Part shown: positions 1 to 64,000 of the stretch, piece after piece
Position numbering within the stretch: the first letter of the stretch is position 1
How the letters are laid out: each line of letters starts with the position of its first letter
Assembly: GCA_016930485.1 (NCBI GenBank)
Contig: JAFGGP010000050.1
Span: 15,370 to 79,369 of the forward strand
DNA from: Candidatus Omnitrophota bacterium
GTDB lineage: Bacteria; Omnitrophota; Gorgyraeia; JAFGGP01
DNA length: 64,000 bases
Direction: 5' to 3'
Made by a program: the position numbers and the translations under genes
Notes under the pieces: generated by a model
The model's database searches: none
Told to the model about the DNA's origin: nothing
The model's input: the letters and a program-made list of their open reading frames with translations, nothing else

Positions 1-67
1 TCAAACAGGCATCCTCAAAGGGGTATCCCTATGAGGTTATTATCGAACGTATTGTGAGGGAGGCATT

Positions 68-562
68 ATGGAAACAGTCAAAATAGAAACAGCCGAGCTA
101 TGGTGCGCAAAGTATATGCAGGTTGCCGAGAGTACGGGTGTATTCAAACCCCAGGAATTGGCGGTATTGCGGGAACTGGCCATAGAATATCACAGGATGC
201 CCGATGTCAATTACTTTGTCTTTGAGGAGTACAACGAGGCAGGGCTTGCCGGTTTTGCCATTTTTGGAAGGACACCCCTTACGCTGGACACCTGGGATCT
301 CTACTGGTTGGTGGTCCACAGGGATTGTCAGGGCAAGGGGATCGGAAAGAATCTGATCAGGAGGATCGAGCATTTTATCGCACTGAGCCATGCCAGGGCA
401 CTTTTGCGCGTGGAGACGTCCGGCAGAAAAGAATACGCCCACGCGCGCAATCTCTATGTGAAGATGGGATTTACCCAGGCGTGCAGTATCCCGAATTTTT
501 ATGATGCAGGGGACGACCTGATGATTTATTATAAGGAGTTGTACGGGGGCATGCATGAGTAA
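68..562 (+). CDS. GNAT family N-acetyltransferase
   Basis: 164 aa ORF with an acetyl-CoA binding motif (RDCQGKGIGKNLIRRIE). The antisense ORF 98..556 is a shadow. Confidence 0.8.
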   Translation: METVKIETAELWCAKYMQVAESTGVFKPQELAVLRELAIEYHRMPDVNYFVFEEYNEAGLAGFAIFGRTPLTLDTWDLYWLVVHRDCQGKGIGKNLIRRIEHFIALSHARALLRVETSGRKEYAHARNLYVKMGFTQACSIPNFYDAGDDLMIYYKELYGGMHE

Positions 563-1739
563 GGGAGTAGTTTGCCTATTACTGGTCTTTAGTGTCTTTG
601 TCTCCGGCGCGGCACCGGCACAGACCCTTCTTCCGGATGCCGGGCAGGAATCCGGTATGGAACGGGGTATCTGGGTGACCTGCTTCTCAGAGGAGAAGGT
701 GCTTTATTCCCACGAGGCGGTTATCAGGCTTATCGATTTCTGCAGGGAGGAGGGTATCGGAGAGATATATCTGCAGCTCTATCGGGCCGGTAAGGCGTAT
801 TATCGCTCCGATATCGCTGATTGCACGACATACCGTGAGATGACCGAGGCCGCGGGCGTAGACACACTTTCGTTATTGATGGAGGAGGCGGCAAAGAACA
901 ATATACAGGTTTTTGCATGGGTTAATGTGTTCAGTCTCGCAGAAAACGAGCAGGCCGATATCGTTTCCCGGTTTGGGGAGTCTGTCTATACGAGGGATCA
1001 GCATGGCAGGGTTTCGATGCGTGGCAAGGAAACAGATATAACCGATACATATTATCTGAGGGACACACAGCTTTTTCTCGAGCCGGGAGACCTCCGCGTC
1101 AGAGAGTATATAGCGCAGATCGTCGCGGAAATTACAGAGACACTACCCGGATTGAGCGGCATCCATCTGGATTATGTGCGGTATCCCCACATCGTTCCGT
1201 ACCTGCCCGACGCTCGTTTTAACGATTTTGGCCTGGTCTACGGGTATGGGACACAGAACGTAAAACGGTTTAAGGAAGCGACGGGGATCGATCCCGTCGA
1301 CAAACATGCCGTAAGGGAAAACTATCAGACATGGGAGGACTGGAAGAGAGAGCAGGTCACAGCCTGTGTCGGGGAGGTGCGAAGGGTGATGCAGGAACGG
1401 GGCCCGGAGATGCTCTTATCGTGCGCCGTCATGCCTTCCCCGGAACGGGCCTATGCCGTTGCCTTTCAGGATTGGCCGCTTTGGCTGGACAGACATATCG
1501 TTGATTATGTCGTCATAATGGACTACACAAAGGACCCCCGCCTTTTTTCCATCAATGCCGCCTCCAGCCTGGCGCTGCAGGAGAAGACCCATATATATAT
1601 AGGAATAGGCGCCTTTCTGGCGAAGGACGGGGTTGATGTATTACACCGACAGTATGAGGCTGCTGCGTGGCTTAAACCGGGAGGGGTGGTCTTTTTTTCA
1701 TACGATGATCTGATACGTCTCAAGCGCCTTCCCCGGTGA
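555..1739 (+). CDS. Glycoside hydrolase-like family 10 (GHL10/DUF187, YngK-like) secreted protein
   Basis: 394 aa with an N-terminal signal peptide (LLLVFSVFVSGAAPAQ). RGIWV...IYLQ...GIHLDYVRYP motifs are typical of the family. 8-nt overlap with the upstream GNAT gene. Confidence 0.65.
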   Translation: MSKGVVCLLLVFSVFVSGAAPAQTLLPDAGQESGMERGIWVTCFSEEKVLYSHEAVIRLIDFCREEGIGEIYLQLYRAGKAYYRSDIADCTTYREMTEAAGVDTLSLLMEEAAKNNIQVFAWVNVFSLAENEQADIVSRFGESVYTRDQHGRVSMRGKETDITDTYYLRDTQLFLEPGDLRVREYIAQIVAEITETLPGLSGIHLDYVRYPHIVPYLPDARFNDFGLVYGYGTQNVKRFKEATGIDPVDKHAVRENYQTWEDWKREQVTACVGEVRRVMQERGPEMLLSCAVMPSPERAYAVAFQDWPLWLDRHIVDYVVIMDYTKDPRLFSINAASSLALQEKTHIYIGIGAFLAKDGVDVLHRQYEAAAWLKPGGVVFFSYDDLIRLKRLPR

Positions 1740-1800
1740 CGGACATACGGTTTTTCCCGCAGGGGACATCACAGATGCCCCTCGGGAGACAGAGGCAACA

Positions 1801-2376
1801 ATGAAGATGATATTTCTCGCGTGCATTCCGGTATTTGTCGCGGTTGACGCTTTAGGCGTGCTGCCGATTTTTATCTCGTTAAGCGAGGGCTTTGGAAGAA
1901 AAGAAAAGCTCTTAATTATTTTCCATTCGATGATAACCGCCCTTTGCCTGGCGTTCGGTTTTATACTGCTTGGCAGATGGATTTTTGCACTGCTCGGAAT
2001 TACCGTTGCCGATTTTATGATAGCGGGAGGAAGCATCCTGTTTTGTATTGCCATAACCGATATCATGAGCCCGCGGAAGAAGCGACGGATACCCGCCAAA
2101 GAACTGGGCGTTGTTCCGTTGGGTACCCCTTTAATTGTCGGACCCGCGGTCCTTACCACCTCATTAATGATCATCGCCGAGTACGGCTTTCTCGCCACCG
2201 CGGTCTCACTTTTTCTTAATATCATACTGGCAGGGGCCATTTTTTTATTTTCAGAGGTATTGATACGACGGCTCGGGGTCACAGGGGCAAAGGCGCTGTC
2301 AAAGATAACCAGTCTTCTCCTTGCCTCGATCGCGGTGATGATGATTAGAAAAGGCATCTTTCAATTTATGCAATGA
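1801..2376 (+). CDS. MarC family (UPF0056) integral membrane protein
   Basis: 191 aa multi-TM protein with the VPLGTPLIVGPAVLTT motif characteristic of MarC/UPF0056. Confidence 0.8.
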   Translation: MKMIFLACIPVFVAVDALGVLPIFISLSEGFGRKEKLLIIFHSMITALCLAFGFILLGRWIFALLGITVADFMIAGGSILFCIAITDIMSPRKKRRIPAKELGVVPLGTPLIVGPAVLTTSLMIIAEYGFLATAVSLFLNIILAGAIFLFSEVLIRRLGVTGAKALSKITSLLLASIAVMMIRKGIFQFMQ

Positions 2377-2444
2377 CGGGATGTTGTAATGTCGTGCTGC
2401 CGGTGCTCATCGGCGGAACTTTTATTATGAAAAACAGGGCATGC

Positions 2445-2474
2445 TTGACCCCTTTTAGCATCAAGGCGTATAAT
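2445..2474 (+). promoter_or_regulatory. sigma70-type promoter (TTGACC-18 nt-TATAAT)
   Basis: TTGACC at 2445-2450 and TATAAT at 2469-2474, upstream of the tiny ORF and corA. Confidence 0.6.
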
Positions 2475-2499
2475 GAAAGTGATAAAAAAGGAGGTGGTT

Positions 2500-2577
2500 A
2501 TGTCAAAGTGCAGAGATAAAGGTAAGGACCAAAAGGGCGGGAAGAAGAAGACCAAGAAGGCTAAGAAAGCAAAGTAG
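2500..2577 (+). CDS. Tiny lysine-rich ORF (25 aa, MSKCRDKGKDQKGGKKKTKKAKKAK), possible leader peptide
   Basis: Below the ORF-track cutoff. Strong SD (AAAGGAGGTGG) 5 nt upstream of the ATG, and a near-consensus promoter 26 nt further upstream. 12 of 25 residues are Lys. Lies 118 nt before corA. Confidence 0.45.
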   Translation: MSKCRDKGKDQKGGKKKTKKAKKAK

Positions 2578-2695
2578 GCAGCATTTCCTCACGCGAACGA
2601 ACGGTAACAGAAGGGGTTTCCGGGGTGCACTCACCGACAAAAGGAGGGTGCATTCGATAACGTATTGGGTTTTTGTTTTTGCGAGGAAACTGGCT

Positions 2696-3778
2696 ATGCC
2701 GGGATTTATGAAAAGGGTATCTAAGACAGCAGGGCTTGTTCCGGGGGCACTCGTGTATGTGGGCGAGGAAAAGACAGGCAAGCCGAAGATCACGGTTATT
2801 GATTATGATGAGAAGGGGTTTCAGGAAAAAGAGATTGCCTCGGTAGAAGAATGCTTCCCGTTCAAGGAAACCCCCACGGTTACCTGGGTGAATATCGATG
2901 GCATACACGATACCGAGGTAATCGAAAAAATCGGCCGGCATTTTAACCTGCATCCGCTCACATTAGAGGATATCGTTGACACCGGCCAGCGGCCAAAGTA
3001 CGAGGATCTGGAGCAGTATATTTTTATCGTGTTAAAGATGCTGTATTGCGAAGAAGGTACCTGCGACATAACCGTTGAACAGGTAAGCATGATACTAGCC
3101 GATAATTACGTCATCTCTTTTCAGGAAAAGGAGGGCGATGTCTTTAATGTGGTCCGGGACAGGATACGAAACGCAAAGGGCAGGGTCAGAAAAATGGGCG
3201 CAGACTATCTTGCCTATTCTCTTTTAGATGCGGTGGTTGACGGTTATTTTTTGATCCTTGAGAAGATGGGGGACCGGATAGAGGATATGGAGGAGACACT
3301 GGTGAATAATCCTGACCCGGCCGTCCTCGAGACTATCTACGGGCTTAAGCAGGACACGATTTTTTTGCGTAAATCCGTATGGCCACTCAGGGAGGTGGTC
3401 AACGGGCTTACCCGCGGCGAGTCCGACCTGATCCGGAAGGAGACCCACGCCTTTTTAAGAGACGTATACGACCACACTATTCAGGTAATCGAAACGATCG
3501 AGACATTCCGCGATATGGTCTCGGGGATGCTTGATATCTATCTTTCAAGCATCAGCAATAAAATGAACGAGGTGATGAAGGTTCTTACCATCATCGCCAC
3601 TATATTTATACCACTTACCTTTATTGCCGGCATTTACGGCATGAATTTTAATCCGGAGAACTCACCTTATAATATGCCCGAACTCAACTGGCGATTCGGC
3701 TATCTGGGCGCCTGGGGGGTCATGCTGCTTGTCGCACTGGGCATGCTTATCTACTTTAAACGAAAGAAGTGGTTGTAA
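2696..3778 (+). CDS. corA: Magnesium/cobalt transporter CorA
   Basis: YGMNF (GMN) signature, two C-terminal TM helices and full-length CorA architecture. Start trimmed to the ATG at 2696, preceded by GAGGA. Confidence 0.9.
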   Translation: MPGFMKRVSKTAGLVPGALVYVGEEKTGKPKITVIDYDEKGFQEKEIASVEECFPFKETPTVTWVNIDGIHDTEVIEKIGRHFNLHPLTLEDIVDTGQRPKYEDLEQYIFIVLKMLYCEEGTCDITVEQVSMILADNYVISFQEKEGDVFNVVRDRIRNAKGRVRKMGADYLAYSLLDAVVDGYFLILEKMGDRIEDMEETLVNNPDPAVLETIYGLKQDTIFLRKSVWPLREVVNGLTRGESDLIRKETHAFLRDVYDHTIQVIETIETFRDMVSGMLDIYLSSISNKMNEVMKVLTIIATIFIPLTFIAGIYGMNFNPENSPYNMPELNWRFGYLGAWGVMLLVALGMLIYFKRKKWL

Positions 3779-3799
3779 TCATTCCCGGTATATTCTGTT

Positions 3800-5077
3800 A
3801 TGAACACCACCAAGAAAACGATTGTGTGTGTGGCAATAGGCGTTGGTATCTGCGCTGTTCTTGCCGCTGGTGCCTCTATGATGTTTACCACAAGAGGTTC
3901 CCTTGCTTTGACGAAAGCCATGCTGACACACTATGTAAGGTCCGGCGACATTGATATTGCAAAGGCAAGCGGCACTCTTTCCAAAGAATTGCTATTCAAC
4001 GATATCGTCATTGCCGATCCCCAGGGTTTTCCCCGGGGTACAACCCTGACTATTCAAAAGATAAATATCCGGTTGGACATATTCTATCCGAGTGAAAGCA
4101 CTCTGGCGCTCCAGAACGGCACCCTGAGACTGCCAAACTCAGACCCAGTTCTTTTCTACGGAGGCTATAGAGATAACCGGTTAGATATTACCTTTTATGC
4201 GAAGGAACTTGATATCCGTGAACTATTAGACCTCTTTTCCGAAGCCTCGGATCTGAACGAGGTCTCCGGTGTTCTGAGAGATTGCGATGGCACTGTAAGA
4301 GGCACATTGTCAGCACCGGAGCTGAGTGGGTCTTTTTATATAACGGCGCTTTCCAGAAGGGCGTTTTCCGTGAAGGCCTGTCCGGGGACGTATACCCTAA
4401 GGCTCACGGATTTGGGGAAGGAAATCAGGATGTACGGCACGGTCCTGCTAGAAGGTGGCACTATTGCCGTTAATAAAACCCGTATTGCACTTGGACCAAG
4501 CACCGTTTCTTTTGAAGGCGACCCAACAACACCGACCTTTCATGTACAAGGTAGTTCGATTGTCGAAACTACAACCATCAATATTACCCTTAAAGGCGCC
4601 CTTCAAAACCCTGAGTTACTGTTGAGTTCGAATCCTCCATTGCCGCAGGTACAACTTATGCTGATGCTTGCTACCGGGAAGAGCTGGAAAGGGGCTCAGG
4701 TGGGATTAGAGCAGGGCAGGATTACCAGTGAGGTAGCCAGTGACTTTGTTGATTATTTTATTTTTGGAGGGACCGGAAATGCCCTGGTAAAGCGTTGTGG
4801 ATTGAACGCAGTTTCGCTCAGGCACGACGGCACCACGACCGGTGCAGGGGTTACGAAGTCTGTGTCAGATAGACTGACCGTTGGTTACGACGTGGAGCAG
4901 ACCCGGCAAAAAACCGGCGACGCCTCGACTACTCAAAAGATAGGTGCGTCCTATAAGGTGACCGATGAGGTCTCGGTCGATGCAGAAAAAGAGGTTAAGG
5001 TTGATGATAAGACCGGGCAGACCGAACAGCAAGAAGAAGAAGATAAGGTCTTCCTAAAATATAAAAGACAGTTTTAA
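3800..5077 (+). CDS. Membrane-anchored TamB/AsmA-like (DUF490-like) protein
   Basis: 425 aa with an N-terminal TM helix, a beta-rich repetitive body and a C-terminal region resembling the TamB DUF490 end (SDRLTVGYDVEQ). Terminal residue is Phe. Confidence 0.45.
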   Translation: MNTTKKTIVCVAIGVGICAVLAAGASMMFTTRGSLALTKAMLTHYVRSGDIDIAKASGTLSKELLFNDIVIADPQGFPRGTTLTIQKINIRLDIFYPSESTLALQNGTLRLPNSDPVLFYGGYRDNRLDITFYAKELDIRELLDLFSEASDLNEVSGVLRDCDGTVRGTLSAPELSGSFYITALSRRAFSVKACPGTYTLRLTDLGKEIRMYGTVLLEGGTIAVNKTRIALGPSTVSFEGDPTTPTFHVQGSSIVETTTINITLKGALQNPELLLSSNPPLPQVQLMLMLATGKSWKGAQVGLEQGRITSEVASDFVDYFIFGGTGNALVKRCGLNAVSLRHDGTTTGAGVTKSVSDRLTVGYDVEQTRQKTGDASTTQKIGASYKVTDEVSVDAEKEVKVDDKTGQTEQQEEEDKVFLKYKRQF

Positions 5078-5337
5078 ATAGCCCTCTCTTTTTCTCATGT
5101 ACAGAAAGAGGCGAGAGTGCATGCGAAAAGGATGGCTATATCTCTCTTTGGAGACGATCCACGCCCGCTTACCCGCACGGCACCCCCATAGAAGAACTCC
5201 GTAACTCTATGAATTACAAGGTGATAGATGTAAAAGCCGCGTTTATAAAAAAATAATTTGACAAAAGAGAAAAGAGCAGGTATTTTTGAAATAGATGCGT
5301 ATATGCACATAAAGGAATATACTTGAGGGAGGCCCCG

Positions 5338-5667
5338 GTGACGTTAAAGAGACTGCGGCAGATTTTAAAGGCGCTTGCCGAGGATACCCGGTTGCGGATT
5401 CTCAATCTCTTGTACGCCAGAGAATTAACCGTGGGCGATATGTGCAAGATACTGCGGGTTAGCCAGCCGACACTTTCCAAGCATCTTGCGAGACTGCGGT
5501 TGCTGCGGATAGTAATCGATAGAAGAAAAGGGAATCTGGTGTATTATAGCCTAAACAGGGCCACCCAGTCAGACTACGAAAAAATTCTGGGAAGCTTTCT
5601 TGCGGGTTTCAGGGATATAGAGATACTAAAGAAGGATATAACCAAATTAGAGTCATCCTTACACTAA
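5338..5667 (+). CDS. ArsR/SmtB family transcriptional regulator
   Basis: Winged-HTH signature LKALAEDTRLRILNLL...LTVGDMCKILRVSQPTLSKHL. GTG start at 5338 lies 5 nt after GAGGGAGG. Confidence 0.85.
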   Translation: MTLKRLRQILKALAEDTRLRILNLLYARELTVGDMCKILRVSQPTLSKHLARLRLLRIVIDRRKGNLVYYSLNRATQSDYEKILGSFLAGFRDIEILKKDITKLESSLH

Positions 5668-5696
5668 TTAACTACTAAAAAAATAAGGAGTGCACT

Positions 5697-5930
5697 ATGA
5701 CAAAAGAGACAGAGGCCGTTTGCCCGATTTGTAAGAATATTATCGAGTTAGACGAGGAGTTTGATGCGTGCGATATCGATATCGGTCTGGTTTTTTACTG
5801 CCCTGAGTGCGACACAGAGCTGGAGATCGTAAGGATGGATCCTATGGTAGTTGAGCGGACCGAGGATGCGGGCGACGAAGGGGCTGATTGGGATGATGAA
5901 TATGACGATGAAAACGAGGATCTCTATTAA
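5697..5930 (+). CDS. LysW-like zinc-ribbon protein with acidic C-terminal tail (paralog 1)
   Basis: 77 aa with CPIC...CPEC zinc ribbon. The ELEIVRMDP core resembles the amino-group carrier protein LysW. Tail is EDAGDEGADWDDEYDDENEDLY. Good SD (AAGGAG). Confidence 0.65.
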   Translation: MTKETEAVCPICKNIIELDEEFDACDIDIGLVFYCPECDTELEIVRMDPMVVERTEDAGDEGADWDDEYDDENEDLY

Positions 5931-5970
5931 TAGCAGAGATAACGGAAAGGCGTGTAACCAGGAGTAGGAG

Positions 5971-6180
5971 ATGGGAAGAATGAAAAACTGCAAATGTCCC
6001 GCGTGCCATTCACCGATTGAATGTGACAATTTCGAGGCAGTGGGCGAAATGGTATTCTGTTCTTTTTGTGATACTACACTACAGGTGACCAGCATTAAGC
6101 CGCCGAGGGTCAAGGTGTTAAAAGGGCTGAAAGGCCCGGCGGGCAACAAAGAAGAGGATGAACAAACGGATGTTTTTTAA
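5971..6180 (+). CDS. LysW-like zinc-ribbon protein (paralog 2)
   Basis: 69 aa with CPAC...CSFC ribbon and LQVTSIKPP core. Shorter tail KEEDEQTDVF. SD is AGGAGTAGGAG. Confidence 0.55.
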   Translation: MGRMKNCKCPACHSPIECDNFEAVGEMVFCSFCDTTLQVTSIKPPRVKVLKGLKGPAGNKEEDEQTDVF

Positions 6181-6193
6181 GAAAGGAGAGGGT

Positions 6194-6547
6194 ATGAAGT
6201 ATCTGGTATTGTTGTTGTCGGTTTTTCTTGTTGCCACCTCATGCACCCTGAGTTATGCGCAGGAGGCCAAGGAGGGGGAGGATGTGATTGTAGAGGGTAC
6301 GGTAGAGGCGATCGCCGAGGACGGCAGTTACATCGTAGTCAATAAGACAAAGATTATGACCACACCGGAAATAGTCGACGAGGCCTTTTTTGAACTGGGT
6401 GACACAGTGATAATCACCGCAGAAAAGACCGAAGCGGGTCTCAATCTATTAGACTATGAGTATGTATTTGCCGATGAGGCAGAGGACGAAGCGGATATGT
6501 ACTCCAGCGAAGAACCTCCTTTTGAACCGGTTCCTTCAGAGGAATAG
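6194..6547 (+). CDS. Secreted hypothetical protein with acidic C-terminus
   Basis: Signal peptide MKYLVLLLSVFLVATSCTLSYAQE. SD GAAAGGAGAGGG lies before the ATG at 6194. Start trimmed from the track ORF at 6158. Confidence 0.55.
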   Translation: MKYLVLLLSVFLVATSCTLSYAQEAKEGEDVIVEGTVEAIAEDGSYIVVNKTKIMTTPEIVDEAFFELGDTVIITAEKTEAGLNLLDYEYVFADEAEDEADMYSSEEPPFEPVPSEE

Positions 6548-6554
6548 TGCAGTT

Positions 6555-6609
6555 AAAAAATGCCTCTCTCATTGTCGCTATATGCATCCTATAAGAGAGG
6601 CATTTTTTA
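6555..6609 (+). terminator. Intrinsic terminator after the arsR-lysW-like operon
   Basis: Stem TGCCTCTCT (6561-6569) pairs with AGAGAGGCA (6594-6602), followed by a T6 run. Confidence 0.6.
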
Positions 6610-6755
6610 TTCTGATAGGGGCAATTTTGTCCTTCCCTTTTCGATGTAGCCGGATGGGCACAACAAACCTGCCCGGAAAGAAGAGGGAGGTGACGTACTA
6701 TTCAGTTCCTGTGCAAGGCCTATGCGATTATATGAGACAGTAACAAAGGCGCAAT

Positions 6756-7337
6756 ATGACCACTATCATTTTTTTCGATACGCCGGTTTTTCAGTGGGTA
6801 CTTTTACCGCTACTGATATTTATAGCGCGTGTATGCGATGTCTCACTCGATACTATTCGCATCATGCTTTTGTCAAAGGAAAAAAAACTGCTGGCCCCGG
6901 TTTTGGGTTTTATCCAGGTGACGATATGGCTTTTGGCTATCCGGCAAATCATATTGCATATTTCGAATATCGCCTGTTATCTTGCCTATGCAGGCGGTTT
7001 TGCTGCGGGTACTTTTGTCGGGATGTATATTGAAAATAAATTAGCAATCGGCTTTCAGGTTATACGGGTCATTACCCGGCACGATGCACGTCAGCTGATA
7101 AGCGCCCTCAAGGGCAAAGGGTACGGGGTGACTGCGGTCAGGGGGCAGGGTGCCACGGGCAGGGTGCACCTTATTTTTACGATAGTGAAACGTTCCGAAA
7201 TTCCTTCCATCATTACTATTATCAAGAACTTTAATCCCAAGGCGTTTTATACGATTGAGGATGTGAAATCAATCAGCAAAGAAGGGTTTTTGTCGGCCAG
7301 AGACCTTTATCTTAGAAGAAAACAGCTGCATACATAA
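6756..7337 (+). CDS. UPF0316/DUF2179 family membrane protein
   Basis: 193 aa with three N-terminal TM helices and a C-terminal soluble DUF2179-like domain (GYGVTAVRGQGATG). Confidence 0.7.
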   Translation: MTTIIFFDTPVFQWVLLPLLIFIARVCDVSLDTIRIMLLSKEKKLLAPVLGFIQVTIWLLAIRQIILHISNIACYLAYAGGFAAGTFVGMYIENKLAIGFQVIRVITRHDARQLISALKGKGYGVTAVRGQGATGRVHLIFTIVKRSEIPSIITIIKNFNPKAFYTIEDVKSISKEGFLSARDLYLRRKQLHT

Positions 7338-7350
7338 GGGGACGGGGCAG

Positions 7351-8643
7351 GTGGAAAAGAGAAAAATCCTTTTTGTATCGCTTGATGCACTGATTAATGA
7401 CATCGCATGGCAGGTTACTAAAGAGGGCCATGAGGTTAAATATTATATCAAAAACCATGATGCCAAAGACGTTGCCGATGGACTGGTGCCCAAGACGGAT
7501 GACTGGAAGGCCGAGGTGGACTGGGCTGATCTTGTGATATTTGACGATGTATTAGGGCTGGGCAAGGAGGCTGAGGCGCTGCGCAAGAAGGGCAAGCTGG
7601 TAGTCGGGGGCACGGAGTACACCGATAAATTGGAGGATGACCGGACCTTCGGGCAGAACGAATTAAAAAGGGCGGGCGTTAATATACTTCCATTTCAGGA
7701 GTTTAGCTCTTTTGAAGAAGCGATTGAATTTGTCAGCCTAAATCCCAATCGCTACGTCATAAAACCGAGCGGAGAGGCCCAGAATATTAAACGGTTATTG
7801 TTTGTCGGGGAAGAAGAAGATGGTAAGGACGTTATTCAGGTCCTTGAGGCATATAAGAAGTCGTGGGCGAAGAAGATCAAGGTATTTCAGCTGCAAAAGA
7901 GAGTATCCGGCGTTGAGATTGCCGTTGGGGCGTTCTTCAACGGAAAGCAGTTTGTGTATCCGATTAATATTAACTTCGAACATAAAAAATTGTTCCCCGG
8001 GAACATCGGCCCATCAACCGGTGAAATGGGTACCTCCATGTATTGGAGCGGCGAAAACAAAATATTCAACGCGACATTAAAAAAGATGGAACCCCGTCTG
8101 TTAGAAGAGGGGTACCAAGGATACATAGATATCAATTGTATAGTCAATGCCAGCGGCATTTATCCTCTGGAGTTTACGGCGCGTTTCGGGTACCCCACCA
8201 TCAGCATACAGCAGGAAGGCATTTTGATGCCGATCGGCGAGTTTCTATACGGGCTGGCCGCGGGCGACATTACCGAGTTCAAGGCCAAAAAGGGATTTCA
8301 GGTAGGGGTGCGTATTGTTGTTCCCCCGTATCCGTTTCATGACCCACAGACATTTAATGCATACTCAAAAGACGCTGCGATTCTCTTCAAAAAACCCGGC
8401 CTCGAGGGTGTTCACATTGTCGACGTAAAACAGGTGAATGAGCAGTGGTGTATTGCCGGTGATTCAGGCGTGGTGCTTGTTGTGGTAGGGGCGGGCGGCA
8501 CATTGCGACAGGCGCAGATGCAGGCGTATAACCGGGTGAGTAATGTAATGATCCCGAATATGTATTTCAGGAAAGACATCGGCGACAGGTGGTACGAAGA
8601 CAGCGACCGACTCCATACCTGGGGGTATCTCCGGGAGGTGTGA
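7351..8643 (+). CDS. PurD-like ATP-grasp ligase (divergent paralog of GAR synthetase)
   Basis: 430 aa. GPSTGEMGTSM and EFTARFGYPT align with the GGMGAY and E(Y/F)N(V/A)RFGDPE motifs of the bona fide PurD at 43994..45286, with divergent substrate-binding regions. GTG start. Confidence 0.65.
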   Translation: MEKRKILFVSLDALINDIAWQVTKEGHEVKYYIKNHDAKDVADGLVPKTDDWKAEVDWADLVIFDDVLGLGKEAEALRKKGKLVVGGTEYTDKLEDDRTFGQNELKRAGVNILPFQEFSSFEEAIEFVSLNPNRYVIKPSGEAQNIKRLLFVGEEEDGKDVIQVLEAYKKSWAKKIKVFQLQKRVSGVEIAVGAFFNGKQFVYPININFEHKKLFPGNIGPSTGEMGTSMYWSGENKIFNATLKKMEPRLLEEGYQGYIDINCIVNASGIYPLEFTARFGYPTISIQQEGILMPIGEFLYGLAAGDITEFKAKKGFQVGVRIVVPPYPFHDPQTFNAYSKDAAILFKKPGLEGVHIVDVKQVNEQWCIAGDSGVVLVVVGAGGTLRQAQMQAYNRVSNVMIPNMYFRKDIGDRWYEDSDRLHTWGYLREV

Positions 8644-9605
8644 TGCGGATAAGAATGAGAATATCCCACAGGAGGAAGGTGAGGCCGAAACGCCTTCGTC
8701 ATAACGATACCATCGGCATCGTGGCACCCGCCAGCTCCTTTGACCGGGAAAATTTCAAAAGGGGCGTTTCGGTATTGCGGAGGCTTGGATATAAAGTTGT
8801 CTACGAGCGTGCGATATTCAGCAAATACTGGTCAAAGCCAGGACACAACGAACAGCGCGCCCATCAGATAAACAGGATGTTTGCCGATAACAGGATAAAG
8901 GCGATACTGTGTGCCAAGGCGGGATGCGGCTCCACCGGCATTATCCCCTACCTGGATAAGGATGTCATCAGGGCACATCCGAAGATTTTTGTCGGCTACA
9001 GCGACATCACTATATTGTTGCTGTATCTGCAGGCTGCAGCGAATATGGTTGTATTCCATGGCCCGGTTGTTTCCGGTGAAATGTATGAAGACATGAATCC
9101 GGCCACCATGGATTATCTGTTGCGACTCATTACTCAACCCCATGCCCTGGGCAGGATAACGTTTCCCAGCCTGAGATACATCAAACCGGGCAGGGCGACG
9201 GGGATGTTGGTAGGTGGCAATATATCGTTAATCGTTGAGGCAATAGGGACCCCTTTTGAAATCGACACCGATAACAAAATACTTTTTTTAGAAGAAATAG
9301 GGGAGGATCTGGAAGTCATAACCGGTTATTTTGAAAGGCTTAAAAGATCAGGGGCCTTCAAAAAAATACGAGGCCTGATATTCGGCAGAATGGTCGATTG
9401 CTTTGAAGATTTAGATCCGCAGGAGGGGATTATCTCTCTGATACACAGGGAACTTGCCGATCTTGCCGTTCCGGTGCTTTTTGGCTTTCCGTCAGGACAT
9501 ACCCAGAGCAGAGAAGGACTTCATGTCACTCTCCCATTCGGCACAGAGGTGAGTATCGATTCTGATAACCTTTCATTGCTTATTGAACAGGCGGCTGTTA
9601 AATAA
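8643..9605 (+). CDS. LD-carboxypeptidase, peptidase family S66 (LdcA/MccF-like)
   Basis: IGIVAPASSF, GYSDITILL (nucleophile Ser) and FGFPSGH (catalytic His) motifs. The ATG at 8643 overlaps the upstream stop (GTGATG), implying translational coupling. Confidence 0.8.
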   Translation: MRIRMRISHRRKVRPKRLRHNDTIGIVAPASSFDRENFKRGVSVLRRLGYKVVYERAIFSKYWSKPGHNEQRAHQINRMFADNRIKAILCAKAGCGSTGIIPYLDKDVIRAHPKIFVGYSDITILLLYLQAAANMVVFHGPVVSGEMYEDMNPATMDYLLRLITQPHALGRITFPSLRYIKPGRATGMLVGGNISLIVEAIGTPFEIDTDNKILFLEEIGEDLEVITGYFERLKRSGAFKKIRGLIFGRMVDCFEDLDPQEGIISLIHRELADLAVPVLFGFPSGHTQSREGLHVTLPFGTEVSIDSDNLSLLIEQAAVK

Positions 9606-9628
9606 TTATGTGAAGCGGGGGAGATATC

Positions 9629-10648
9629 GTGCAGACATTTGATTTTGGTCTTTCGTGGAACGGCAATATAGAGGAATGCTTTATTTCCTGCCTCAAGGAC
9701 GCCTGCAAAAAAAGACATTTTTCGTTTGTCTGGATCTCGGATGATAATATCAAACATATTATTAAAGGCCTTGAGAACGGACAGACGCACATAAGGGTGC
9801 TCCTTGACACAGAGGCAACATATAATAAAGCGAACGATCTCTATGCCCGCCTCTGTTACGCCGTGAAGGATGCGGGGGGTTCTGTCATTAACGATCCCGA
9901 TCGGACCAAGAGCTCGATCGATAAGTCTATCATGCATTATGAACTGGTCGATGCCGGGATCAATACCCCTTATTCGGTGGTTGTGCGCAATTGGGAACCG
10001 GATTCGTTTAAATTAACAGAAGAAGAAAGACAAAAACTGGGCACCCCCTTTATCATCAAACCGGCTTTGGGATACGGACAGCTTGGAGTAGTCAGGGATG
10101 CCCGTGGTTCAATTAAAGAGATTGCGGGTGCCCGTAGTTTTGACCGGGGCGACAACTTTCTTCTTCAGGAAAAGATTGTACCGCTTACGCTCAGGGGCAA
10201 ACGGGCATGGTTTCGCGTATTTAATGTGTTTGATACAATTATCCCGTGCTGGTGGGACGATCAGCAAAATCTGTACGAGCACGTTTTTTATGAGGAGTTT
10301 AACCGCTATCGCCTCTATCCGCTGGCAAAGATCGTTTCTCGGATCGCAGACCTGACCCGGATGGTGTGGTTTTCGACCGAGATTGCGATAGACAAAAAAT
10401 ACGGTAAGGTGCGATTTGTCGCTGTTGACTACGTAAACGACCAGTGTGATATGAGTGCCAAGAGCGAGACCTCGAGCGGGGTGCCGGATGCGGTTGTGGA
10501 GTACCATGCGGCAAGGATCGTTGAGGCAGCCGGAGAGATGATGAGCGAACAGGGAGTCAACAAAAGGTATACCATATGGCTTAAGGATGCCAGTATTTAT
10601 CTGAGGGGACTCGGCTCATCTCCGGATTTATTGCGTCAGGTGGCATAA
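9629..10648 (+). CDS. ATP-grasp-like protein (RimK/LysX-like fold, divergent)
   Basis: 339 aa. FIIKPALGYGQLGV, FLLQEKIVP and a late STEIAID...VDYVNDQCDM segment resemble ATP-grasp nucleotide and Mg-binding segments. GTG start after GGGGGAG. Confidence 0.45.
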   Translation: MQTFDFGLSWNGNIEECFISCLKDACKKRHFSFVWISDDNIKHIIKGLENGQTHIRVLLDTEATYNKANDLYARLCYAVKDAGGSVINDPDRTKSSIDKSIMHYELVDAGINTPYSVVVRNWEPDSFKLTEEERQKLGTPFIIKPALGYGQLGVVRDARGSIKEIAGARSFDRGDNFLLQEKIVPLTLRGKRAWFRVFNVFDTIIPCWWDDQQNLYEHVFYEEFNRYRLYPLAKIVSRIADLTRMVWFSTEIAIDKKYGKVRFVAVDYVNDQCDMSAKSETSSGVPDAVVEYHAARIVEAAGEMMSEQGVNKRYTIWLKDASIYLRGLGSSPDLLRQVA

Positions 10649-10710
10649 TGAAAGGATTCGAAAAATACCCCTGTGCGCAGAGACTGCTTTTTTAGTAGAA
10701 ATAATTTACG

Positions 10711-10739
10711 TTGACAATCAGAGAAGGCACATTTACAAT
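10711..10739 (+). promoter_or_regulatory. Perfect consensus sigma70 promoter (TTGACA-17 nt-TACAAT)
   Basis: TTGACA at 10711-10716 and TACAAT at 10734-10739. About 270 nt upstream of the third LysW-like gene. Confidence 0.7.
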
Positions 10740-11008
10740 AGCATCGATTTTTAAAAAGAAGAGGTGCAAACCGAAATACTCCCAATAGGTTAAGCGCTAT
10801 ATTGGGTAGCAGGACGAGGGCGTTGCGGGCGTCTGTCCTGACGGTAATTTAGGAAACCTTTACGTTTTATTTAGTCATTCGCAGATCGGACTAGTAGAGC
10901 GCAAAGGTTTTTTTATGGATATCGCGAGGCCGACCAAGATATTCAGATGCCGCGAAGAGAGAGGGGTGGCAGGCTGATACACAGTGAATACACGAGGAGG
11001 GTTTGTTT

Positions 11009-11299
11009 ATGGCGAAGTCCAAAGAAGTGCAGTGTCCAGTGTGCAGGGGCAGTTTTGATTTGGAAGACGAGTGTGACTGGTTTGAGGGTGGAGTGGGTGA
11101 AGTTGTATATTGTCCGGAGTGCGATGTGAAACTGGAGATAGTTTCGCTCGATCCGCCGGAAGTCAAGCTGGCCCCTAGGAAAAAAGATGACGAATATTAT
11201 GAGGATGAGAGCGATGATGAAGACGAGGATGATGAGTTCAATGAAGATATTGCGGATGAAGACGATTTAGATGAAGACGACTGGGAGGAAGAGAAATAG
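11009..11299 (+). CDS. LysW-like zinc-ribbon protein with long poly-acidic tail (paralog 3)
   Basis: 96 aa with CPVC...CPEC ribbon and LEIVSLDPPEV core. About 45-residue D/E-rich tail ending DEDDWEEEK. SD GAGGAGGG lies 8 nt before the ATG at 11009. Confidence 0.65.
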   Translation: MAKSKEVQCPVCRGSFDLEDECDWFEGGVGEVVYCPECDVKLEIVSLDPPEVKLAPRKKDDEYYEDESDDEDEDDEFNEDIADEDDLDEDDWEEEK

Positions 11300-11494
11300 A
11301 CATAGAGGCCGGATGCGCTCGGCCTAACAAACAGGTAGTTATACATATTACGAGAAAGACAGTGTCAGGATATAGGTGCTGTCTTTTTCTTTTTAAGGGA
11401 GGAGAGGGAACTTTTATCCACCTTACTTTGTCTAAAATGACGAAAAACAGAGAGCGTTTTTAGCGTAACGTTATTTCAACAAAGGAGGTGGGTT

Positions 11495-11914
11495 ATGAAG
11501 AGATTTATGGTTGGCGTTCTGACATTGACCATGGTCATAGGCTTAGCGGTACCCAGTTATGCAAGTGATTGGGACAAGGCGGGTAAGGCGCTTGCCGTTA
11601 TTGAGGGTGTAAGAATTCTAACAGGCGGAAATGTAGACCTTATCGGCACCTTTACCGGCATTAACCGCCCCCGTGGATATGCGCCATCTCACCCAACGCC
11701 TGCCAGCTGCCAACCGGCGTATCACAAGCGTCCTCAAAAGGCAATATACCGGCAGGCGGAAGAACGCGAATGGGTCCCCCGCCGCGTAGTCTGGCAAAAA
11801 GAGTATATCCCCGAACACACAGAGTACAGCGAAGAATACGGCGAGGTTATCGTCGAAGGGCACTACATCCGGTATCAGGTAGAAGAGGGTGGATACTGGA
11901 TCTCCCGGCGATAA
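11495..11914 (+). CDS. Secreted hypothetical protein
   Basis: 139 aa with signal peptide (MVIGLAVPSYASD) and SD AAAGGAGGTGGG. No recognisable family. Confidence 0.5.
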   Translation: MKRFMVGVLTLTMVIGLAVPSYASDWDKAGKALAVIEGVRILTGGNVDLIGTFTGINRPRGYAPSHPTPASCQPAYHKRPQKAIYRQAEEREWVPRRVVWQKEYIPEHTEYSEEYGEVIVEGHYIRYQVEEGGYWISRR

Positions 11915-11970
11915 GCATTAAAATCCATAACTTGAACCGGAATAACCTGTTGCGATTATGTACACTTTTT

Positions 11971-12007
11971 ACCCCGTGGGATGATGTCAGATCTCACGGG
12001 GTTTTTG
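11971..12007 (+). terminator. Intrinsic terminator
   Basis: CCCCGTG (11972-11978) pairs with CACGGGG (11995-12001), followed by T5. Confidence 0.7.
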
Positions 12008-12143
12008 TATATTATTTCTTGTGCAAAAAAAACGAATACGGTACAATAACGGGCACGGCAGAAGCAAAAAAACTATTGCAACTCATCACAGGAATTATCC
12101 GACTGATAGTATGTGTGTAAAAAAAGTAACATTTTTTATAATG

Positions 12144-12179
12144 AGCAGTTCTCAAAGATAGACGAGAGCTGTTTTTTTA
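12144..12179 (+). terminator. Terminator or attenuator hairpin upstream of carB
   Basis: CAGTTCTC pairs with GAGAGCTG (one G-U), followed by T7. Preceded by TTGTGC-17-TACAAT at 12019-12047. Confidence 0.5.
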
Positions 12180-12269
12180 TGCCTTTATTTATCCGATGGA
12201 TCGTCATTTTCCCCCATAACAATTACACAGGTATTCTATTATACTTCACCGTACAAGAAAGGAGTGTGT

Positions 12270-15200
12270 ATGCCGCGGCGTAACGACATTCGCAAAATAC
12301 TTATCATCGGTTCCGGTCCCATTATTATCGGCCAGGCATGCGAGTTTGACTATTCGGGCACGCAGGCATGTAAGGCATTAAAAGAAGAGGGCTATGAAGT
12401 AGTGCTGGTCAATTCGAACCCGGCAACTATTATGACGGACCCGGGCATGGCCGATAAGACATACATCGAACCTCTTACGGTGGAAAGTGTTTCGGCTATC
12501 ATTGAAAAAGAACGACCCGACGGTATTTTACCCAATTTGGGTGGACAAACGGGATTAAATCTTTCTGCCTCGCTTCATAAGGCGGGCATCCTTGAGAAAT
12601 ATGGAGTTGAGATTATCGGTGTAAAGGCAGATGCCATCGAGCGCGGCGAAGATCGGATAGCCTTCAAGGCTACCATGAACACATTGGGAATTCCGATGCC
12701 GAAGTCAGAACCGTCGCATTCGGTGGAGGAGGCCGAAGCCATTGCCGAAAGACTGGGCTACCCCGTTGTGCTTCGTCCCGCGTACACCCTGGGAGGGACC
12801 GGCGGGGGAATGGCCTACAATATTGAGGAGTTGCGGACTATCGCAGCCCGGGGATTAGCGGCGAGCCTTGTTCATCAGGTACTTGTCGAGGAGTCTGTGT
12901 ACGGCTGGGAAGAGCTCGAACTGGAGGTGGTGCGCGACGAAAAAAATCAAAAGATCACGGTTTGTTTTATCGAAAATATCGATGCCATGGGCGTCCATAC
13001 CGGAGACAGTTTTTGCGCCGCACCCATGCTGACGGTTCCCGAACCGTTGCAAAGACGCATGCAGGAACTCTGTTATAAAATCGTCGAGGCCATCGGCGTT
13101 GTCGGCGGGACCAACATTCAGTTTGCCCACAATCTCGAGGACGACCGGCTTGTGGTAATCGAGATTAATCCACGAACCTCCAGGTCTTCGGCGCTTGCCT
13201 CCAAGGCAACGGGTTTTCCTATCGCCCGTATTTCTACGAAGCTGGCGGCCGGCCTTACAATGGATGAGATTCCGTACTGGAAAGAGGGGACGCTGGAGAA
13301 ATACAAACCAAGCGGTGACTATGTCGTCATTAAGTTTGCCCGCTGGGCGTTTGAAAAGTTCCCTCAGGCGCAGGATGTTCTCGGAACACAGATGCGGGCT
13401 GTGGGCGAGGTCATGAGTATCGCCAGGACATTTAAAGAGGCCTTTCAGAAATCCATCAGGTCTCTCGAGATTAAGCGATACGGTGTAGGCGGTGCCAAGA
13501 ATTTTAAGACACTGTCTATAGAAGAACTCAGACAGCGTCTTACTATGCCGTCGAGCGAACGGATCTTTTTAATGTACGAGGCGCTCAGGAAAGGCATGGG
13601 CGTTGAGGAGCTGTATCAGCTGACATTTATTGGACGGTGGTTTATTAATGAAATAAAAGAGCTGGTAGAATATGAGGAGGAGCTCCTGAGGTTTGCATGG
13701 AAGAAGCTGCCCGATAAGAAACTTGCCAAGGCAAAGGCATGGGGTTTTTCGGACAGATATCTAGCGGAACTTTTTAACGTTACCGAGAAAGAGGTTCGGG
13801 AAAGACGAATCGCGATTGGCGTAACGGTGCGGTACGAGGCGGTTCCGGTCAGCGGCGTTGAGGACGCGGCATACTATTATTCGACCTACGAAGACGTCAA
13901 GGATCAGGTTCCAGTTTCCGATAACAAAAAGATTATGATTTTGGGCGGCGGGCCAAACCGAATCGGTCAGGGAATCGAATTTGACTATACCTGTGTGCAT
14001 GCGGCCTTTGCGCTGCGCGACGAGGGCTATGAATCAGTGATGATTAACTGCAACCCGGAGACCGTATCGACAGACTATGACACCTCTGACAAACTTTATT
14101 TTGAACCGTTAACGGTCGAAGACGTGCTGAATATCTACAATAAAGAAAAGCCGGATGGAGTAATCGTTCAGTTCGGTGGGCAGACGCCCTTAAATATCGC
14201 GCAGGAACTGAAAGACAATGGCGTGACCATTCTCGGCACCTCACCCGAGAGCATTCACTTTGCTGAAGATAGAGAGCGCTTCAGGAAAAAGATGATCGGA
14301 TTGGGCATTCCGCAGCCGGAGAGCGATACGGCCCGTTCGCTCGATGAGGCGCTTATTATAGCGAAAAAGATAGGATACCCCCTCATGGTGCGCCCGTCTT
14401 TTGTGCTCGGTGGACGTGGCATGGAGATTGTCTATGATGAGACGATGCTCAGAAAGTACGCAAAAGAGGCGATCGACGTCAGCCCCGAACACCCGATGCT
14501 TATCGACAGGTTTCTTGAGAAGGCTATCGAGACCGAGGTGGATGCGCTCTGTGACGGCGAAGAGACGTTTGTGGCCGCGGTCATGGAACATATTGAACTT
14601 GCCGGGGTGCATTCGGGCGACTCCGCATGTTCGATTCCGTCAAGGAGCATCAAGGAAGAACATCTGAAACAGATTGAAGAGTACACCGAGAGAATAGCCA
14701 AGGAGCTAAAGGTAGTTGGATTGATCAATATTCAGTATGCCATTTGCGACAATAAGGTCTACATCCTTGAGGCAAACCCGCGCGCATCACGGACAGTACC
14801 ATTGGTTTCCAAGGTGATGGGCATTCCGGTGGCGCGGATAGCTACCCAGCTTATGTTGGGCAGAAAATTAAGCGAATTTCCGGAGATTAAGCAACGCCGG
14901 TTTCCGTTTGTTGGCGTGAAAGAGGCGGTCTTTCCATTCAATATGTTTCCTGAGGTTGACCCGGTTCTTGGGCCTGAGATGAGGGCTACTGGAGAGGTCA
15001 TGGGTATTGGCGATAGATTCGGCCTGGCGTTTTATAAGGCACAGGAATCGGCTGGGGCGAAGCTTCCTACTGGGGGGAATGTATTGATAACCGTTGCGGA
15101 TAAGGATAAGGGACAGCTTGTGCCTGTTGCCGAGCGGCTTGCGGCACTCGGGTTCGTTATTTATGCGACCGAGGGAACGAGCGCATTTTTAGGTGAGCAC

Positions 15201-15485
15201 GGAGTCAAAAACACACATATCAATAAACTGCATGAAGGCCGCCCGCACATAGTCGACGCCATCAAGAATGAGGAACTGCATCTCATCATCAATACGCCGG
15301 TGGGCAGAGCGAGCAAGTACGACGACAGTTATATACGTATGTTGGCTATACAGCGGAAAATTCCGTATGTAACCTCAATGGCAGCCGCACTGGCGACCGT
15401 TGAGGGCATAGAAGCGGTCAGAACCCAAAAGACTACCTTGAAGGCACTGCAGGAATATCATGCGACAACGAGCACGGTGAAATAG
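12270..15485 (+). CDS. carB: Carbamoyl-phosphate synthase large subunit
   Basis: About 1071 aa with duplicated ATP-grasp halves, an N-terminus MPRRNDIRKILIIGSGPIIIGQACEFDYSG and an MGS-like C-terminal domain. Confidence 0.95.
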   Translation: MPRRNDIRKILIIGSGPIIIGQACEFDYSGTQACKALKEEGYEVVLVNSNPATIMTDPGMADKTYIEPLTVESVSAIIEKERPDGILPNLGGQTGLNLSASLHKAGILEKYGVEIIGVKADAIERGEDRIAFKATMNTLGIPMPKSEPSHSVEEAEAIAERLGYPVVLRPAYTLGGTGGGMAYNIEELRTIAARGLAASLVHQVLVEESVYGWEELELEVVRDEKNQKITVCFIENIDAMGVHTGDSFCAAPMLTVPEPLQRRMQELCYKIVEAIGVVGGTNIQFAHNLEDDRLVVIEINPRTSRSSALASKATGFPIARISTKLAAGLTMDEIPYWKEGTLEKYKPSGDYVVIKFARWAFEKFPQAQDVLGTQMRAVGEVMSIARTFKEAFQKSIRSLEIKRYGVGGAKNFKTLSIEELRQRLTMPSSERIFLMYEALRKGMGVEELYQLTFIGRWFINEIKELVEYEEELLRFAWKKLPDKKLAKAKAWGFSDRYLAELFNVTEKEVRERRIAIGVTVRYEAVPVSGVEDAAYYYSTYEDVKDQVPVSDNKKIMILGGGPNRIGQGIEFDYTCVHAAFALRDEGYESVMINCNPETVSTDYDTSDKLYFEPLTVEDVLNIYNKEKPDGVIVQFGGQTPLNIAQELKDNGVTILGTSPESIHFAEDRERFRKKMIGLGIPQPESDTARSLDEALIIAKKIGYPLMVRPSFVLGGRGMEIVYDETMLRKYAKEAIDVSPEHPMLIDRFLEKAIETEVDALCDGEETFVAAVMEHIELAGVHSGDSACSIPSRSIKEEHLKQIEEYTERIAKELKVVGLINIQYAICDNKVYILEANPRASRTVPLVSKVMGIPVARIATQLMLGRKLSEFPEIKQRRFPFVGVKEAVFPFNMFPEVDPVLGPEMRATGEVMGIGDRFGLAFYKAQESAGAKLPTGGNVLITVADKDKGQLVPVAERLAALGFVIYATEGTSAFLGEHGVKNTHINKLHEGRPHIVDAIKNEELHLIINTPVGRASKYDDSYIRMLAIQRKIPYVTSMAAALATVEGIEAVRTQKTTLKALQEYHATTSTVK

Positions 15486-15709
15486 TCGATTGCCTCAGGG
15501 GAGAAACATACTACAAGCTCAACCGAAGACATGCACTGAATCGGAGGCGGGCGGGCCTCAACGGCAAAGGCCCCTTTAACAGGATTATTACTGATTTAGT
15601 GTTGCAATATACTAAAAAATAATAAGTTACGATAATGATGATTTTGTACCGGCAGATGCCCCGATCTCTGTTTATATCTTTCTATCCCGGCTGTGTATAT
15701 ACAATTACA

Positions 15710-15738
15710 TTGACAACTGGCGAAGCATAGTGTATACT
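15710..15738 (+). promoter_or_regulatory. Near-consensus sigma70 promoter (TTGACA-17 nt-TATACT)
   Basis: TTGACA at 15710-15715 and TATACT at 15733-15738, upstream of the cold-shock gene. Confidence 0.65.
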
Positions 15739-15773
15739 CATAAAAGTAGCATATAAGGAAGATGAATCTTGAG

Positions 15774-15809
15774 CCGTAAGGCAGAGAGGAATTTGCCTTA
15801 CGGTTTTTT
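15774..15809 (+). terminator. Terminator-like hairpin inside the cold-shock gene leader
   Basis: Perfect 10-bp stem CCGTAAGGCA / TGCCTTACGG followed by T6. Lies between the promoter and the ATG at 15857. Confidence 0.6.
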
Positions 15810-15856
15810 GTTTTCGCTTGTTTGCTACAATTTTGTAGAAAGGAGGAAAACGACTA

Positions 15857-16057
15857 ATGGCACGTGGAACAGTTAAGTGGTTTAGTGACCAGAAGGGTTT
15901 TGGCTTTATTGCCCCAGAATCAGGAGATGACGTATTTGTTCATCATACTGCAATTCAAGGTGACGGTTTCAAGACATTAAGTGAAGGTCAGGCAGTTGAA
16001 TTTGACATTCAGGACGGTCCGAAAGGCAAGAGCGCCGCAAACGTAGTGAAGCTATAA
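15857..16057 (+). CDS. csp: Cold-shock protein (CspA family)
   Basis: 66 aa with [15 protein letters not shown] (RNP1) and VFVHHTAI (RNP2). Confidence 0.95.
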
Positions 16058-16072
16058 CCTTCGAAAACTTAA

Positions 16073-16106
16073 AACCCCGCATCCTACAGGGTGCGGGGTT
16101 TTTTTA
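16073..16106 (+). terminator. Intrinsic terminator after csp
   Basis: 10-bp stem CCCCGCATCC / GGGTGCGGGG (one G-U pair) with a 4-nt loop and a T7 run. Confidence 0.85.
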
Positions 16107-16258
16107 TTTTAGGCATAGGCAACGCGCTAAAAACCCCCACATTACCCTAAACTCACAACGTGGGTTTAGGGCTTTGCTCCTGTTCACAAAGCATCCTTAT
16201 AAGCAAGCCAGAAGAAAGCCTCTAGTTGTTCCCTGGATTTTTTCTTAACCTTTTCAAA

Positions 16259-16287
16259 TTGACTGATGCAAAACAGAGGAGTATTAT
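16259..16287 (+). promoter_or_regulatory. Putative sigma70 promoter (TTGACT-17 nt-TATTAT)
   Basis: Hexamers at 16259-16264 and 16282-16287, upstream of the nfeD/SPFH pair. Confidence 0.45.
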
Positions 16288-16336
16288 TTAATAATAGGCA
16301 CCTTTTCCCGTAACTCTTTTACAAGGGGGCTGATAG

Positions 16337-16780
16337 ATGAGTTTTCATATCTGGTGGGTTTGGATGGCAGTTGCCGCACTCTTGGTCGTCGGCGAGGTAT
16401 TTACCGCAGGGTTTTTCCTTCTATGGTTCGGTATTGCAGCGGCCATTGCAGGCATTGCGGCTATGCTGGGTTTGAATGCAGGTTGGCAGTGGGGAATTTT
16501 TGTGATTCTCTCGGCGGCCCTTTTTGGTACATCAAGAAAATTTGCAGAAAGGTTTACCAAACAACAGCCCCCGGGTATCGGTGCCGACCGTTTTGTCGGC
16601 AGACAGGGTGTGGTCTTAGAGGAGATCGACAATATTAAGAATACCGGGCGTGTTAGGATAGACAAGGAAGAATGGCGGGCGGACAGCGCAGGCGGCGATG
16701 TTATCCCAAAAGGGACAATTATTGTGGTAACCAGGTTGGACGGCACCCATGCAGTGGTTCAAACCGTAAAGGAGGGATAA
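16337..16780 (+). CDS. NfeD family membrane protein
   Basis: 147 aa with N-terminal TM helices and a C-terminal OB-fold-like segment ([12 protein letters not shown]). Immediately upstream of an SPFH gene, the canonical pairing. Confidence 0.8.
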
Positions 16781-16781
16781 C

Positions 16782-17669
16782 ATGTTTGTCGGATTTGCCA
16801 TTGTTCTATTTGTTATCTTTATTTTTGCCGCGACAGGCGTCAAGATTGTCCGGCCGTGGGAAAAGGCCTTGATAGAGCGCCTCGGCAAATACCAGCGCAT
16901 GGTGGGTAGCGGTCTTACTATTATCGTTCCTTTTATGGAGCGGATGATAAAAGTAGATATGCGAGAACAGGTGGTCGACGTGCCGCCCCAGGCGGTTATC
17001 ACCAAGGATAACGTTGCGGTAGCGGTAGACGCGGTTGTATATTATGAAGTAACCGATCCGGTTAAGGTAACCTACAATGTCGCCAATTTTTATCTGGCGG
17101 CGACGAAGCTCGCCCAGACAAATCTCAGAAACCTAATCGGTGATCTGGCGCTTGATGAATCGCTGACCTCGCGCGAGGTAATCAATACCAAGCTCCGTCA
17201 GATTCTTGATGATGCTACCGATAAGTGGGGTACACGGGTGACGCGTGTCGAACTTCAAAGAATCGAACCACCGAAAGATGTCACCGAGGCCATGCACCGC
17301 CAGATGAAGGCAGAACGCGATCGCCGTGCAATGATCCTTGAGGCCGAGGGACACAAACAGTCGGCAATCCTTAAGGCAGAGGGCGAGGCAGAGGCGATTA
17401 AAAAAGTAGCCGATGCCGAAAAGTATCAGAAAATAACCATCGCTTTTGGTGAAGCCGATGCTATTAAGACGGTATACGGCGCCATTCATGAGGGGAATCC
17501 CTCTAATGACTTAATCGCCATTAAATATCTTGAGGCACTCGGGAGGATAGCTAACGGCCAGGCCTCCAAGGTGTTTTTGCCGATCGAAAGCTCCGGCATT
17601 TTAGGAAGCATTGCCGGTATCGGAGAACTCTTCAGCAAGGAAGGCCGGCCCGAGGGCAAACAGGGCTAA
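16782..17669 (+). CDS. SPFH/band 7 (stomatin/QmcA-like) protein
   Basis: 295 aa with an N-terminal TM helix, [10 protein letters not shown] and [11 protein letters not shown] motifs and a coiled-coil AEGEAEA region. Confidence 0.9.
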
Positions 17670-17700
17670 GCAGCTTTTCTATTCCCCACCCAGAGGATTT

Positions 17701-18387
17701 ATGAAGAAAAAAATATCCATAGTATTGTATACATTTATATTGTTTGTAATCAGCGCATCTTTGATTTTGACATTGATAGTTCCAGAGACGTTTGATTATA
17801 TATATGGATATTTTCTGTTTCGGAAAATAGGGAACAATTTGACGGTTAATATCAAGAATGATTTCGATAAGGCTGCGAATGTGGCTTTTTGGGTTTTTGA
17901 TACCATTAAGGCTTTGGAGCCTTACCAGAGGAGTCGGTTTATGCCGGTCATAGATGACAACTTCCTGAATATATATAGAAGAGGATTTGGGTATTGTGAT
18001 CAAAGTGCCCACGTATATGCAACTATGATGTCCTGGCTCGGTTTCGAGACTCGGTTATTAATGTTGAAGAAAGAGGACGGTACTTCCCCTCATACGGTTG
18101 CCCTTGTTAAGGTCAACAACACATTTATGGTAGTAGATACTTACTTTGGATTTATTTTTGCTGATTCCCAAAAGAATCCGGTGGCACTTGATAAGTTGGA
18201 AGGTTCGCCCGTTTTTGATGATTATATTAATATGATTAATGTTAGACGTGCTGCTCAAGGGCGCGATAAAATAGAGTTAAAGGCATCGTGGTTCAAGAAC
18301 GGCATTTATTTTGAGACATTTCCTTATATAAAAGATATGAACGCAGGGGTTATTTATAAAAGGCTTTTGGATAAGCTACGACGTTAG
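17701..18387 (+). CDS. Transglutaminase-like (Cys-His-Asp) domain membrane protein
   Basis: GFGYCDQSAHVYATMM (Cys nucleophile), SPHTVALV and MVVDTYFG. Start trimmed to MKKKISIV at 17701. Confidence 0.55.
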   Translation: MKKKISIVLYTFILFVISASLILTLIVPETFDYIYGYFLFRKIGNNLTVNIKNDFDKAANVAFWVFDTIKALEPYQRSRFMPVIDDNFLNIYRRGFGYCDQSAHVYATMMSWLGFETRLLMLKKEDGTSPHTVALVKVNNTFMVVDTYFGFIFADSQKNPVALDKLEGSPVFDDYINMINVRRAAQGRDKIELKASWFKNGIYFETFPYIKDMNAGVIYKRLLDKLRR

Positions 18388-18506
18388 ACCCGCCTTAAGG
18401 CCCACCGACAGAAGTAAACATTGTATGATATTATATTAGTAACTTAATACAGAACAATAAGTTAGAATTATACTGGCTTTTTATTTCAAAAAAAGACGAC
18501 GGGCGG

Positions 18507-18535
18507 TTGACGGATATTTTGTTATATGCTATACT
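18507..18535 (+). promoter_or_regulatory. sigma70 promoter (TTGACG-17 nt-TATACT)
   Basis: Hexamers at 18507-18512 and 18530-18535, upstream of marR. Confidence 0.6.
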
Positions 18536-18577
18536 GTAAATAGGTTAACAGTTAGCCATTAAACAAGGAGGAAGTGG

Positions 18578-19063
18578 ATGTCGCTACCAAAGGAACTCAA
18601 GATGAAGGGCGGAATGCTGACAACCCAGCACGAGGCGCTGCTTAATATAGTACGGACAGCCACTATAATCGGCAAACTGTCCAATGCCTTCTTTGGCCGT
18701 TTTGGTATTACCGAGGCGCAATACAATGTGCTCATTGTCCTGAAACTCGCAGATAAACCGTTGACCCAGGTAGAAATTGGAGAACGACTTGTGGTGAGCC
18801 GAGCGAACATGACAGCGCTTTTGGATAAATTAGAAAAAAAGGCATATGTTATCAGGAAGAAAGTTGAAGGGGACAGGCGCATTTTTCAGATTGAGCTCAC
18901 TAAAGAGGGGAGGAAGCTGTTAGATAAGGTAGAGCCGGCCTATCTCCGGCAGGTAGAAAGCAATATGGCCTGTTTGAACCTCTCGGCATGCAAAGCGTTA
19001 AGCAGGGTATTAACGCTTCTTAGGGAAAACCTTCATATTACGGAGGAAGAAAGACATGAATAA
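18578..19063 (+). CDS. MarR family transcriptional regulator
   Basis: 161 aa with GITEAQYNVLIVL...LTQVEIGERLVVSRANMTALLDKLEKKAYV winged HTH. SD is AAGGAGGAAG. Confidence 0.9.
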   Translation: MSLPKELKMKGGMLTTQHEALLNIVRTATIIGKLSNAFFGRFGITEAQYNVLIVLKLADKPLTQVEIGERLVVSRANMTALLDKLEKKAYVIRKKVEGDRRIFQIELTKEGRKLLDKVEPAYLRQVESNMACLNLSACKALSRVLTLLRENLHITEEERHE

Positions 19064-22000
19064 TGCGAACTGCAAAAGCAGATCCTTTCAGGGGCTCATG
19101 GTAACGCAATTTCTCGGGGCCTTTAACGACAACGCCTTCAAGGTAGTGGTTTCGCTCCTGGCCCTTAGGAATATGCCACAGACCGCAGAAGGTGCGCAGT
19201 TTGTCAGCATGATCGGTGCATTATTTATTATTCCCTTTATACTGTTTTCGCCGTACGCCGGGTTTCTTGCCGATAGATTTTCAAAGCGGTCCGTTATTAT
19301 AGCAGCAAAAATTGCAGAGGCACTAGTGATGGGACTCGGATTTTTTGCCTTAGCTAGCGGAAATCTGCTTGGCCTGTGTGCAGTGCTTTTTCTCCTTTCT
19401 GCGCAAAGCGCCTTCTTCAGTCCTGCTAAATACGGTATCCTTCCCGAGATTCTTGATAATGCCGAACTTTCAAAAGGAAACGGCTATTTGCAGATGTGGA
19501 CGTTTCTGGCGATTATTTTTGGCACTGCCTGCGGCGGGCAGATTGTAACTATCTTTTTCGATATCTCGTATGCTTCGATATTTTTTATTTTTATCTCTGC
19601 TGTTGGTATAGCTGCGAGCATCTTCATCACTCGGGTGCCGGCACACCCTGCCCAGCAGTTTGAAGTCAATGCGTTCCGAAATACAGTACGTACCATAAAA
19701 GACATCAAGCGAAATAAACCGCTTTTTCTGACACTGGTTGCTATCTGTTACTTCTGGTTTTCAGGAGCGGTATTTCAGATGAATGCTATTCTATTCGGCA
19801 AGACCGTACTTGTACTTTCTGAAATTCAGGTGAGCATTCTACTGACAGCGGCCGCTTTTGGGATTGGATTGGGGAGCGCGCTTGCCGGCCGTCTTTCCGG
19901 CGGCAAGGTAGAGTTTGGACTTGTGCCGGTCGGCGCCCTTGGGATGACAGCGTTTTATCTGATGTTAGGAAACCGCCTATTGAGTTTTTCACAGACATTG
20001 CTTTTTGTCTTGTTTATTGGCATATTCGGAGGGTTTTTTATTATTCCGCTCAACGCATACTTTCAACAGCAGAGCCCCCCGGCGGAACGTGGCCGGTTCC
20101 TTGCCGCCTCTAATCTGCTTTCTTCAATGGGCATACTTTTTGCGTCGGTGATATTATGGTTTTTGGGGACGGTAATCGGTTTTGATGCGGCACGCATCTT
20201 TTCAATCATGGGGTTGCTTTCATTCGCGGCGATGCTTTATATCTTTAGGACGCTGCCAGACACATTCCTGCGTTTTTTCAACTGGGTACTGACCCACACG
20301 ATCTACCGCGTGCGGGTTTCGGGGATTGAGCATATTCCACAGGAAGGAGGCGCCCTTATCGTTTGTAATCATGTATCGTATGTTGACCCGTCACTTTTAC
20401 TCGCCTCGGTCCAACGGCCAATTCGTTTTCTGATATACCGAGGGATATACGATAACGTTTTTCTCAAACCATTTTGCAGGATCGTGAAGGGCATTCCTGT
20501 ATCGCTGTATGACGGGCCCAAGGCAATGATGAAATCGCTCAAGGAGGCGCGCGAGGCGATAGAGGCCGGTGATCTTGTCTGCATTTTTGCCGAAGGCGGA
20601 CTCACCAGAACCGGAAACATGCTTCCTTTTAATCAGGGATTCGAGCATATCATGAAAGACCTTGACGCCCCGATTATTCCTGCGTGTATCGACAGTATCT
20701 GGGGCAGCGTCTTTACTTATGAAAACGGCAGATATTTCTGGAAGATGCCGAAACGATTTCCGCATCCGATAGCTGTTTGCTTTGGTGCGGCGCTGCCCTC
20801 TTTTTCCAAAACCCATCAGGTGCGTCTTGCGGTGCAGGAGCTCATGGCGGACGCATTTGCGATGCGGGGACCGGAGCAGAAAAAACTGCACATAGAGTTT
20901 ATCCACGAGGCCAAGAAACATCCCTTTAGGTTCTGTATGGCCGACTCAACCGGTGTGCGACTGAGCTATATAAAAGTATTGACTGCGGTGATGGTTATGT
21001 CACAACAGCTGTTTGGAAAGGATGAGGAAGAATCTCCGGATGAGATGGTAGGGGTATATCTGCCCGCGTCATGTGCGGCCTCACTGGTAAACGGGGCCAT
21101 TCTTTTTTCAGGAAAGATACCGGTTAACCTTAATTTTACCGGGTCGAAGGAAAGCCTTGATTCCGCCGTCAGGCAGTGTGGTATGCGACGGATTGTCACC
21201 TCACGGAAGTTTCTTGAGAAGGCGTCCTTGGAAGAGCGTGAGGGCATGATATTTCTCGAAGATATCCAAAAAGAGATTACTCAGTCAGAGAGGATCAAAA
21301 CGCTTCTTGCGGCACTGCTCCTGCCACCCGCCCTTATCAAGATATTTTTTGTAAAAGGAAACAAGGTTAACACAAATGATGTAGCGACGATTATCTTTTC
21401 AAGCGGCAGCACGGGCGAACCAAAAGGGGTGATGCTGACCCATACAAATATTTTTTCTAATATCGAAGGCCTTTACCAGGTGCTCAATCTTCGCAGAGGC
21501 GATGTGGTCATGGGGGTTTTACCTTTTTTTCATTCATTCGGTTTTACCGCAACACTCTGTTGTCCGGTAGGTGTGGGTATCGGGGTAGTGTATCATGCTA
21601 ATCCGCTTGATGCCGGAACGGTCGGCCGGCTCATTAAAAAATATAAGGCAACGGTATTGATGGGGACCCCGACCTTTATCTCTGCCTATATGAGAAAATG
21701 CACGAAGGAGCAGTTTCAGAGCCTTCGGTATGTAGTGGTCGGCGCCGAGAAGCTTAAACAGAATGTCTCAGAGGCATTTTATGAAAAATTTAATCTTATT
21801 CCTTTCGAGGGTTATGGGGCTACCGAGCTTTCTCCTATTGTGTCTATGGGGATACCGGATTATATAAGCAGAAAAGAAGATATAACACAAACCGGCCATA
21901 AAGAGGGAACGGTGGGGCATCCTATTCCCGGCGTTGCGGCCAAAATAGTGAATCCTGATAGCTTTGAGCAACTTTCCACAGATGAGGAAGGACTTTTGCT

Positions 22001-22490
22001 TATCAAAGGGCCGAATGTCATGAAAGGTTATCTGAACCAGCCTGAAAAGACCAAGGAGGTAATTCGAGACGGCTGGTACATAAGCGGCGATATAGCCACC
22101 ATCGACAAGGACGGTTTTATCTGTATTACCGACCGGCTGAGCAGATTTAGCAAGATCGGCGGTGAGATGGTGCCGCATATAAAAATAGAAGGGGAAATCA
22201 GCAATATTCTGGGTGCGGTCGAACCGGTATGTGTAGTGACGGCGGTTCCGGATGAAAAGAAAGGCGAGAGACTTGCGGTTCTGTATACCGGGGATTTAAA
22301 TATAGAGGAAATCTGGGGGAGGCTCAATCAGCGGGAAATCCCGAAGCTCTGGATACCGAAGCGGGAACATTTTTATCAAGTTAAGGAAATCCCGCTCCTG
22401 GGAAGCGGGAAACTGGATTTGAAAAAAATAAAGTCAATGGCGCGGGAAATCGCCGCGTCTGCTACCGAAGGAGGTGCAAATGATGAATAA
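19056..22490 (+). CDS. aas: Fusion of LplT-like MFS transporter, PlsC-type acyltransferase and acyl-ACP synthetase (Aas)
   Basis: 1144 aa with about 12 N-terminal TM helices. Includes the NHVSYVDP (HX4D) acyltransferase motif and the AMP-binding motifs IIFSSGSTGEPKGV and GYGATE. Confidence 0.85.
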   Translation: MNNANCKSRSFQGLMVTQFLGAFNDNAFKVVVSLLALRNMPQTAEGAQFVSMIGALFIIPFILFSPYAGFLADRFSKRSVIIAAKIAEALVMGLGFFALASGNLLGLCAVLFLLSAQSAFFSPAKYGILPEILDNAELSKGNGYLQMWTFLAIIFGTACGGQIVTIFFDISYASIFFIFISAVGIAASIFITRVPAHPAQQFEVNAFRNTVRTIKDIKRNKPLFLTLVAICYFWFSGAVFQMNAILFGKTVLVLSEIQVSILLTAAAFGIGLGSALAGRLSGGKVEFGLVPVGALGMTAFYLMLGNRLLSFSQTLLFVLFIGIFGGFFIIPLNAYFQQQSPPAERGRFLAASNLLSSMGILFASVILWFLGTVIGFDAARIFSIMGLLSFAAMLYIFRTLPDTFLRFFNWVLTHTIYRVRVSGIEHIPQEGGALIVCNHVSYVDPSLLLASVQRPIRFLIYRGIYDNVFLKPFCRIVKGIPVSLYDGPKAMMKSLKEAREAIEAGDLVCIFAEGGLTRTGNMLPFNQGFEHIMKDLDAPIIPACIDSIWGSVFTYENGRYFWKMPKRFPHPIAVCFGAALPSFSKTHQVRLAVQELMADAFAMRGPEQKKLHIEFIHEAKKHPFRFCMADSTGVRLSYIKVLTAVMVMSQQLFGKDEEESPDEMVGVYLPASCAASLVNGAILFSGKIPVNLNFTGSKESLDSAVRQCGMRRIVTSRKFLEKASLEEREGMIFLEDIQKEITQSERIKTLLAALLLPPALIKIFFVKGNKVNTNDVATIIFSSGSTGEPKGVMLTHTNIFSNIEGLYQVLNLRRGDVVMGVLPFFHSFGFTATLCCPVGVGIGVVYHANPLDAGTVGRLIKKYKATVLMGTPTFISAYMRKCTKEQFQSLRYVVVGAEKLKQNVSEAFYEKFNLIPFEGYGATELSPIVSMGIPDYISRKEDITQTGHKEGTVGHPIPGVAAKIVNPDSFEQLSTDEEGLLLIKGPNVMKGYLNQPEKTKEVIRDGWYISGDIATIDKDGFICITDRLSRFSKIGGEMVPHIKIEGEISNILGAVEPVCVVTAVPDEKKGERLAVLYTGDLNIEEIWGRLNQREIPKLWIPKREHFYQVKEIPLLGSGKLDLKKIKSMAREIAASATEGGANDE

Positions 22491-24996
22491 AACCTACGTG
22501 GCTATTAAGGGACTGAGGCGTTTTTACCATGATGAAAAAGTAACTCGGCTCTTTATGAAATTAAGTGACTGGACCCATGAAAAGGCGGTGGCATTTCTGA
22601 AGGACAACGATGTCATTACGATAAAAACCGTCCCGCAGATGAAGGTACGAATGTTTTTTGAGGAACTTAAGCGATGCGGATATACCCTTATCGAAGAACC
22701 TTCAAGCGGAGGCGGATATGTCGTATCTGTCTATAACGATGAGCGGGAGGAGTTGAAGGTTATTAAGGATGAGATCTCTTTTCTTACGGTACGCGTACAG
22801 AAGCTGGAAGAGAAACTTAAGCAAAAGCAAGAAGCGATAGAGAAAATGCCCGATTTGCCAGAGGTCGAAGAAAAGCCTCTGACGGATGTCACTCAGACAA
22901 AAGAAATGCCTCCGATTGCAGAAGAGAAATACATGTTTCGTCCGCCTGCTGCACCATCTTTACAGAAGAGAGAACCGGAGATATCAGAACCAAAAGAGCG
23001 CTTGAGTTTTGAGGCAAAGATCGGAAGGGTCTGGCTTAACAGACTGGGAGTGGTTACGTTAGTTATGGGCGTTGCCTTTTTGGTAGGCTATGCCTCACGC
23101 CATTTTCTCTTAAGCCCGTTAGGCCGCAGCACTATCGCATTAGCTATTAGCGTTGGCTTGATCGGGCTAGGAAGGCACCTTATCAAAAAAGAGGGATACT
23201 ACTATTTTGCCATCGGGACATTAGGGGGCGGTTGGGCATCTCTGTATTTTGTGACCTATGCACTTTATCGGGTACCGGCAATACAGGTGATTTACAGCCC
23301 CACGCTTGATTTTTTATGTCTTTTAGGGGTTACTGCCTATATGATCGTTGATTCGCTTACCTTTAATTCGCGTGTACTTACCGTCATGGCTCATGCGCTC
23401 GGTTTTTTGACACTTCTTTTAAATCCAGCTTCTCTCTTTACACTCGGTGCCGCCCTACTGCTCATGATCTCTCTTTTTCTGGTTAGTTATGCGCGAGAGT
23501 GGAAAGGACTTGCTTTGATCGGTGTTGCGGGGGTATATGCTGCCCACATTGCCTGGTTGCATCCGCAGATATATGTAGGGCCCGGAGGATTCATCGATCA
23601 GTTTATATTTTCCAATATCTTAGTAAGGCATCTTTTTGTTGGACAGTGGTGGTATTCTGCAATGCCCGGATTCCAGGCCCTGTTAAGTCATATCAATCTA
23701 ACGCAACACCACCTATTTCTTTGTATTTACTGGATAGCTTTTTCCACAATACCTTATATTCTGTCGGCAGAAGACAATAGAATGCGTGAAACGACTAATA
23801 CCGTTACACTGGTGACCATGTTTGCGACTACTGCCTTACTTCATGCAACGGCCTTGGCGAATTATCCGGAATATGTATGGCTGGCAATGAGCGTTTTTGG
23901 TGCGCTCTATGCGATCAAGAAAGTGTGCTTGGTGAAGATAGGGAGAGAATCGTACGAAGAGGGGACCGATTCAGTGCTGGCACTTTCGCTTTTTACCTAC
24001 GCTATTGTGGACAAATGTACTGGAATCGGCGAACTGCTGCTTCTTGCAATTGAGGCCTACCTGCTGGTCGAGGTTGGTGTACGGTTAAAGGATTATAAGT
24101 ACAGGGTGTTTGCGACAGCCGTTGCTATTATCACCTGCCTCAGATTCATTGTATACGGATATAATCCCGACGAAATTCTTATACTTGGATTATCAAAATC
24201 GTTTATTACCGCGGTAGTACTGGCTATTACGACGTTTGCATGTGCGAGACGCCTAGAAATAAGTTCATCGCTTTTGAAGGAATACGAGAAAAAAAAGATC
24301 GGCATTTTTCACGGTCTTACATGCGTATTTCTTGCTCTCGGTGCTATCGGCGAGTTCTCAGGCATCAATCGCATCCTAGCCATAACCGTTGCCTTGGTCA
24401 TTTTTAATGAGATGGAGATGTGGGGAAAGTGGTTTGCTTACCGTCTTGCCTCGATTATATCCGGCGGTCTGGCAAGTATGATGCTTCTGGGCGATGTCAT
24501 AGGTGGCCGATGGCCTCATTCGTGGCATGCGGATATAAGTTATGCGGGGCTTTCACAGCCATTTCTTTTGAGCTGTTTGTGTCTTACCGGTTTTTATTGC
24601 TGCTCCTATCGCATCAAAAAAAATGCATACTTCCCGACACAAGAGAGCCTCGCCTTTTCATATTATTCCCTTATTTGGGCGGCGATGGTGCTCGGTTTTT
24701 TTATAATAGTACCGGAGTTTGATAATCGCTGGTATTCACTGGTGTGGGGCATCGAAGGATTTATATTACTGTGTACGGGTTTATTAATCAGGGTGCGGCA
24801 TTTTCGTTATGGCGGACTCGCATTTTTCAGCATCGTACTTATAAAATTGTTTTTTGTGGATATTATCGGATTGCCGATAGTCTACAAAATTATTTCGTTT
24901 CTCGCATTAGGCGCTGCGCTTCTGAGCGCTTCATTTTTCTACTCGAGATTCAAGGCGCTTTTCAGCGACGAGAAAAATATGAGAAAGCTATCATGA
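22480..24996 (+). CDS. DUF2339-like polytopic membrane protein with soluble coiled-coil N-domain
   Basis: About 838 aa. A soluble N-terminal domain and coiled coil (LEEKLKQKQEAIEK) precede more than 15 TM helices. Overlaps the upstream gene by 11 nt. Confidence 0.55.
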   Translation: MMNKTYVAIKGLRRFYHDEKVTRLFMKLSDWTHEKAVAFLKDNDVITIKTVPQMKVRMFFEELKRCGYTLIEEPSSGGGYVVSVYNDEREELKVIKDEISFLTVRVQKLEEKLKQKQEAIEKMPDLPEVEEKPLTDVTQTKEMPPIAEEKYMFRPPAAPSLQKREPEISEPKERLSFEAKIGRVWLNRLGVVTLVMGVAFLVGYASRHFLLSPLGRSTIALAISVGLIGLGRHLIKKEGYYYFAIGTLGGGWASLYFVTYALYRVPAIQVIYSPTLDFLCLLGVTAYMIVDSLTFNSRVLTVMAHALGFLTLLLNPASLFTLGAALLLMISLFLVSYAREWKGLALIGVAGVYAAHIAWLHPQIYVGPGGFIDQFIFSNILVRHLFVGQWWYSAMPGFQALLSHINLTQHHLFLCIYWIAFSTIPYILSAEDNRMRETTNTVTLVTMFATTALLHATALANYPEYVWLAMSVFGALYAIKKVCLVKIGRESYEEGTDSVLALSLFTYAIVDKCTGIGELLLLAIEAYLLVEVGVRLKDYKYRVFATAVAIITCLRFIVYGYNPDEILILGLSKSFITAVVLAITTFACARRLEISSSLLKEYEKKKIGIFHGLTCVFLALGAIGEFSGINRILAITVALVIFNEMEMWGKWFAYRLASIISGGLASMMLLGDVIGGRWPHSWHADISYAGLSQPFLLSCLCLTGFYCCSYRIKKNAYFPTQESLAFSYYSLIWAAMVLGFFIIVPEFDNRWYSLVWGIEGFILLCTGLLIRVRHFRYGGLAFFSIVLIKLFFVDIIGLPIVYKIISFLALGAALLSASFFYSRFKALFSDEKNMRKLS

Positions 24997-25757
24997 AGAA
25001 TCTGTTTAACGAACTCTTCAGGCCGCGAGACCCCTATAGCCTTTTTACAGAGGATGGCATAGGAATAGCCTTTCATCACTACAGGAAGGAAGGCTCAAAA
25101 GTGATTATTTTGGCACACGGGTTTTACAATAATAAAGATGCCTATCTTTTTCGGTATATAGCCGCCTCGATTTTTAAAGAGTATCCTGTAATCAGTTTTG
25201 ACTTCCGTGGCCACGGACAAAGCGAGGGGCTTTTTAGCTGGACCAGTGATGAAGAAAAAGACCTCCGGGCAGTTATAGCCTATGCTAGGCAAAATGGATA
25301 TGAGAAGATTGGGGTGGTTGGTTTTTCGCTCGGCGCAGCGGTTGCTATTGTTGAGGCTGCCAAGAATGATGTCATTGATAGTGTTATTGCCGTGAGCGCG
25401 CCCTATGATTTTTGGAAAATTAACTGTCACTTTTGGAAAGAAGATATGCTCGATGACCTAGTGCTGAATGTGGGACCTAAGGGAAAAGGTAAGGGAGTGC
25501 GACCGGGCAGTCCTTTTCGAGAGAAAGTCAGTCCCATTAGTGTAGTAAACTCTATTGCACCCAAGCCAATTCTTTTTATTCACGGAAAAAAAGACTGGTT
25601 GATACATTATTCACACAGTGAAAAATTGTTTGAGGCGGCAGAGGAACCTAAAAAAATCGTCATACTTGAAGGAGCCGGACACGCCGAAAGAATATGTGAT
25701 GTCATGCCCGAGGAGTTTGAGCGGCTTTGTTTCGACTGGTTTCGTGAAACATTGTAA
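24993..25757 (+). CDS. Alpha/beta hydrolase
   Basis: GFSLGA nucleophile elbow and GAGHAE near the C-terminus. ATGA overlap with the upstream stop. The N-terminal extension in the track ORF (24744) overlaps the previous gene and was trimmed. Confidence 0.8.
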   Translation: MKNLFNELFRPRDPYSLFTEDGIGIAFHHYRKEGSKVIILAHGFYNNKDAYLFRYIAASIFKEYPVISFDFRGHGQSEGLFSWTSDEEKDLRAVIAYARQNGYEKIGVVGFSLGAAVAIVEAAKNDVIDSVIAVSAPYDFWKINCHFWKEDMLDDLVLNVGPKGKGKGVRPGSPFREKVSPISVVNSIAPKPILFIHGKKDWLIHYSHSEKLFEAAEEPKKIVILEGAGHAERICDVMPEEFERLCFDWFRETL

Positions 25758-25796
25758 CACGAGCTTGTTTTTACAATTAAAACTAGGAGGCGCATT

Positions 25797-27038
25797 ATGA
25801 AAAAAAAGATATTATTCACTGTAGTGGTGCTCATTTTTTTGAGCATACTTACTGCTATTGCTGTTTTTTCGGTAAGTGAGAATCAGTATATAAACGACAA
25901 TTATAGGATTAGTATTACCGGACCGAGCGGTTGGAAAATGCAAGAACAACCGTCTCGAGGAACGCTCGTTTCTTTCACTAAAGGCCCATCCACCTTGCCT
26001 GGCATTGCTGTAGCCGTAGATGTCCTGGGCCCAGAACAAAAGACGAGTTTAGATTTTGCGCAGGATTTAATTGCTTACTATACGACCACTATGAAAGCGA
26101 CGATGATAGAGGCGCCAAAAGAGGTGCAGATTCAGGGTATGCAGGGGAGCAGCTTTATTCTCAAGAGTCCCGAAGGACCCAAGGGCGCATTTATATTAAA
26201 GCAGTACCTTATTGAAAAAGATCACAAGATAGTTTCGATAATGTATACAGCGTTTTCGAATGCATATGATCGCTACTCGCATGCATTCGAACAGACTGTT
26301 CAGACTTTTCGATTTCTTAGTCCGCGAGTTGTTCTCAAGGAATTTCAGGCATGCAGTGATTCCAGCGTTGCCTTTAAATCATTAGAGCAGGTCGATTATA
26401 AACCATTAAAGCAAGAATGCTTGGTTAGCATGGCAAACAGAGAGACATTTGAGGCTATATTGATCGTTCAGGATCGAACAAAGTCCGAGTTGGAAGACGA
26501 CGATTATGTTATTATGCAGTCAAATATCCAATATAATTCGCCAGCAGATTTTGAGATTTACGTCGGGGACTTCCTGCATAATGTAGGTGATATCTGGCGA
26601 GTTGTGGGGGATGATATTTATGTTAAAATTGGCACCTGGGTGCCTATGCCCAGCCAGACAGATAATCCAGAGATAAATAAAATCTTCACAGCACGCAAGC
26701 AGAGCTACCAGTCGCTTTCATTCGAAAAATATGTACAGTTGCTGCGAGATGAGGAGCCGGTAGGCATTGCGCAGAATGTGCAGGGGCGATATACGGTTCT
26801 TCGATTTCAAACAAATGATTCTGCCTATTTGATCGATTGGCTCCAGACAAATATTTGCCAGAGCGAAATAATAATCTGGATTGACAACAAAGACAAAACT
26901 ATTGCATTTGTCAAAACGCACACAACTGGGGTAGATGAGAATGGCAAAAATGTGGATGTCCTATTAGAACATTTATTCAACGCATATAATGTGCGTTATC
27001 GGTTGGGCATTCCTGAGATGCCATGGAAAGACAAATGA
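25797..27038 (+). CDS. Hypothetical exported protein
   Basis: 413 aa with an N-terminal TM/signal segment and SD TAGGAGG. No recognisable family. Confidence 0.5.
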   Translation: MKKKILFTVVVLIFLSILTAIAVFSVSENQYINDNYRISITGPSGWKMQEQPSRGTLVSFTKGPSTLPGIAVAVDVLGPEQKTSLDFAQDLIAYYTTTMKATMIEAPKEVQIQGMQGSSFILKSPEGPKGAFILKQYLIEKDHKIVSIMYTAFSNAYDRYSHAFEQTVQTFRFLSPRVVLKEFQACSDSSVAFKSLEQVDYKPLKQECLVSMANRETFEAILIVQDRTKSELEDDDYVIMQSNIQYNSPADFEIYVGDFLHNVGDIWRVVGDDIYVKIGTWVPMPSQTDNPEINKIFTARKQSYQSLSFEKYVQLLRDEEPVGIAQNVQGRYTVLRFQTNDSAYLIDWLQTNICQSEIIIWIDNKDKTIAFVKTHTTGVDENGKNVDVLLEHLFNAYNVRYRLGIPEMPWKDK

Positions 27039-27217
27039 GAAAAGAGATAATGCATACAGGACCTACTTCCTATTAGATGGCCGTCATCGGATAGTTGCAT
27101 TTTTCCGTGGAAAGATGTATAATACAATCTCAAATGAGGAAAAGATATCTACAGAAAAAAGTGAGGGAGAACCGGAGACGATCCGGCTTTTTTTATGCGT
27201 TAAGGGGGATAGAAAAA

Positions 27218-28042
27218 ATGAAACGCGGTTTGTGTATCTGCGTAATATATCTTTTCTGGGTAAGTGCATCTCATCTTGGCGCAGAGCAGGTCAGCGATCA
27301 TGACTTCGAGCTCAATAGCGAGATGTCGCATATCACGTATAAAGAACCCGGTCTTATGGAAGAAAAAGGGGAGATGTACGGAGCAGAGATCTCATATACC
27401 TATCGCCGGTACAATCCGCCTTTGCCCACATTCGGAATGATGCGATTTGCAGGAAGGATGAGTTACGGAACAGTCGATTATTCATCGGCGGTTTCCGGGA
27501 CGCTTGATACCATAGAAGACCGGATGTGGGAGATGCGGGTTGTAGCAGGTTGTGGTGTGTGTCTTTCAGATAGGACCAAAGTGACACCCTATACAGGCGT
27601 CGGCATCCGTTATCTCAACGATGATACAGGAGGGATGGTTTCCTCGAAAGGAGACTATGGTTATGAGCGCGAGTCCCGTTATTACTACAGTCCAATCGGC
27701 CTCGAGACATCCTTTGCCATCACCCAACAGTGGTCCGTCGGCATGAGCATCGAGTATGATTATTTCTGGGAGGGATGTCAGACCAGTCGTCTGAGCGATG
27801 TCAATTTGGGATATAGTGATGTCAAAAACAGACAGACAGACGGCTACGGTTATCGAGGGGCGTTGCGTCTTGAGAAAAAAACCGAACAGGTAGATATTAT
27901 AGTAGAGTCTTTCCTCAGAAAATGGAAAATCAGCGATTCAGAGATCGATCCCGTCTATTACAATAATGTATTGGTTGGCTATGGATATGAACCGAAGAAC
28001 GAGTCTACGGAGTATGGACTGAAGGCGGGGGTTAAGTTTTAA
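27218..28042 (+). CDS. Outer-membrane beta-barrel protein (hypothetical)
   Basis: Signal peptide MKRGLCICVIYLFWVSASHLGA, alternating beta-strand pattern rich in Y/G, C-terminal GVKF. Start trimmed from 27095. Confidence 0.55.
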   Translation: MKRGLCICVIYLFWVSASHLGAEQVSDHDFELNSEMSHITYKEPGLMEEKGEMYGAEISYTYRRYNPPLPTFGMMRFAGRMSYGTVDYSSAVSGTLDTIEDRMWEMRVVAGCGVCLSDRTKVTPYTGVGIRYLNDDTGGMVSSKGDYGYERESRYYYSPIGLETSFAITQQWSVGMSIEYDYFWEGCQTSRLSDVNLGYSDVKNRQTDGYGYRGALRLEKKTEQVDIIVESFLRKWKISDSEIDPVYYNNVLVGYGYEPKNESTEYGLKAGVKF

Positions 28043-28149
28043 AAAGGTATAGGACAGCCATAATTTGATAAAACCAGGATGCCCAGGAGGCTAACATTCT
28101 GGCTTGCTTGTTATAACAGCATTCCTCGTAATACAATAAAAGCATCTCT

Positions 28150-28845
28150 ATGAAAAACGCATCTGCACCAGCTTTTGTTGCTGTAATAGCCCTCTTTTTT
28201 ATTGTGTTTTTCCTGCCTTGTTATTTGCATGCCGAAAACTATATAGAGTGCATTCAGGTCGGAGACAAAACTGTCCAACTGGATATATATAATCCTGCAA
28301 TTCGTGATTGTCCGGTTGCCATTCTTCTTCACGGCGGGGCTGGCATTTCAGGAGACCGCGCAGTGCGGTATAAGAATTTTGCTACGGATCTTATGGAGGA
28401 GGGGATTCTCGCCATAAATGTGCACTACTTCGATGTCTCTAGTCAAAGTTGGCAGAAGGCGATCTACCATGCCATAGATTACGCCGAGGCCATTCCCAAT
28501 GCTAATAAAAGCAAGATCGCATTGGTCGGCTATTCCCTCGGAGGAAGTCTGGCGTTTACTGTTGCAGCAAAGGATGATCGGGTAATGCTTCTTGCGGTAA
28601 ATAATGCCTGTCTACCCCTGTTTTTTAACAAGAGAGAGGCAGCGAAACTTCCCAAGACGCTTATGATCAGCGGGAGCAAAGATTCCTCAATCCGCAGCCT
28701 TTTTAAGTTGTACGATTGGCGCAAGGAACAGCGGAAGCCGTTTCTGGTTAAGATTAACGAGGGGTACGGACACAGCGTACCTATGGATATATTCGAAGAG
28801 AACTGGCGTGCCATCCTCAGTTTTCTTAAGGCCAATCTCCTATAA
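28150..28845 (+). CDS. Alpha/beta hydrolase (esterase/dienelactone-hydrolase-like), secreted
   Basis: Signal peptide, LLHGGAG oxyanion region, GYSLGG nucleophile elbow and a late GYGHS His. Confidence 0.75.
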   Translation: MKNASAPAFVAVIALFFIVFFLPCYLHAENYIECIQVGDKTVQLDIYNPAIRDCPVAILLHGGAGISGDRAVRYKNFATDLMEEGILAINVHYFDVSSQSWQKAIYHAIDYAEAIPNANKSKIALVGYSLGGSLAFTVAAKDDRVMLLAVNNACLPLFFNKREAAKLPKTLMISGSKDSSIRSLFKLYDWRKEQRKPFLVKINEGYGHSVPMDIFEENWRAILSFLKANLL

Positions 28846-28926
28846 TTTAACTTATTGACTTATGGTGAGTTCGGGCATATTATAATTTTATAACATATAA
28901 CCGTTTCGCCCAACAAGGACAGGGTC

Positions 28927-29739
28927 ATGGCATCCCGCACCAAGACAAAAGAGCAGTTAGCGCAGGAGGGCAATCTTCTTAAAAACAAGATGCGACGGCT
29001 GGAAAAGGCGGGAGGCTCGAGAGGGATCTCTGGGAGAGGAAAGAGAAAAGAACGGTTTCAGATTTTGGTCGAGACCATACCCGATGTGATCTACGAACTT
29101 GACGCAAAGGGCGTCTTTACCTTTGTCAGCAGATCGATCGAAAATCTTGGTTATACCCCAAAGGAGCTTATCGGCAAACACTTTCAGGAGATAATCCACC
29201 CCGATGATCTACAACGGGTCAGCCGGCAGGTTATCCTTAAGCAACTGAAGGGTGCCAATACCGGTGATGTAGCAAGCCCGAAGCTTTTTGATGAGCGCCG
29301 CACCACGACAAGAATGACAAAACATCTCGAGACCAAGCTACTCCTGAAGAATAAAAAGGCAAACTCCGATGATGACCGCTTTTTCGAGATACACGTTTCA
29401 CTTCATTCATCCGGCAAATGGGGTACGACGTCTGTTGCAGGACGTAAGAAGTTTCTTGGGAGTATCGGCATCATCAGAGATATCACCGAACACAAAAAAA
29501 TAGAGCAGGAGCGCGAGGAGCTGATCGCAGAACTGAAAGAGGCCCTTGCCAAGGTAAAGAAACTGAAAGGGCTCCTGCCGATTTGTGCATCATGTCGGAA
29601 AGTTCGGGATGATGCGGGATACTGGCAGAAGCTCGAAACGTATATCTGCGAACATGCCGAGGTTGATTTTAGCCACGGGATCTGCCCCGAGTGTATTAAA
29701 AAACTATATCCGAAGCTTGCCAAGAAAAAACAGGGGTGA
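28927..29739 (+). CDS. PAS-domain protein with C-terminal Cys-rich module
   Basis: PAS core (IPDVIYELDAKGVFTFVSRSIENLGYTPKELIGKHF), then a coiled coil, then LLPICASCRKVRDDAGYWQKLETYICEHAEVDFSHGICPEC. Confidence 0.7.
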   Translation: MASRTKTKEQLAQEGNLLKNKMRRLEKAGGSRGISGRGKRKERFQILVETIPDVIYELDAKGVFTFVSRSIENLGYTPKELIGKHFQEIIHPDDLQRVSRQVILKQLKGANTGDVASPKLFDERRTTTRMTKHLETKLLLKNKKANSDDDRFFEIHVSLHSSGKWGTTSVAGRKKFLGSIGIIRDITEHKKIEQEREELIAELKEALAKVKKLKGLLPICASCRKVRDDAGYWQKLETYICEHAEVDFSHGICPECIKKLYPKLAKKKQG

Positions 29740-29790
29740 TCCGTACCTTTTTTATCCCCATATGTTACAATACGGTTGTGAATTCCGGTC

Positions 29791-29820
29791 TTGACCCCTC
29801 AAATAATAAAGGCGTATAAT
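29791..29820 (+). promoter_or_regulatory. sigma70 promoter (TTGACC-18 nt-TATAAT)
   Basis: Hexamers at 29791-29796 and 29815-29820. Confidence 0.6.
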
Positions 29821-29885
29821 ATACACTTACATGTATCAGTTACGACATCCAGAGGCATTGTTTCATAACGAAAGGAGTTTCACCT

Positions 29886-30293
29886 ATGAGAACGTGTTTC
29901 ATCATCGTCCTGTGCATATCATTAGTGGGTTGCGCTACCATGCATATGCTAGGAGCCGAAAACCGGCAGTCGATCGCCAATTTATCGAAAGGCATGGATA
30001 AAGAACAGGTTATCGACTACATGGGAGAAACCTATATTTGGGATATGGGGGTTCAGATCAACAATCCCTATCGGATCGAGATGCTGCAGGGAACCAGCAA
30101 GAACTTCGAGGTTTTTTATTACTATACCGGTATTAAGCGTGCTGATTTCGAAATCACCAATGAGGAATTAACACCTCTTGTTTTTGAGAATGGGAAACTT
30201 AGCGGCTGGGGTTGGGCGTTTTTAAACGAGGTCATTTCCAAAAATAATATTCAGATCAATCAGCCAAGCAAAAGAAAAAGACGGGAATCATAA
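29886..30293 (+). CDS. Lipoprotein (DUF3192-like)
   Basis: Lipobox LVGC at the end of the signal peptide. NNPYRIEML...EVFYYYTG resembles DUF3192. Confidence 0.45.
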   Translation: MRTCFIIVLCISLVGCATMHMLGAENRQSIANLSKGMDKEQVIDYMGETYIWDMGVQINNPYRIEMLQGTSKNFEVFYYYTGIKRADFEITNEELTPLVFENGKLSGWGWAFLNEVISKNNIQINQPSKRKRRES

Positions 30294-30340
30294 TTGGACA
30301 TCGCCGATGCGAAAGGTGTGCGAATGAGAAGGAGGCTGAG

Positions 30341-30820
30341 ATGAATATTTTGAAGCTCCCCGAGGTCTTCGATGTGGGGATTGAGAAAGAAAAAAAAAGA
30401 AGAGATTTCTATGAGCAGGTTGCCCGGCAGTTTGCTGGGGAAGGGGAGGTGAAGGAACTCTTTAGCAGACTGCGCGACTGGGAAGAGACGCATATACAAA
30501 AATTCACCGAGTTAAGAAAAAGCAGCAAGGGCCACGAGACAACCGAATCCTATCCCGGCGAACTCGCCGATTATACCGATGCCCTCCTCGATGATACCCT
30601 CTATCGCGAGGTCGCACCGGACGCATTCGGCAGCAATGTGAAAACCCCGCTTGACGCGGTGCAGTACGGAATTGGTTTCGAGAAAGACGCCATTCTTTTC
30701 TTCAGGGAACTGTTGCCCTATATCGAACCGAACGCAAAGAAGGCGATTGAGCAACTCATTAGCGAAGAAAAACAACATATCGTTTTTCTTACCCAGCTTA
30801 AAAAGAGCATCGGCGGTTAA
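30341..30820 (+). CDS. Ferritin-like/rubrerythrin-family four-helix protein
   Basis: 159 aa with paired E...ExxH-type segments (EKEKKRRDFYE...WEETHIQKF and FEKDAILFF...EEKQHIVFL). Confidence 0.5.
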   Translation: MNILKLPEVFDVGIEKEKKRRDFYEQVARQFAGEGEVKELFSRLRDWEETHIQKFTELRKSSKGHETTESYPGELADYTDALLDDTLYREVAPDAFGSNVKTPLDAVQYGIGFEKDAILFFRELLPYIEPNAKKAIEQLISEEKQHIVFLTQLKKSIGG

Positions 30821-30838
30821 TAACTCCCCAAGACCTGA

Positions 30839-31852
30839 TTACGCACAGAGCACCCTGTGTACCCGCGCCAACTCTTCCTCGGTTTCATGAACAAGATCAG
30901 CCATAATATCTTTAATTGATTTAATGTTATTAATCAGGCCCACCGATTGTCCTGCCATAAGGGAACCATGCGCGGTGTCTCCGTCTATAACGGCACGGCG
31001 CAATGCCCCCATCCAATAGGTTTCCACCTGTTCCTGCGCCTTTGACCGATGCAACGATCCTTCATCGAGCCGTCTGATCAGATCAAGCTGCAGCTTGCCG
31101 AAATCATCCAATCCTTTATTGCGGAGCGTGCGCACCGCTACGACCGGAAGCCTGCTATCGAACTGTGGGGTCGAGACGGCGTCACGTGCCTTCGCCTTAA
31201 GAAGCTTTTCTTTGAAGCGCGGGTGTACACAGCATTCCTCTGATAGAGCAAAGCGTGTACCGAGCTGCACTCCGGCAGCCCCCATAAGAAACATATATGC
31301 GCACATTTTTCCGGTCGCGATTCCCCCGGCGATAAAGACAGGAACCTCGGCAACCTTAAAAAGGACCTGCTGCAGGAGCACGGCAAGGCTGACGTGGCCG
31401 ACATGGCCACCCGCCTCCATGCCTTCAAGGATGAGGGCGTCTGCGCCATAGGAGAGCATTCGGCGGGCAATGGAGAGGGTTGAGGCAAAACAGAGGATTT
31501 TTGCCCCGCTCTCCTTCACCAGTTTCACCTCTTTTTCCCGGGGGAAGCTTCCCGCAAAGATAATGTAGGGAAGTCGCATCTCCTTGACCAGTGCCAGATG
31601 TTCGTGATAGAGCGGAGCGATAGTAATGATGTTGACACCGAAGGGCTTATCGGTCTGACGACGCGTCTCCTCGACCTGTTCTTTGAGGGTATCCACAGGG
31701 GCATTGCCGCCCGCCAGACACCCGAAGCCGCCGGCATTACAGACAGCCGCTACCAGGCCAGGGGTGCTGACCCACGTCATTGCCCCGGCGAGAAACGGAT
31801 ATCTGACATTCAAGAACTCTCGCCCTTTCTTAAAAAAGCGGTCCGATAGCAT
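30839..31852 (-). CDS. Nitronate monooxygenase / FabK-like FMN oxidoreductase
   Basis: TIM-barrel NMO motifs (YPFLAGAMTWVS, GAGGFGCLAGG, EAGGHVG, AGGIATG). The ATG at 31852 is preceded by GAGGTGA on the minus strand. Confidence 0.75.
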   Translation of the reverse strand: MLSDRFFKKGREFLNVRYPFLAGAMTWVSTPGLVAAVCNAGGFGCLAGGNAPVDTLKEQVEETRRQTDKPFGVNIITIAPLYHEHLALVKEMRLPYIIFAGSFPREKEVKLVKESGAKILCFASTLSIARRMLSYGADALILEGMEAGGHVGHVSLAVLLQQVLFKVAEVPVFIAGGIATGKMCAYMFLMGAAGVQLGTRFALSEECCVHPRFKEKLLKAKARDAVSTPQFDSRLPVVAVRTLRNKGLDDFGKLQLDLIRRLDEGSLHRSKAQEQVETYWMGALRRAVIDGDTAHGSLMAGQSVGLINNIKSIKDIMADLVHETEEELARVHRVLCA

Positions 31853-32096
31853 GATTATCACCTCATATGGTTTTCTGATGGTTTTTCAGGCCCGTATAAT
31901 TTTCCTTGGGCCTTTTGTGAGTTACCGTGTATAATAATCGCACCTAACTAGGCCCATTATAAGGCAAATATGAAATAACGTCTAGAAGATAGCCTTCTAA
32001 CAGAGCGCAGCTCGATATAGGAAGGGCGGTTAGATTTTTTCACTTTTACCTCATGTCATTCTGTAAATTATCTGCTCATTAAAAAAAGGGGGAAAG

Positions 32097-33047
32097 ATGT
32101 ACCGACCGCAAATTAAAGTACTTGATTGCACTGTCCGGGACGGCGGGCTTATCAACAATCATGATTTTGACCATCGTTTTGTCCGCGATGTCTTCCAGGC
32201 AGTATCTGCTGCCGGGGTTGACTATATGGAGATGGGGTATAAGAACTCTAAAGACCTTTTTTCACCTAAGGAATACGGACTCTGGAAGTTCTGTGACGAC
32301 GAGGAGATTAAAAAGATCATCGATGGGATCGAGACCGAGACAAAGATTTCTATTATGGTCGATGTGGGCCGCGTCGAGCTTGATGATATAAGGCCTAAGG
32401 CAGAGAGCCCCGTCGATATGATCCGGGTTGCCTCGTATGTAAAAGACATAGATAAGGCCATTTATATGGTAAACCACTTTGCCGAGAAGGGGTATGAGAC
32501 GACGATTAACGTCATGGCAATCTCGGTGGATCAAGGACCGGAACTTGATGAGGCCCTTCATCAGATAGAGGAAGAAAGCAAGGTGCAGGTGGTGTATATC
32601 GTTGACAGTTTCGGGGCACTCTATCAAGAACCGGTCGAGTATCTGGTGAAGCGGTTTAAGACCATCTTAAAATCCCGCGAGGTGGGTTTTCACGGACACA
32701 ATGCCCAGCAGCTTGCCTTTAGCAATACCATCGAGGCGATCATCCATGACGCAAATTATCTCGATGCTACCGTATACGGCATTGGCCGCGGTTCGGGAAA
32801 CTGTCCGCTTGAATTATTAATCGGGTTTCTCAAGAATCCAAAATTCGACATCCGCCCCCTTCTTGATTTAATTTCCAACGATTTTATTCCCCTGCGGGAA
32901 AAAATCGAATGGGGCTATATTATACCGTATGCGATTTCTGGCATGCTCAATGTGCATCCCAAGGCCGCCATGACGCTGCGCAAAACCGATAAGAAAGAGA
33001 GCTACCGGGCGTTTTTTGAAAATTTAATGAATCCCGATCTTGAGTAA
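32097..33047 (+). CDS. HMGL-like (DRE-TIM) aldolase family protein
   Basis: DCTVRDGG N-terminal motif and HGHNAQQLAFSNT metal-binding segment typical of pyruvate carboxyltransferase/HMGL-like aldolases. Confidence 0.65.
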   Translation: MYRPQIKVLDCTVRDGGLINNHDFDHRFVRDVFQAVSAAGVDYMEMGYKNSKDLFSPKEYGLWKFCDDEEIKKIIDGIETETKISIMVDVGRVELDDIRPKAESPVDMIRVASYVKDIDKAIYMVNHFAEKGYETTINVMAISVDQGPELDEALHQIEEESKVQVVYIVDSFGALYQEPVEYLVKRFKTILKSREVGFHGHNAQQLAFSNTIEAIIHDANYLDATVYGIGRGSGNCPLELLIGFLKNPKFDIRPLLDLISNDFIPLREKIEWGYIIPYAISGMLNVHPKAAMTLRKTDKKESYRAFFENLMNPDLE

Positions 33048-33051
33048 TTTC

Positions 33052-33705
33052 ATGAAGATAGAGCAATTTAAAAAACTGCCCCTGATGGGCATTTTGCGCG
33101 ACGTAGAAGCCGAGGTCCTGGAACCCTTGACCGAGACCATAATAACAGCTGGTCTGAAGACCGTTGAAATTACCATGAATACTACCGCTGCCGCCACGCT
33201 GATTCGTCACATGAAGGATAAAGCGGGCAACTCTCTTTCAGTGGGTGCCGGTACGGTGCTTTCACTTGATGATGCTCGCCGGGCGTGCGCCGCCGGGGCC
33301 CAGTTTATTGTTATGCCGGTACTGGTGCGCGATGTCATGGACTACTGCGTAAGAGAGGGGATTCCGGCCTTTCCGGGTGCGCTTACGCCGACAGAGATAC
33401 TGGAGGCATGGCGTTCAGGTGCGACTATGGTGAAGGTTTTTCCCGCCTCCCATTTTGGACCCGCCTATTTTAACGAGGTCAGAGGCCCGTTTCGGGATAT
33501 CGGACTTTTGGCATGCGGCGGCGTTACCGTTGAGAATCTAAGCAGATTTTTTTCCTGTGGTGCTCAGGCGGTTGCCTTCGGAGGGAGTGTCTTTAAAAAG
33601 AAATGGCTCGATGACAGACACTTCTCTTATATCGGCGATGTGATCAAGGACCTCGTTACCGCCTTTGAAAGATACTATAACGATACCGGCAACGCCATTG
33701 ATTAA
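33052..33705 (+). CDS. eda: KDPG / 4-hydroxy-2-oxoglutarate aldolase
   Basis: GILRD..., EITMNT, VGAGTVL, KVFPA and ACGGV motifs of Eda-type class I aldolases. Confidence 0.75.
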   Translation: MKIEQFKKLPLMGILRDVEAEVLEPLTETIITAGLKTVEITMNTTAAATLIRHMKDKAGNSLSVGAGTVLSLDDARRACAAGAQFIVMPVLVRDVMDYCVREGIPAFPGALTPTEILEAWRSGATMVKVFPASHFGPAYFNEVRGPFRDIGLLACGGVTVENLSRFFSCGAQAVAFGGSVFKKKWLDDRHFSYIGDVIKDLVTAFERYYNDTGNAID

Positions 33706-33748
33706 CCGTATCGTTTCATTTGTGGTCTAAAAACAAGGCGATGCTGCG

Positions 33749-35026
33749 ATGACCGTTACAGAGCTCCTCTATCTGTTATTTTTGGTCTTCGGTTTCACCG
33801 TTGGCTTCAGGATCGCCGAGGTCATATACCGGAGGCAGACCCGTCTTTTTCAGGAAATGCTCCGTCGCCGCTCCAGGGCGCCCGCCATATTACCTGCTCA
33901 ACCAGCACAACCTGTTCTCGAATCAGAAGATATGTTATGGCATGAGGAAGAGACGTCGTTCATCTTTAAATTAAACGAAAAGCTTTCTTTGACATTGGAC
34001 CGCTCCAGGTTTGCCCGGTGTATCGTTGAAAATGCTTATGAGTTTTTATATGTCGAGAAGGCCATTCTCCTGCTCGTCGACCAGCATACACAAAAACTCA
34101 AGGTGGCATACGCCATCGGAGTTACCTCGAATGCAGACAGAGATATCGAACTTGAAAGGCGGGAGAGCATATCAGGGCATGTATTTACTGAACAGGAGAC
34201 GCTGGTTATCGACGATTTGGATCAGGATTTTTATCTAAAAAAAATCAATAAAGAGCCGTATTTCAGAAAATCTTTTGTCAGCGTGCCGCTTCTTTTTGAA
34301 CGGGAGTCGGTAGGTGTACTGCACGTATGTGATAAGAAACCCGACCGGCTTTTTAAAAAGAGGGATATCTCGTTTCTTAGAAACGTGAGCAGACTTGCGG
34401 CGATCGCATTTCAGAATATCAAGATGCACGAAGAGATGCAGGAAAGTTACATCACGACGATCGCAGCCCTTGCCACCGCCCTCGACGAACGCGACCGTTA
34501 TACGCGCTGGCATTCAGAGAACGTGACGCGGTACGCCCTGGCCCTTGCCTGCGAGCTACATCTCGGTATTTTTCAAACCGAAGTATTGAGGCGCGCGGCA
34601 CTGCTCCACGACATCGGAAAGATAGGCATCAGGGACGACATACTTTTAAAAGCCGGAAAGCTGACCGATGAGGAGCATATCCAGATTACGTTACATCCGC
34701 AGAAAGGCGAGGAGATCGTCCGGCCGCTTCCTTTTTTGCGTGACAGCGCCCTCCTGATACGCCATCATCACGAACGCTACGACGGGGGAGGCTATCCGGA
34801 TGGCATTAAGGGGGAGGCGATAGAGCTTGGGGCGCGTATTATGGCGATTGCCGACAGCTTTGACGCCATGACGTCCGACCGGGTGTACCGAAAGGCGCTT
34901 TCCCTGGATATGGCAAAAAATGAGCTCATCAATAATAAAGGGACCCAGTTTGATCCCGAGCTTGTAGACTGCTTTATCAGGATTCTTGGCCATAATCCTG
35001 ACATTATAAAAACCCCGGCTGAATAG
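33749..35026 (+). CDS. GAF domain / HD-GYP phosphodiesterase
   Basis: N-terminal TM helix and a central GAF-like domain. HD-GYP motifs are LHDIGKIGI and HHERYDGGGYPDG. Confidence 0.85.
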   Translation: MTVTELLYLLFLVFGFTVGFRIAEVIYRRQTRLFQEMLRRRSRAPAILPAQPAQPVLESEDMLWHEEETSFIFKLNEKLSLTLDRSRFARCIVENAYEFLYVEKAILLLVDQHTQKLKVAYAIGVTSNADRDIELERRESISGHVFTEQETLVIDDLDQDFYLKKINKEPYFRKSFVSVPLLFERESVGVLHVCDKKPDRLFKKRDISFLRNVSRLAAIAFQNIKMHEEMQESYITTIAALATALDERDRYTRWHSENVTRYALALACELHLGIFQTEVLRRAALLHDIGKIGIRDDILLKAGKLTDEEHIQITLHPQKGEEIVRPLPFLRDSALLIRHHHERYDGGGYPDGIKGEAIELGARIMAIADSFDAMTSDRVYRKALSLDMAKNELINNKGTQFDPELVDCFIRILGHNPDIIKTPAE

Positions 35027-35150
35027 CAAAAAAGACCTCGGCGGGCACTTTTTCTCACTTTTTCCTTTTAAGTCATTAGGCTGCTATAGTATAATCATTT
35101 TCTCCCACGTCTTAGAATTGTTTGGTCATAGGCTTGTGATCCTTATTCTT

Positions 35151-35179
35151 TTGACACACAACATATAGTATGATATAGT
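35151..35179 (+). promoter_or_regulatory. sigma70 promoter (TTGACA-17 nt-TATAGT) abutting the purB start
   Basis: TTGACA at 35151-35156 and TATAGT at 35174-35179. The purB ATG is at 35189. Confidence 0.55.
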
Positions 35180-35188
35180 TTGCTTCTC

Positions 35189-36481
35189 ATGATCCCGCGA
35201 TACTCGCTTCCAGAGATGTCAAAGATATGGTCTGAGGAGGCCCGTTTTGAGCGGATGCTCAAGGTTGAACTTCTGACATGCGAGGCCTTAGCCCGGAAAG
35301 GGGCCATATCTAAGACAGCCTATCGGCAGATCAAGTCAAAGGCCCGCTTCAATATTAAAAATATCTCACAATTGGAATCGAAAACCCGACATGATGTGGT
35401 GGCGTTTGTCAATGATATCGCGTCAAAGGTGGGAAAGTACGGGCGCTTTATTCATATGGGTCTTACCTCAAGCGATGTGCTGGATACCGCGCTGGCCGCA
35501 GGACTCAGACAGGCAGGGTTTTTGCTCAAGAGGGACCTCGAACGCCTGATGAGGGTCTTTAGAAAACAGGCGCGCCGCTACAAGTATACGCCGATGGTCG
35601 GGAGGACTCACGGTGTACACGCCGAACCAACTACCTTTGGTATAAAGCTGGCACTTTTTTATGACGAGCTTAAACGGCATCATATGCGTCTTGAACGGGC
35701 CATTGATGAGGTGAGCGTGGGCAAGCTTTCCGGCGCTGTCGGGACCTATGCAAATATGGGGCCTTCGGTTGAGCAGTATGTATGCAGGAAGCTTGGCCTC
35801 AAACCTGCACCGGTTTCATCACAGGTTATCCAGCGGGATATCCACGCGTATTTTCTGGCGACCCTGAGCCTTATCGGGGCCTCTATTGAAAAAATCGCCC
35901 TTGAGGTCCGTCACCTGCACCGGACCGAGGTAAAAGAGGTGGAGGAGCCTTTTGAGTCGGGTCAGACTGGGTCTAGCGCCATGCCTCACAAAAAAAATCC
36001 GATTCTCTGCGAGCGGATGGCGGGCCAAGCGCGACTCCTCAGGGGGTACGCGCAGGTTGCTCTGGAGAATATCGCACTGTGGCATGAGCGGGACATCTCA
36101 CACTCATCGGCAGAGCGGGTGATTATTCCCGACAGCACACTCCTTCTTGATTATATGCTGCAGACGATTACCTATGTCATCGAGAATATGCGGGTCTATC
36201 CCGAGAACATGGAACGCAATCTCAGGCTCAGTAAGGGAATGATATTTTCTCAGGCCCTTCTGATAAGGCTGGTTAAAGCGGGTCTCAAGAGAAAAGACGC
36301 GTACGCAATGGTGCAGGCGATAGCGATGGGTTGCCGTCAGAGTGAGGAAATGTTCGAAGAGGCGGTGTTAAAGAGCAAAAAAATTAAGCAGTATCTTTCA
36401 CCCCAGGAAATACGGAAGTGTTTTGATGTGAAACACAACCTGCGGTTTGTGGATTACATCTTCAGAAAAGTAGGAATATAA
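35189..36481 (+). CDS. purB: Adenylosuccinate lyase
   Basis: MIPRYSLPEM start, the fumarate-lyase signature GSSAMPHKKNP, and full length. Confidence 0.95.
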   Translation: MIPRYSLPEMSKIWSEEARFERMLKVELLTCEALARKGAISKTAYRQIKSKARFNIKNISQLESKTRHDVVAFVNDIASKVGKYGRFIHMGLTSSDVLDTALAAGLRQAGFLLKRDLERLMRVFRKQARRYKYTPMVGRTHGVHAEPTTFGIKLALFYDELKRHHMRLERAIDEVSVGKLSGAVGTYANMGPSVEQYVCRKLGLKPAPVSSQVIQRDIHAYFLATLSLIGASIEKIALEVRHLHRTEVKEVEEPFESGQTGSSAMPHKKNPILCERMAGQARLLRGYAQVALENIALWHERDISHSSAERVIIPDSTLLLDYMLQTITYVIENMRVYPENMERNLRLSKGMIFSQALLIRLVKAGLKRKDAYAMVQAIAMGCRQSEEMFEEAVLKSKKIKQYLSPQEIRKCFDVKHNLRFVDYIFRKVGI

Positions 36482-36641
36482 CATTCCTCCCTTGCAGTAT
36501 AACTTTTACCCCAAACCGGGACGAGTGCAATTTAAAATTTTACTTCAAAGAGGCAGAGGTCTCAAAAGAGTAAGAGGGTTGTCTTTTGTCAAGGGCGTTA
36601 CTTCGTTGGTTTCATCATTCTCAAAATAAGGAGTCGGCACA

Positions 36642-37373
36642 ATGGAAAGTGTTGTGAATGTCGTCAAGGGAAAGCAATTATACGAAGGCAAGGCAAAAAT
36701 TATTTATGCAACCGATAAACCTGATCTGTACATTCAGTATTTCAAGGATGATGCGACCGCTTTCAATGCACAAAAAAAAGGGACGATCGGCCAGAAGGGT
36801 ATATGCAACAATAAGATTTCTACCTGTTTTTTTGAACTGCTTCAGACAAAGGGAATCGATACCCATTTTGTCAAAATGCTCAGCGAACGGGAGATGCTGG
36901 TAAAGCGGCTTGACATCGTTCAGGTGGAGGTAACCATCCGCAATATCGTTGCCGGGGGTATGGCAAAGCTGTTGGGCCTGGAGGAGGGCATCGAACTCAA
37001 GGAGCCGGTACTCGAGTATCACTATAAACACGACGGACTTGGCGATCCCCTGATCAATGAGTATCATATCAAGGCCCTGGATCTTGCCACCGACGAGGAG
37101 ATGCATTATATCCGTGAGCGGTCCTTCGAGATTAACAATATCCTCAAGAATTTCCTGGTAGACCGGGCATTGATTCTGGTGGATTTTAAACTTGAGTTTG
37201 GCCGCGACGCAAAAAAGAAGATTGTGCTCGGCGATGAGATCTCGCCGGATACTTGTCGTTTTTGGGATAGGGAGACAAGAAAAAAACTGGATAAGGATAG
37301 ATTTAGAAGAGATCTTGGCGGCATAGAAGACGCATACCAGGAAGTGCTTATGCGCATTACGGGGAAGAAGTAA
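36642..37373 (+). CDS. purC: SAICAR synthetase
   Basis: LYEGKAK...[23 protein letters not shown] and [12 protein letters not shown] motifs. Confidence 0.95.
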
Positions 37374-37380
37374 CTTTCTA

Positions 37381-37423
37381 GGACACATGTCACAGGAAAA
37401 ATACTTGTGACTTGTGACCTGTC
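37381..37423. repeat. Heptamer-unit hairpin (GACACAT/GTCACAG arm, AAAAATAC loop, TGTGACT/TGTGACC arm)
   Basis: Read directly. 12 of 14 positions pair. The loop-plus-arm AAAATACTTGTGAC is shared with the element at 43916. Confidence 0.8.
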
Positions 37424-37426
37424 GTT

Positions 37427-40324
37427 ATGAACATCTGGCATATCGAAGTCTTTAACAAAGAGGGTGTAGGCGATGTGGTCGGGCTCCAGCTTCTCCGGGA
37501 CATCAAGGAGCTGGGGATTGACGGGGTGGAGCGGGTTTGCTTTAAACAGGTCTATCTTCTTGAGGGGGAGTACAGCGCGGGAGACATAGAAAAAATCGCT
37601 CAGCGCTTTCTTGCCGATCCTATCTGTCAGGAGTTTTCCGTAGAATCGCTCGATGAGAAAGCGGCTGTGCTTCCGAAGGATACGGCCCGTACACACACCG
37701 TTGAGATTGCCTATAACCCGGGGGTAATGGATCCCTGGGAAGAGACTATCGGTAAAGGGATCATCGATCTTGGTTGTAAAGAGGCCCGTTCAGTCAAGAC
37801 AATCAAGAAGTATGTCATGGAAGGCTCGATATCTTCCGAGACGCTCGATACTATTTGTGACGAGTTGCTCTACAACAAGCTTATTCAGCATCGTATCAGG
37901 TCCTCAGAAAAAAGCGACATCGAATTTCTGCATTCCATTCCCGAATACACCTTTTCTCTCATTACCGTTGATCTTCTTTCCGCCGCCAATGAAGAACTTT
38001 TAGCAATCAGCAAGAACGCGCAGCTCTATCTCAGCCTGGATGAGATGAAGGCCATACAGGCACATTTTGTGCGACTGGGACGCAACCCTACCGACTGCGA
38101 GATTGAGACAATCGCGCAGACATGGTCGGAGCATTGTTGCCATAAGACATTTCGCGCCGCCATCGAAATGGAGGACAGGCAGATCGATAACCTTCTGAAA
38201 AGTACCGTTATGAAGGTTACCAAGGAACTTAATAAGGAATGGTGTCTGTCGGTCTTCAAAGATAATGCGGGAATTATCGCGTTTGACGAAAAAAACGCTA
38301 TCGCCGTAAAGGTAGAGACACACAATCATCCGTCAGCACTTGAGCCTTACGGAGGGGCCTCGACCGGGATCGGCGGGGTTATACGCGATATCCTCGGGGC
38401 AGGCCTCGGGGCAAGGCCCATTGCCAATACCGACGTCTTTTGTTTTGCACCGTTCGATATACCGGCACAGGAAATTCCCGGGGGAGTGCTTCATCCAAGG
38501 AGGATTATCAAGGGTGTTGTTTCGGGTGTGCGGGATTACGGCAACCGTATGGGGATACCAACGGTGAACGGGGCCGTTCTCTTTGATAAACAGTATCTGG
38601 GCAACCCGCTTGTCTACTGCGGGACAATCGGGATTATGCCGAAGGATATGTGCACCAAAAAGGTCGACCCGGGGGACGTTATTATAGCCGTTGGCGGAAG
38701 GACGGGGCGGGACGGTATTCACGGGGCAACCTTCTCATCCGGCGAGCTTACTTCTTCGACCAAAGAGACATTGAGTGGGGCAGTTCAGATCGGGAACCCG
38801 ATTGCCGAAAAAAAGGTGCTTGATGTACTTCTGGCGGCACGCGATAGAGGACTGTACAAGGCAATTACCGATTGCGGCGCAGGGGGATTCTCCAGCGCGG
38901 TGGGCGAGCTCGGCGAGGAGACCGGGGCGGAGGTACACCTCGAAAAAGTCCCGTTAAAATACGCGGGGCTCACCTACACCGAGATGTGGATTTCGGAATC
39001 ACAGGAGCGAATGGTGCTTGCGGCTGCCCCTGATAAGGCCGCCGAACTTATTGAGCTTTTTGCGAAGGAGGATGTGGAGGCGACCTGCATCGGAACCTTT
39101 ACCGATGATAAAAGACTGAAATTATATTATAACGACAACCTTGTCTGTGACCTCGATATGGAATTTCTCCATAGAGGAATGCCTCGGGTGAGACGGACGG
39201 CGAGGTGGAAAGTTCCCAGGAAAACACCCCTTTGTTTGAGGGCCTCTTTTTCCGAGTATGGCTCTTTTATTCTCAAGACCCTGGCCCATCCGAATGTGTG
39301 CAGCAAGGAGTGGATTATCAGACAGTACGACCATGAGGTACAGGCGGGAACGGTGAGTAAGCCGTTAGTCGGTGCCCGGAATGACGGACCGTCCGATGCG
39401 GCGGTTATGCGGCCACTGTTTCATTCCCGGCGCGGCATCGCCGTTGCAAACGGCATCAACTCGAAGTACGGTATATACGACCCGTACTGGATGGCAGCTT
39501 CTAATATTGACGAGGCGATACGACAGCAGGTGGCCGTTGGTGCCGACTTTGAAAAAATAGCACTTTTGGATAATTTTTGCTGGGGCAATCCCGAAGATCC
39601 TTATATCCTGGGTTCGCTGGTCAGGGCGGCAGAGGCCTGTTATGACATTGCCAGGGGATTCGGTTGCCCGTTTATTTCCGGCAAAGACAGTTTATATAAT
39701 GAATATGTGAGCGACAGGAAGAAGGTATCAATACCAGGCACCCTTCTTATTACCAGTATCGGTATTGTCGATGATGTTGGCAAGGCAGTTTCCATGGATT
39801 TTAAAAAACCGGGCGATTATGTCTATATCATCGGCGAGACCCGCAATGAACTTGCCGGTTCTGCGTTCTGCGATGTTGCGGGTCTTTCCGGGGGCGAGGT
39901 ACCAAGGGTGGATGTCGCGCGCGCACGGATAACCATGGAGAAACTCTCACAGGCGATCCGCACCGGAATAGTCAGCGCGGCTCACGATTGTTCTGACGGC
40001 GGTTTGGCCGTTGCAGTGTGTGAAATGGCCATGGCCGGTGAGGTCGGGGCGGACATAGACCTTGGCAGCGCACCGTGTTTTTCAGATATCACTCAGGGCT
40101 ATGAGGTATTATTCAGTGAGTCCAACAGCCGTTTTATCGTTTCGGTCCCTGCCGAGAGCTCCGGGGAATTCGAACGTCTTCTCGGCGATGTCAAGTTTGG
40201 GCTGCTCGGCAGAACGAAGGCCGAGCCCGATGTCCGTTTTATCAGTCTGGATAAGGCACAGAACATTACCCTGACACTCGCGGATATCAGGCATGCGTGG
40301 AAGAGCACGCTGGACTGGCAGTAA
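37427..40324 (+). CDS. purL: FGAM synthase, fused PurS-PurL
   Basis: 965 aa. An N-terminal ~80 aa PurS-like domain precedes PurL (ETHNHPSALEPYGGA, duplicated AIR-synthase-like domains). Confidence 0.95.
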   Translation: MNIWHIEVFNKEGVGDVVGLQLLRDIKELGIDGVERVCFKQVYLLEGEYSAGDIEKIAQRFLADPICQEFSVESLDEKAAVLPKDTARTHTVEIAYNPGVMDPWEETIGKGIIDLGCKEARSVKTIKKYVMEGSISSETLDTICDELLYNKLIQHRIRSSEKSDIEFLHSIPEYTFSLITVDLLSAANEELLAISKNAQLYLSLDEMKAIQAHFVRLGRNPTDCEIETIAQTWSEHCCHKTFRAAIEMEDRQIDNLLKSTVMKVTKELNKEWCLSVFKDNAGIIAFDEKNAIAVKVETHNHPSALEPYGGASTGIGGVIRDILGAGLGARPIANTDVFCFAPFDIPAQEIPGGVLHPRRIIKGVVSGVRDYGNRMGIPTVNGAVLFDKQYLGNPLVYCGTIGIMPKDMCTKKVDPGDVIIAVGGRTGRDGIHGATFSSGELTSSTKETLSGAVQIGNPIAEKKVLDVLLAARDRGLYKAITDCGAGGFSSAVGELGEETGAEVHLEKVPLKYAGLTYTEMWISESQERMVLAAAPDKAAELIELFAKEDVEATCIGTFTDDKRLKLYYNDNLVCDLDMEFLHRGMPRVRRTARWKVPRKTPLCLRASFSEYGSFILKTLAHPNVCSKEWIIRQYDHEVQAGTVSKPLVGARNDGPSDAAVMRPLFHSRRGIAVANGINSKYGIYDPYWMAASNIDEAIRQQVAVGADFEKIALLDNFCWGNPEDPYILGSLVRAAEACYDIARGFGCPFISGKDSLYNEYVSDRKKVSIPGTLLITSIGIVDDVGKAVSMDFKKPGDYVYIIGETRNELAGSAFCDVAGLSGGEVPRVDVARARITMEKLSQAIRTGIVSAAHDCSDGGLAVAVCEMAMAGEVGADIDLGSAPCFSDITQGYEVLFSESNSRFIVSVPAESSGEFERLLGDVKFGLLGRTKAEPDVRFISLDKAQNITLTLADIRHAWKSTLDWQ

Positions 40325-40334
40325 TAACTTTAAA

Positions 40335-40397
40335 AGCCTTCAGCCAGCAGCCTTCAGCCATCAGCCGCTGAAAGCTGACAGCTGACAGCTGAAAGCT
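40335..40397. repeat. Heptamer-unit hairpin ((NNTCAGC)x4 / (GCTGANN)x4)
   Basis: AGCCTTCAGCCAGCAGCCTTCAGCCATCAGC-C-GCTGAAAGCTGACAGCTGACAGCTGAAAGCT. The 5-nt cores pair and the 2-nt variable positions mostly do not. Confidence 0.85.
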
Positions 40398-40402
40398 AAA
40401 AA

Positions 40403-41269
40403 ATGAAAGAACTTATCGTAAAAACATGTGTACTTCGTGCCGCAGGGACGAACTGCGATAGAGAGACAGCCTATGCATTTGAACGCGCAGGCGCCCGATC
40501 GGAGATTATCCATATCAACCAGTTTGTCTCTCGCACCCGCACGCTGAACGAATTTCATATTCTGGCCATCCCGGGCGGATTTACCTATGGCGATGATGTT
40601 AGCTCAGGTAAGATACTGGCAAACGAACTGAAATATAATTTGTTTGATGATATCCGCCGCTTTGTAGAACAGGGGCGATTGATTATCGGTATCTGCAACG
40701 GCTTTCAAGTGCTGGTTAAATCGGGTCTCCTGCCGGATGTTGCCGGCGATTGTGAGATTGAGGCCTCACTTGTTTTAAATAACTCGGGCAAGTTCGAGGA
40801 CTGTTGGGTATATCTTAAACCTCCCCGGCCCATTACACGCTGTGTGTGGACGAACGGCATAGAGAGGGTTATCTATCTGCCTGTTGCGCACGGCGAAGGA
40901 AAGTTTGTGGTTAAGGGTAACACTGTACTTTCTTTACTCAAGGAGAATAACCAGATTGTATTTCGTTACTGTACCCCGGACGGCTCGCCAGGTCCGTTCC
41001 CGGTAAACCCCAACGGCTCGCTCGATGATATCGCCGGCATCTGTGACCCTACCGGCAGGATTTTAGGAATGATGCCACATCCGGAGAGGCACATTACTTT
41101 CTTTCATCATCCGCACTGGCACAGATGTTCCGAGAGAAAACAGGGTGACGGATTGAATATATTTGAGAACGGCGTTCAATATATTCAGAAGACGATACTT
41201 ACACAAGAATCAGGAGACATATCACAAGTCGCAGATAATGCAAATATCAAAAATCAAATGTCAAAATGA
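40403..41269 (+). CDS. purQ: FGAM synthase glutamine amidotransferase subunit
   Basis: GICNGFQ (Cys nucleophile) and MMPHPER motifs. The last ~15 codons run into the downstream repeat. Confidence 0.95.
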   Translation: MKELIVKTCVLRAAGTNCDRETAYAFERAGARSEIIHINQFVSRTRTLNEFHILAIPGGFTYGDDVSSGKILANELKYNLFDDIRRFVEQGRLIIGICNGFQVLVKSGLLPDVAGDCEIEASLVLNNSGKFEDCWVYLKPPRPITRCVWTNGIERVIYLPVAHGEGKFVVKGNTVLSLLKENNQIVFRYCTPDGSPGPFPVNPNGSLDDIAGICDPTGRILGMMPHPERHITFFHHPHWHRCSERKQGDGLNIFENGVQYIQKTILTQESGDISQVADNANIKNQMSK

Positions 41270-41445
41270 CCCTTCGATGCAACTCAGGGCAGGCAAACGT
41301 AAAATTCAAAAAGATTTTTTTAAAAATATTTACATTTTGATATGTCACTTTGATTTTCTTGTCCTGAGCGGCTAAGCCAAACTAAGTCGAAGGATGCATC
41401 TTGATTTTTGATTTAAAAAACTGGTGTCTTGGTGACTTTGAGAAG
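41215..41445. repeat. Composite nested palindromic element (about 230 nt)
   Basis: Outer arms ATCAAAAATCAAATG / CATCTTGATTTTTGATTT. Middle module CCTTCGATGCAACTCAGGGCAGGC / CTTGTCCTGAGCGGCTAAGCCAAACTAAGTCGAAGG. Inner arms AAAATTCAAAAAG / CATTTTGATATGTCACTTTGATTTT. Confidence 0.8.
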
Positions 41446-41459
41446 AAGGAGTAAAGAAG

Positions 41460-42932
41460 ATGTCTGCAAAACATAAGTGTGGTGTATTCGGAATTTTTGG
41501 CCATCCTGAAGCGGCTATGCTGACCTATTTAGGCATCTATGCGCTACAGCATCGGGGTGAAGAATCGGCAGGCATTGCTACTACCGATGGAAAAAAACTT
41601 TACAGCTACAAAGGGATGGGTCTTGTCGGTGATGTATTTAATGAGGAAATTCTGAAACGGTTAGAAGGCACCAGCGCTATCGGCCACGTAAGATATTCAA
41701 CGGCAGGATCGAGTCTCTTGAAAAATGCACAGCCTTTGGTGGTTGACTATGCCAAGGGGACGCTCGCCATCGCCCATAACGGTAATCTGGTTAACGCAAA
41801 TTTACTCAGGGATCAGCTCGAGGCATACGGCTCGATATTTCAGACGACCTTGGACAGCGAGATTATCGTTCATCTGATGGCAAAGCCCGAATATGCAACA
41901 CAGGAAGAAGGGCTTCTGCGATCCCTCCAGGCGATTAAAGGGGCCTATTCTCTGCTTCTCTTGAATAAGGAATATATGATTGGCGTCCGCGACCCGCACG
42001 GATTCCGTCCGTTGGTGCTGGGCAGATTTCAGAACGCCTATGTATTGGCGTCCGAGACGTGCGCGCTCGATCTTCTGGAGGCAGAATTTATAAGGGAAAT
42101 CGAACCGGGTGAGGTGGTTTTTATCAGCAAGAAAGGCATTCGTTCGGAAAAGCCGTTTGCAAAAAAACCGACCCGCACCTCGCACTGTATTTTTGAACAT
42201 GTCTACTTTGCCCGGCCCGATTCTTTTCTGTTTGGGGACACGGTCCATCTTGTCCGCGAGAATCTAGGCAGACAGCTTGCCCGGGAGCACCCGGTCAAGG
42301 CCGATATTGTCATACCGGTGCCGGACTCCGGAAACTCTGCGGCGTTAGGCTACAGTGCCGAGAGCGGCATACCGCTTGAGCAGGGTCTCATTAGAAATCA
42401 TTATATCGGAAGGACCTTTATTCAGCCGGCGCAGGGCATCAGGGATTTCAAAGTCAGGGTAAAGATTAATTTTTTAAAGGAGGTGCTGAAGGGCAAGCGA
42501 GTTGTTATTATCGATGATTCAATCGTGCGTGGCACTACCTGCAAAAAATATGTGAAGAATCTCAGAGATGCGGGTGCGGAAGAGGTGCATATGAGAATCA
42601 GTTGTCCGCCGATCAAACACCCCTGTTTTTACGGTATTGATTTTCCGAGCCCAAAAGAACTGATTGCCTCGGGGCATTCTATCGAAGAGATCAGGAGGTT
42701 TCTCGGAGCGGATTCGCTGGGGTATCTTTCGCTCGAAGGACTTCTCAATGCCGTAAGCGGACCCGATACACACTACTGCACGGCCTGTTATAGCGGGGAA
42801 TATCCGACCGAAACCGGTACCTATACCGACAAGCTGCATCTGGAGCGCGAGCGCATAGGCACTATCGGTGAGGGGCCGGCAGGGGAGCAGGATCACAGGA
42901 AGGGGATCAAAAAGATATGGCCGTTAAGCTGA
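41460..42932 (+). CDS. purF: Amidophosphoribosyltransferase
   Basis: The CGVFGIF N-terminal nucleophile follows a short propeptide. PRTase motif VVIIDDSIVRGTT and a C-terminal Cys cluster are present. Confidence 0.95.
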   Translation: MSAKHKCGVFGIFGHPEAAMLTYLGIYALQHRGEESAGIATTDGKKLYSYKGMGLVGDVFNEEILKRLEGTSAIGHVRYSTAGSSLLKNAQPLVVDYAKGTLAIAHNGNLVNANLLRDQLEAYGSIFQTTLDSEIIVHLMAKPEYATQEEGLLRSLQAIKGAYSLLLLNKEYMIGVRDPHGFRPLVLGRFQNAYVLASETCALDLLEAEFIREIEPGEVVFISKKGIRSEKPFAKKPTRTSHCIFEHVYFARPDSFLFGDTVHLVRENLGRQLAREHPVKADIVIPVPDSGNSAALGYSAESGIPLEQGLIRNHYIGRTFIQPAQGIRDFKVRVKINFLKEVLKGKRVVIIDDSIVRGTTCKKYVKNLRDAGAEEVHMRISCPPIKHPCFYGIDFPSPKELIASGHSIEEIRRFLGADSLGYLSLEGLLNAVSGPDTHYCTACYSGEYPTETGTYTDKLHLERERIGTIGEGPAGEQDHRKGIKKIWPLS

Positions 42933-43915
42933 CCTATAAAAAAAGCGGTGTTGACGTAAAAAAGGCCGATCTATTTGTTCAGGGCATCCGATCGGTGATC
43001 GCCACAACTCCTCAGAGGGGCGTTCTGAGGGATGTAGGGTGTTTTGCGTCTCTCTACGATGCCGGACTTTCCCGCTACCGAAACCCCATTCTGGTCTCCT
43101 CCACGGACGGTGTCGGGACAAAAATAAAGATTGCCCGGCTGCTTAATTGTTACTCGACGATAGGCATCGACCTGGTGGCTATGAATGTGAATGATATTAT
43201 TACTGTCGGCGCACGACCCCTGTTTTTTCTGGACTATATTGCGACCGGCAGGGTGCGGCCTCGCCAGTTAACCGATATCGTCAGAGGTATCGCAGCGGGT
43301 TGCATTGAGGCGGACTGTGCCCTTTTGGGCGGGGAGACCGCCGAGATGCCCGGTATCTACCAGAAGGGAGACTTTGACCTGGCCGGTTTTTGTGTCGGGG
43401 TATGCGAAAAAAGACAGCTGCTTTCCCCGGAAAAGATGCGCCCCGGTGACCGGATTATCGGCGTTGCATCGAGCGGTGTTCACTCAAACGGCTTTTCGCT
43501 GGTGCGCAGGATATTCAGCGAGGGCTCACTCCGGAAGGATAAACACCTGGCAAAAGAACTGCTGACGCCGACACGCATTTATGTAAAATGTGTAGAGCGG
43601 GTTATGGCGCAATGCAGACTGCATGCTGTTATTCATGTTACCGGAGGCGGTTTCCACAGGAGGATTGTCACGTTCTTAAACCGTGTGCTTGGAAAAAGGG
43701 GGCGTGCCGAGGTGGATGTCAAGGCATGGCCGGCTCCCGAGATTTTTCGGGTCATCCAGAAGAAGGGTGGCATATCGACCCGTGAGATGTTTCATACGTT
43801 TAATATGGGGGTCGGGCTGGTTCTTGTCTGTGCCAGACAGGATACAGATAGGGCCCTGAACGCAGTGCAACAAAGCGGTTTTGATGCGTGGGTAATCGGG
43901 CGGATAACTAAATAG
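42917..43915 (+). CDS. purM: AIR synthetase
   Basis: LTYKKSGVD, DGVGTK, DMLAxNxND-like MNVNDIIT and GGETAEMPG motifs. 16-nt overlap with purF. Confidence 0.95.
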   Translation: MAVKLTYKKSGVDVKKADLFVQGIRSVIATTPQRGVLRDVGCFASLYDAGLSRYRNPILVSSTDGVGTKIKIARLLNCYSTIGIDLVAMNVNDIITVGARPLFFLDYIATGRVRPRQLTDIVRGIAAGCIEADCALLGGETAEMPGIYQKGDFDLAGFCVGVCEKRQLLSPEKMRPGDRIIGVASSGVHSNGFSLVRRIFSEGSLRKDKHLAKELLTPTRIYVKCVERVMAQCRLHAVIHVTGGGFHRRIVTFLNRVLGKRGRAEVDVKAWPAPEIFRVIQKKGGISTREMFHTFNMGVGLVLVCARQDTDRALNAVQQSGFDAWVIGRITK

Positions 43916-43980
43916 ACACAGGACACATGACACAAGACACAGGTAAAATACTTGTGACCTGTGACATGTGACCGGTGACT
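43916..43980. repeat. Heptamer-unit hairpin ((GACACAN)x4, TAAAATAC loop, (TGTGACN)x4)
   Basis: Begins at the base after the purM stop codon. Same family as 37381 and the intragenic array at 58274. Confidence 0.85.
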
Positions 43981-43993
43981 CGAAAAGATTATT

Positions 43994-45286
43994 ATGAAGA
44001 AAAAAGTACTGGTTATCGGTTCAGGCGGCAGGGAACACGCCCTGGTATGGAAGCTCTCGCAGAGTCATCGCGTCGGAAAGATATATGCAGTTCCGGGAAA
44101 CGGCGGGATGAGAGAGATGGCAGAGACTATCCCTATAGATGTCGGCGATCTTGAACAAATAGCTGTTTTTGCCAAGGAAAAAGGGATCGACTTAACTATT
44201 GTTGGCCCTGAGGCACCGCTTGTCAGTGGTATAGTTAACCTATTCAATGAAAATGGGTTACGAATATTCGGTCCGACAAAAGAGGCAGCACAATTAGAGG
44301 GGAGCAAGGTTTTTACCAAGCGGCTTCTTAAGGAGGCGGGTATCCCAACGGCCGACTTTCAGGTATGTGAGAATAGCAACGAGGCAAAGGCCTTTATTAA
44401 GGACAAAGGGGCCCCGTTAGTCATTAAGGCGGACGGTCTGTGTGCCGGCAAGGGTGTTATCGTAGCCCTCTCAGAGGAGGAGGCGCTTGCCGCGGTCGAT
44501 TCTATTATGATCGACCGGAAATTTGGCGCCAGCGGTTCGCAGATTTTGATTGAAGAACTTCTCACGGGGGAAGAGGCCTCTATTATTGCCTTTGTCGACG
44601 GCAGTGATTTTTTGCTGCTTCCCTCCTCCCAGGATCATAAGAGGGTCGGCGATAATGATACAGGGGCGAATACCGGCGGCATGGGGGCGTATTCACCGGC
44701 CCCGGTTATCACCGGGGAGCTTTTGAAAGAGATAGAAGAGACGGTAATCGCCCCGACTATCGCGGCGATGGGCAGGAAAGGCATGCTGTTTAACGGGGTG
44801 CTCTATTGCGGACTTATGATTACCCGAAGAGGTCCTCAGGTGTTGGAGTATAATGTGCGGTTCGGAGACCCGGAGGTTCAGGCGATACTGCCGCGTCTTA
44901 CAGGAGATCTTATGGAGTATCTTGAGGCAACCGTTGACGGTACCCTGGCGCAGCAAACCGTTACCGTTGACCAAAGAGATTGTGTGTGCGTCGTTCTCGC
45001 CTCGGGCGGTTATCCGGAGAATTATGAAAAGGGAAAGGTAATTACCGGGCTTGAGAAAATAAGGAACCGGGAGGATGTTATTGTATTTCATGCGGGCACC
45101 AGACAGGGGACGGACACCCTTCTGACAAACGGGGGCAGGGTGTTAAATGTGGTCGCCCTTGGTGACGGGATAGAGCAGGCTATCGATACCGCCTACGCCG
45201 CTATCAGGGATATCCGTTTTGAGGGGATGTATTACAGGAGCGATATAGGATTCCGGGCATTACAAAGAAATAATCTAAAACCCTAA
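43994..45286 (+). CDS. purD: GAR synthetase
   Basis: MKKKVLVIGSGGREHAL, GANTGGMGAY and EYNVRFGDPE motifs. Confidence 0.95.
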   Translation: MKKKVLVIGSGGREHALVWKLSQSHRVGKIYAVPGNGGMREMAETIPIDVGDLEQIAVFAKEKGIDLTIVGPEAPLVSGIVNLFNENGLRIFGPTKEAAQLEGSKVFTKRLLKEAGIPTADFQVCENSNEAKAFIKDKGAPLVIKADGLCAGKGVIVALSEEEALAAVDSIMIDRKFGASGSQILIEELLTGEEASIIAFVDGSDFLLLPSSQDHKRVGDNDTGANTGGMGAYSPAPVITGELLKEIEETVIAPTIAAMGRKGMLFNGVLYCGLMITRRGPQVLEYNVRFGDPEVQAILPRLTGDLMEYLEATVDGTLAQQTVTVDQRDCVCVVLASGGYPENYEKGKVITGLEKIRNREDVIVFHAGTRQGTDTLLTNGGRVLNVVALGDGIEQAIDTAYAAIRDIRFEGMYYRSDIGFRALQRNNLKP

Positions 45287-45436
45287 ACTCTAAATCCGAA
45301 ATCCTAAATAAATCCAAAATTCAAATGACCAAAACCCAAAACAAAAAATGATAAGGAAGTTTTGAACATTTTGATTTTGAGTTTTGAGCTTATTTAGAAT
45401 TTAGAGTTTTGGATTTTAGGATTTATTTAATAAGAA
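45265..45436. repeat. Large heptamer-unit hairpin (CTAAA(T/C)N / AAATCCN arm versus NGATTT / TTTAG arm)
   Basis: Arms of about 70 nt flank the loop AAAAAATGATAAGGAA. The left arm begins within the last purD codons. Confidence 0.8.
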
Positions 45437-45462
45437 TAAAGAATAGAAAGCAGGGGGGTAGT

Positions 45463-45975
45463 ATGGCAACAAAAAAGAAACCCGTAGTTAGCATAGTGAT
45501 GGGCAGCGATTCCGATGCTCCACATCTTAAAGATGCCGTCGCGGTTCTGGAGGAATTTGGAATAGGATATGAGGTACGCGTGCTTTCCGCTCATCGCACG
45601 CCGGATGAGGCGGCGCGCTATGCAAAAGGCGCACGAAAGCGAGGCATCAACGTTATTATCGCAGCCGCCGGAGGCGCGGCCCACCTGCCCGGGGTTCTCG
45701 GTTCGCTTACCGGCATTCCCGTTATCGGCGTCCCTATGATGACCAGGGCCTTCAAAGGGATCGATTCACTCTTATCTATATTGCAGATGCCCAAGGGTAT
45801 TCCGGTTGCGACAATGGCTGTTGGGTCGGCGGGCGGCAGAAATGCGGCACTGTATGCGGTGCGCATTCTCGCACTCACAGACCGGCGCATAGAAACCAGG
45901 CTCGGCAGGCATATCAAGGACATGGCACAACAGGTGCTGTCAAAGGACAGAAGGGTCAAGAGGCAGTTTGCATAG
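45463..45975 (+). CDS. purE: N5-CAIR mutase / AIR carboxylase catalytic subunit
   Basis: VVSIVMGSDSD, SAHRTP and AGGAAHLPG motifs. Start trimmed to the ATG at 45463; the upstream part of the track ORF lies in the repeat. Confidence 0.93.
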   Translation: MATKKKPVVSIVMGSDSDAPHLKDAVAVLEEFGIGYEVRVLSAHRTPDEAARYAKGARKRGINVIIAAAGGAAHLPGVLGSLTGIPVIGVPMMTRAFKGIDSLLSILQMPKGIPVATMAVGSAGGRNAALYAVRILALTDRRIETRLGRHIKDMAQQVLSKDRRVKRQFA

Positions 45976-46554
45976 ATGAGGCTGGTAGAACTGAATCCGC
46001 AGAAACCCGACACGGCAATTATCGAAGAGGCGGCGTCAATCTTAGAAGAGGGCGGCCTTATTATCTTTCCGACAGAGACGGTGTACGGATTGGCGGTTCT
46101 GGTTGATAACCAGCCGGCGGTTGAGAAGTTATATCAGTTAAAAAACCGATCTTTTGACAAACCGCTTACCCTGCATATTCACGATCGTGCCGCTGTAGAA
46201 GAGATTATCGATACAATTCCGCCGTGCGCACAGGAGCTGATGGGCCGCTACTGGCCCGGTCCGCTGACGATCGTTATGCTGGCGGGAGACGGCGGCAAGG
46301 TCGGTTTTCGTATGCCGCGCAATGTCATTGCCCGTGAGATCATCGGGGCCACCGCCGGTCTGATCGGCGCGACAAGCGCTAATGTCAGCGGGGCGGTACC
46401 GCCGCTTACTGTCTCGGATATCCCGCAGCGCCTTTTGGACGATGTCGATCTGGTTATTGATGGAGGCAGGACAGAGTACGACGGGGCATCGACAATCGTT
46501 GATGTGAGTAATGGCACGCCCGTTATTGTGCGACAAGGACCGATAACGATATAA
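45976..46554 (+). CDS. tsaC: L-threonylcarbamoyladenylate synthase (YwlC/TsaC/Sua5 family)
   Basis: PTETVYGLA, RMPRN and SANVSG motifs. 192 aa single-domain form. Confidence 0.9.
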   Translation: MRLVELNPQKPDTAIIEEAASILEEGGLIIFPTETVYGLAVLVDNQPAVEKLYQLKNRSFDKPLTLHIHDRAAVEEIIDTIPPCAQELMGRYWPGPLTIVMLAGDGGKVGFRMPRNVIAREIIGATAGLIGATSANVSGAVPPLTVSDIPQRLLDDVDLVIDGGRTEYDGASTIVDVSNGTPVIVRQGPITI

Positions 46555-46558
46555 CTCT

Positions 46559-46622
46559 GAGCCATCAGCCGTCAGTTATCAGCCTTAAGCTGCTGAAAGC
46601 TGACAGCGGATAGCCGAAGGCT
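46559..46622. repeat. Heptamer-unit hairpin (TCAGC/GCTGA family)
   Basis: GCCATCAGCCGTCAGTTATCAGCCTTAAGC / TGCTGAAAGCTGACAGCGGATAGCCGAAGGC. Same unit family as 40335. Confidence 0.8.
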
Positions 46623-46626
46623 TACA

Positions 46627-47148
46627 ATGGCCGACAAGAACACCAGGACTGTTTTGTTTGTATGCACCGGCAACAGCTGTCGCAGCGCAATGGCCAAGGG
46701 GCTGCTTGAAGACTTAGTGAGCAGGCGCCAGGATGAGTTGAGAGAAAAGGTGCCCGGGGTGCAGGTGGTGGTGAGGTCGGCCGGTGTTATGGCGCTACCC
46801 GGATTTGCGGCAAGCGCCGGTGCCATTGAGGCGATGCGGGAAACAGGGATCGATATATCGTTCCATCTGACACAACCGCTTACCAATGAGATGATCGACG
46901 AGGCCGATCTCATTCTGGTCATGGAAGAGCGCCATCTGGAAGAGATAATTAACAGAAGGCCGGGGGCGCGGGATAAGGCTTTTTTGCTCAAGATATACGG
47001 CTTACATGAGGAGGAAGGGGGAAAGCTTGCAGATCGGGACGTTGCCGATCCGATCGGAAAGCCGCTTGAGGGATATCAGTGTTCTCTGGCCGAAATCAGG
47101 GAATACGTAGAGAGGGTGTTTGAAAAATTTATCTTAGAGAAAGAATAA
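46627..47148 (+). CDS. Low-molecular-weight protein phosphatase (YwlE-like Arg/Tyr phosphatase)
   Basis: P-loop VCTGNSCRS and a DVADP segment carrying the general-acid Asp. Confidence 0.88.
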   Translation: MADKNTRTVLFVCTGNSCRSAMAKGLLEDLVSRRQDELREKVPGVQVVVRSAGVMALPGFAASAGAIEAMRETGIDISFHLTQPLTNEMIDEADLILVMEERHLEEIINRRPGARDKAFLLKIYGLHEEEGGKLADRDVADPIGKPLEGYQCSLAEIREYVERVFEKFILEKE

Positions 47149-47512
47149 CCGCCAGTTCACGAGTTATCGAGTTGAACATGGTTAGCGAGTTAGCCAGTTC
47201 GCGGGTTAGCGGGTTCACCAGTTAACGAGTTGGAAATAGTGAACGAGTTTGCCGGTTCTACCCTTCGACTTTGCTCAGGGCAGGCGAGTTCACGAGTTCT
47301 TCTTTAGCGTGCAGCCCTTTGATAAACTCAGGACAAGCGATTAGCGGCTAGCGTATAGAAAAAGAAAAAATCTAACCACTAAACGCTATCCGCTAGACGC
47401 TATAACGAACCCGAAGAACCCGTTGAACTCGAAGAACCAATGAACTATTTTTAAACCCGAGCAACTCGAAGAACCCGCGAACCCGGGCAACCCAAAGAAC
47501 TTTGAGGAGCAG
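47149..47512. repeat. Composite repeat region (about 360 nt) with CGAGTTN/GAACTCG heptamer arms and inner TAGCG/CGCTA hairpin
   Basis: Left arm is CAGTTCACGAGTTATCGAGTTGAAC... and right arm is GAACCCGAAGAACCCGTTGAACTCGAAGAACC... . Also contains CCTTCGACTTTGCTCAGGGCAGGC modules shared with 41270. Confidence 0.8.
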
Positions 47513-47515
47513 GCA

Positions 47516-47974
47516 ATGAAAATCGCTATCGGATCAGATCACAGAGGCTACCCGTTAAAACAGGAATTGATCGCTTTTCTGAAGGAAAAAGGCCATGAGG
47601 TAACAGATCTCGGAACCGATAGCACCGACAGTTGCGATTATCCACTCTACAGTTTCGCAGTGGCGCGCGCAGTGAGCAATGGGGCGGCCGAGTGCGGCAT
47701 TGTCGTGTGCAATACAGGGATTGGTGTCTCTATGGTTGCGAACAAGATTAGAGGGGTGCGTGCGGCACTGTGTTATGAGACAGCCGCCGCCTCTACCGCC
47801 AGGCGGCACAACAATGCCAACGTTCTGGCGCTGGGGGCGGGCTACCTTACCGCTCGGACGGCCAAGGAGATAACACAGGCGTTTTTAACCGGGCAATTTG
47901 AAGGCGGAAGGCACAAGAGACGCGTTGATCAGATAAGCGATATAGAAAATCAGACAGAAGACAATAGACTATAG
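47516..47974 (+). CDS. rpiB: Ribose-5-phosphate isomerase B
   Basis: MKIAIGSDHRGY, VCNTGIGVSMVANK and RRHNNANVLALG motifs. Confidence 0.93.
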   Translation: MKIAIGSDHRGYPLKQELIAFLKEKGHEVTDLGTDSTDSCDYPLYSFAVARAVSNGAAECGIVVCNTGIGVSMVANKIRGVRAALCYETAAASTARRHNNANVLALGAGYLTARTAKEITQAFLTGQFEGGRHKRRVDQISDIENQTEDNRL

Positions 47975-48300
47975 ACCAAGAGTTAAAAAGGGCACCAGTG
48001 ACTTTCAATGACAGATGACAAATTTCCCTGCTAAAGAGCTGGCAGGCAAATGACAAATGAATCGTTTAATGACAAATCCCAAAAAAAGAAATAAAAAGAT
48101 TTTTTGATTTATTTACCCGTCTCGCCACACTGTGTGGCGAGATATCGCCTTTGGCGGAAAAGCTGAGCGCTGAGAGCTAAAAGCTTAAAAAATACATAGT
48201 TCGCGAGTTCGCGGGTTGAAAGTAGTTAACAAAGCGAGTTCTTGGGTTTTTTGAACTCGAAGAACCCGTGAACCCAAATAACCCGAGGAACCAGTAAAAG
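47975..48300. repeat. Composite repeat region mixing AATGACA, GCTGAG and GAGTTC/GAACTC heptamer arrays plus a CTCGCCACA/TGTGGCGAG hairpin
   Basis: Read directly. Shares unit families with 40335, 47149 and 49588. Confidence 0.75.
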
Positions 48301-48309
48301 GAGTACGAG

Positions 48310-49587
48310 ATGTTTCTTAAGACATTGCGAGAGGTCGACCCTGAAATTTTTGATATTATCTTCGATGAGACAAGGCGTCAGCACGAGAATATCGAGTTAA
48401 TTGCGAGCGAAAACTTTACCTCGGAGGCGGTGCTTGAGGCGCAGGGCTCGGTTCTGACCAACAAGTATGCCGAGGGCTACCCGGCGGCCCGCTGGTACGG
48501 GGGATGTGAAAATGTGGACCGGGCCGAAGGCCTCGCGATTGAACGCGCAAAGAAATTATTTGGGGCCGAACACGTCAATGTACAACCGCATTCCGGGACA
48601 CAGGCCAATATCGCCGTGTATCTTGCCGCGCTTGAGGTGGGCGACGGCCTGATGGCCATGGATCTTGCCTGCGGCGGACACCTGACGCATGGACACCCGC
48701 TGAATATCTCCGGCAGATTTTATCGGATTATCCCGTATGGGGTGAGCCGCCAGAGCGAGCAGATCGACTATGATGAACTCGCGCAGACAGCCAGACGCGA
48801 GAAACCAAAGATGATCCTTGCCGGAGCAAGCGCCTATCCGCGCACTATCGACTTTGACACATTTAAGGAAATCGCCGATAGCGTCGGGGCGCTGCTTATG
48901 GTAGACATGGCGCATATTGCCGGGCTGGTTGCGGCAGGACTACATCCGTCTCCGGTGCGGATGTCCGATTACGTCACCACCACTACCCACAAGACGCTTC
49001 GTGGTCCCCGCGCAGGCATGATTCTGTGCAAAGAGGCATATGCAAAACGGATTGACCGGGATGTCTTTCCCGGTAATCAGGGCGGCCCGTTAATGCATGT
49101 TATTGCCGCAAAAGCAGTTGCACTCAAAGAGGCGCTGGAGCCCCGTTTTAAGGAGTATCAAGGGCAGATCGTTGCCAATGCCAGAACCTTGGCTGAGGAG
49201 TTGGCGGGGTTGGGCTACCGGATTGTCTCGGGCGGGACCGATAATCATCTGATGCTCGTCGATGTCCTGACGAGCCGCTCCATTACCGGCAAGGCCGCCG
49301 CGACCGCTCTCGACAGGGTAAAGATCACGGTCAATAAAAATCTGATACCGTTTGATGAAAAGTCACCCTTTGTCACCAGCGGCATCAGACTGGGCACGCC
49401 GGCGGCGACGAGCCGCGGGATGAAGGAGCCCGAAATGAAAAAAATCGCCGCTATCATCGATGCTACTTTGTCGGCCCCGGAGGACGAGGCGGTCATAGAA
49501 AAGTCTAGGAGACAGATTGCGGAGTTAACCGAACAGTTTCCGTTGTATGCCGAACGCCGGGAAGCCATGGCACTCGTCGCGAAGTAA
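48310..49587 (+). CDS. glyA: Serine hydroxymethyltransferase
   Basis: [15 protein letters not shown] and [12 protein letters not shown] (PLP Lys) motifs. Confidence 0.96.
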
Positions 49588-49815
49588 CCACTTCGCAATG
49601 GTAGATGTCAAATCTCAAATGACAAATGAATCACTCAAATCTAAATGACAAACACGTCTGTCATCCCGTGCTGCGACACGGGATGACAGAGAAATGTAGC
49701 CCCCATTTTGATGTGGGGGAAAATGGATTCCGGAGCAAATCCGGAATGACTCGGATTCTATTTGGATTTTAAAGATTCATTTGGGTTTTGACATTTTGAT
49801 TTTGGAATTTGAATA
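49588..49815. repeat. Multi-branch composite element: outer AAATGAC/GTCATTT-type arms enclosing three internal hairpins
   Basis: Internal hairpins are CTGTCATCCCGTG-CTGCGA-CACGGGATGACAG (13 bp perfect), CCCCCAT...ATGTGGGGG and ATTCCGG-AGCAAAT-CCGGAAT. The outer arms are TCAAATGACAAATGAATCACTCAAATCTAAATGACAAA and TTTGGATTTTAAAGATTCATTTGGGTTTTGACATTTTGATTTTGG. Confidence 0.8.
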
Positions 49816-49825
49816 AGGAGCTCCT

Positions 49826-50314
49826 ATGTTGTGTCCCTACTGCGGTCATGCGGAAGATAAGGTGGTGGATTCGCGATCGAGCGATAATAACCGGGCGATC
49901 AGACGGCGCCGCGAGTGCCTGAGGTGTGGTAAACGCTTTACCACCTACGAGCATATTGAGGACATGGGGCTTTTGGTAATAAAAAGTGACGGCCGCCGGG
50001 AGGCGTTTGACCGCGGCAAAATGCTCTCCGGTCTGGTCAAGGCATGCAATAAGAGGCCCGTGGGCATGGAGGTACTTGAGTCAATAGTAGATGATATCGA
50101 GAGGATACTTCATAAAACATTCGACAAAGAGGTAAGTTCCAACGAAATCGGTGAACTGGTTATGTCACATCTGCAACAGCTGGATGAGGTGGCGTATGTC
50201 AGGTTTGCGTCGGTCTACCGGCAATTTAAAGACATCAACCAGTTTGTTTCTGAACTGAGAGAGCTGCTGGATAAGCCTGCAAAGGGCGCGAAGAAAAAAA
50301 GCGGAATACATTAA
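49826..50314 (+). CDS. nrdR: Transcriptional repressor NrdR
   Basis: CPYCGH...[17 protein letters not shown] zinc ribbon plus an ATP-cone domain. Confidence 0.95.
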
Positions 50315-51984
50315 TACCGTGTCTCTTCTGAGTCAAGTTCCGCGAGGGTAAGATTCGCTTTTTCCTTGAGTTCCTCAAACCACTTCTGATAATACTCGCT
50401 CTGTTTTCTGATAACCATTTTTTCTCTGAACCCTTCTTTTTGCTGCGCGAACAATTCCTTGTCTACATCCTGCAGTTCGTCAAGCCTGATGATAAAGCTT
50501 CCCTGCTGATTCGAGATGACCGGGGCAATTTCGTTAAGGGCCAGATTTGCTATGAGTGCCGAGGTCTCCGGCGAGAAGCCAATATAAGGGATGTAGCCGC
50601 TCAAGGTAAAAAGCTCCGTTTTTTGAACCTCATAACCAAGGATGCTTGCCGTCTCCTCGAGGGTTTTTCCGCCATTCTGAATGCTATCCTGTATCTGCGT
50701 GCGGAGTTCCTCTGCCTTTTTTTCTGCCCGCAAGAGTGACTGCTCGCGAAGATACTGTGCCTTCACCGATTCTTTTGCCTCCTGAAACGGGGGTATGTAG
50801 GACTCTTTTTTATCTTTCAGCTGCAGGATGTAATAGCCTTCTGGAGTTTTAACCAGCTCGCTGACGTCGCCGACCACCTCCAGTGCAAAGGCCGCTTTTG
50901 CAATCGGCTGCGAGAAACCAATGTCGGGGATCGGTTGATTTTCAGAAAAGTATCCCGTCTCCTGTATGGTAAACGAAAAATCGTGCGCCACTTTCTCAAG
51001 GTCAAAGTATTCATAAAGATTATCTTCTACACGCCTTACGGTCGTGGCGACAGCGGCCTGGAGGACCTCCTGCTTTAACTCTTCGCGAATCTCGTCTTTC
51101 ACCTCTTCGAGGTTACGATATTTAATGACAGTTTTACTTTTTGGTCCTTCGGTTTCTGCGGCATCGCCGGCAACATCCGGTGAAGCAGATCCCCCCTCCG
51201 GCAATACCAGGGTATCGACGACCTCTTCCCCATACTCTTCCAGATTCGCCTCATAGTAGGCCTCGATATCTTTGTCCGGTATCTCAACGGTCTTTTCAAT
51301 GTCGGACAGCAGTATTTCTATATATCTGATGCTGATCTGATCGGCTGTCTTAAAGGCCTCTTTGTGTTCCTCGTAGTATTTTTCCAGTGCGGCATCCGAG
51401 ACGGCTATCTCTGATTCGTACTGCGCGGGGTCTATAACAATGACCGAGAGAGCCGCCTGCCGCCGTTCCTTAGTGTATTCGGCAAGCACTTCTTCGTCTT
51501 CTACGACAACCTCGCTGATGACGTCGTTGCGCAGCTTTGCAATGGCAATATCCTCTTTCATCTGCTGTTCAAATTTTGTCAGACGGTGCCCGAGTCGCTG
51601 CTGGTAGTAACGCGGGTCAAATGCGCCATTTCGCTGGAACTGGGGAAGACTCGTGATGACCTGGGCGAGCTCCTTATCGGTAACGGTAATATTTCTTTGT
51701 TGTACCTCTTCCAGGAGGATCAATCTGTTCCAGGCAAGCTCATCGATTTTTTCAGAGTCGATATTCTCGCCGTATTGATTCTGGGCGAACTGTTTTGAGA
51801 CCTGCCAGCTCTCAAGGTATTTCTCAAAACTGATCTTTTTGCCGAAGATGGAGCCGATACACACATCGCTTTTCTTGGTCCTGACCGCACTCCCAACACC
51901 CCATACAATGAAGGCAGGCACGATAAGGGAGGCCAGAACCACCATGACTCTTTTCATTATCTTTTTATTTCGAAGGGTTTTCAT
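50311..51984 (-). CDS. PpiD/SurA-like periplasmic chaperone (peptidyl-prolyl isomerase family)
   Basis: N-terminal membrane anchor, a SurA_N-like region and a parvulin-like segment ([21 protein letters not shown]). The start is uncertain (51984 or 51957; the track ORF extends to 52038). Confidence 0.7.
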
Positions 51985-52184
51985 TATCATAATGGGAGGT
52001 ATTATACATGAAAGAGCGGCATTGTGCAACTCTGCCAATACAGGTAGGGTGCAGGAAGCCCGGGCAACGTATTGACAGATCAGGGAAAGTATCTTACAAT
52101 ATCTTTACTTCAATCATTTCAGGATGATAGAAATATTTCCCCTTTTTACCCTTTTCGTTGTCTACGGGCGCAGATAAGGACGCA

Positions 52185-53651
52185 ATGTCAATAGCCGCAG
52201 CAAAAAAACACCGCTTTTTCGCAGGCACCCTCCTGCTTTTTATACTCTTTTTGTCTCTACGTCTCTATCAGCTGGGATCCCGGGATTTGTGGTATGATGA
52301 GGTTATAAGCTTCTACTACGCACAACAACCCATGGTGAGCGGGAATGCCCCTTTGTATTACGGTATCCTGCATTACTGGCTGAAGATAGCCCCTTTTTCC
52401 GAGTTTGTCCTGCGTTTTCCCTCGGCAATCTCCAGTTTTATGTCCGTCATCCTCGTTTTTCTTCTGGGCAAGGAGCTTTTCGGAAAAAAAACCGCGCTTT
52501 TTGCCTCGCTTTTAATGGGGCTTTCTCCGTTCCAGATATGGTATGCCCAGGAGGCCCGCACCTACAGCATGATGTTATTTTTTGGGGCGCTTTCATTATA
52601 TCTCTTTCATCGTGCATTACGTTACAGGCGCGCGACACTCTGGTGGGGCTTTATGGCAGCGAGCCTCCTGGGGATCTACACCAATTACTTTTTCTTCGTC
52701 CTTTTCTTTGTTCAGGTAACGTATACTCTTATCTTTTTCAAAAAAGTGCGGTTAAAACTGCGGGAGATAATCCCTTTTCTCTGTGTCGGGGCGCTTTTTC
52801 TGCCGTATCTGGGCCCTTTTTTACAAAAATTCTTTACCATAAGGAATGGTTTCTGGATACCGCGCCCCTCTCTTTATTCACTGTGGGTTACCATAGAGAA
52901 CATTATTCTCGGATATAATGCCCATCGCGAGGTGTATGCACTAACCAGTTTGTTAGTTACGATTCTTTTTGTCGCGACGATGCTCACATTGCAAGACAAA
53001 GAGTTGCGGCCCCGGATTATATTTTGTCTGTATTTCTTTCTGGCCCCCGTTCTCTTTTCCTTTTTGTTCTCCCGTCTTTTCTTTTCGGTGTACATAGACC
53101 GGGCCCTGATTATTGTCACGCCGGCGCTCTACCTCCTTATCGGTCTGGGGATCGCCGCTATGTGGGAGAAGGCCATTATCGTCATGTGCACCATCCTGTG
53201 TTACGGTCTGCTTGCGTATTACACCGGTGAGATGCCCATGCCGGTTGGGCACCATATCGGGACCTATGTGAAGCGGCCCATACGGCCGATAGTGGCGTTT
53301 ATCAGGGATAACAGGGGTGGGGACGATATATGCGGGTTTACCAACTACGGGCTACAGCTCCCTTTTGTTTTTTATGAGACGGACAAGACAATGGAGACTT
53401 ACTATTTTTTCGATCCCCGAATTTTAGATACCACTTGGAAGCAGCCCTTTGGGGAGGGGCGATTGTGCGTACCCATGCATAAAATAGAGACCTTGCCTTT
53501 TAAGAGATTATGGCTTGTTGCCTCGAACTGGAATAGAGATGGGGGGTTATGCGAGAATTCCCGATCGGTTAAAGAGTGGTTGGACAACCACTTTACCTTG
53601 CAGCTATGCAAGAAGTTACATGGGTCCTGGGTATTTGCGTATGAGCGCTGA
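52185..53651 (+). CDS. Glycosyltransferase family 39 (ArnT/PMT-like) membrane protein
   Basis: About 488 aa polytopic protein. A first-loop DE motif (LWYDEVISFYYA) and the WYAQEARTYS segment are typical of GT-C/GT39 enzymes. Confidence 0.75.
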   Translation: MSIAAAKKHRFFAGTLLLFILFLSLRLYQLGSRDLWYDEVISFYYAQQPMVSGNAPLYYGILHYWLKIAPFSEFVLRFPSAISSFMSVILVFLLGKELFGKKTALFASLLMGLSPFQIWYAQEARTYSMMLFFGALSLYLFHRALRYRRATLWWGFMAASLLGIYTNYFFFVLFFVQVTYTLIFFKKVRLKLREIIPFLCVGALFLPYLGPFLQKFFTIRNGFWIPRPSLYSLWVTIENIILGYNAHREVYALTSLLVTILFVATMLTLQDKELRPRIIFCLYFFLAPVLFSFLFSRLFFSVYIDRALIIVTPALYLLIGLGIAAMWEKAIIVMCTILCYGLLAYYTGEMPMPVGHHIGTYVKRPIRPIVAFIRDNRGGDDICGFTNYGLQLPFVFYETDKTMETYYFFDPRILDTTWKQPFGEGRLCVPMHKIETLPFKRLWLVASNWNRDGGLCENSRSVKEWLDNHFTLQLCKKLHGSWVFAYER

Positions 53652-54813
53652 AGAACGGATAGTGAGACATATACTGGGGTGGGTTACGGGGCGTACCGAA
53701 CCGGGCGAGACGCCGGATTTCAATGCCTCTTCCGTCGATTGGGGATACCTCGGCGATTTACTCGCTCATCACGAGCTTCTTGCCTTTGCCTATGAGGCAT
53801 TTAAAGAATATGGCCTTACCGCTCCGGGGGCGATGCAGGAAAAATTAAAAAACACATATTACTGCACGCTGCTGCGTAACGAGCGTCTTATGGATGAGCT
53901 CGTCAGGATCACGCGCCGGTTTCGGGAAGCAGGTATACGCGTGGCCGCCCTCAAAGGGGTGGCCTTTCTCCCTGATATCTACACGAGTCTTCCCGTCCGG
54001 TCGATGACCGATATCGATATCCTGATCCAGGACGCGGATTACCAGAAAGCGGCAGGCCTTTTATGCGAGATGGGGTATTACAAGGATTTCTGGGGGCTGA
54101 CCGAGGAGTACTGGCGGACAAAGCAGTGTCACGTGGCCTTTTACAAAAAAGATCACAACAGGCTTTCAGGGTTTGTCGAACTGCACTGGGCACTTGATGT
54201 AAAAAGAGGGGGTGAGACGATTCTCCCGCGTCTGTGGGAAAGAACGCGGGAGATATATGCAAATAACGGTCCGGCGCTGCAGACCCTTTCACCCGAGGAC
54301 GCGCTTTTGCACATCGCCCTTCACCAGCGAAGGTTCGGGAAGATGCTGTGCCTGAAGTATGCCGTGGATCTCTCTTTACTCATTCAGAAATATAAAGATA
54401 CGTTTGATTGGGGGTATGTGCTTGAAGAGGCGAAAAGCGGGAAGATGCGAACCTCGCTCTATTTTCTTTTATCGCAGGCAGCGATGTTTCTTGAAGTCCG
54501 TCTTCCTCCTTCTGTAGAAGAGGGGCTTGGGGTGTCTGGGCGGAAGAAGAGACGCATCCATCATTTTATCAGAACAAGCGCCTGGCTTCCGTACGAAAAA
54601 AGAGACACGCGGAAATTATATCTGAAAGGGCATTTTCTTCTCTATGACCACCCTGCCGAACCCCTCACCGCTATTTTAAACATCCCCAGGGAACAGTTTG
54701 CCAAGTATTACTGTCTTACGCCGTATGCCAGGAAGACCGGTTTTTTCTATCACACCCGTTTTGCGTACATACCGTTTAGAACGCTGTGCGATCTTATACC
54801 GAAGAGGCGCTGA
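53641..54813 (+). CDS. Uncharacterised nucleotidyltransferase family protein (PF14907-like)
   Basis: AALKGVAFLPDIY...RSMTDIDILIQ motif. The ATG at 53641 overlaps the GT39 stop by 11 nt. The longer track ORF (53515) was rejected. Confidence 0.7.
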   Translation: MSAEERIVRHILGWVTGRTEPGETPDFNASSVDWGYLGDLLAHHELLAFAYEAFKEYGLTAPGAMQEKLKNTYYCTLLRNERLMDELVRITRRFREAGIRVAALKGVAFLPDIYTSLPVRSMTDIDILIQDADYQKAAGLLCEMGYYKDFWGLTEEYWRTKQCHVAFYKKDHNRLSGFVELHWALDVKRGGETILPRLWERTREIYANNGPALQTLSPEDALLHIALHQRRFGKMLCLKYAVDLSLLIQKYKDTFDWGYVLEEAKSGKMRTSLYFLLSQAAMFLEVRLPPSVEEGLGVSGRKKRRIHHFIRTSAWLPYEKRDTRKLYLKGHFLLYDHPAEPLTAILNIPREQFAKYYCLTPYARKTGFFYHTRFAYIPFRTLCDLIPKRR

Positions 54814-55268
54814 TGCAGACAGAGCAGCCAGAGAAAAAGGCCGTATCATTCTATGAAGCCTCTGGTTTCAGTATGTGGCCTTTTTTGAAAAAGGGAGAGC
54901 GCATCATCATCAGGGAGACGCCGCCGGATGAACTGAAAAAGGGCGACGCGATACTCTACCAGAGAGACGGGGCGGTCGTATGCCACAGGGTTATTAAAAA
55001 ATACTGCGGGGGAGAGGGTATTATTTTTTTTACCAGAGGGGACAATTCGTTCGCCGCTCCGGAGCGAGTTTTGGCGTCCGAGGTGCTCGGTAAGGCCATT
55101 GCCGTAAAAAAGGGGAAGAAGATAACGTCTCTGACTTCAGGAAAAAACCGGCTTATAGGACTCTGTATTATCGCAACCGCCCCGTTTCGTGTACGGCTTA
55201 TACGCATCCTGGGGCCGGTCTACCGGCGCTTCAAGAGATTCGCAGGGGGTCTGCGTACTTTCGTTTGA
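54813..55268 (+). CDS. S26/S24-type signal-peptidase-like serine peptidase
   Basis: SGFSMWPFLKKGERIII (Ser nucleophile context GxSMxPxL) and GDAILYQRDGAVVCHRVI. ATGA-type overlap with the upstream stop. Confidence 0.65.
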   Translation: MQTEQPEKKAVSFYEASGFSMWPFLKKGERIIIRETPPDELKKGDAILYQRDGAVVCHRVIKKYCGGEGIIFFTRGDNSFAAPERVLASEVLGKAIAVKKGKKITSLTSGKNRLIGLCIIATAPFRVRLIRILGPVYRRFKRFAGGLRTFV

Positions 55269-55341
55269 ATAAACAGGGAAGGTGAACTATAATCATACTA
55301 CTATTACTAGAGACCGTTACAACCAGACAGGGAGGCTTATT

Positions 55342-55674
55342 ATGAAAGACTCTACCGTATTTGATAAAAATCCCGATATCGTAAGCCGGACTATAGAAGA
55401 TGAAACTATCCTTCTGCCGGTTTACAGAACCTCGGAGGAAATTAACTGTCTTTATACCCTGAATGAATCGGCGGCGGCTGTCTGGGATTTAATCGACGGC
55501 AGGCGGTCATTGGGGGAGATTAAAGAGGCAATGCTCAGGCAATTTGAAGCGACGCCCGAAGAGATAGATAAGGAGATGGGAATTCTCTTGAAAGATTTAA
55601 CCGAGATCAAGGCCATTACCCCGGTCAAAGAAACAAAGGGCGCAGGGCGCGCGGGGCGGGCCACTCATACATGA
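55342..55674 (+). CDS. PqqD family protein (RiPP recognition element-like)
   Basis: 110 aa with the typical PqqD pattern DIVSRTIEDETILL...LNESAAAVWDLIDGRRSLGEI...EIDKEMGILLKDL. SD GGGAGG lies before the ATG at 55342. Confidence 0.8.
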   Translation: MKDSTVFDKNPDIVSRTIEDETILLPVYRTSEEINCLYTLNESAAAVWDLIDGRRSLGEIKEAMLRQFEATPEEIDKEMGILLKDLTEIKAITPVKETKGAGRAGRATHT

Positions 55675-56855
55675 AACACATAGAAACAGCCCATTTCTAC
55701 AGCAGGCTATACGATAAAGAAGAGCAGCGCCCCTATTCCGGGCAGCTCGAACTCACCTACCGCTGCGATCTCGACTGCATTCATTGTTACTGCAAGGGCT
55801 CGGAAGAGGTACCAAGTCACAGGTCACAGGTCGCAGATCACAGGTCGAAATTAACAGAGGAAACTTTTCCGAAAAAAAAAGAACTAACTACCATTCAATG
55901 GAAAAGGATTTTAGACGAAGTCCAAAAAGAAGGATGCCTCTGCCTTACCCTGACCGGCGGAGAGCCCTTGATCAGGGATGACTTTCTTGAGATCTACGGT
56001 TACGCGAAAAGGCTCGGTTTTATCATTACCATTTTTACCAACGGCCAGTCATTGACGAATGAGATTATTGACTATCTGGAAAAATACCCGCCCTTTTCGA
56101 TAGAAATTACCCTTAACGGCATTACAAAAAATACCTACGAATCGATTACCCGGGTTGACGGTTCCTTTGAAAGGGTGATGGAAAATATCCGTGCCCTCCG
56201 CGCGAGGAGATTGCCTCTTATTATAAAGGCGAACTGCCTGAAACAAAACAGACACGAGATCGCAAAAATAAAACAATGGGCAGAAGATTTACTGGGAAAA
56301 TCAGCTAAAATGACTGAGATGTGTGACGTGCGACCTGAGACATGTGACATTAGAAAGTATAATTTTAAATACGACCCCATGATTTTCCCCCGACTCAATG
56401 GAGACAGGGCCCCGTGCGAGCACCGACTTTCTTTTGAGGAGTTGACACAGCTCCGCCGGCAGGACCCGGATATCTGGGGAGAGTATCGGGAAGGATGCGA
56501 GGCCGGGCTGCCGGATTTGACACGGGAGGCGCGGTTTCTCTACCGTTGTAACGCCTGGATGAAACATTTTTTTATTAATCCTTACGGCAGGCTGAAGTTC
56601 TGTCAGTTTAGTGAGAAATTCAGCGTTGATTTAAGGGAGACGTCGTTTCACGAGGGCTTTTACCGGGCTTTTCCGAAACTCCTAACCCCAACATTTACGA
56701 CAGATTCGCGCTGCCAGCATTGCTCGCTTCGCCCCCTATGCTACCATTGCCCGGCGCGCGCATATCTCGAGACAGGAAACGAGGAGGCGCCGGTACCGTA
56801 TTACTGTGAATTGGCAAAACATATAGCAGATCAAATAAAATTGCTAAATTGTTAA
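55671..56855 (+). CDS. Radical SAM/SPASM-type peptide maturase (paralog 1)
   Basis: CDLDCIHCY (CX3CX2C), LTGGEPL and a C-terminal Cys cluster CQHCSLRPLCYHCPARAY. ATGA overlap with pqqD. Carries two heptamer-array insertions. Confidence 0.85.
   Translation: MKHIETAHFYSRLYDKEEQRPYSGQLELTYRCDLDCIHCYCKGSEEVPSHRSQVADHRSKLTEETFPKKKELTTIQWKRILDEVQKEGCLCLTLTGGEPLIRDDFLEIYGYAKRLGFIITIFTNGQSLTNEIIDYLEKYPPFSIEITLNGITKNTYESITRVDGSFERVMENIRALRARRLPLIIKANCLKQNRHEIAKIKQWAEDLLGKSAKMTEMCDVRPETCDIRKYNFKYDPMIFPRLNGDRAPCEHRLSFEELTQLRRQDPDIWGEYREGCEAGLPDLTREARFLYRCNAWMKHFFINPYGRLKFCQFSEKFSVDLRETSFHEGFYRAFPKLLTPTFTTDSRCQHCSLRPLCYHCPARAYLETGNEEAPVPYYCELAKHIADQIKLLNC
55816..55850. repeat. Intragenic heptamer array (GTCACAG-like x5), in frame in radical SAM 1
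   Basis: GTCACAG GTCACAG GTCGCAG ATCACAG GTCGAAA encodes SHRSQVADHRS. The segment is absent from the paralog at 57418. Confidence 0.85.
56324..56358. repeat. Intragenic heptamer array (CTGTGAC-like x5), inverted copy of 55816..55850
   Basis: CTGAGAT GTGTGAC GTGCGAC CTGAGAC ATGTGAC encodes part of TEMCDVRPETCD. Its reverse complement matches 26 of 35 positions of the first array. Confidence 0.8.
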
Positions 56856-56965
56856 ACTGATGCGTTGTTACATTGATAAACCGCTAAACTGTTTTATTGT
56901 TAAATTGTTTCATTGCTTAATTGTTGCGCTGATGCATTGTTAAATTGCTACAGCATTGAGAGAGT
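56856..56965. repeat. Heptamer-unit array (AATTGTT-like), left arm flanking the four-helix-bundle ORF
   Basis: TGTTAAACTG...TTGTTAAATTGTTTCATTGCTTAATTGTTGCGCTGATGCATTGTTAAATTGC. Confidence 0.75.
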
Positions 56966-56968
56966 AAG

Positions 56969-57344
56969 ATGAAAAAATATTTAGAGTTAAACGATATAGA
57001 TGCTTACCGAATTGCTTTGGATTTGTCTAATTATATTTGGAACATTGTTATCAAATGGGATTATTTTGCCAAAGATACCGTCGGCAAACAGTGGGCCAAA
57101 GCTATTGATTCTATCTCGGCTAATATTGCCGAAGGTTTTGACAGGTATTTTAAAAAAGATAAAGTTACTTTTTATCGTTACAGTTATGGTTCTATTAATG
57201 AATCTTTAGATTGGCTTGAAAAGGCAAATAGACGAACCTTGTTAAAAAAACAATGAATATCAACATATACTGAAGGAATTAAAAAAATTGCCAAAAGAAA
57301 TTCATGCATTAATTAATTTTACTAATGAACGCCTCAAAAAGTAA
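56969..57344 (+). pseudogene. Four-helix-bundle protein (23S rRNA intervening-sequence protein family), apparent +1 frameshift in an A7 run
   Basis: The N-terminal 95 aa (LDLSNYIWNIV...ISANIAEGFDRY...FYRYSYGSINESLDWLEKA) match the family. Frame 0 stops at 57254-57256. The expected C-terminus (NEYQHILKELKKLPKEIHALINFTNERLKK) continues in the +1 frame at 57252..57344. The A7 run is at 57244-57250. Confidence 0.6.
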
Positions 57345-57417
57345 CAGTTTAACAATTTGTCAGTGAAGCAGTTAGGAATTAAACGATACAACAATGGAGC
57401 AGGGCAGCAATTGAACA
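57345..57417. repeat. Heptamer-unit array (AACAATT-like), right arm complementary to 56856..56965
   Basis: CAGTTTAACAATTTGTCAG...CAGCAATTGAACAATGG, ending at the radical SAM 2 start codon. Confidence 0.7.
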
Positions 57418-58614
57418 ATGGAATATAAAGATTACGACCAATTTTGGCAAAAGATACATCAGTCCGCACGGGAAAAAGGTGTGCCGCTGCGTGTAATGTT
57501 TGAACTGACCTACCGGTGCAATTTTAACTGTGCTCACTGTTATATACCGACTGATTTTCGAACAAAGGGTGAGCTGACTACGCAAGAGGTGTTTTCCGTG
57601 CTTGATCAGCTCAAGGCGGCCGGGTGCTTTTATCTGGGGTTTACCGGCGGTGAGCCGTTCATGCGCGCTGACTTCATGGATATCCTCTGGTATGCTAAGC
57701 GCGCCGGGTTTCAGGTGATTATCTATACCAACGGATCGTTGATCGATGAGAAGAAAGCCGCGGCATTGGCGAAGTTCAGCCCGAATAAAGTGGACATTAC
57801 CATACCCGCCTTGAGCAAAGAGGCCTTTGAGCGCATTACCGGGGTAACAGGCTATTGGGACAGGGTATTTCATGCAATTGACCTGCTGCATAGCCTCGGT
57901 GTTCCTCTGGGGTTTAAGACATGCCTTTTGAGGGAAAACGAGTTGGAGATTGCTCAGATACAGGAATTTGCCGCCTCTTTAGGGTCGCTGTATCGTCTGG
58001 ATACAATGCTTTCCCCGCGGCTGGATGGGGATCCAGAACCGTACTGTTATAGGGGTACATTACATTTAGCCAAAAGTCATGGAATGCCAGCTATAAGTAA
58101 TAGAATGACAAATTTCAAATGCCAAATGACAAATGAATTCCAAATGTCAAATGACAAATTAAAAGACAAAAATATTTTATTTACATGTGGCGCGGGAAGG
58201 ACGCAGGCCGCTGTCACGCCGCTTGGTGAACTGAAGCTATGTGTGATAATCGACCGGCCGAAAATTACAATAGACACAGGACACATGACACAGGACACAA
58301 GAGAAAACTTACAAATAACACGTAACACGTCGCACGTCACACGTAATAAAAATGAGGGGGTGTCGCTGAGTGAAGCATGGGAGAAGTTAAAAGAGACAAC
58401 AGAGAATATAGAAGCGGGTAAAAAGCATCAGTGCCCGGAATGCGAGCTTGCACCGTATTGCAAGTGGTGTCCGGCGCAGAGCTGGCTGGCACATGGGACG
58501 TTTACAGGATGCGTTCCGGAAAGCCGTGCCTGGGCACAGATGGTGCAAGAGTCGCTTTGCAGTGACAGAGAAAAAATGCTCAAGGGGTATCAGTCTAAGG
58601 CAGGTATCATATAA
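57418..58614 (+). CDS. Radical SAM/SPASM-type peptide maturase (paralog 2)
   Basis: CNFNCAHCY, FTGGEPF and a C-terminal CPECELAPYCKWCPAQSW cluster. Carries two heptamer-array insertions. Confidence 0.85.
   Translation: MEYKDYDQFWQKIHQSAREKGVPLRVMFELTYRCNFNCAHCYIPTDFRTKGELTTQEVFSVLDQLKAAGCFYLGFTGGEPFMRADFMDILWYAKRAGFQVIIYTNGSLIDEKKAAALAKFSPNKVDITIPALSKEAFERITGVTGYWDRVFHAIDLLHSLGVPLGFKTCLLRENELEIAQIQEFAASLGSLYRLDTMLSPRLDGDPEPYCYRGTLHLAKSHGMPAISNRMTNFKCQMTNEFQMSNDKLKDKNILFTCGAGRTQAAVTPLGELKLCVIIDRPKITIDTGHMTQDTRENLQITRNTSHVTRNKNEGVSLSEAWEKLKETTENIEAGKKHQCPECELAPYCKWCPAQSWLAHGTFTGCVPESRAWAQMVQESLCSDREKMLKGYQSKAGII
58104..58170. repeat. Intragenic heptamer array (AATGACA-like), in frame in radical SAM 2
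   Basis: AATGACA AATTTCA AATGCCA AATGACA AATGAAT... encodes NRMTNFKCQMTNEFQMSNDKLKD. Same unit as the intergenic arrays at 47990 and 49600. Confidence 0.85.
58274..58345. repeat. Intragenic heptamer arrays ((GACACAN)x4 then (NACACGT)x4), in frame in radical SAM 2
   Basis: Encodes DTGHMTQDTRENLQITRNTSHVTRN. The first half nearly duplicates the left arm at 43916, and the second resembles the left arm at 63489. Confidence 0.85.
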
Positions 58615-58648
58615 CAATGTGGTAACTCAGAAGATACGGTAGCGGTTT

Positions 58649-59656
58649 ATGGCAAACATGAAAAAGACATACGGCGTAACGTTTAAGATAGCGGATGTCA
58701 TCGTTAAAATAAAAAGCCGTTTTCCCATGGCCCCGCCCGGTGATAACGCGCAGGGCCACGAAATTAACAGTATGTTTTTACCCTTTGTCTACACCGGAGA
58801 CCGTAAACCGCACATAGCCATCGATGTCGAGGTGGCCAGGAACCTTCCGGATATACCGCCAGGGGCAAAGGAGCTCTTTCACGCGAATCACCAGGGAGAG
58901 GGTGCGAGTTGGAGGCTGTTTCAAAACAGCAAGGGCTTCATATACCGGGGTTCTGGAGTTACAAGAGAGCAGATAGCAACTATCAATCCCCGGTTTACCC
59001 GGATAGAGTGCACTCTGTTGGCCAGGGATTGCACGCATTGCCCCGGAGAGGCGACCAGAAAGGTCATACAGGAAAATAACGGCATGGTATGGTTTTTGTT
59101 TGACGTTGCCTATGATTTTCTGCAGATACTGCTTTTGCAGTATCTTTCCCGGGGGGGTCGGGCAATCATGCCCCACGCGGCCGGGATTCGGGATGCCACC
59201 GGCGACGGGTTTCTCTTTGCCGGAAAGTCAGGGAGCGGTAAGACCACAACAGCCAAACTGTGGGCCAGATACACAAAGGCAACTGTACTCAACGACGACA
59301 GGGTCATTATTAAACAGCGCGGGAAAAGATTTTTTATATACCCCTCACCATGGAGCGGGCAGTTTCAGAATTCTCCGTGGACGCCCCTTTGTGCGGCACC
59401 GCTCAAAAATATATACTTTATTCATCACGCACCTGAAAATATCTTGACCGGGCTTTCTGAAAAGGAGGCGTTTACTCTTTTGTGGCAAGTGATGTTTCCA
59501 CCTTTTTGGGATAGGGGGGCGTTAGAACACACTCTCTCTTTCTGTCACAGGCTGAGCAGGGATGTTGCCTGCCACCGGCTTGGCTTTATCAATAACAGGG
59601 CTATTATCGATTTTGTGCGTACAGCGAATACACAAACCATGAATGAACTATACTAA
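58649..59656 (+). CDS. HPr kinase-related (HprK C-terminal domain-like) P-loop protein
   Basis: 335 aa. Walker A FAGKSGSGKTTTA is followed by VLNDDRVII, resembling the HprK-like kinases of peptide natural-product clusters. Confidence 0.6.
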   Translation: MANMKKTYGVTFKIADVIVKIKSRFPMAPPGDNAQGHEINSMFLPFVYTGDRKPHIAIDVEVARNLPDIPPGAKELFHANHQGEGASWRLFQNSKGFIYRGSGVTREQIATINPRFTRIECTLLARDCTHCPGEATRKVIQENNGMVWFLFDVAYDFLQILLLQYLSRGGRAIMPHAAGIRDATGDGFLFAGKSGSGKTTTAKLWARYTKATVLNDDRVIIKQRGKRFFIYPSPWSGQFQNSPWTPLCAAPLKNIYFIHHAPENILTGLSEKEAFTLLWQVMFPPFWDRGALEHTLSFCHRLSRDVACHRLGFINNRAIIDFVRTANTQTMNELY

Positions 59657-59807
59657 CACATTATGGCTCATTTCGCCTCGGCCAAAACGCTCGGTAAATC
59701 TCTTCGATGTTTACCCTCGCTGGCTCGAGGCATACATTCGCCCCCGCTGATTCGTTTTGAGAAGTAAAACGAATCAAAACGACGGGGGCTCATTTAAAGG
59801 AGGGTAT

Positions 59808-60020
59808 ATGTCTCAACAGAAAGAATTTAAACCTGTTATAACTCGCGTGGAGCTTAGCCCCGAACAGGCGGTGCTGCAGTGCAGTTGTTACACTAGTGGC
59901 AGGGTATGGAATAAAGTGAAATTGCCCGGTACGGACGCTTATGCCTGTTCCGACTATAACGTTAAGCAGCTCACCTCCGGGTGGGTACCCTATGATGTTG
60001 GGGTTTCAGGTTCTTCGTAG
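59808..60020 (+). CDS. Candidate RiPP precursor peptide 1 (70 aa)
   Basis: MSQQKEFKPVITRVELSPEQAVLQCSCYTSGRVWNKVKLPGTDAYACSDYNVKQLTSGWVPYDVGVSGSS. SD AAAGGAGGG lies before the ATG at 59808. Its N-terminal 33 residues are about 70% identical to the ORF at 61576. Confidence 0.6.
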   Translation: MSQQKEFKPVITRVELSPEQAVLQCSCYTSGRVWNKVKLPGTDAYACSDYNVKQLTSGWVPYDVGVSGSS

Positions 60021-60095
60021 AAATGAGATCCTTGATAAAGAAGACAAGGTATCAGAAGGGATGGGTGTTTCCAAAAAGAAACGATACGGCTTACC

Positions 60096-61475
60096 ATGCA
60101 AACAGATAATGACACTATTACCATAGGATATTTCGACTGGTTGGCAAGTGAGTTTATCAGTGCTATTGTGCTACGTGATACCTTTGTTAGGGGGCTATCG
60201 CGTTATGTAACTATTGTGCCTATTCCAATTACACGGCCTGATGAAGTAAAGGAGCATTACAGACGCATCGGTGAATACGGATTAGATTATCTGTATGTTG
60301 ACATGTTTAACTCCTTCATAGAATCGTTTATAGTACGGGAGGCATTAGGGAGCCGTATCCGGTTTATCGTGCATTGCCATGCGGCACTTTCATGGATATC
60401 CAGATATATGTATGTGCTTCCACTTTTGCGAAGCTCAGATATTTTGTGTACCCCGTCGCACTACGCACAAAAGTCGCTGCGCCTTCTTTCCCCACGATTT
60501 GAATCCTACCGTGTTCCATACTGTCTTGATGTATGTGCTATCCAATCGAGTTTGCCAAAAGTGCCCCGTGCACACAAAAAATCCATTGCTTTTATGGGCA
60601 GGCTCGTTCCTTCGAAGGGTATTGGCCTTTTGATTGAATGCATGCCTGAGATTATACAGCGTGTGGGAGATACACAACTTACTATCATAGGACCTCTGAG
60701 TGGCGAAGGAAAAAGCGACCGACCTATGTCGCCGTATGTTGTTTCTCTCAAACGACTTGTGCACGAGCTTCATTTAGAAGAAAATATCCATTTTGCAGGT
60801 GCGTGTTTTGGTCCTGAAAAATACCAATTACTTGCTCATTCAGATCTTTTTATAAACCCCACATGCACGCTTGATGATACCTTTTCCGTGTGCAATATAG
60901 AGGCCTTTGCCTGTGGGATACCGGTTATCACCACTGACTGGGCAGCACACAGAGAGATCATTACGCATGAGAAAACGGGTTTTCTCATAGGCGTTCGGTG
61001 CGATGAAATTGAGTCCGAAAGAGTTGCGGAAAAAGAGCAGTTGATTTCTGCCGCGGTTAACCTGCTTTCCGATGAAACGCTTTGTTCCACAATGGGGCAG
61101 AATGCCTATAAAGAGGCGCTTCGTTATGACTACGCTACTGTCTTACCCGATTTTATTCAGCACTTAAAAAAACAGATGCCAACAGCCGGTGGCATTGGAT
61201 GGGAGTCGGTTAAAGATAAGACACTATGCGATTTTAAAGACCTGTTCAACACAGAAATGCATTTTTTTCTTCACATTGATCATCATATGCGTTCTAGAAC
61301 TTTTTCTGATTTGTATAATCTGTGTACCTCAAGAAAAAAAAGAAGGGTCACTGCCGAGGAGATTGATAACGTGAAACATAAAACACAGGCGGATGAGTTG
61401 CTTGAGAAAATAAGGCGGGATTTTCTGTATTCTCTTTTGCCTGAGGAAAATCGTTGTGCCTTAATCCAAGAATAG
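60096..61475 (+). CDS. GT4-like (GT-B fold) glycosyltransferase 1
   Basis: 459 aa with a FMGRLVPSKGI segment and the C-terminal donor-binding motif FINPT...CNIEAFACGIPVITTDWAAHREIITHEKTGFLI. Confidence 0.75.
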   Translation: MQTDNDTITIGYFDWLASEFISAIVLRDTFVRGLSRYVTIVPIPITRPDEVKEHYRRIGEYGLDYLYVDMFNSFIESFIVREALGSRIRFIVHCHAALSWISRYMYVLPLLRSSDILCTPSHYAQKSLRLLSPRFESYRVPYCLDVCAIQSSLPKVPRAHKKSIAFMGRLVPSKGIGLLIECMPEIIQRVGDTQLTIIGPLSGEGKSDRPMSPYVVSLKRLVHELHLEENIHFAGACFGPEKYQLLAHSDLFINPTCTLDDTFSVCNIEAFACGIPVITTDWAAHREIITHEKTGFLIGVRCDEIESERVAEKEQLISAAVNLLSDETLCSTMGQNAYKEALRYDYATVLPDFIQHLKKQMPTAGGIGWESVKDKTLCDFKDLFNTEMHFFLHIDHHMRSRTFSDLYNLCTSRKKRRVTAEEIDNVKHKTQADELLEKIRRDFLYSLLPEENRCALIQE

Positions 61476-61575
61476 GTTGATTCCGCGTCAGAGCGCGCAA
61501 TAACAGAAAACTCTTCTCAGCAGGATCGAATAGTATAGACGTCAGCAATGAAATTTCTACATAAAGGAGGACAGC

Positions 61576-61773
61576 ATGCCTCGTAAAATGAAATTCCGGC
61601 CTGTTGTTACACGCGTAGAACTCAGCCCTGAACAGGCGGTATTGGCGTGCGCTTGTTATAGTTCCGGCCATGTGATAAATACCGCAGGCCACGGAACTTC
61701 TGGTTCCGCTTGTGTGTATGCCACAAAGACCACTCAAAACGGCTACTATGACGGTGATGCAACTTCCACATAA
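61576..61773 (+). CDS. Candidate RiPP precursor peptide 2 (65 aa)
   Basis: MPRKMKFRPVVTRVELSPEQAVLACACYSSGHVINTAGHGTSGSACVYATKTTQNGYYDGDATST. SD AAAGGAGGA. Paralog of 59808..60020. Confidence 0.6.
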   Translation: MPRKMKFRPVVTRVELSPEQAVLACACYSSGHVINTAGHGTSGSACVYATKTTQNGYYDGDATST

Positions 61774-61895
61774 GAAGAGAGCCGTTTTTAAGACGCTTAA
61801 CCGTGCAGTCTAACTACGCACTGGTTGAGAAGGCAACGCGGTAGCTTAATCAAGGCCTTGTTCATGTCACACAAGCCGGTCTTCGCAAGAAAATT

Positions 61896-63476
61896 ATGAA
61901 GTCTTATATATTAAAAAAAGATTATGAGGACGTTTCTCTGGAAGGCCGGGAAAATTTCCGTATTACCTCCGGCAATTCCGTAATTGCGTATAAAAACTGC
62001 TTTTTTTCATATATCCAAAGGCATGCCCCGATCATTTCCATTGATGAGACAATCGACAAAGAGGAGTTGAGGCGCATCTTGGAGGCGCCGAGGGCCATAT
62101 TGATCTCTGTTAATAAAACGCCGCGAACCGAGCTTTTGAGAGGCGTTCGGCTACGGCATATGACGCTCTCTCTCGGGACCCTGTTATGTCCGCAGTATCT
62201 GTATGAGATCTGCGGTCTTTCTTCGGCAGAGACGCACCTGCTCTCTACCCAGTTTCAGGCGCAGAGGTTGCAACAGGTTCTTGGCGCGTATTTTCCTCAT
62301 ACTGCCGTGTTTCCCCCGCGCATCGATACAGACTTTTTTGTACCACCGGCTAAAAGACAGAGGGCAGATGCCCGGAAAAGACAGGGTATTCACCAGGGAG
62401 AAACCCATATAGTGTATGCGGGCAGGTGGCTTGTTGACAAGGGGATCTGTCAGATCCTGCGTATGTTAGAAGTCTGGCACCCTGACAGGTGCGTCTTTAC
62501 CTTTGCCGGCAATGTCGACGAAGAGCAGAATATCTCAAACACGCATTATGACCACAGGGGTTTCGGCACCTTTCTTGCCGGTGAAGTCAGCCGGTGCCGG
62601 AATAAAAACGTACGCTTTCAGAAGGCGAAAAAGCCGGAAGAACTCAGAGAGCTTTTCTGGTCGGCCGACATGTTTATTAATCCTTCGATCCAGCCGGATG
62701 AGAACTTCGGCGTTACGGCGCGTGAGGCAGTCGCATGCGGGGTGCCGGTGGTAACGACCAATTTCTGCGGCCTCACACCCCTGGCCGATGCCATGCCCTG
62801 GGGTGGGGTCGATACATATCCCACGCGCCATGGTTCCCGTTTCAGTCTCAGGGCCCTATACCAGACGCTGAGGAGCGCACTGAAGGATACGGGCGGAGTA
62901 TCGTCTACCTTTCTTCGTTCATATGTACTGAAAGAGTGCGATGAGGAGACGGCCCGGAAAACAGTGGCCGAATCTCTGAGGCGGGTTTCCAGCATGCCTG
63001 CCGAGCTGCCGCGTGACAGAAACGAGGTTGAACGCGATATCAAACGGGTGCTGTGGGAGAAAGCAGATACCCGTGCGCTTTCGTTAGTTATAGAGGGAAG
63101 GCGCAAGAAGACGGAGGGGTTATATAACGGGGTAGATGGGGAGGCACTCTCTAGTTATGACGGCGAGTGTCTCCATCATGCCTTTCCGCTGGTGCAGGGG
63201 TTGTATTCATCGGCGACTGCCCCGCCGGTTGCCGCCAAAGACAGCAAGTGGCGGGGGTTTTTTCGTATCGGGCTCTGGGAAAAAGAACGGGCCGTTGTTG
63301 AGTTTAGCTTTCCTGCCTGGCGCTTCAGGAAGTATACGGCCACAGAATGGAGTAGTCTGACCGGTTGCCTCATTCAAGAGAAAGGTGGGGACTCTATCTT
63401 TATGCCCCGCGGGAAGAAACAGTTATCGCTGGTGCAGGGCCTGATCGATGCCGGGTATCTTGTGTCTGACTTTTGA
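61896..63476 (+). CDS. GT4-like glycosyltransferase 2 with C-terminal extension
   Basis: 526 aa with YAGRWLVDKGI and FINPSIQPDENFGVTAREAVACGVPVVTTNF, followed by an uncharacterised tail of about 170 aa. Confidence 0.65.
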   Translation: MKSYILKKDYEDVSLEGRENFRITSGNSVIAYKNCFFSYIQRHAPIISIDETIDKEELRRILEAPRAILISVNKTPRTELLRGVRLRHMTLSLGTLLCPQYLYEICGLSSAETHLLSTQFQAQRLQQVLGAYFPHTAVFPPRIDTDFFVPPAKRQRADARKRQGIHQGETHIVYAGRWLVDKGICQILRMLEVWHPDRCVFTFAGNVDEEQNISNTHYDHRGFGTFLAGEVSRCRNKNVRFQKAKKPEELRELFWSADMFINPSIQPDENFGVTAREAVACGVPVVTTNFCGLTPLADAMPWGGVDTYPTRHGSRFSLRALYQTLRSALKDTGGVSSTFLRSYVLKECDEETARKTVAESLRRVSSMPAELPRDRNEVERDIKRVLWEKADTRALSLVIEGRRKKTEGLYNGVDGEALSSYDGECLHHAFPLVQGLYSSATAPPVAAKDSKWRGFFRIGLWEKERAVVEFSFPAWRFRKYTATEWSSLTGCLIQEKGGDSIFMPRGKKQLSLVQGLIDAGYLVSDF

Positions 63477-63488
63477 ATAACAGCATTA

Positions 63489-63636
63489 GTCACACGTAGC
63501 ACGTTGCAGGTAACACGTCGCACGTAACGCAGGAAAGGCACAATCAGTTTCCGCGGGACGTGATACTTGTTATGTTTACTTGATGCGGATAATATAGAAC
63601 CTGATACCTGCTACGTGATACTTGATAAAATGAAAC
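63489..63636. repeat. Heptamer-unit imperfect hairpin (CACGTAN arm / NTACGTG-GATAC arm)
   Basis: TCACACGTAGCACGTTGCAGGTAACACGTCGCACGTAACGCAGG ... GACGTGATACTTG...CTACGTGATACTTGAT. Confidence 0.65.
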
Positions 63637-63639
63637 ACA

Positions 63640-63756
63640 TATCATATAAAAACTTCAGTCTGAAAACCCATCAGAAAAACTGGCACCTCAGGCAGAAAAG
63701 TTTTGGATTTAGTTTTTTGATGGATTCCGCATCGAGTGCGGAATGACAGAAAATAA
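63640..63756 (+). other. 38-codon relic duplicating the 5' end of radical SAM 3
   Basis: MKHISYKNFSLKTHQKNWH... The first 57 nt are about 84% identical to 63834..63890. The frame then runs into repeat sequence and stops. Confidence 0.5.
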
Positions 63757-63833
63757 TATGTCATCCCGGACGCCTATGGTGAGTGCAGTCGAACCATAAT
63801 CCGGGATCCATTGCAGACAGCGAGACATAAGGC
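63697..63833. repeat. Hairpin-module element (GGATTCCGCA...TGCGGAATGAC and GTCATCCCGGA...TCCGGGATCC)
   Basis: Two stem-loops share stem sequences with the internal hairpins at 49655-49760. Lies between the two copies of the radical SAM 3 5' end. Confidence 0.75.
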
Positions 63834-64000
63834 ATGAAGAACATATCATACAGAGAGTTTAGTCTACAAACCCATCAGAAAAACTGGCGCGCCGGGCGGC
63901 CGAATGTTTGCCAGTTTGAGTTAACTTTTCGGTGTCCTCTACGCTGCAAGCACTGTTACTGCAGTTGCTATAATAACGGCCGCGATGTAGCTCGGGAGCT
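63834..64000 (+). CDS. Radical SAM peptide maturase (paralog 3), 5' partial, runs off the window
   Basis: MKNISYREFSLQTHQKNWRAGRPNVCQFELTFRCPLRCKHCY. Same ELT(Y/F)RCxxxCxHCY N-terminal architecture as paralogs 1 and 2. Confidence 0.75.
   Translation, partial: MKNISYREFSLQTHQKNWRAGRPNVCQFELTFRCPLRCKHCYCSCYNNGRDVARE

Follow-up and report, generated by a model that had tools for sequence, protein, structure and literature searches.

Tandem 7-bp repeats (STRR, short tandemly repeated repetitive sequences) form a hairpin between hupS and hupL in cyanobacteria such as Nostoc/Anabaena, where their function is unknown and roles in transcript stability or translational coupling have been proposed (PMC2670836). 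Xanthomonas holds 70–75 convergent GGGAATC pairs with stem-loop potential; like the Nostoc GGGGAYT repeats, they are transcribed, their length varies between close species and their type is preserved, and heptamers are over-represented among bacterial SSRs, for which polymerase slippage has been suggested (PMC4692102). Geobacter metallireducens has paired tandem repeats of several classes (hepta-, octa- and nonanucleotide), which were read as IHF/HU sites in front of operons, together with intragenic heptanucleotide elements (GGACCGG x4) (PMC2700814). The REP/BIME/REPIN elements of enterobacteria and pseudomonads are small imperfect palindromes within transcription units, often at operon junctions, that have spread within genomes (PMC3116915).

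The window analysed here, 64,000 nt of a Candidatus Omnitrophota MAG, contains a purine/glycine operon of ~15 kb (purB-nrdR, the pur-glyA operon) in which hairpin-forming stretches of 7–9-nt tandem repeats fill nine of the twelve gene junctions. As in STRR, tandem 7-nt units of several families per genome lie between co-transcribed genes, where inverted arrays can form a hairpin. Unlike STRR, whose unit sequences reportedly go back to Mazel et al. 1990, the window has other units in another phylum (Omnitrophota), arrays almost always come with a complementary partner, and the elements, which are nested, directly adjoin or take the place of stop codons and also occur in phage contigs. REP elements resemble those of the window in position and spread but have single conserved palindromes as arms, without tandem sub-repeats, and are tied to RAYT transposases; they can stabilise upstream mRNA. 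The RNase III hairpins of phage T7 are likewise imperfect, intercistronic and interrupted by internal loops in long polycistronic RNAs, but the periodic 5-bp/2-nt architecture of the window is no known RNase III determinant. With G. metallireducens the window shares classes of 7–9-nt tandem repeats in opposite-strand pairs at variable distance, copies within genes, and lineage specificity (the Geobacter repeats are absent from G. sulfurreducens); the likeness is one of description, and stop-to-start occupancy and hairpin folding are not described for Geobacter (PMC2700814). The Xanthomonas and Nostoc repeats are also intergenic heptamer arrays (PMC4692102), but they are G-rich and quadruplex-forming, whereas the units of the window have no G-tracts.

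Elements of the pur-glyA operon

The elements, numbered E1 to E9, and the promoter-like site that probably, from its sequence, starts the purB-nrdR transcription unit containing them are as follows.

35151..35179, + strand: promoter-like site, TTGACA-17-TATAGT with TG, directly upstream of purB
37379..37421, + strand: E1, purC>purSL, GACACAN/NTGTGAC hairpin, MFE -20.3, z -4.5
40335..40397, + strand: E2, purSL>purQ, NNTCAGC/GCTGANN hairpin, z -4.7
41237..41432, + strand: E3, purQ>purF, composite of inverted heptamer arrays with a 23-aa PurQ extension
43917..43977, + strand: E4, purM>purD, GACACAN/NTGTGAC hairpin, z -6.1
45275..45429, + strand: E5, purD>purE, CTAAATN/NATTTAG and related A-rich/T-rich heptamer arms, z -4.3
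46558..46624, + strand: E6, tsaC>PTP, degenerate TCAGC/GCTGA hairpin, z -3.2
47149..47505, + strand: E7, PTP>rpiB, nested composite, MFE -120.9, z -5.0
47975..48300, + strand: E8, rpiB>glyA, composite of solo arrays and hairpins
49598..49812, + strand: E9, glyA>nrdR, composite, z -7.3

The original prediction had placed hairpins in these nine gaps, and every one indeed contains long, imperfect hairpins with arms made up of short units in tandem; its five unit families were correct, as was its picture of structured modular repeats of several families in one transcription unit, with 5-nt paired cores and about two variable positions. The three element-free junctions were also as it had described them (purB>purC non-repetitive, purF/purM with a 16-nt overlap, purE/tsaC abutting). 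Its heptamer arms held for most families: at a threshold of 15/21 self-matches (a stricter threshold was also run), period 7 gave 15 arrays, 699 nt in all, where locally shuffled sequence gave 0.5, and the other periods from 4 to 12 gave 0–3 arrays each, but in the CGAGTT/GAACYCG family (PTP>rpiB, rpiB>glyA) the units repeat every 8 nt along the 5' arm and every 8–9 nt along the 3' arm. The elements lie in the gaps as claimed but are not purely intergenic, as arrays already start within the 3' ends of purQ, purD and rpiB; PurQ has a C-terminal extension of 23 aa. The true start of purE is the ATG at 45463, so that the purD>purE gap is 45287-45462.

Folding z-scores ranged from -3.2 to -7.3 except in two composite gaps. 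Those listed for the five short gaps (E1, E2, E4, E5, E6) are against dinucleotide shuffles, 0 of 200 of which folded equally well, and five element-free control gaps gave +0.6 to -1.9. For the long gaps mononucleotide shuffles were used, with rpiB>glyA at -2.4 and purQ>purF at -1.5 beside the listed values of E7 and E9, and the control gap purB>purC at +0.1.

Within the genome the elements fall into family pairs: E1 with E4, E2 with E6, and E7 with E8. E1 lies 5 nt past the stop and 5 nt ahead of the ATG, with no SD in the spacer, and its loop and inner arm (GG[A/T]AAAATACTTGTGAC) are almost identical to those of E4, which has four units per arm and a TAG stop fused to the first unit (aaaTAGACACA). 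E2 has four units per arm at an exact period of 7. A covariance model built from phage-contig elements only scored E2 at 58.7/51.2 bits (E about 1e-13/1e-11) and E6 at 42.9/39.4 bits (E about 6e-9/6e-8); the 3' arm of E6 contains an SD-like GAAGG. Three long gaps are nested composites that include other repeats. E3 has outer A-rich/T-rich heptamer arms at 41237-41268 (within the 3' end of purQ) and 41397-41432, an inner A/T hairpin, and the motif CCCTTCGA..CTCAGGGCAGGC (41270-41294; inverted copy, 41358-41393); CCCTTCGA occurs twice exactly against 0 expected. In E7, outer arms of NNNGAGTT octamers (47153-47258) and GAACYCGNN 8–9-mers (47405-47505) surround CCCTTCGA-type motifs (47261-47285, 47315-47338) and an inner TAGCG heptamer hairpin (47339-47406). 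E8 combines solo AAATGAC arrays (48006-48079, broken by a CCCTGC..GGCAGGC motif at 48026-48047) with a GC hairpin at 48119-48143 and, at 48162-48185, a solo array of GCTGAGN; its CGAGTT/GAACYCG hairpin, at 48195-48300, has an SD behind it. The outer arms of E9, AAATGAC/CAAAT at 49598-49652 and a T/G-rich complement at 49756-49812, surround three GC hairpins (49656-49691, 49696-49723, 49725-49750).

Copies elsewhere in the window, in relatives and in phages

Confinement to this region had been raised as a possible objection; further arrays lie outside the operon, at 55809-58346 (within ORFs), 56857-57415 and 63488-63627, and the element types recur in other assemblies. Those in the window are the following.

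55809..56348, + strand: in-frame arrays within radical-SAM gene 1, GTCACAG at 55809-55846 and complementary TGTGAC at 56314-56348
56857..57415, + strand: E10, inverted octamer-array hairpin whose arms (56857-56952 and 57338-57415) pair in the MFE fold
58104..58346, + strand: in-frame solo arrays within radical-SAM gene 2, AAATGAC 58104-58170, GACACAN 58273-58299, ACACGTN 58316-58346
63488..63627, + strand: ACACGTN array and partly complementary ACGTGAT/CTGATAC array, downstream of a glycosyltransferase gene

The arrays of radical-SAM gene 1 are ~470 nt apart and 85% complementary, and each matches a 21-codon insertion relative to the paralogue. E10, between the two radical-SAM genes, has a loop that coincides exactly with a frameshifted PF05635 (23S rRNA IVS protein, a four-helix bundle) gene at 56969-57343 (E 3.6e-17). 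REP-like GC hairpins follow the ACACGTN array at 63722-63809. Pfam revealed no transposase or RAYT in the window, and no target-site duplication was visible at the elements.

Omnitrophota relatives keep the gene order purM-purD-purE-tsaC-PTP-rpiB-glyA-...-nrdR, followed by a divergent SurA-like gene. In relatives at ~60% PurD identity the arrays are absent and the junctions overlap or measure 1–25 nt, and the elements are therefore lineage-specific insertions; the site of E6 is a fused TsaC-PTP ORF in two of the relatives (L082, L083), and the position of E9 is occupied by a dCMP-deaminase gene. Conservation of the hairpins at orthologous gaps, the point on which the original prediction had said it could fail, was thus not found, the elements being absent, replaced or decayed in relatives.

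The unit families of the window also occupy stop-to-start junctions in other Omnitrophota. The GACACAN hairpin was found in 17 metagenome stretches, including about four (L091, L095, L097, L103) that resemble unrelated ACATG-type simple repeats; where both flanks are known it fills the gap between co-directional ORFs (9/9), several, like E4, have the TAG joined to their first unit, and two of the contigs are Omnitrophota. In these genomes, ascertained only via GACACA, there are also arrays of AAATGTC/AAATGAC, a hairpin of the TCAGC family and the CTTCGA..CTCAGG motif, and three families and an unrelated 25-nt motif co-occur in lineages with PurD no more than 60% identical. In two other Omnitrophota clades the same junction may be empty, hold a different element or hold a decayed one. 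At thiS>thiG and thiG>thiH there is an overlap, a GC hairpin, or a GACACAN hairpin replacing the stop codon; from ptsI to ilvN, L108 is tight throughout and L099 and L107 have four elements each, different or partly shared, with most of the right arm lost in one orthologous element and a solo array without a hairpin at ilvB>ilvN of L099 (MFE -0.4). Inserted cassettes bring their own SD. Separate REP-like GC hairpins are also present in these loci.

Uncultured tailed-phage contigs are rich in the TCAGC family, at gene junctions (up to 29 arrays in 14 kb, a median of 8 nt past the stop), and the same architecture recurs at very many junctions of phage structural operons. Some phage contigs have a single family only, at very high density, and a GGGAATN/NATTCCC hairpin turned up in phage contig L156 alone.

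Origin and possible roles of the arrays

E1-E9 are several families of dispersed palindromic repeats whose arms consist of 7–9-nt units with a ~5-nt core and ~2 free positions. We see about an even chance that they belong to the same kind of heptanucleotide-array repeat as STRR, Xanthomonas GGGAATC and the Geobacter repeats, that is, spreading and expanding palindromic repeats tolerated at operon junctions. That they are intrinsic terminators or attenuators, or an assembly or chimera artefact, is scarcely credible. Stable stem-loops between genes in a MAG might suggest as much, but U-tracts are absent at the intergenic stem-loops, terminator-like sites number 16 where 18.7 are expected, on the + strand they do not exceed chance inside the operon and none falls at an element, and Rfam gave no match to a riboswitch, leader or any other family. 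An artefact is unlikely because an independent Logan assembly, from SRR13394437, matches at 100% across 4412 nt that take in the purM>purD element, and because these element types occur in many unrelated assemblies (JGI, ENA, NCBI, IMG/VR). These readings are refuted as far as sequence analysis permits. Separate microsatellite births, one per gap, without copying from one site to another or any link between genomes, are very improbable and already disfavoured: among the long SSRs of bacteria heptamers are an over-represented class (PMC4692102), runs of identical units point to slippage and the arms can slip in register, but this reading leaves complementary arrays side by side unexplained and conflicts with the common loop of E1 and E4, the exact repetition of CCCTTCGA and the co-occurrence of three families and the 25-nt motif, both across distant lineages and in genomes ascertained via one family.

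It is possible, though rather unlikely, that the hairpins are selected as functional RNA, either as processing or stability determinants (RNase III-type sites as in phage T7, or 3' exonuclease barriers like REP in malE-malF) or as couplers that keep the downstream start hidden until the ribosome from upstream gets there; both versions would set differential expression along the operon. The elements lie directly past stops and just ahead of an SD or ATG in one transcription unit without internal terminators, and no SD follows the hairpins preceding purSL, purQ and purD, so that the hairpin may matter for translation of these genes. In this one operon nine of twelve junctions carry an element, compared with none of the ~25 inter-operon spacers in 1-35 kb, where random junk would be expected too; this clustering counts against spreading repeats and could mean a function in the operon mRNA. 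The dense phage junctions point the same way, as do the periodic internal loops, which resemble the bubbles of T7 RNase III sites, and the PF05635 gene in a stem-loop. Some 23S rRNA IVS, which RNase III excises, enclose such a gene, but E10 lies outside any rRNA gene. Against functional RNA stand the turnover between close relatives, solo arrays without hairpins (ilvB>ilvN of L099; 48162 and 58104 in the window), in-frame copies within ORFs, where cleavage would wreck the mRNA, and the lack of a sense-strand preference (24 G·U against 25 A·C oppositions in the arms; of the phage hairpins, 29 were more stable in sense and 27 in antisense, p=0.88). No covariation between arms was found at the variable positions, and hairpin stability is therefore not maximised. 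Arrays of binding sites for a protein, on DNA (IHF/HU) or on RNA (a ring-shaped reader with a motif every 7 nt), seem improbable. HutP, which reads NAG triplets, is a precedent for the latter. The 5-nt core, strictly conserved and regularly spaced, with variable positions only at set phases and with spacers that do not pair preferentially, would suit such a reader, the strand symmetry is compatible with dsDNA recognition, three heptamers make two helical turns, some phage contigs hold one dense family, and the Geobacter authors proposed binding (PMC2700814). A single modular protein nevertheless fits poorly with the five or more unrelated cores of this one operon and the further ones in the window, which would call for several proteins; the elements are dispensable in relatives, copies lie within coding regions, and no candidate protein was identified.

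For spreading repeats we propose that arrays lengthen and shorten through replication slippage of the unit, as runs of identical units and published reasoning suggest. Whole elements or arm pairs would be copied to new sites in one genome, and would be retained or passed around among Omnitrophota and some phages, as near-identical intragenome copies, cross-lineage families and insertion polymorphism between close relatives indicate. Selection would then purge copies except where harm is low, a pattern that is seen and whose cause is proposed: at stop-to-start junctions of genes transcribed together, where they often take over the stop codon and provide an SD, and in permissive protein loops, in lengths that are multiples of 3. 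In polycistronic mRNA the arms are predicted to fold into an imperfect hairpin that would loop out the insert and leave no more than about 10 nt between the upstream stop and the downstream start, so that formerly overlapping, coupled genes might stay coupled; the hairpin may also serve as a modest 3' barrier. Against this reading, besides the clustering, no mobilising enzyme was found, the TCAGC density at gene junctions of compact phage genomes hints at function, and the conserved cores imply some constraint that simple slippage and drift do not explain.

The original prediction had set this system apart from known repeats, which holds for CRISPR, MITEs, terminators and Rfam families but not for STRR and the Xanthomonas and Geobacter repeats. 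Because they come and go quickly between relatives, the elements resemble tolerated, spreading repeat DNA more than they do a conserved regulatory device of the pur operon. Repeat DNA of this kind is already known and poorly understood, and the Omnitrophota elements would be a new member of it.

The purB-nrdR operon and its junction hairpins

By NCBIfam annotation, purB (35180-36481), purC, a purS-purL fusion, purQ, purF, purM, purD and purE form a co-directional cluster that continues through tsaC, a low-molecular-weight phosphatase gene (PTP), rpiB, glyA and nrdR and ends at 50314. Because a strong sigma-70-like site lies directly upstream of purB and no terminator-like sites above chance occur inside the operon on the + strand, purB-nrdR is probably one transcription unit of ~15 kb. 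The original prediction placed hairpins of facing short-unit tandem arrays in nine gaps of this cluster, and we find them in all nine as long imperfect folds: E1 (purC>purSL), E2 (purSL>purQ), E3 (purQ>purF), E4 (purM>purD), E5 (purD>purE), E6 (tsaC>PTP), E7 (PTP>rpiB), E8 (rpiB>glyA) and E9 (glyA>nrdR). Against dinucleotide-preserving shuffles, five short elements have folding scores of z = -3.2 to -6.1 on the + strand and -3.5 to -6.8 on the - strand, with 0 of 200 shuffles folding as well, while five element-free control gaps range from +0.6 to -1.9. Against mononucleotide shuffles, the long gaps PTP>rpiB, rpiB>glyA and glyA>nrdR score -5.0, -2.4 and -7.3 and the control gap purB>purC +0.1; the purQ>purF gap scores -1.5 by itself, a longer fold putting the start of the outer arm inside purQ.

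Each arm strings together 3-12 short units, and there are at least six distinct unit cores in the 64-kb window. Period 7 is represented by 15 arrays (699 nt) against 0.5 expected, other periods being near background, so that the heptamer periodicity first proposed stands in general; it fails for the CGAGTT/GAACYCG family (PTP>rpiB, rpiB>glyA), whose period is 8 in one arm and 8-9 in the other. Arrays extend into the 3' ends of purQ, purD and rpiB. PurQ has a 23-aa extension relative to a relative, and purE starts 18 codons downstream of its longest-ORF start. No ribosome-binding site (SD) follows the hairpins that precede purSL, purQ and purD; a split SD, carried from the upstream gene to the ATG by the hairpin, is kept as speculation, only weak SD-like strings being present. 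Self-folding of direct arrays whose heptamer is quasi-palindromic (TGTGACA, CAGCTGA) was not adopted as an explanation because it fits two families only.

The three long gaps are nested composites, which also contain a 25-nt motif, CCCTTCGAnnnnnCTCAGGGCAGGC, and REP-like GC hairpins. A similar motif, CACTTCGACAGAGCTCAGGA, occurs at the fba>ilvD junction of L107, another Omnitrophota genome (L-numbers denote fetched metagenome, MAG or IMG/VR contigs). The REP-like GC-rich hairpins, for example TGTCATCCCG..CGGGATGACA, GGATTCCGG..CCGGAATGAC and GTAGGGGCGGG..CCCGCCCCTAC, form a second class that sits at operon junctions and in the loops of array hairpins.

Copies of the 25-nt motif and REP-like GC-rich hairpins
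41270-41294 and 47261-47285: two exact copies of CCCTTCGAnnnnnCTCAGGGCAGGC (0 expected), nested in array hairpins
47315-47338 and 48026-48047: degenerate copies of CCCTTCGAnnnnnCTCAGGGCAGGC
41358-41393: inverted copy of CCCTTCGAnnnnnCTCAGGGCAGGC
49656-49750 and 63722-63809: REP-like hairpins in the window
L104/L105, thiG>thiH and PALP>uvdE: REP-like hairpins
L107, metK>ahcY: REP-like hairpin

Arrays elsewhere in the window and inside genes

Confinement of the elements to this contig region, as a sign of an assembly or chimera fault, had been named as one outcome that would undo the original prediction. The elements extend beyond the operon, with further arrays at 55809-58346, 56857-57415 and 63488-63627, and an artefact is unlikely: 4412 nt, the purM>purD element included, are identical in a Logan assembly of SRR13394437. 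In the ~25 spacers of 1-35 kb no arrays were seen, and these spacers resemble ordinary promoter and terminator regions.

The stretch 55282-58614 is a RiPP-like cluster of a PqqD-like ORF and two radical-SAM paralogues (27% identical). Both paralogues, downstream of the PqqD-like ORF, contain in-frame arrays, at positions that match the gaps in their alignment, and the insertions encode low-complexity loops. In paralogue 1 both insertions are exactly 21 codons long (63 nt, nine heptamers), which fits the multiple of 21 nt that heptamer runs need to keep the reading frame, and its two arrays, ~470 nt apart, are complementary to each other. Between the two paralogues lies E10, an inverted-octamer-array hairpin (56857-57415) whose loop is exactly filled by a frameshifted PF05635 gene (56969-57343). 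PF05635 is the 23S rRNA intervening-sequence protein, a four-helix bundle; E10 has the stem and ORF of such an intervening sequence, yet it stands between protein-coding genes, in mRNA rather than rRNA. No further PF05635 genes were found in the fetched loci. Another Omnitrophota genome, L093, carries two in-frame, intragenic GACACAG arrays (2809-2854 and 3104-3148) in a MiaB-like radical-SAM/TPR/SPOR gene. A tRNA/tmRNA scan found none. Distant from the pur operon, a second, divergent PurD-like ATP-grasp ORF (7351-8643; GARS_A and GARS_C domains only, weak scores) clusters with an LD-carboxypeptidase and a LysW-like zinc-ribbon ORF.

Insertion, turnover and shared unit families

The window's PurD is 100% identical to a protein that NCBI attributes to a Candidatus Omnitrophica MAG. 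The next-best PurD among 5.8 billion proteins is 60% identical, which makes covariation across the lineage's own orthologous gaps impossible, and the best match in a PurD search of genome contigs has 53% identity, so that no close relative is present there; hairpins were therefore compared across junctions in two other Omnitrophota clades. The gene order purM-purD-purE-tsaC-PTP-rpiB-glyA-(dCMP deaminase)-nrdR, with a divergent SurA-like gene after it, is conserved in three Omnitrophota contigs whose PurD is 58-60% identical. None of their junctions holds arrays: neighbouring genes either overlap by 4 nt or are separated by 1-25 nt with a plain SD. TsaC and the phosphatase form a single fused ORF in two of the three (L082, 11728-12792; L083, 11812-12882), whereas in the window they are separate genes with E6 between them (46555-46626). 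Since these relatives keep the gene order with tight, array-free junctions, the elements are insertions in this lineage into formerly tight junctions. Between glyA and nrdR the window has only a 238-nt repeat composite (49588-49825), in the place taken by the dCMP-deaminase gene in its relatives.

The genome-contig search returned heptamer arrays from many phyla, and inverted or solo arrays adjoin purD in unrelated MAGs, a phylogenetically widespread kind whose hosts are an unclassified bacterium, Sedimentibacter-like Firmicutes, Eubacteriales and Nomurabacteria.

Arrays adjacent to purD in unrelated MAGs
L004, 172-357 and 4224-4290
L050/L062
L053
L037

Insertion polymorphism and decay are visible between closer relatives. 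At thiS>thiG in the L089 clade (MnmG 85-88% identical), L089 has a GACACAN hairpin, and L104 and L105 have arrays of different units. At thiG>thiH, one contig of this clade has the two genes overlapping by 4 nt, and two others have a 45-nt GC hairpin between them; in L089 a 77-nt GACACAN/TGTGTC hairpin stands in place of the stop codon (CAA TAA -> CAG TCA CAA GAC...), adding 12 residues up to a new stop in the hairpin loop. In the L099 clade, L108 (MetK 88%) is tight at all ptsI-ilvN junctions, and L099 and L107 (93%) have elements at four junctions each, two of them shared. One of the shared junctions has orthologous elements, that of L107 being without most of its right arm (MFE -8.8), and the other has unrelated ones; among the L099 elements is a solo array that does not fold (MFE -0.4). 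The inserted cassettes bring their own SD at the end (AGGAG..CGACGAatg, three times in L099). Comparison of filled with empty junctions (L099 against L107/L108, L089 against L104) revealed no target-site duplications.

The unit families of the window recur well beyond it. A metagenome scan for GACACANGACACA...TGTGACNTGTGAC gave 17 stretches, of which ~4 (L091, L095, L097, L103) resemble unrelated ACATG-type simple repeats. The remainder are like E1 and E4, with a GACACA/GTCACA mix on the left, TGTGAC/TGTGTC on the right and often an A-run/T-run loop; in several the stop codon TAG is fused to the first unit, as in E4. The nine stretches for which both flanks are known all take up the whole gap between two co-directional ORFs. 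By their MnmG and MetK neighbours, two of the source contigs (400 kb and 714 kb) belong to Omnitrophota. The GACACA family was the sole route to these genomes; they or close relatives of theirs also have AAATGTC/AAATGAC arrays, a TCAGC/GCTGA hairpin and a CACTTCGAC..GCTCAGGA motif resembling the window's 25-nt motif.

Scanning IMG/VR for the TCAGC hairpin gave at least 120 stretches; the matches listed hold 179 such hairpins in 1.06 Mb (median GC 0.62). In uncultured tailed-phage contigs (GC about 0.6; L109-L228, e.g. L175, L134, L123, L135) a TCAGCNN/GCTGANN hairpin stands at nearly every gene junction. Among the matches listed there are up to 29 arrays in 14 kb, on contigs encoding portal, major head and terminase, and the hairpins lie between co-directional genes, a median of 8 nt past the stop by crude ORF calls. 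Contig L156 differs in having many families, GGGAATN/NATTCCC included. The nearest isolate portal protein is 30% identical, and BLAST of a TCAGC element against GenBank phages gave no match, possibly owing to the low-complexity filter. The GACACA pattern had 0 matches in viral contigs. A covariance model built from 47 phage-contig elements only matches E2 (58.7 bits, E 2e-13) and E6 (42.9 bits, E 6e-9), as well as L107 (two copies) and L104, and on these sequence scores E2 and E6 can be assigned to the phage TCAGCNN/GCTGANN hairpin family defined here.

Pairing, known repeat kinds and interpretation

The arm-to-arm oppositions of 14 window hairpins comprise 348 Watson-Crick, 24 G·U, 25 A·C and 61 other. 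An A·C opposition is a G·U on the opposite strand, and the window hairpins have no sense-strand wobble bias (24 against 25). Likewise, of the 57 phage hairpins whose flanks are clear, 29 fold better as the sense strand and 27 as the antisense (p = 0.88). Complementarity fell only slightly (0.67-0.78 against 0.61-0.72) when one arm was shifted by 7 or 14 nt. The two spacer positions of 47 phage elements, whose columns alone are informative because the search pattern fixed the cores, pair at 83.6%, against 83.2% when shuffled (153 of 500 shuffles as high). From these opposition, sliding, strand and spacer-pairing tests, the structure is thus one of 5-bp helices separated by free 2x2 positions, with cores constrained and spacers not, and nothing singles out the sense RNA as the molecule under selection. 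Register shifts and pair counting show no covariation at the variable spacer positions, and we therefore abandoned the view of the arms as simple inverted duplicates whose pairing is maintained by compensation.

The elements consist of ~7-nt tandem units at many sites per genome, belong to more than one unit family and are mostly non-coding, lying between co-transcribed genes where adjacent inverted arrays form a predicted hairpin. This architecture matches that of known tandem heptanucleotide repeats, and the elements are therefore a further member of a known, poorly understood kind. To this kind belong the cyanobacterial STRR heptamers, which include a hairpin between the co-transcribed hupS and hupL (PMC2670836), the convergent GGGAATC pairs of Xanthomonas (PMC4692102) and the paired tandem hepta-, octa- and nonanucleotide repeats specific to G. 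metallireducens, which also has intragenic heptanucleotide elements (PMC2700814). The G. metallireducens pairs, which fall into several classes and have 3-5 tandem units of 7-9 nt on opposite strands, variably spaced, are the closest known example, and the window architecture fits their description (PMC2700814). The likeness is one of description: the Geobacter units are GTTGCTYN, TCTCCGTS[Y] and MTYCTGA, and the E10 octamer TTGTTNNA has no more than a loose resemblance to GTTGCTYN. STRR proper is known from filamentous heterocystous cyanobacteria only, whereas the window's units are GACACAN, TCAGCNN, AAATGAC and others and its host is Candidatus Omnitrophota. The canonical STRR1-3 units were reportedly described by Mazel et al. 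in 1990.

Other kinds fit less well. REP/REPIN families have one conserved imperfect palindrome of 20-40 nt, where the window has arms of short-unit arrays. Among the ~57 ORFs of the window, the part of the genome covered, no RAYT (IS200/IS605-like) or other transposase was found. A MITE was rejected for want of target-site duplications at the filled and empty junctions compared, and a CRISPR array because the window's units are contiguous, degenerate and 7-9 nt long rather than identical 25-50-nt repeats with unique spacers. Rfam gave 0 matches at gathering thresholds and nothing relevant at E<=1, where the two matches were chance miRNA precursors (E about 0.2).

The best-supported reading is that the elements are spreading or expanding palindromic repeats. 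Arrays may lengthen by slippage and elements may be copied between sites. They would survive where harm is small: at stop-to-start junctions, where the RNA hairpin would loop the insert out and keep stop and start close, with a possible effect on coupling, and also in protein loops that tolerate insertions whose length is divisible by 3. A functional RNA role of the junction hairpins we consider rather unlikely. The dense occupation of one operon beside empty spacers, the very high density in compact phage genomes, the conserved unit cores and the SD-less starts behind three of the hairpins speak for it; strand bias and covariation are both lacking. An RNase III site would here be an imperfect duplex, predicted to span at least 20 bp. 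That the arrays are protein-binding sites seems very improbable. Terminators are disfavoured, there being no + strand site at the elements and counts of GC stem plus U-tract at chance level, as are independent local births, given families shared with other genomes, and artefact, given the identical independent assembly.

We regard as quite improbable a bolder possibility, that the cores (TCAGC, GWCAC, AATGAC and others) are recognition sites of a putative sequence-reading machinery common to Omnitrophota and a large group of uncultured phages, the elements forming a mobile 'intercistronic cassette' system. If this were true, the machinery could be a periodic RNA-binding factor or a nuclease/transposase by which the cassettes are copied to stop/start junctions, and the cassettes would both spread themselves and reprogramme how polycistronic mRNAs are processed and translated.

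Tandem heptanucleotide repeats have a literature reaching back to 1990, and the window is an unusually dense natural case of them: elements from five unit families or more fill nine junctions of a single housekeeping operon. New with respect to the literature consulted are the unit families common to divergent Omnitrophota, the great abundance of TCAGCNN/GCTGANN at gene junctions of uncultured tailed phages and the clean presence/absence/replacement polymorphism between close relatives at stop-to-start junctions, which includes stop-codon replacement and in-frame protein insertions. In practice, gene callers lengthen or mis-start ORFs at arrays (PurQ by 23 aa, purE called 18 codons early), proteins gain low-complexity loops from them, and operon junction length is a poor guide to coupling. 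A function or a mobilising enzyme, if found, would matter for how operons are expressed in phages and in a major uncultured phylum.

Follow-up and report, generated by a model that had tools for sequence, protein, structure and literature searches.

In the classical contingency loci of Haemophilus and Neisseria, intragenic simple-sequence repeats with a unit size not divisible by 3 form long perfect tracts close to the 5′ ends of genes for surface or restriction-modification functions. Heptanucleotide long simple-sequence repeats (SSRs) are represented by the STRR families of Calothrix and Nostoc and by the GGGAATC repeats of Xanthomonas, which lie mostly between genes and often face each other as inverted, convergent pairs that can fold into stem-loops (PMC4692102, citing Mrazek et al. 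2007). A different kind of repeat that enters coding sequences is the Rickettsia palindromic element (RPE), a discrete unit of ~150 bp whose full-length sequence and encoded peptide are both conserved, found in many unrelated genes (PMC10969869). The arrays described here, which lie within a radical SAM gene of a Candidatus Omnitrophota genome, resemble the STRR and GGGAATC repeats in that their tandem 7-nt units are heterogeneous within arrays, are strongly over-represented relative to other unit sizes, and differ in length and sequence between related genomes at the same position. Unlike the latter, they belong to the phylum Omnitrophota, have other unit sequences with several unit families per genome, and also occur in-frame within genes, persisting at homologous loops across many species. 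We consider it probable that the two segments of interest are in-frame, STRR-like heptanucleotide SSR arrays of the G(T/A)CACAN family, residing in two insertion-tolerant, disordered loops.

The window, i.e. the whole 64,000-nt stretch of DNA analysed, contains rSAM1 (55671-56855, plus strand), a 394-aa ORF for a radical SAM/SPASM-like, RiPP-type maturase that holds both arrays and whose protein is 100% identical to that of one Candidatus Omnitrophica MAG. Pfam assigned it a Radical_SAM domain (PF04055, E = 2.9e-23). Across 42 orthologs, C32, C36 and C39 of its CX3CX2C motif are kept in all or nearly all sequences, and C348, C351, C357 and C360 are invariant, defining a C-terminal CX2CX5CX2C (the SPASM motif used for comparison being CX2CX5CX3C). 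No Pfam SPASM match was found in rSAM1 at E < 0.001; its homologs are labelled 'SPASM domain' proteins by JGI. Structure comparison returned SkfB, PqqE and SuiB as the nearest solved folds and, as in these, a CX3CX2C radical SAM core is followed by a Cys-rich C-terminal domain and the gene adjoins that of a PqqD-like protein. In contrast to the solved enzymes, in which ~9 residues separate the cluster motif from helix 1, rSAM1 has 30 at this position, and it carries 14 additional residues at the junction of the core and the C-terminal domain. A four-helix-bundle gene near rSAM1 shows a frameshift within an A7 run.

The first of the two extended positions is occupied by array 1 (55816-55850, plus strand), which the initial annotation had described as five GTCACAG-like units and which indeed reads GTCACAG GTCACAG GTCGCAG ATCACAG GTCGAAA, the unit being stop-free in every frame; TRF reported a period of 7 at 55816-55846, with 4.4 copies and 83% matches. 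The array is the core of a larger insert 1 (55809-55871, plus strand; 63 nt, 21 codons, VPSHRSQVADHRSKLTEETFP), in which seven GTCACAG-like units can be recognised (55809-55857) ahead of a non-repeat tail of 14 nt that has no second copy within the 64-kb window. Insert 1 is located directly after the CX3CX2C cluster loop, and the structural alignment with SkfB breaks there. It has no counterpart in the closest relative, L031, where the gap in the codon alignment is exactly 63 nt, marking an empty site 1.

Array 2 exists as well, and the complementarity to array 1 claimed for it (26 of 35 positions) holds, yet at 56314-56348 rather than at 56324-56358, a location that is off by 10 nt and at which 5 of 35 positions are complementary. 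With array 2 thus placed, the spacing between the arrays is 463 nt and not 473 nt. Detected by a lag-7 scan combined with a register test, array 2 consists of GTCACAN-family units on the minus strand (GTCACAT GTCTCAG GTCGCAC GTCACAC ATCTCAG), the plus strand reading CTGAGAT GTGTGAC GTGCGAC CTGAGAC ATGTGAC. The corresponding insert 2 (56310-56351, plus strand; 42 nt, 14 codons relative to the usual 7-aa loop, MTEMCDVRPETCDI) forms a 21-nt higher-order repeat at the junction of the radical-SAM core and the C-terminal domain. L031, whose gene shares only 67% nucleotide identity with rSAM1, has an orthologous array of the same length at this site, a perfect (CCTGCGA)x4, also written (CTGCGAC)x4, as opposed to the heterogeneous array of the window. 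The two arrays have separate histories, with array 2 older than the split from L031 and array 1 missing there.

Both peptides quoted from the arrays are present in the translation of ORF 55671-56855, and the two segments are insertions relative to the paralog rSAM2 (57418-58614, plus strand; 27% identity) as well as to orthologs, as the initial annotation had proposed from the paralog alignment. In the AlphaFold2 model of rSAM1, residues 40-68, 212-229 and 339-341 are the only ones with pLDDT <50 (core, 85-98), and inserts 1 and 2 fall within the first and second of these stretches, i.e. in loops modelled as disordered, the low values being due in part to alignment columns to which no homologs contribute. 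Both segments are missing from most orthologs: the site-1 loop, 25 aa long in rSAM1, measures ≤4 aa in 88 of 120 orthologs, and the site-2 loop, 21 aa in rSAM1, measures 6-8 aa in 116 of the 120, so that the window inserts amount to +21 and +14 aa. A general rule by which site-1 length would equal a baseline plus multiples of 7 aa, the expectation for pure heptamer arrays, was rejected, as the 120 orthologs span 5-52 aa with no 7-aa (21-nt) series; site-1 loops are also shaped by other indels and by decay. A neighbor-joining tree of the 120 orthologs is star-like with scattered site-1 inserts, a topology from which gains and losses are not countable. The array-derived extra peptides may be tolerated passengers.

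Arrays 1 and 2 are members of a G(T/A)CACAN heptamer family that extends beyond the gene. Their units match, as had been noted, two intergenic hairpins: one between purC and purL (37381-37425; GACACAT GTCACAG, loop GAAAAATAC, TTGTGAC TTGTGAC CTGTC) and one between a purM-like gene and purD (43911-43982; (GACACAN)x4, loop GTAAAATAC, (NTGTGAC)x4). A further intergenic array of the family lies at 63489-63528 on the plus strand (GTCACAC GTAGCAC GTTGCAG GTAACAC GTCGCAC GTAACGC). rSAM2 likewise holds in-frame heptamer arrays, of which those in region B (58267-58348, plus strand) belong to the family of the rSAM1 arrays, with (GACACAG)x4 followed by (GTAACAC/GTCGCAC/GTCACAC)x5; region A (58104-58164, plus strand) consists of ~8 units of the (AATGACA) family, which is also found between genes at ~48000-48080 and 49602-49655. 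Allowing ≤2 mismatches, the 14-mer GTCACAGGTCACAG occurs nine times in the window (0.19 expected). A scan for tandem arrays found 17 at lag 7 in the window versus 0-3 at other lags (4-12) and none in shuffled sequence. The ~50 other genes of the window are devoid of arrays, only rSAM cassette genes being affected there, and screening the entire window against Rfam matched no family. Overall, the unit families in the window are G(T/A)CACAN, AAATGAC, AGCCTTC and AAATCCT, and membership in the STRR1-3 families proper, whose units are CCCCAGT, TTGGTCA and CAACAGT as reportedly defined by Mazel et al. in 1990, was dismissed on these unit sequences. Separately, there is a weak likeness between the hairpin loop GTAAAATAC and the sequence flanking array 2 on its 5′ side (CTAAAATGAC); an import of 'loop plus right arm' to site 2 was considered and dropped because the likeness is too weak to claim.

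The same periodicity marks other members of the phylum. Thirty other Omnitrophota loci (230 kb) contain 46 lag-7 and 26 lag-8 arrays, with ≤5 at lags 5, 6 and 9-12. Heptamer arrays with differing units recur at the same rSAM1 loops and at two rSAM2 loops in many genomes, and recurrent arrays are likewise present in rSAM3. Site-1 arrays are present in L001, where (ACACGTC)x4.7 is the only array and array 2 is lacking, and in L002, L003 and L032. Between L002 and L020 (85.6% nucleotide identity), the sole in-gene indel is one of 14 nt, or two units, at site 1, so that the frame of L020 is shifted by exactly two units compared with L002, while the 300 codons downstream show a dN/dS of 0.079. Single-linkage clustering of consensus units was uninformative, since 45 of the 53 arrays ended up chained in a single cluster, and a comparison within and between genomes was used in its place: counting non-adjacent arrays only, 14.1% of within-genome pairs share a unit (≤1 mismatch) as compared to 5.0% of pairs between genomes (permutation p < 0.0005). 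This unit sharing between intergenic and coding arrays could reflect copying from elsewhere as well as local expansion. A literature search on heptamer or tandem repeats in Omnitrophota returned nothing relevant.

Being read as protein places demands on such arrays. A perfect (CTGTGAC)n tract encounters a stop every 21 nt, and in array 2 the single phase-0 unit alone carries a change that removes it: the codon at 56331-56333 (plus strand), within the unit GTGCGAC, is CGA, where the consensus NTGTGAC would give an in-frame TGA, i.e. a stop-removing T-to-C change. L031 has Arg at the matching position, and three rSAM2 arrays show the same pattern of editing. Stop trinucleotides are retained in nine out-of-frame units and missing from all in-frame units. 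Judging from these sequences, a coding array survives only with a total length that keeps the frame, and only if each unit that would bear an in-frame stop is mutated, TGA becoming CGA or TGT; selection edits the arrays so that they stay readable.

The arrays themselves consist of head-to-tail 7-nt copies, and relatives differ by whole units (L002/L020) or by homogenisation to four identical copies (L031), showing that arrays lengthen, shorten and become homogeneous in steps of 7 nt, which is the behavior expected of replication slippage or unequal exchange. Since the window arrays are degenerate, with ≤2 identical adjacent units, current slippage in this particular genome is at most putative. 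Within a genome, intergenic and coding arrays may in addition seed one another or exchange units. One competitor to an SSR origin is that a discrete intergenic repeat, akin to an RPE or a MITE, was transposed or copied into the coding sequence and kept in frame, the analogy drawn by the initial annotation. Like an RPE or an intragenic MITE (PMC10969869), the rSAM1 segments add a repeat-derived peptide to a conserved enzyme while the ORF stays open, and, inserted in frame where the fold tolerates additions, they occur in some orthologs but not in others. The unit family common to the rSAM1 arrays and the intergenic hairpins, the greater sharing of units within than between genomes and the weak likeness of the array 2 flank to the hairpin loop would also fit such an origin. 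Unlike RPEs, however, the arrays lack conserved ends and vary in how many 7-nt units they contain, and their copies share only the unit: BLAST of the inserts against the 64-kb window recovered no full-length copies and only matches of ≤28 nt made purely of heptamers. Their length is not constant, no target-site duplication is visible at the empty site of L031, and each insert is a one-orientation array without terminal inverted repeats or palindrome. Moreover, a Pfam scan of the ~55 window ORFs revealed no transposase or recombinase, changes come as single 7-nt units (L002/L020), and ~50 other genes of the window have escaped any array. A mobile element is therefore unlikely; of the proposed colonisation of an open ORF, the part that stands is the insertion of sequence derived from DNA repeats of the intergenic unit family, whereas the RPE-like element does not.

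The complementarity of the two arrays had further raised the prospect of a functional inverted pair, either a long-range mRNA stem controlling translation or decay (e.g. as an RNase III substrate) or an inverton flipping the 463-nt core. Inverted repeats do flank a segment here (26 of 35 positions complementary, 463 nt apart); the predicted duplex reaches -43.3 kcal/mol (shuffles, -15.1 ± 3.5), no other part of the mRNA pairs as well with array 1 as array 2 does, and the minimum free energy fold of 55780-56380 joins the arrays by 26 bp. Nevertheless, the pairing of array 1 with an unrelated intergenic arm, 43949-43982, is just as strong (-43.8 vs -43.3 kcal/mol), and L031 holds array 2 alone while L001 holds array 1 alone, so that stem and inversion sites are both without comparative support. 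Inversion would also break the ORF, as minus-strand ORFs there do not exceed 88 aa, and an ORF scan of the window found no invertase that could act on the arms. We hence regard a functional pair as highly improbable and explain the complementarity as a probable by-product of opposite-orientation membership in one family. A further reading retains the SSR nature of the arrays and assigns them a role: because 7 cannot be divided evenly by 3, adding or removing one or two units would toggle the maturase off or on, the arrays being retained as a switch for a peptide-modification cassette. As in contingency loci, single-unit changes shift the frame, and L020 is frameshifted by two units despite strong purifying selection downstream; perfect tracts occur in L001 and L031, and arrays recur at the same rSAM1, rSAM2 and rSAM3 loops in many genomes. 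In contrast to such loci, the rSAM1 arrays lie inside the gene as short, imperfect tracts that are translated into loops. Slippage is slower in imperfect arrays such as those of the window, the frameshift of L020 may stem from a faulty assembly or consensus at the repeat, and several paralogs have arrays in their loops instead of at a 5′ switch region, all of which renders the switch decidedly improbable. Short repeats are indeed error-prone in metagenome assemblies, and the neighboring gene frameshifted in its A7 run might raise the same suspicion about rSAM1; yet the independent assembly L031 has a site-2 array of identical length, four other loci (L001, L002, L003, L032) have site-1 arrays, and the ORF is open with all catalytic cysteines conserved, making an assembly artefact or a mis-called gene barely credible.

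An SSR origin makes rSAM1 an example of a non-triplet simple repeat becoming part of a protein, with the frame kept only at certain lengths, every third unit edited to remove a stop, and stop-free variants able to sweep an array. The analysis also documents that heptamer, and with them octamer, tandem arrays pervade genomes of the uncultured phylum Omnitrophota, extending a phenomenon known mainly from cyanobacteria and Xanthomonas. On a further reading, which we find quite improbable, Omnitrophota would actively retain heptamer arrays at a few loops as evolvability modules instead of just tolerating them; loops close to Fe-S clusters would be diversified by rapid turnover of units, and individual maturases would be switched on and off by reversible frameshifts of 7 nt. 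The positions in question would be rSAM1 sites 1 and 2, rSAM2 regions A and B, rSAM3 and the PqqD extensions of a multi-rSAM cassette. If true, a phylum of host-dependent nanobacteria would have a contingency system acting on a RiPP-like pathway, and arrays acting as switches would add a new regulatory layer to peptide-modification cassettes. On the practical side, heptamer tracts probably give rise to frameshift mis-assemblies in MAGs and to genes wrongly called as pseudogenes, and array-derived loops should be masked when radical-SAM maturases are aligned or modelled. The (GTCACAN) unit itself is not lineage-specific, and a metagenome scan for (GTCACAN)x4 is uninformative on its origin: the 80 contigs analysed among the matches listed range from 36 to 73% GC, few of them have inverted partners, and many place the array trivially 'in ORFs', the unit being stop-free.

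The first heptamer array of rSAM1, a 394-aa radical SAM gene (55671..56855, +), lies at 55816-55850, exactly where the initial annotation had placed it, and reads GTCACAG GTCACAG GTCGCAG ATCACAG GTCGAAA. The second array proved equally real, albeit reported 10 nt too high: its complementarity to array 1 amounts to 5/35 positions at 56324-56358 and to 26/35 at 56314-56348, the correct location, which sets the arrays 463 nt apart instead of the 473 nt claimed. Array 2 contains a 21-nt higher-order repeat (CTGAGAT GTGTGAC GTGCGAC, then CTGAGAC ATGTGAC ATTAGAA), as would be expected of in-frame expansion. Heptamer repetition goes far beyond chance, with nine occurrences of GTCACAGGTCACAG in the window at ≤2 mismatches (0.19 expected) and 17 arrays in a scan for period-7 tandem repeats, as compared to 0-3 for the other periods between 4 and 12 and none in shuffles. 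Units of the form G(T/A)CACAN are indeed common to the arrays and the intergenic hairpins at 37381-37425 and 43911-43982, and recur at 63489-63528 and in two arrays within the paralog rSAM2. This sharing bears out the idea of an intergenic repeat family residing within an open reading frame.

The window belongs to a metagenome-assembled Candidatus Omnitrophica (Omnitrophota) genome, and the rSAM1 product is 100% identical to the NCBI entry 'MAG: radical SAM protein [Candidatus Omnitrophica bacterium]'. The gene belongs to a cassette that further encodes an NTP_transf_5 protein (53515-54813), a S24/S26-type peptidase (54786-55268), a PqqD-like protein (55342-55674), a small four-helix-bundle protein labeled '23S rRNA IVS protein' (56969-57256), rSAM2 (57418-58614, +; 27% identical to rSAM1) and a HprK/ScmC-like protein (58649-59656), a layout similar to that of SynChlorMet-type multi-rSAM peptide-modification cassettes. 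Within this cassette, the four-helix-bundle gene is broken at an A7 run (57243-57256): translation ends after 95 aa, and the C-terminus typical of the family (NNEYQHILKELKKLPKEIHALINFTNERLKK) follows in a different frame. The cause is a frameshift, slippage or an error in sequencing. Its ortholog at L031, the locus of the closest relative, is intact (124 aa, 77% identical) and better conserved than rSAM1 next to it (63%).

In an alignment of 120 rSAM1 orthologs (55-62% identical), the loop at site 1 (after CX3CX2C...KGSE) measured 25 aa in the window and ≤4 aa in 88/120 proteins, the other 32 being longer and highly variable, while the loop at site 2 (between LLGK and FKYD, at the junction of radical-SAM core and C-terminal part) was 21 aa long in the window and 6-8 aa in 116/120 orthologs. 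Thus, both arrays coincide with insertions, as had been proposed. The HMMER alignment to SkfB (6efn) splits exactly at site 1. An AlphaFold2 model of rSAM1 (mean pLDDT 77.6, pTM 0.81; 85-98 in the radical-SAM core), whose best matches were the RiPP maturases SkfB, PqqE and SuiB, dropped below a pLDDT of 50 over long segments solely at residues 40-68 and 212-229, i.e. the two inserts, although this is partly due to missing aligned homologs in those columns.

The two arrays have separate histories. L031, the contig encoding ortholog P0002 (63% aa and 67% nt identity), shares the gene order rSAM1, four-helix-bundle gene, rSAM2 with the window, and its site 1 is exactly empty (a single 63-nt gap of 21 codons in the codon alignment, window 55809-55871). 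Its site 2 carries an array of the same total length, homogenized to AATGTAA (CCTGCGA)x4 CATAAAA, encoding NVTCDLRPATCDI as compared to MTEMCDVRPETCDI in the window. Array 2 therefore predates the split of the two lineages, and array 1 was gained, or lost, independently. Conversely, L001 (61% identical) carries (ACACGTC)x4.7 at site 1, in the unit family and orientation of array 1, and no array at site 2. With one array each, L031 and L001 rule out the inverted pair as a conserved feature. The initial annotation had alternatively proposed that the two arms form a long-range stem or act as inverted sites. Their predicted duplex is strong (-43.3 kcal/mol; shuffles, -15.1 +/- 3.5) and contributes a 26-bp stem to the MFE fold of naked RNA. 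However, array 1 pairs just as stably (-43.8) with the right arm, at 43949-43982, of an unrelated hairpin in the purine operon, and neither alternative is supported; the complementarity would be a consequence of family membership.

Since translation passes through a heptamer array in each of the three phases, any stop trinucleotide of the circular unit is met once per 21 nt. In the orientation of array 1, GTCACAG lacks a stop; translated, the complementary CTGTGAC would read L*PVTCD. Only one unit of array 2 falls in the phase that would yield the stop; it reads GTGCGAC, with the Arg codon CGA at 56331-56333. The matching residue in L031 is also Arg, and a stop-free CTGCGAC variant fills the whole array there. 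Within rSAM2, the arrays of AATGACA, CAAATGA and GTAACAC units are altered from TGA to TGC, TGA to TTA and TAA to TCG, respectively, whereas nine out-of-frame units keep their stop trinucleotides. Such editing is no independent statistical test, as an open ORF already demands the absence of in-frame stops, yet it does show that the repeat unit exists at the level of DNA and that the constraint of coding was laid over it later.

Heptamer arrays of related yet different units occupy site 1 in many orthologs, including GTCACAC in L001, GAGGNCA in L002, AAGTCGT/AAGTCAG x10 in L032 and a VVSRKSE x3 peptide in protein P0046, and are scattered across a poorly resolved NJ tree. Two regions of the rSAM2 orthologs bear arrays in nearly every genome, each with its own unit; region A surrounds a conserved Cys between PYxYRG and LFKCGxG, and the optional region B is located ahead of SLKxAWE. 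Region A of the window gene and of the L003-L030 orthologs is hypervariable, and its one Cys (xDC/xEC), presumably a ligand of an auxiliary Fe-S cluster, is always kept amid unalignable repeat-encoded sequence; repeat turnover therefore takes place right beside a functional residue. With further arrays in an rSAM3, a PqqD extension and other cassette ORFs, the phenomenon is broader than the finding in rSAM1. Outside the cassette, all arrays of the window are intergenic (hairpins in purine-biosynthesis operon spacers), with none inside the ~50 non-cassette genes. The G(T/A)CACAN and AAATGAC families each occur in both intergenic and coding arrays of the window, and non-adjacent arrays share a unit family more often within than between genomes (14.1% vs 5.0%, p<0.0005). 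This may equally reflect an exchange of units among arrays, an expansion bias particular to each genome, or local seeding, in which case the conserved GGN TCA GAA G at site 1, similar to GTCAGAA-type units, would be a candidate seed. An array of CACGTAA/GTCGCAC followed by one of ACCTGAT is common to the window (63489-63628, ~70 nt apart) and L003 (8190-8261, adjacent), which hints at a conserved composite repeat.

The arrays had been likened to Rickettsia palindromic elements (RPEs). RPEs and MITEs are ~150 bp elements that encode a conserved peptide and target numerous unrelated genes (PMC10969869), defining features that the arrays fail to display. BLAST against the window found no full-length copies of the inserts (matches were ≤28 nt and heptamer-to-heptamer only) and no second copy of the non-repeat tail (14-21 nt) in which insert 1 ends, and none of the ~55 window ORFs encodes a transposase or recombinase. 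Changes instead involve whole units. Between L002 and L020 (85.6% DNA identity), the sole in-gene indel is exactly 14 nt, i.e. two heptamers lost from site 1 of the L020 rSAM1 ortholog (2995-3040 vs L002 521-580), resulting in a frameshift. Over the 300 codons downstream, dN/dS is 0.079 and the L020 frame is intact; the shift is therefore recent or reversible, or stems from misassembly of the tract. That L031 and L001 have perfect tracts inside genes ~35-40% diverged shows that the arrays are continually renewed. Both the L020 frameshift and these tracts would suit a role in phase variation, which is possible but unproven. In L020, the gene may truly be switched off or have recently become a pseudogene, unless the MAG consensus is wrong in the repeat. 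Across 30 other Omnitrophota loci (230 kb), period 7 again dominated with 46 arrays (periods 5, 6 and 9-12, ≤5). Heptameric simple-sequence repeats are over-represented in Xanthomonas and Nostoc, where units are heterogeneous, form convergent inverted pairs and vary among related genomes, with a proposed link to polymerase slippage (PMC4692102). The arrays fit these features and appear to behave as simple-sequence repeats rather than as a discrete element. They represent a genuine case of non-triplet repeats domesticated as loop-coding sequence, with comparative evidence in support of unit-step dynamics and stop-codon editing. Heptameric long repeats being already known as a kind, and no description of such arrays in Omnitrophota having been found in the searchable literature, these constitute a new variant, not a new kind.

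In the purine-biosynthesis operon (purC, purL, purQ, purF, purM, purD, purE), all spacers contain a hairpin of two inverted heptamer arrays, with a separate unit in each (37381-37425, 40335-40408, 43911-43982, 45277-45419). The arms typically bear one mismatch per heptamer (e.g., GACACAN vs NTGTGAC, giving A.A every 7 nt), and the loop G(T/A)AAAATAC recurs in two of the hairpins. All of these hairpins may serve as processing, terminator or stabilizer sites. Period 8 is the second over-represented period, with 26 arrays in the 230 kb. Inverted octamer arrays flank the four-helix-bundle gene (PF05635/TIGR02436), with (AAATTGTT)n upstream (56838-56925) and (AACAATTT)n downstream (57343-57420), a layout like that of an IVS, in which a repeat stem surrounds a small ORF. 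The same family is found at cassette gene boundaries in several other Omnitrophota genomes (L031 1150-1187 and 1549-1579; L003 5128-5173 and 5539-5570; L006; L001 5108-5164). Longer composite intergenic elements at 47940-48200 and 49590-49830, without a match in Rfam, consist of AAATGAC-family arrays and inverted partners around 150-200 nt with further GC-rich hairpins (e.g., GTCTGTCATCCCGTG...CACGGGATGACAGAG and CCCCCATTTTGATGTGGGGG). Finally, an element of sequence unrelated to the heptamer arrays is inserted into an rSAM2-like cassette gene of L032 (8655-9363): a 153-aa Y1 transposase gene (IS200/IS605-type, PF01797), preceded by an N-terminal coding remnant of the host gene and flanked by the hairpins CCCGGGCTTCAGCCCGAGG and CCTCGGGCTTTAGCCCGAGG.

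Follow-up and report, generated by a model that had tools for sequence, protein, structure and literature searches.

The locus described here lies in a 64,000-nucleotide stretch of DNA from a Candidatus Omnitrophota bacterium (hereafter, the window), and occupies a 562-nt spacer between two radical SAM/SPASM genes; all of its features are on the plus strand. The upstream gene (55671-56855, 394 aa; PF04055, E = 2.9e-23) is ScmE/F-like, with weak matches to ScmE and ScmF, and the downstream gene (57418-58614, 398 aa; PF04055, E = 6.7e-27) encodes a protein for which an identical sequence in NCBI is a radical SAM protein of a Candidatus Omnitrophica MAG. The operon containing them, with a PqqD/ScmD-like gene, two ScmE/F-like radical SAM/SPASM genes, a ScmC-like gene and a putative precursor, resembles a SynChlorMet-like peptide-modification operon of an Omnitrophota MAG. 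The spacer consists of a left repeat arm, a four-helix-bundle open reading frame (ORF) and a right repeat arm, and this cassette has a GC content of 29-33% (approximately 31% overall) versus approximately 50% in both flanks and 48% in the window. Searching the window with Rfam at gathering and permissive thresholds gave no match to the cassette and no tRNA or rRNA, and PADLOC defence models gave no match. No intrinsic terminator was found at the cassette, promoter-like sites show no significant excess, and neither a transposase nor a target-site duplication nor any other mobility machinery was found.

The left arm (56838-56949, 112 nt) comprises 14 tandem octamers with the consensus AAATTGTT, and the right arm (57343-57420, 78 nt) contains about ten octamers of the AACAATTT type that are complementary to those on the left. 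The original prediction of inverted heptamer arrays bracketing this segment was correct in that the arms are present and complementary, but the unit is eight nucleotides long and not seven. Lag-8 autocorrelation is 0.59 for the left arm (56838-56965) and 0.56 for the right (57343-57420), versus 0.28 +/- 0.04-0.05 for shuffled sequences, while lag-7 autocorrelation of both arms is at background (0.28-0.31); the period of 8 is also reported by TRF, and an 8-nt spacing by a repeat search (left-arm family D1). Neither arm therefore has the tandem 7-nt unit of the heptamer-type short tandemly repeated repetitive (STRR) sequences. The limits first proposed for the arms also need adjustment, with the left starting at 56838 instead of 56856 and the right running to 57420 instead of 57417. 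Most of the other arrays in the window have a period of 7.

Both arms reach into the coding sequences around them. The last 18 nt of the upstream radical SAM gene (56838-56855, six codons reading KLLNC and a stop) are encoded by the first two-and-a-bit units of the left arm, and the few nucleotides that separate this arm from the beginning of the ORF (56950-56968, ACAGCATTGAGAGAGTAAG) contain only a weak purine-rich stretch. The right arm overlaps the stop codon of the restored ORF and ends on the ATG of the downstream radical SAM gene (57418), with no Shine-Dalgarno sequence between the two.

The arms align to each other as reverse complements with a local-alignment score of 28, versus a maximum of 19 among approximately 1000 positional controls in the same window; the best alignment spans 80 columns and contains 55 Watson-Crick pairs, 11 G:U, 4 A:C and 9 others. 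Variant units are mirrored in order between the two arms, which are thus true inverted copies of each other. Folding of 56830-57430 as RNA, which together with inverted repeat pairs I1-I10 supports the assignment of the right arm, predicts that the arms pair nearly end to end (minimum free energy -136.6 kcal/mol, z = -5.05) in a stem of 13-, 7-, 3-, 10-, 8- and 12-bp helices with 1-2-nt bulges between them. The ORF is hence bracketed by terminal inverted repeats predicted to form a stable stem, as in the intervening sequences (IVSs) of rRNA.

As it now reads, the ORF (56969-57256, 288 nt) encodes 95 amino acids that include helices 1-3 and end at a premature stop, and it matches PF05635 (23S_rRNA_IVP) with E = 3.6e-17 and 63 bits against a cutoff of 33.8. 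A run of seven A residues at 57244-57250 has one extra A (A6 to A7) that shifts the frame, and the C-terminal part containing helix 4 (KNNEYQHILKELKKLPKEIHALINFTNERLKK, followed by a stop at 57342-57344) lies in the +1 frame at 57246-57344 (family HMM, E = 7.5e-5) and continues to position 105 of the 106 in the PF05635 profile. Both the presence of a 23S rRNA IVS-type ORF between two radical SAM genes and its frameshift at the A7 run had been proposed earlier, and both stand. The four helices are consequently not in one frame, helix 4 being displaced after the A7 run. Removal of one A yields a 124-aa protein that scores 78.4 bits with TIGR02436 (cutoff 24) and aligns with uninterrupted homologues end to end, including the C-termini. 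A profile of 25 family members matches PDB entries 2GSC (E = 4.5e-12) and 2RLD (E = 1.8e-8), although a PDB search with a single sequence gave no match; 2GSC is Xcc0516, a pentamer of four-helix bundles.

The PF05635/TIGR02436 family is named for ORFs found inside 23S rRNA intervening sequences. Members are also present in rRNA insertions of the CPR (PMC11270868) and are found wedged between cas genes, for example between cmr3 and cmr2, with a motif [RK]xxxSxxxNxxE (PMC3936711) that is intact in the ORF described here as KAIDSISANIAE. N52 and E55 are invariant in an alignment of family members. The family is also related to Avd, a protein of diversity-generating retroelements (DGRs) (PMC10053308).

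To place the spacer in context we compared the junction with those at eight further loci containing an orthologue of the downstream radical SAM gene (rSAM2; proteins 51-55% identical to that of the window), which were found through a protein search and contig look-ups; two of these, L088 and L089, are near-identical. Scanning metagenomes with the protein of the downstream gene gave only relatives of approximately 30% identity, which were of no use for comparing junctions. In L090, L092 and L093 the upstream gene (rSAM1) and rSAM2 are uninserted and coupled, with gaps of -4, +1 and +4 nt and the final part of the upstream gene containing a purine-rich stretch, and in L091 the junction has a 40-nt solo direct array of AAATTGYT units. 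The four-helix-bundle gene is absent from all four. Because the radical SAM genes abut (-4 to +4 nt) in three of these four operons, the 562-nt spacer is, by this comparison, an insertion relative to the tight orthologous junctions. Uninserted orthologues of the upstream gene also do not have the array-encoded KLLNC tail.

The remaining junctions contain insertions of different kinds. In L088 and L089 the junction is 418 nt long and contains a four-helix-bundle gene 80% identical to that of the window, flanked by five left and three right units, and the upstream gene has the same KLLNC tail. The L087 junction is of similar length (419 nt), and its four-helix-bundle gene is only 30% identical to the window copy and is flanked by heptamer arms of GTAGCAC and CCTGATA types. 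L086 has an 84-nt hairpin upstream of rSAM2 that contains no ORF and is built from the same type of unit as in the window, with four left units, a TGTGG loop, and five right units ending on the ATG; the gene upstream of rSAM2 is not an rSAM1 orthologue here, and the cluster contains three radical SAM genes. L086 does contain a four-helix-bundle gene, 81% identical to that of the window, at a different junction following a PqqD-like gene. At every inserted junction the right arm abuts the downstream ATG and there is no Shine-Dalgarno sequence. Comparison of the window copy with those of L086 and L088 gives identities of 0.85-0.86, 0.89-0.90 and 0.51-0.57 at codon positions 1, 2 and 3, indicating that the protein is under purifying selection among these relatives. 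The synonymous divergence of the window copy from its closest relatives is substantial, and transfer, if there has been any, is thus not recent.

A scan using one genome per species identified 80 loci with homologous ORFs (39-80% identity) in Omnitrophota, Planctomycetota, Ignavibacteriota, Bacteroidota, Desulfobacterota, Calditrichota, KSB1, Cyanobacteria and two CPR lineages. Flank complementarity was scored by local alignment (+1/-1) of the 150 nt upstream with the 150 nt downstream of each ORF and evaluated with two kinds of controls; RNAduplex energies were abandoned for this purpose because they are confounded by GC content, with AT-rich arms scoring worse than random GC-rich coding sequence. 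Forty-nine of 75 loci exceed the 99th percentile of 1500 positional controls (median 18 vs 9; Mann-Whitney p = 5e-35), and 49 of 74 exceed the 95th percentile for the flanks of other genes at the same loci (p = 8e-20). Inspection of the homologous loci by eye shows that direct tandem arrays precede the ORF and that their reverse complement follows it. The original prediction would have been weakened had other copies of this ORF been found without inverted arms, and the 49 loci with inverted short-repeat arms are instead in keeping with it.

The type of repeat differs among these loci in a regular way. Upstream arrays with a period of 8 are present in 31 of the 32 loci whose proteins are at least 54% identical to that of the window, and nearly all have units that are AAATTGTT-like or a close variant, even though their hosts include Omnitrophota, Ignavibacteriota, Bacteroidota, Planctomycetota and CPR. 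More distant ORF clades have other 7-, 8-, 10- and 11-mers, including GGTCATT or GGGTATT heptamers, ATTGGTTC octamers, and 10-/11-mers such as AATTGTCATTC, with an ATTG core common to most of the unit types. Across the loci sampled the repeat unit thus tracks the ORF clade and not the host phylum. Both neighbouring genes are co-directional with the ORF at 67 of 74 loci and both are antisense at none of the 74, and the ORF is separated from its neighbours by median gaps of 77 nt on the upstream side and 63.5 nt on the downstream side. In a sample of 20 homologous loci no ORF lies inside an rRNA gene, and Rfam searches of 20 homologous loci revealed one tRNA and nothing else.

Arrays of the cognate unit are also found apart from the ORFs. 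Within +/-3 kb they are enriched approximately 15-fold, with 37 found elsewhere and 2.4 expected from shuffled units, and hairpins of the cognate type with no ORF are present at nearby junctions in L086 (5925-6001) and L088 (3345-3437 and 7270-7345). We found no close copies of the cassette in viral contigs or phage records, and plasmids gave one weak match only. Cultured carriers of such cassettes include Mucilaginibacter, Pedobacter and Nostoc. Cassettes of clade 1 are present in M. conchicola (L024), M. aquariorum (L028) and M. phenanthrenivorans (L023), and the Nostoc carrier is Nostoc sp. CHAB 5824 (L081).

We also asked whether the arms have been selected as RNA, using the rationale that G:U pairs are tolerated in sense RNA and A:C only in antisense RNA. 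In the arms of 51 elements there are 97 G:U and 97 A:C pairs, and the 11 versus 4 in the window is not significant, in a test that is noisy, the alignment register being ambiguous in repetitive arms. This equality argues against strong RNA-level selection on the arms, and their complementarity could be maintained or generated at the DNA level.

Of the known elements, the cassette is most readily compared with the IVSs of 23S rRNA, such as those of Leptospira and the IVS with S23p of Coxiella burnetii. They have in common the protein family, an ORF in the loop of a stem formed by terminal inverted repeats, a length of about 0.4-0.6 kb, a GC content below that of the host, a sporadic distribution across lineages, and an ORF that tends to decay. 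The Coxiella IVS carries its ORF within a loop closed by a 28-bp stem, which RNase III cuts mid-stem in vitro, with the ends mapped by RACE; its 5' region contains three or four tandem GACAGAT heptamers whose copy number varies among strains, the 5' cleavage site is at the first repeat, and some strains have a decaying ORF (PMC4990558). Short tandem repeats in the 5' region and an ORF in the loop are thus features of the classical element as well. The two differ in that the window cassette is in the spacer of a protein-coding operon and not in an rRNA gene, and has octamer arms of 112 and 78 nt in place of the 28-bp stem, and in that RNase III cleavage is established for Coxiella whereas here it is an analogy.

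We therefore consider it likely that the locus is a non-rRNA member of the ORF-bearing, IVS-type selfish cassettes, composed of a TIGR02436/PF05635 gene that has inverted arrays of its own 8-nt repeat on either side. That the cassette is an element of the same kind as the ORF-bearing rRNA IVSs, inserted into an mRNA operon as had been suggested at the outset, is supported by its structure and by the related loci: the protein family, the ORF-in-loop layout, and the insertion relative to tight orthologous junctions all agree, but the wobble counts provide no RNA-level signal.

Such a cassette would be co-transcribed with the operon by read-through from the host, a possibility supported by the bias towards sense orientation and by the lack of both promoter and terminator. 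In the transcript the arms would pair into a duplex longer than 50 bp with bulges, and by analogy with the IVSs of Coxiella, Leptospira and Salmonella this duplex may be cut by RNase III, which would liberate the loop with the ORF and break the operon mRNA in two. Instead of this, or in addition, translating ribosomes might open the stem by means of a chain of closely spaced stops and starts: the upstream stop is in the left arm and the ORF start just after it, the stop of the restored ORF is in the first right-arm unit, and the downstream start is just after the right arm. Movement of the cassette, or of its ORF, would be from one cognate repeat hairpin to another, either by recombination of homologous arms or through some activity of the protein. 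Transfer of the ORF between cognate hairpins by arm recombination is one economical possibility, and would explain why the ORF is positioned exactly at the hairpin apex. The window copy would then be a recently inactivated one, with arms expanded by slippage to 14 and about 10 units from a state more like the 5 and 3 of its closest relative.

A broader version of this interpretation is that PF05635/TIGR02436 proteins in general are cognate partners of short-tandem-repeat hairpins (STRR-like, with 7-11-nt units, in Cyanobacteria, Bacteroidota, Ignavibacteriota, Omnitrophota, CPR and others), each clade with its own unit, such that ORF-bearing hairpins are autonomous, ORF-less hairpins and solo arrays are derived from them, and the classical 23S rRNA IVSs are copies that landed in rRNA. 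We offer this tentatively, as a possibility that falls short of an even chance. The heptamer arrays of Cyanobacteria, Beggiatoaceae and Bacteroidetes (for example TAACTGA; MacGregor 2015, PMC4679880) are similarly intergenic, often end near a start codon or overlap the end of the upstream ORF, and are patchily distributed across phyla, with 'no mechanism evident' for their spread (PMC4679880), and the homologous ORF of Nostoc (L081) is flanked by TGACTGA-type arrays. However, the arrays in that account are mostly direct, and it draws no link between them and four-helix-bundle genes (PMC4679880), whereas those described here are inverted pairs around such a gene and, in the window, have an 8-nt unit.

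The main rival to the IVS-type interpretation is a protein-centred system operating at the DNA level, akin to REPIN/RAYT, in which the arrays would be binding sites for the protein, the gene flanked by inverted arrays the 'master', and the ORF-less hairpins its non-autonomous partners; arm complementarity would then arise from the making or recognition of the arrays on DNA, and cleavage by RNase III, if it occurs, would be a side effect. Both the clade-specific repeats and the cognate hairpins that have no ORF are well accounted for in this way. Among the relatives there is indeed a gene flanked by inverted cognate repeats together with dispersed intergenic copies with no ORF, as in REPIN/RAYT systems, and the co-variation of the unit with ORF clade across phyla, with the shared ATTG core in most unit types, the cognate hairpins at nearby junctions in L086 and L088, the approximately 15-fold local enrichment of cognate arrays, and the lack of a sense-strand excess of G:U pairs all point in the same direction. 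Relatives of Avd bind nucleic acids, which also favours this explanation, but no catalytic motif and no nuclease or transposase fold is known for PF05635. The window protein is a four-helix bundle of about 124 aa with PF05635 as its only match, and not a Y1/HUH transposase, and the tandem arrays of 7-11-nt units differ from the single palindromes of about 20-40 nt in REPIN/RAYT systems. The bias to the sense orientation (67 loci vs 0) suggests dependence on host transcription, which a symmetric DNA element would not need, and the window contains at least seven hairpin types and one four-helix-bundle gene. We regard this explanation as unlikely, albeit as the strongest of the alternatives.

A second alternative concerns the frameshift, which could be a programmed recoding site bypassed at the A7 run by transcriptional slippage or ribosomal frameshifting. 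Homopolymeric A runs are slippage sites, and the 32 codons 3' of the run are still open and conserved, but seven A residues are short for efficient slippage by RNA polymerase, and restoration of the frame requires the loss of one nucleotide, which is not the usual -1 ribosomal slip. Moreover, no comparable A run is present at this site in the relatives, which read AAAAGAAAAAG, GGGAAACAAC and similar sequences, all in one frame, and the A7 shift therefore looks like a lineage-specific one-base insertion and not a conserved recoding site. We consider a bypass very unlikely. An independent Logan assembly of SRR13394437 matches at 100% identity across 10,150 bp, the A7 run included, which argues against an assembler artefact, although the two assemblies would not amount to independent sequencing if they were built from the same reads. 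Among the causes initially suggested for the frameshift, decay or error fits and slippage is not favoured. Most likely this is an inactivating mutation, recent because the 32 codons beyond it remain open and conserved, and the locus a decayed copy of the insertion; the truncated 95-aa product has no helix 4 and is probably non-functional.

It could also be argued that the four-helix-bundle gene is a long-standing functional component of the operon, vertically inherited, and that the repeats are ordinary host intergenic hairpins. The junction common to the window and L088/L089, with the array-encoded KLLNC tail in both, and the purifying selection on the protein would be expected in that case. 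However, the gene is absent from L090-L093 (three tight, coupled junctions and one 40-nt array), the 81%-identical copy of L086 is at another operon junction, L087 has a 30%-identical member with different arms at the same junction, and close homologues with window-type arms occur in unrelated contexts in five phyla. Together with a GC content of 31% versus 48% for the window, these observations make vertical inheritance highly improbable. Lastly, an orphan Avd gene left by a DGR is scarcely credible: PF05635 resembles Avd and is the Pfam family most often found beside DGR reverse transcriptases, the window protein belongs to a homologous four-helix-bundle fold family (PMC10053308), and the family profile matches 2GSC, but there is no reverse transcriptase (RVT) among the genes at 49.6-59.7 kb or the ORFs tested at 52-61.5 kb, and the flanks are short tandem arrays and not template and variable repeats. 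A type III toxin-antitoxin system was considered and rejected, as the 8-nt units are too short, an array in inverted orientation downstream is not in keeping with such a system, and no toxin fold is present; for a link to HEPN proteins we found no support in the literature.

We found no published account, in the part of the literature searched, of a gene within a tandem-repeat hairpin outside rRNA or of a match between repeat unit and protein clade. The window locus and its 75 relatives tie a large four-helix-bundle family spanning many phyla to heptamer-type tandem repeats, with the gene and its inverted arrays behaving as one unit whose repeat type follows the phylogeny of the gene across phyla, and which is inserted in the sense orientation at the stop/start junctions of operons. 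Should the cognate-partner interpretation be true, it would provide both a vehicle and a function for a large family of 'hypothetical' proteins, and an origin for the heptamer-type repeats, whose horizontal spread has no known mechanism (PMC4679880). For annotation, these cassettes would explain odd, long AT-rich spacers and array-encoded gene tails such as KLLNC, and possibly the reported links of the family to CRISPR-like arrays. The locus itself is most likely a decayed copy, and its interest lies in the general pattern that it exposes, which raises the questions of whether the protein binds its cognate repeats, whether RNase III cuts the arms, and whether insertion uncouples expression of the flanking genes.

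The remaining hairpins in the window relate to this cassette indirectly. No second AAATTGTT-type hairpin was seen in the window, and HMM searches of its six-frame translation found no second four-helix-bundle gene or remnant in the loops of the other hairpins, which have different unit types and contain no ORF. The connection originally drawn between the cassette and these hairpins thus does not extend to their units or to an ORF, but one of them, at 63489-63628, has units that are found also in the arms flanking a distant four-helix-bundle gene of a different Omnitrophota genome.

Besides the cassette, in which a four-helix-bundle ORF lies between inverted arms in the spacer of two radical SAM genes (rSAM1 upstream and rSAM2 downstream), inverted short tandem arrays form at least seven further intergenic hairpins in the window, at 40335-40408, 43911-43982, 45277-45419, 47150-47500, 47949-48292, 49602-49804, and 63489-63628. 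The repeat unit differs from hairpin to hairpin (for example CAGCCNN/GCTGANA, GACACAG/TGTGACC, AAATCCT/ATTTAGA, and GTTAGCGA), and all of the window's periodic arrays with 7-8-nt units are confined to its 40-64 kb part. Those hairpins that were compared with flanking ORFs have co-directional genes on both sides, and several take up the whole spacer. Three have loops of 150-200 nt with nested hairpins, and a four-helix-bundle ORF is present in none of these at least seven hairpins.

The hairpin at 63489-63628 shares its unit types, GTAGCAC/GTAACAC and CCTGATA, with an array inside an ORF at 58309-58348. The same types form the arms of a distant four-helix-bundle gene (30% identical) at 4540-5000 in L087, one of the fetched loci with an rSAM2 orthologue, and also match a hairpin lacking an ORF at 7640-7700 in another such locus, L088. 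These matches suggest that the Omnitrophota have a second cassette family, with both filled and empty forms.

Arrays are not restricted to spacers. Both radical SAM genes contain in-frame tandem heptamer arrays, at 55807-55847, 56321-56350, 58104-58164, and 58267-58348, the last being the second in rSAM2. This array codes for a segment (e.g. HMTQDTRENLQITRNTSHVTRNKNE) that is missing in the uninserted orthologues, and in other relatives this position in the loop is occupied by different inserts; the remaining in-frame arrays lie at stretches that are variable among orthologues. Permissive sites within coding sequence are therefore invaded by arrays as well. Array-encoded tails ending in LNC and a stop codon recur at gene ends, with KLLNC closing rSAM1 both in the window (56838-56855) and in L088 (4565-4582), QLLNC closing rSAM2 in L088 (about 6095-6113), and GLNC closing rSAM2 in L092 (about 4045-4059). 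In the KLLNC and QLLNC tails the stop codon clearly derives from AAATTGTT-type arrays.

Orthologous operons contain further small selfish or defence-type genes at their junctions, including PDDEXK_3 (L086), AbiEii (L087 and L091), GIY-YIG, DUF5674 and an RVT_1 fragment (L088/L089), and a weak match to Y1_Tnp (L090). Insertions into the spacers of the SynChlorMet-like operon thus appear to be frequent. A small ORF with the conserved leader KF(K/R)PxITRVxLxPEQAVLxCxCY is present in the window (59757-60020), L086 (3465-3650 and 11735-11990), and L088 (3130-3260); it matches none of the NCBIfam models and is probably the precursor peptide of the SynChlorMet-like radical SAM cassette.

Some genomes have more than one four-helix-bundle copy. 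L019 contains two less than 3 kb apart, at about 3001 and about 5770. In an Ignavibacteriaceae MAG, two copies that have diverged from each other lie on different contigs (L018 and L061). The Moraniibacteria copy (L059, 3001-3361; 76% identical) may be another disrupted one, because its match is split into two segments and it has an early stop. 23S_rRNA_IVP genes have been reported in association with cas loci and CRISPR arrays (PMC3936711, PMC10910872), and we speculate that the short tandem arrays flanking four-helix-bundle genes might be part of such calls.
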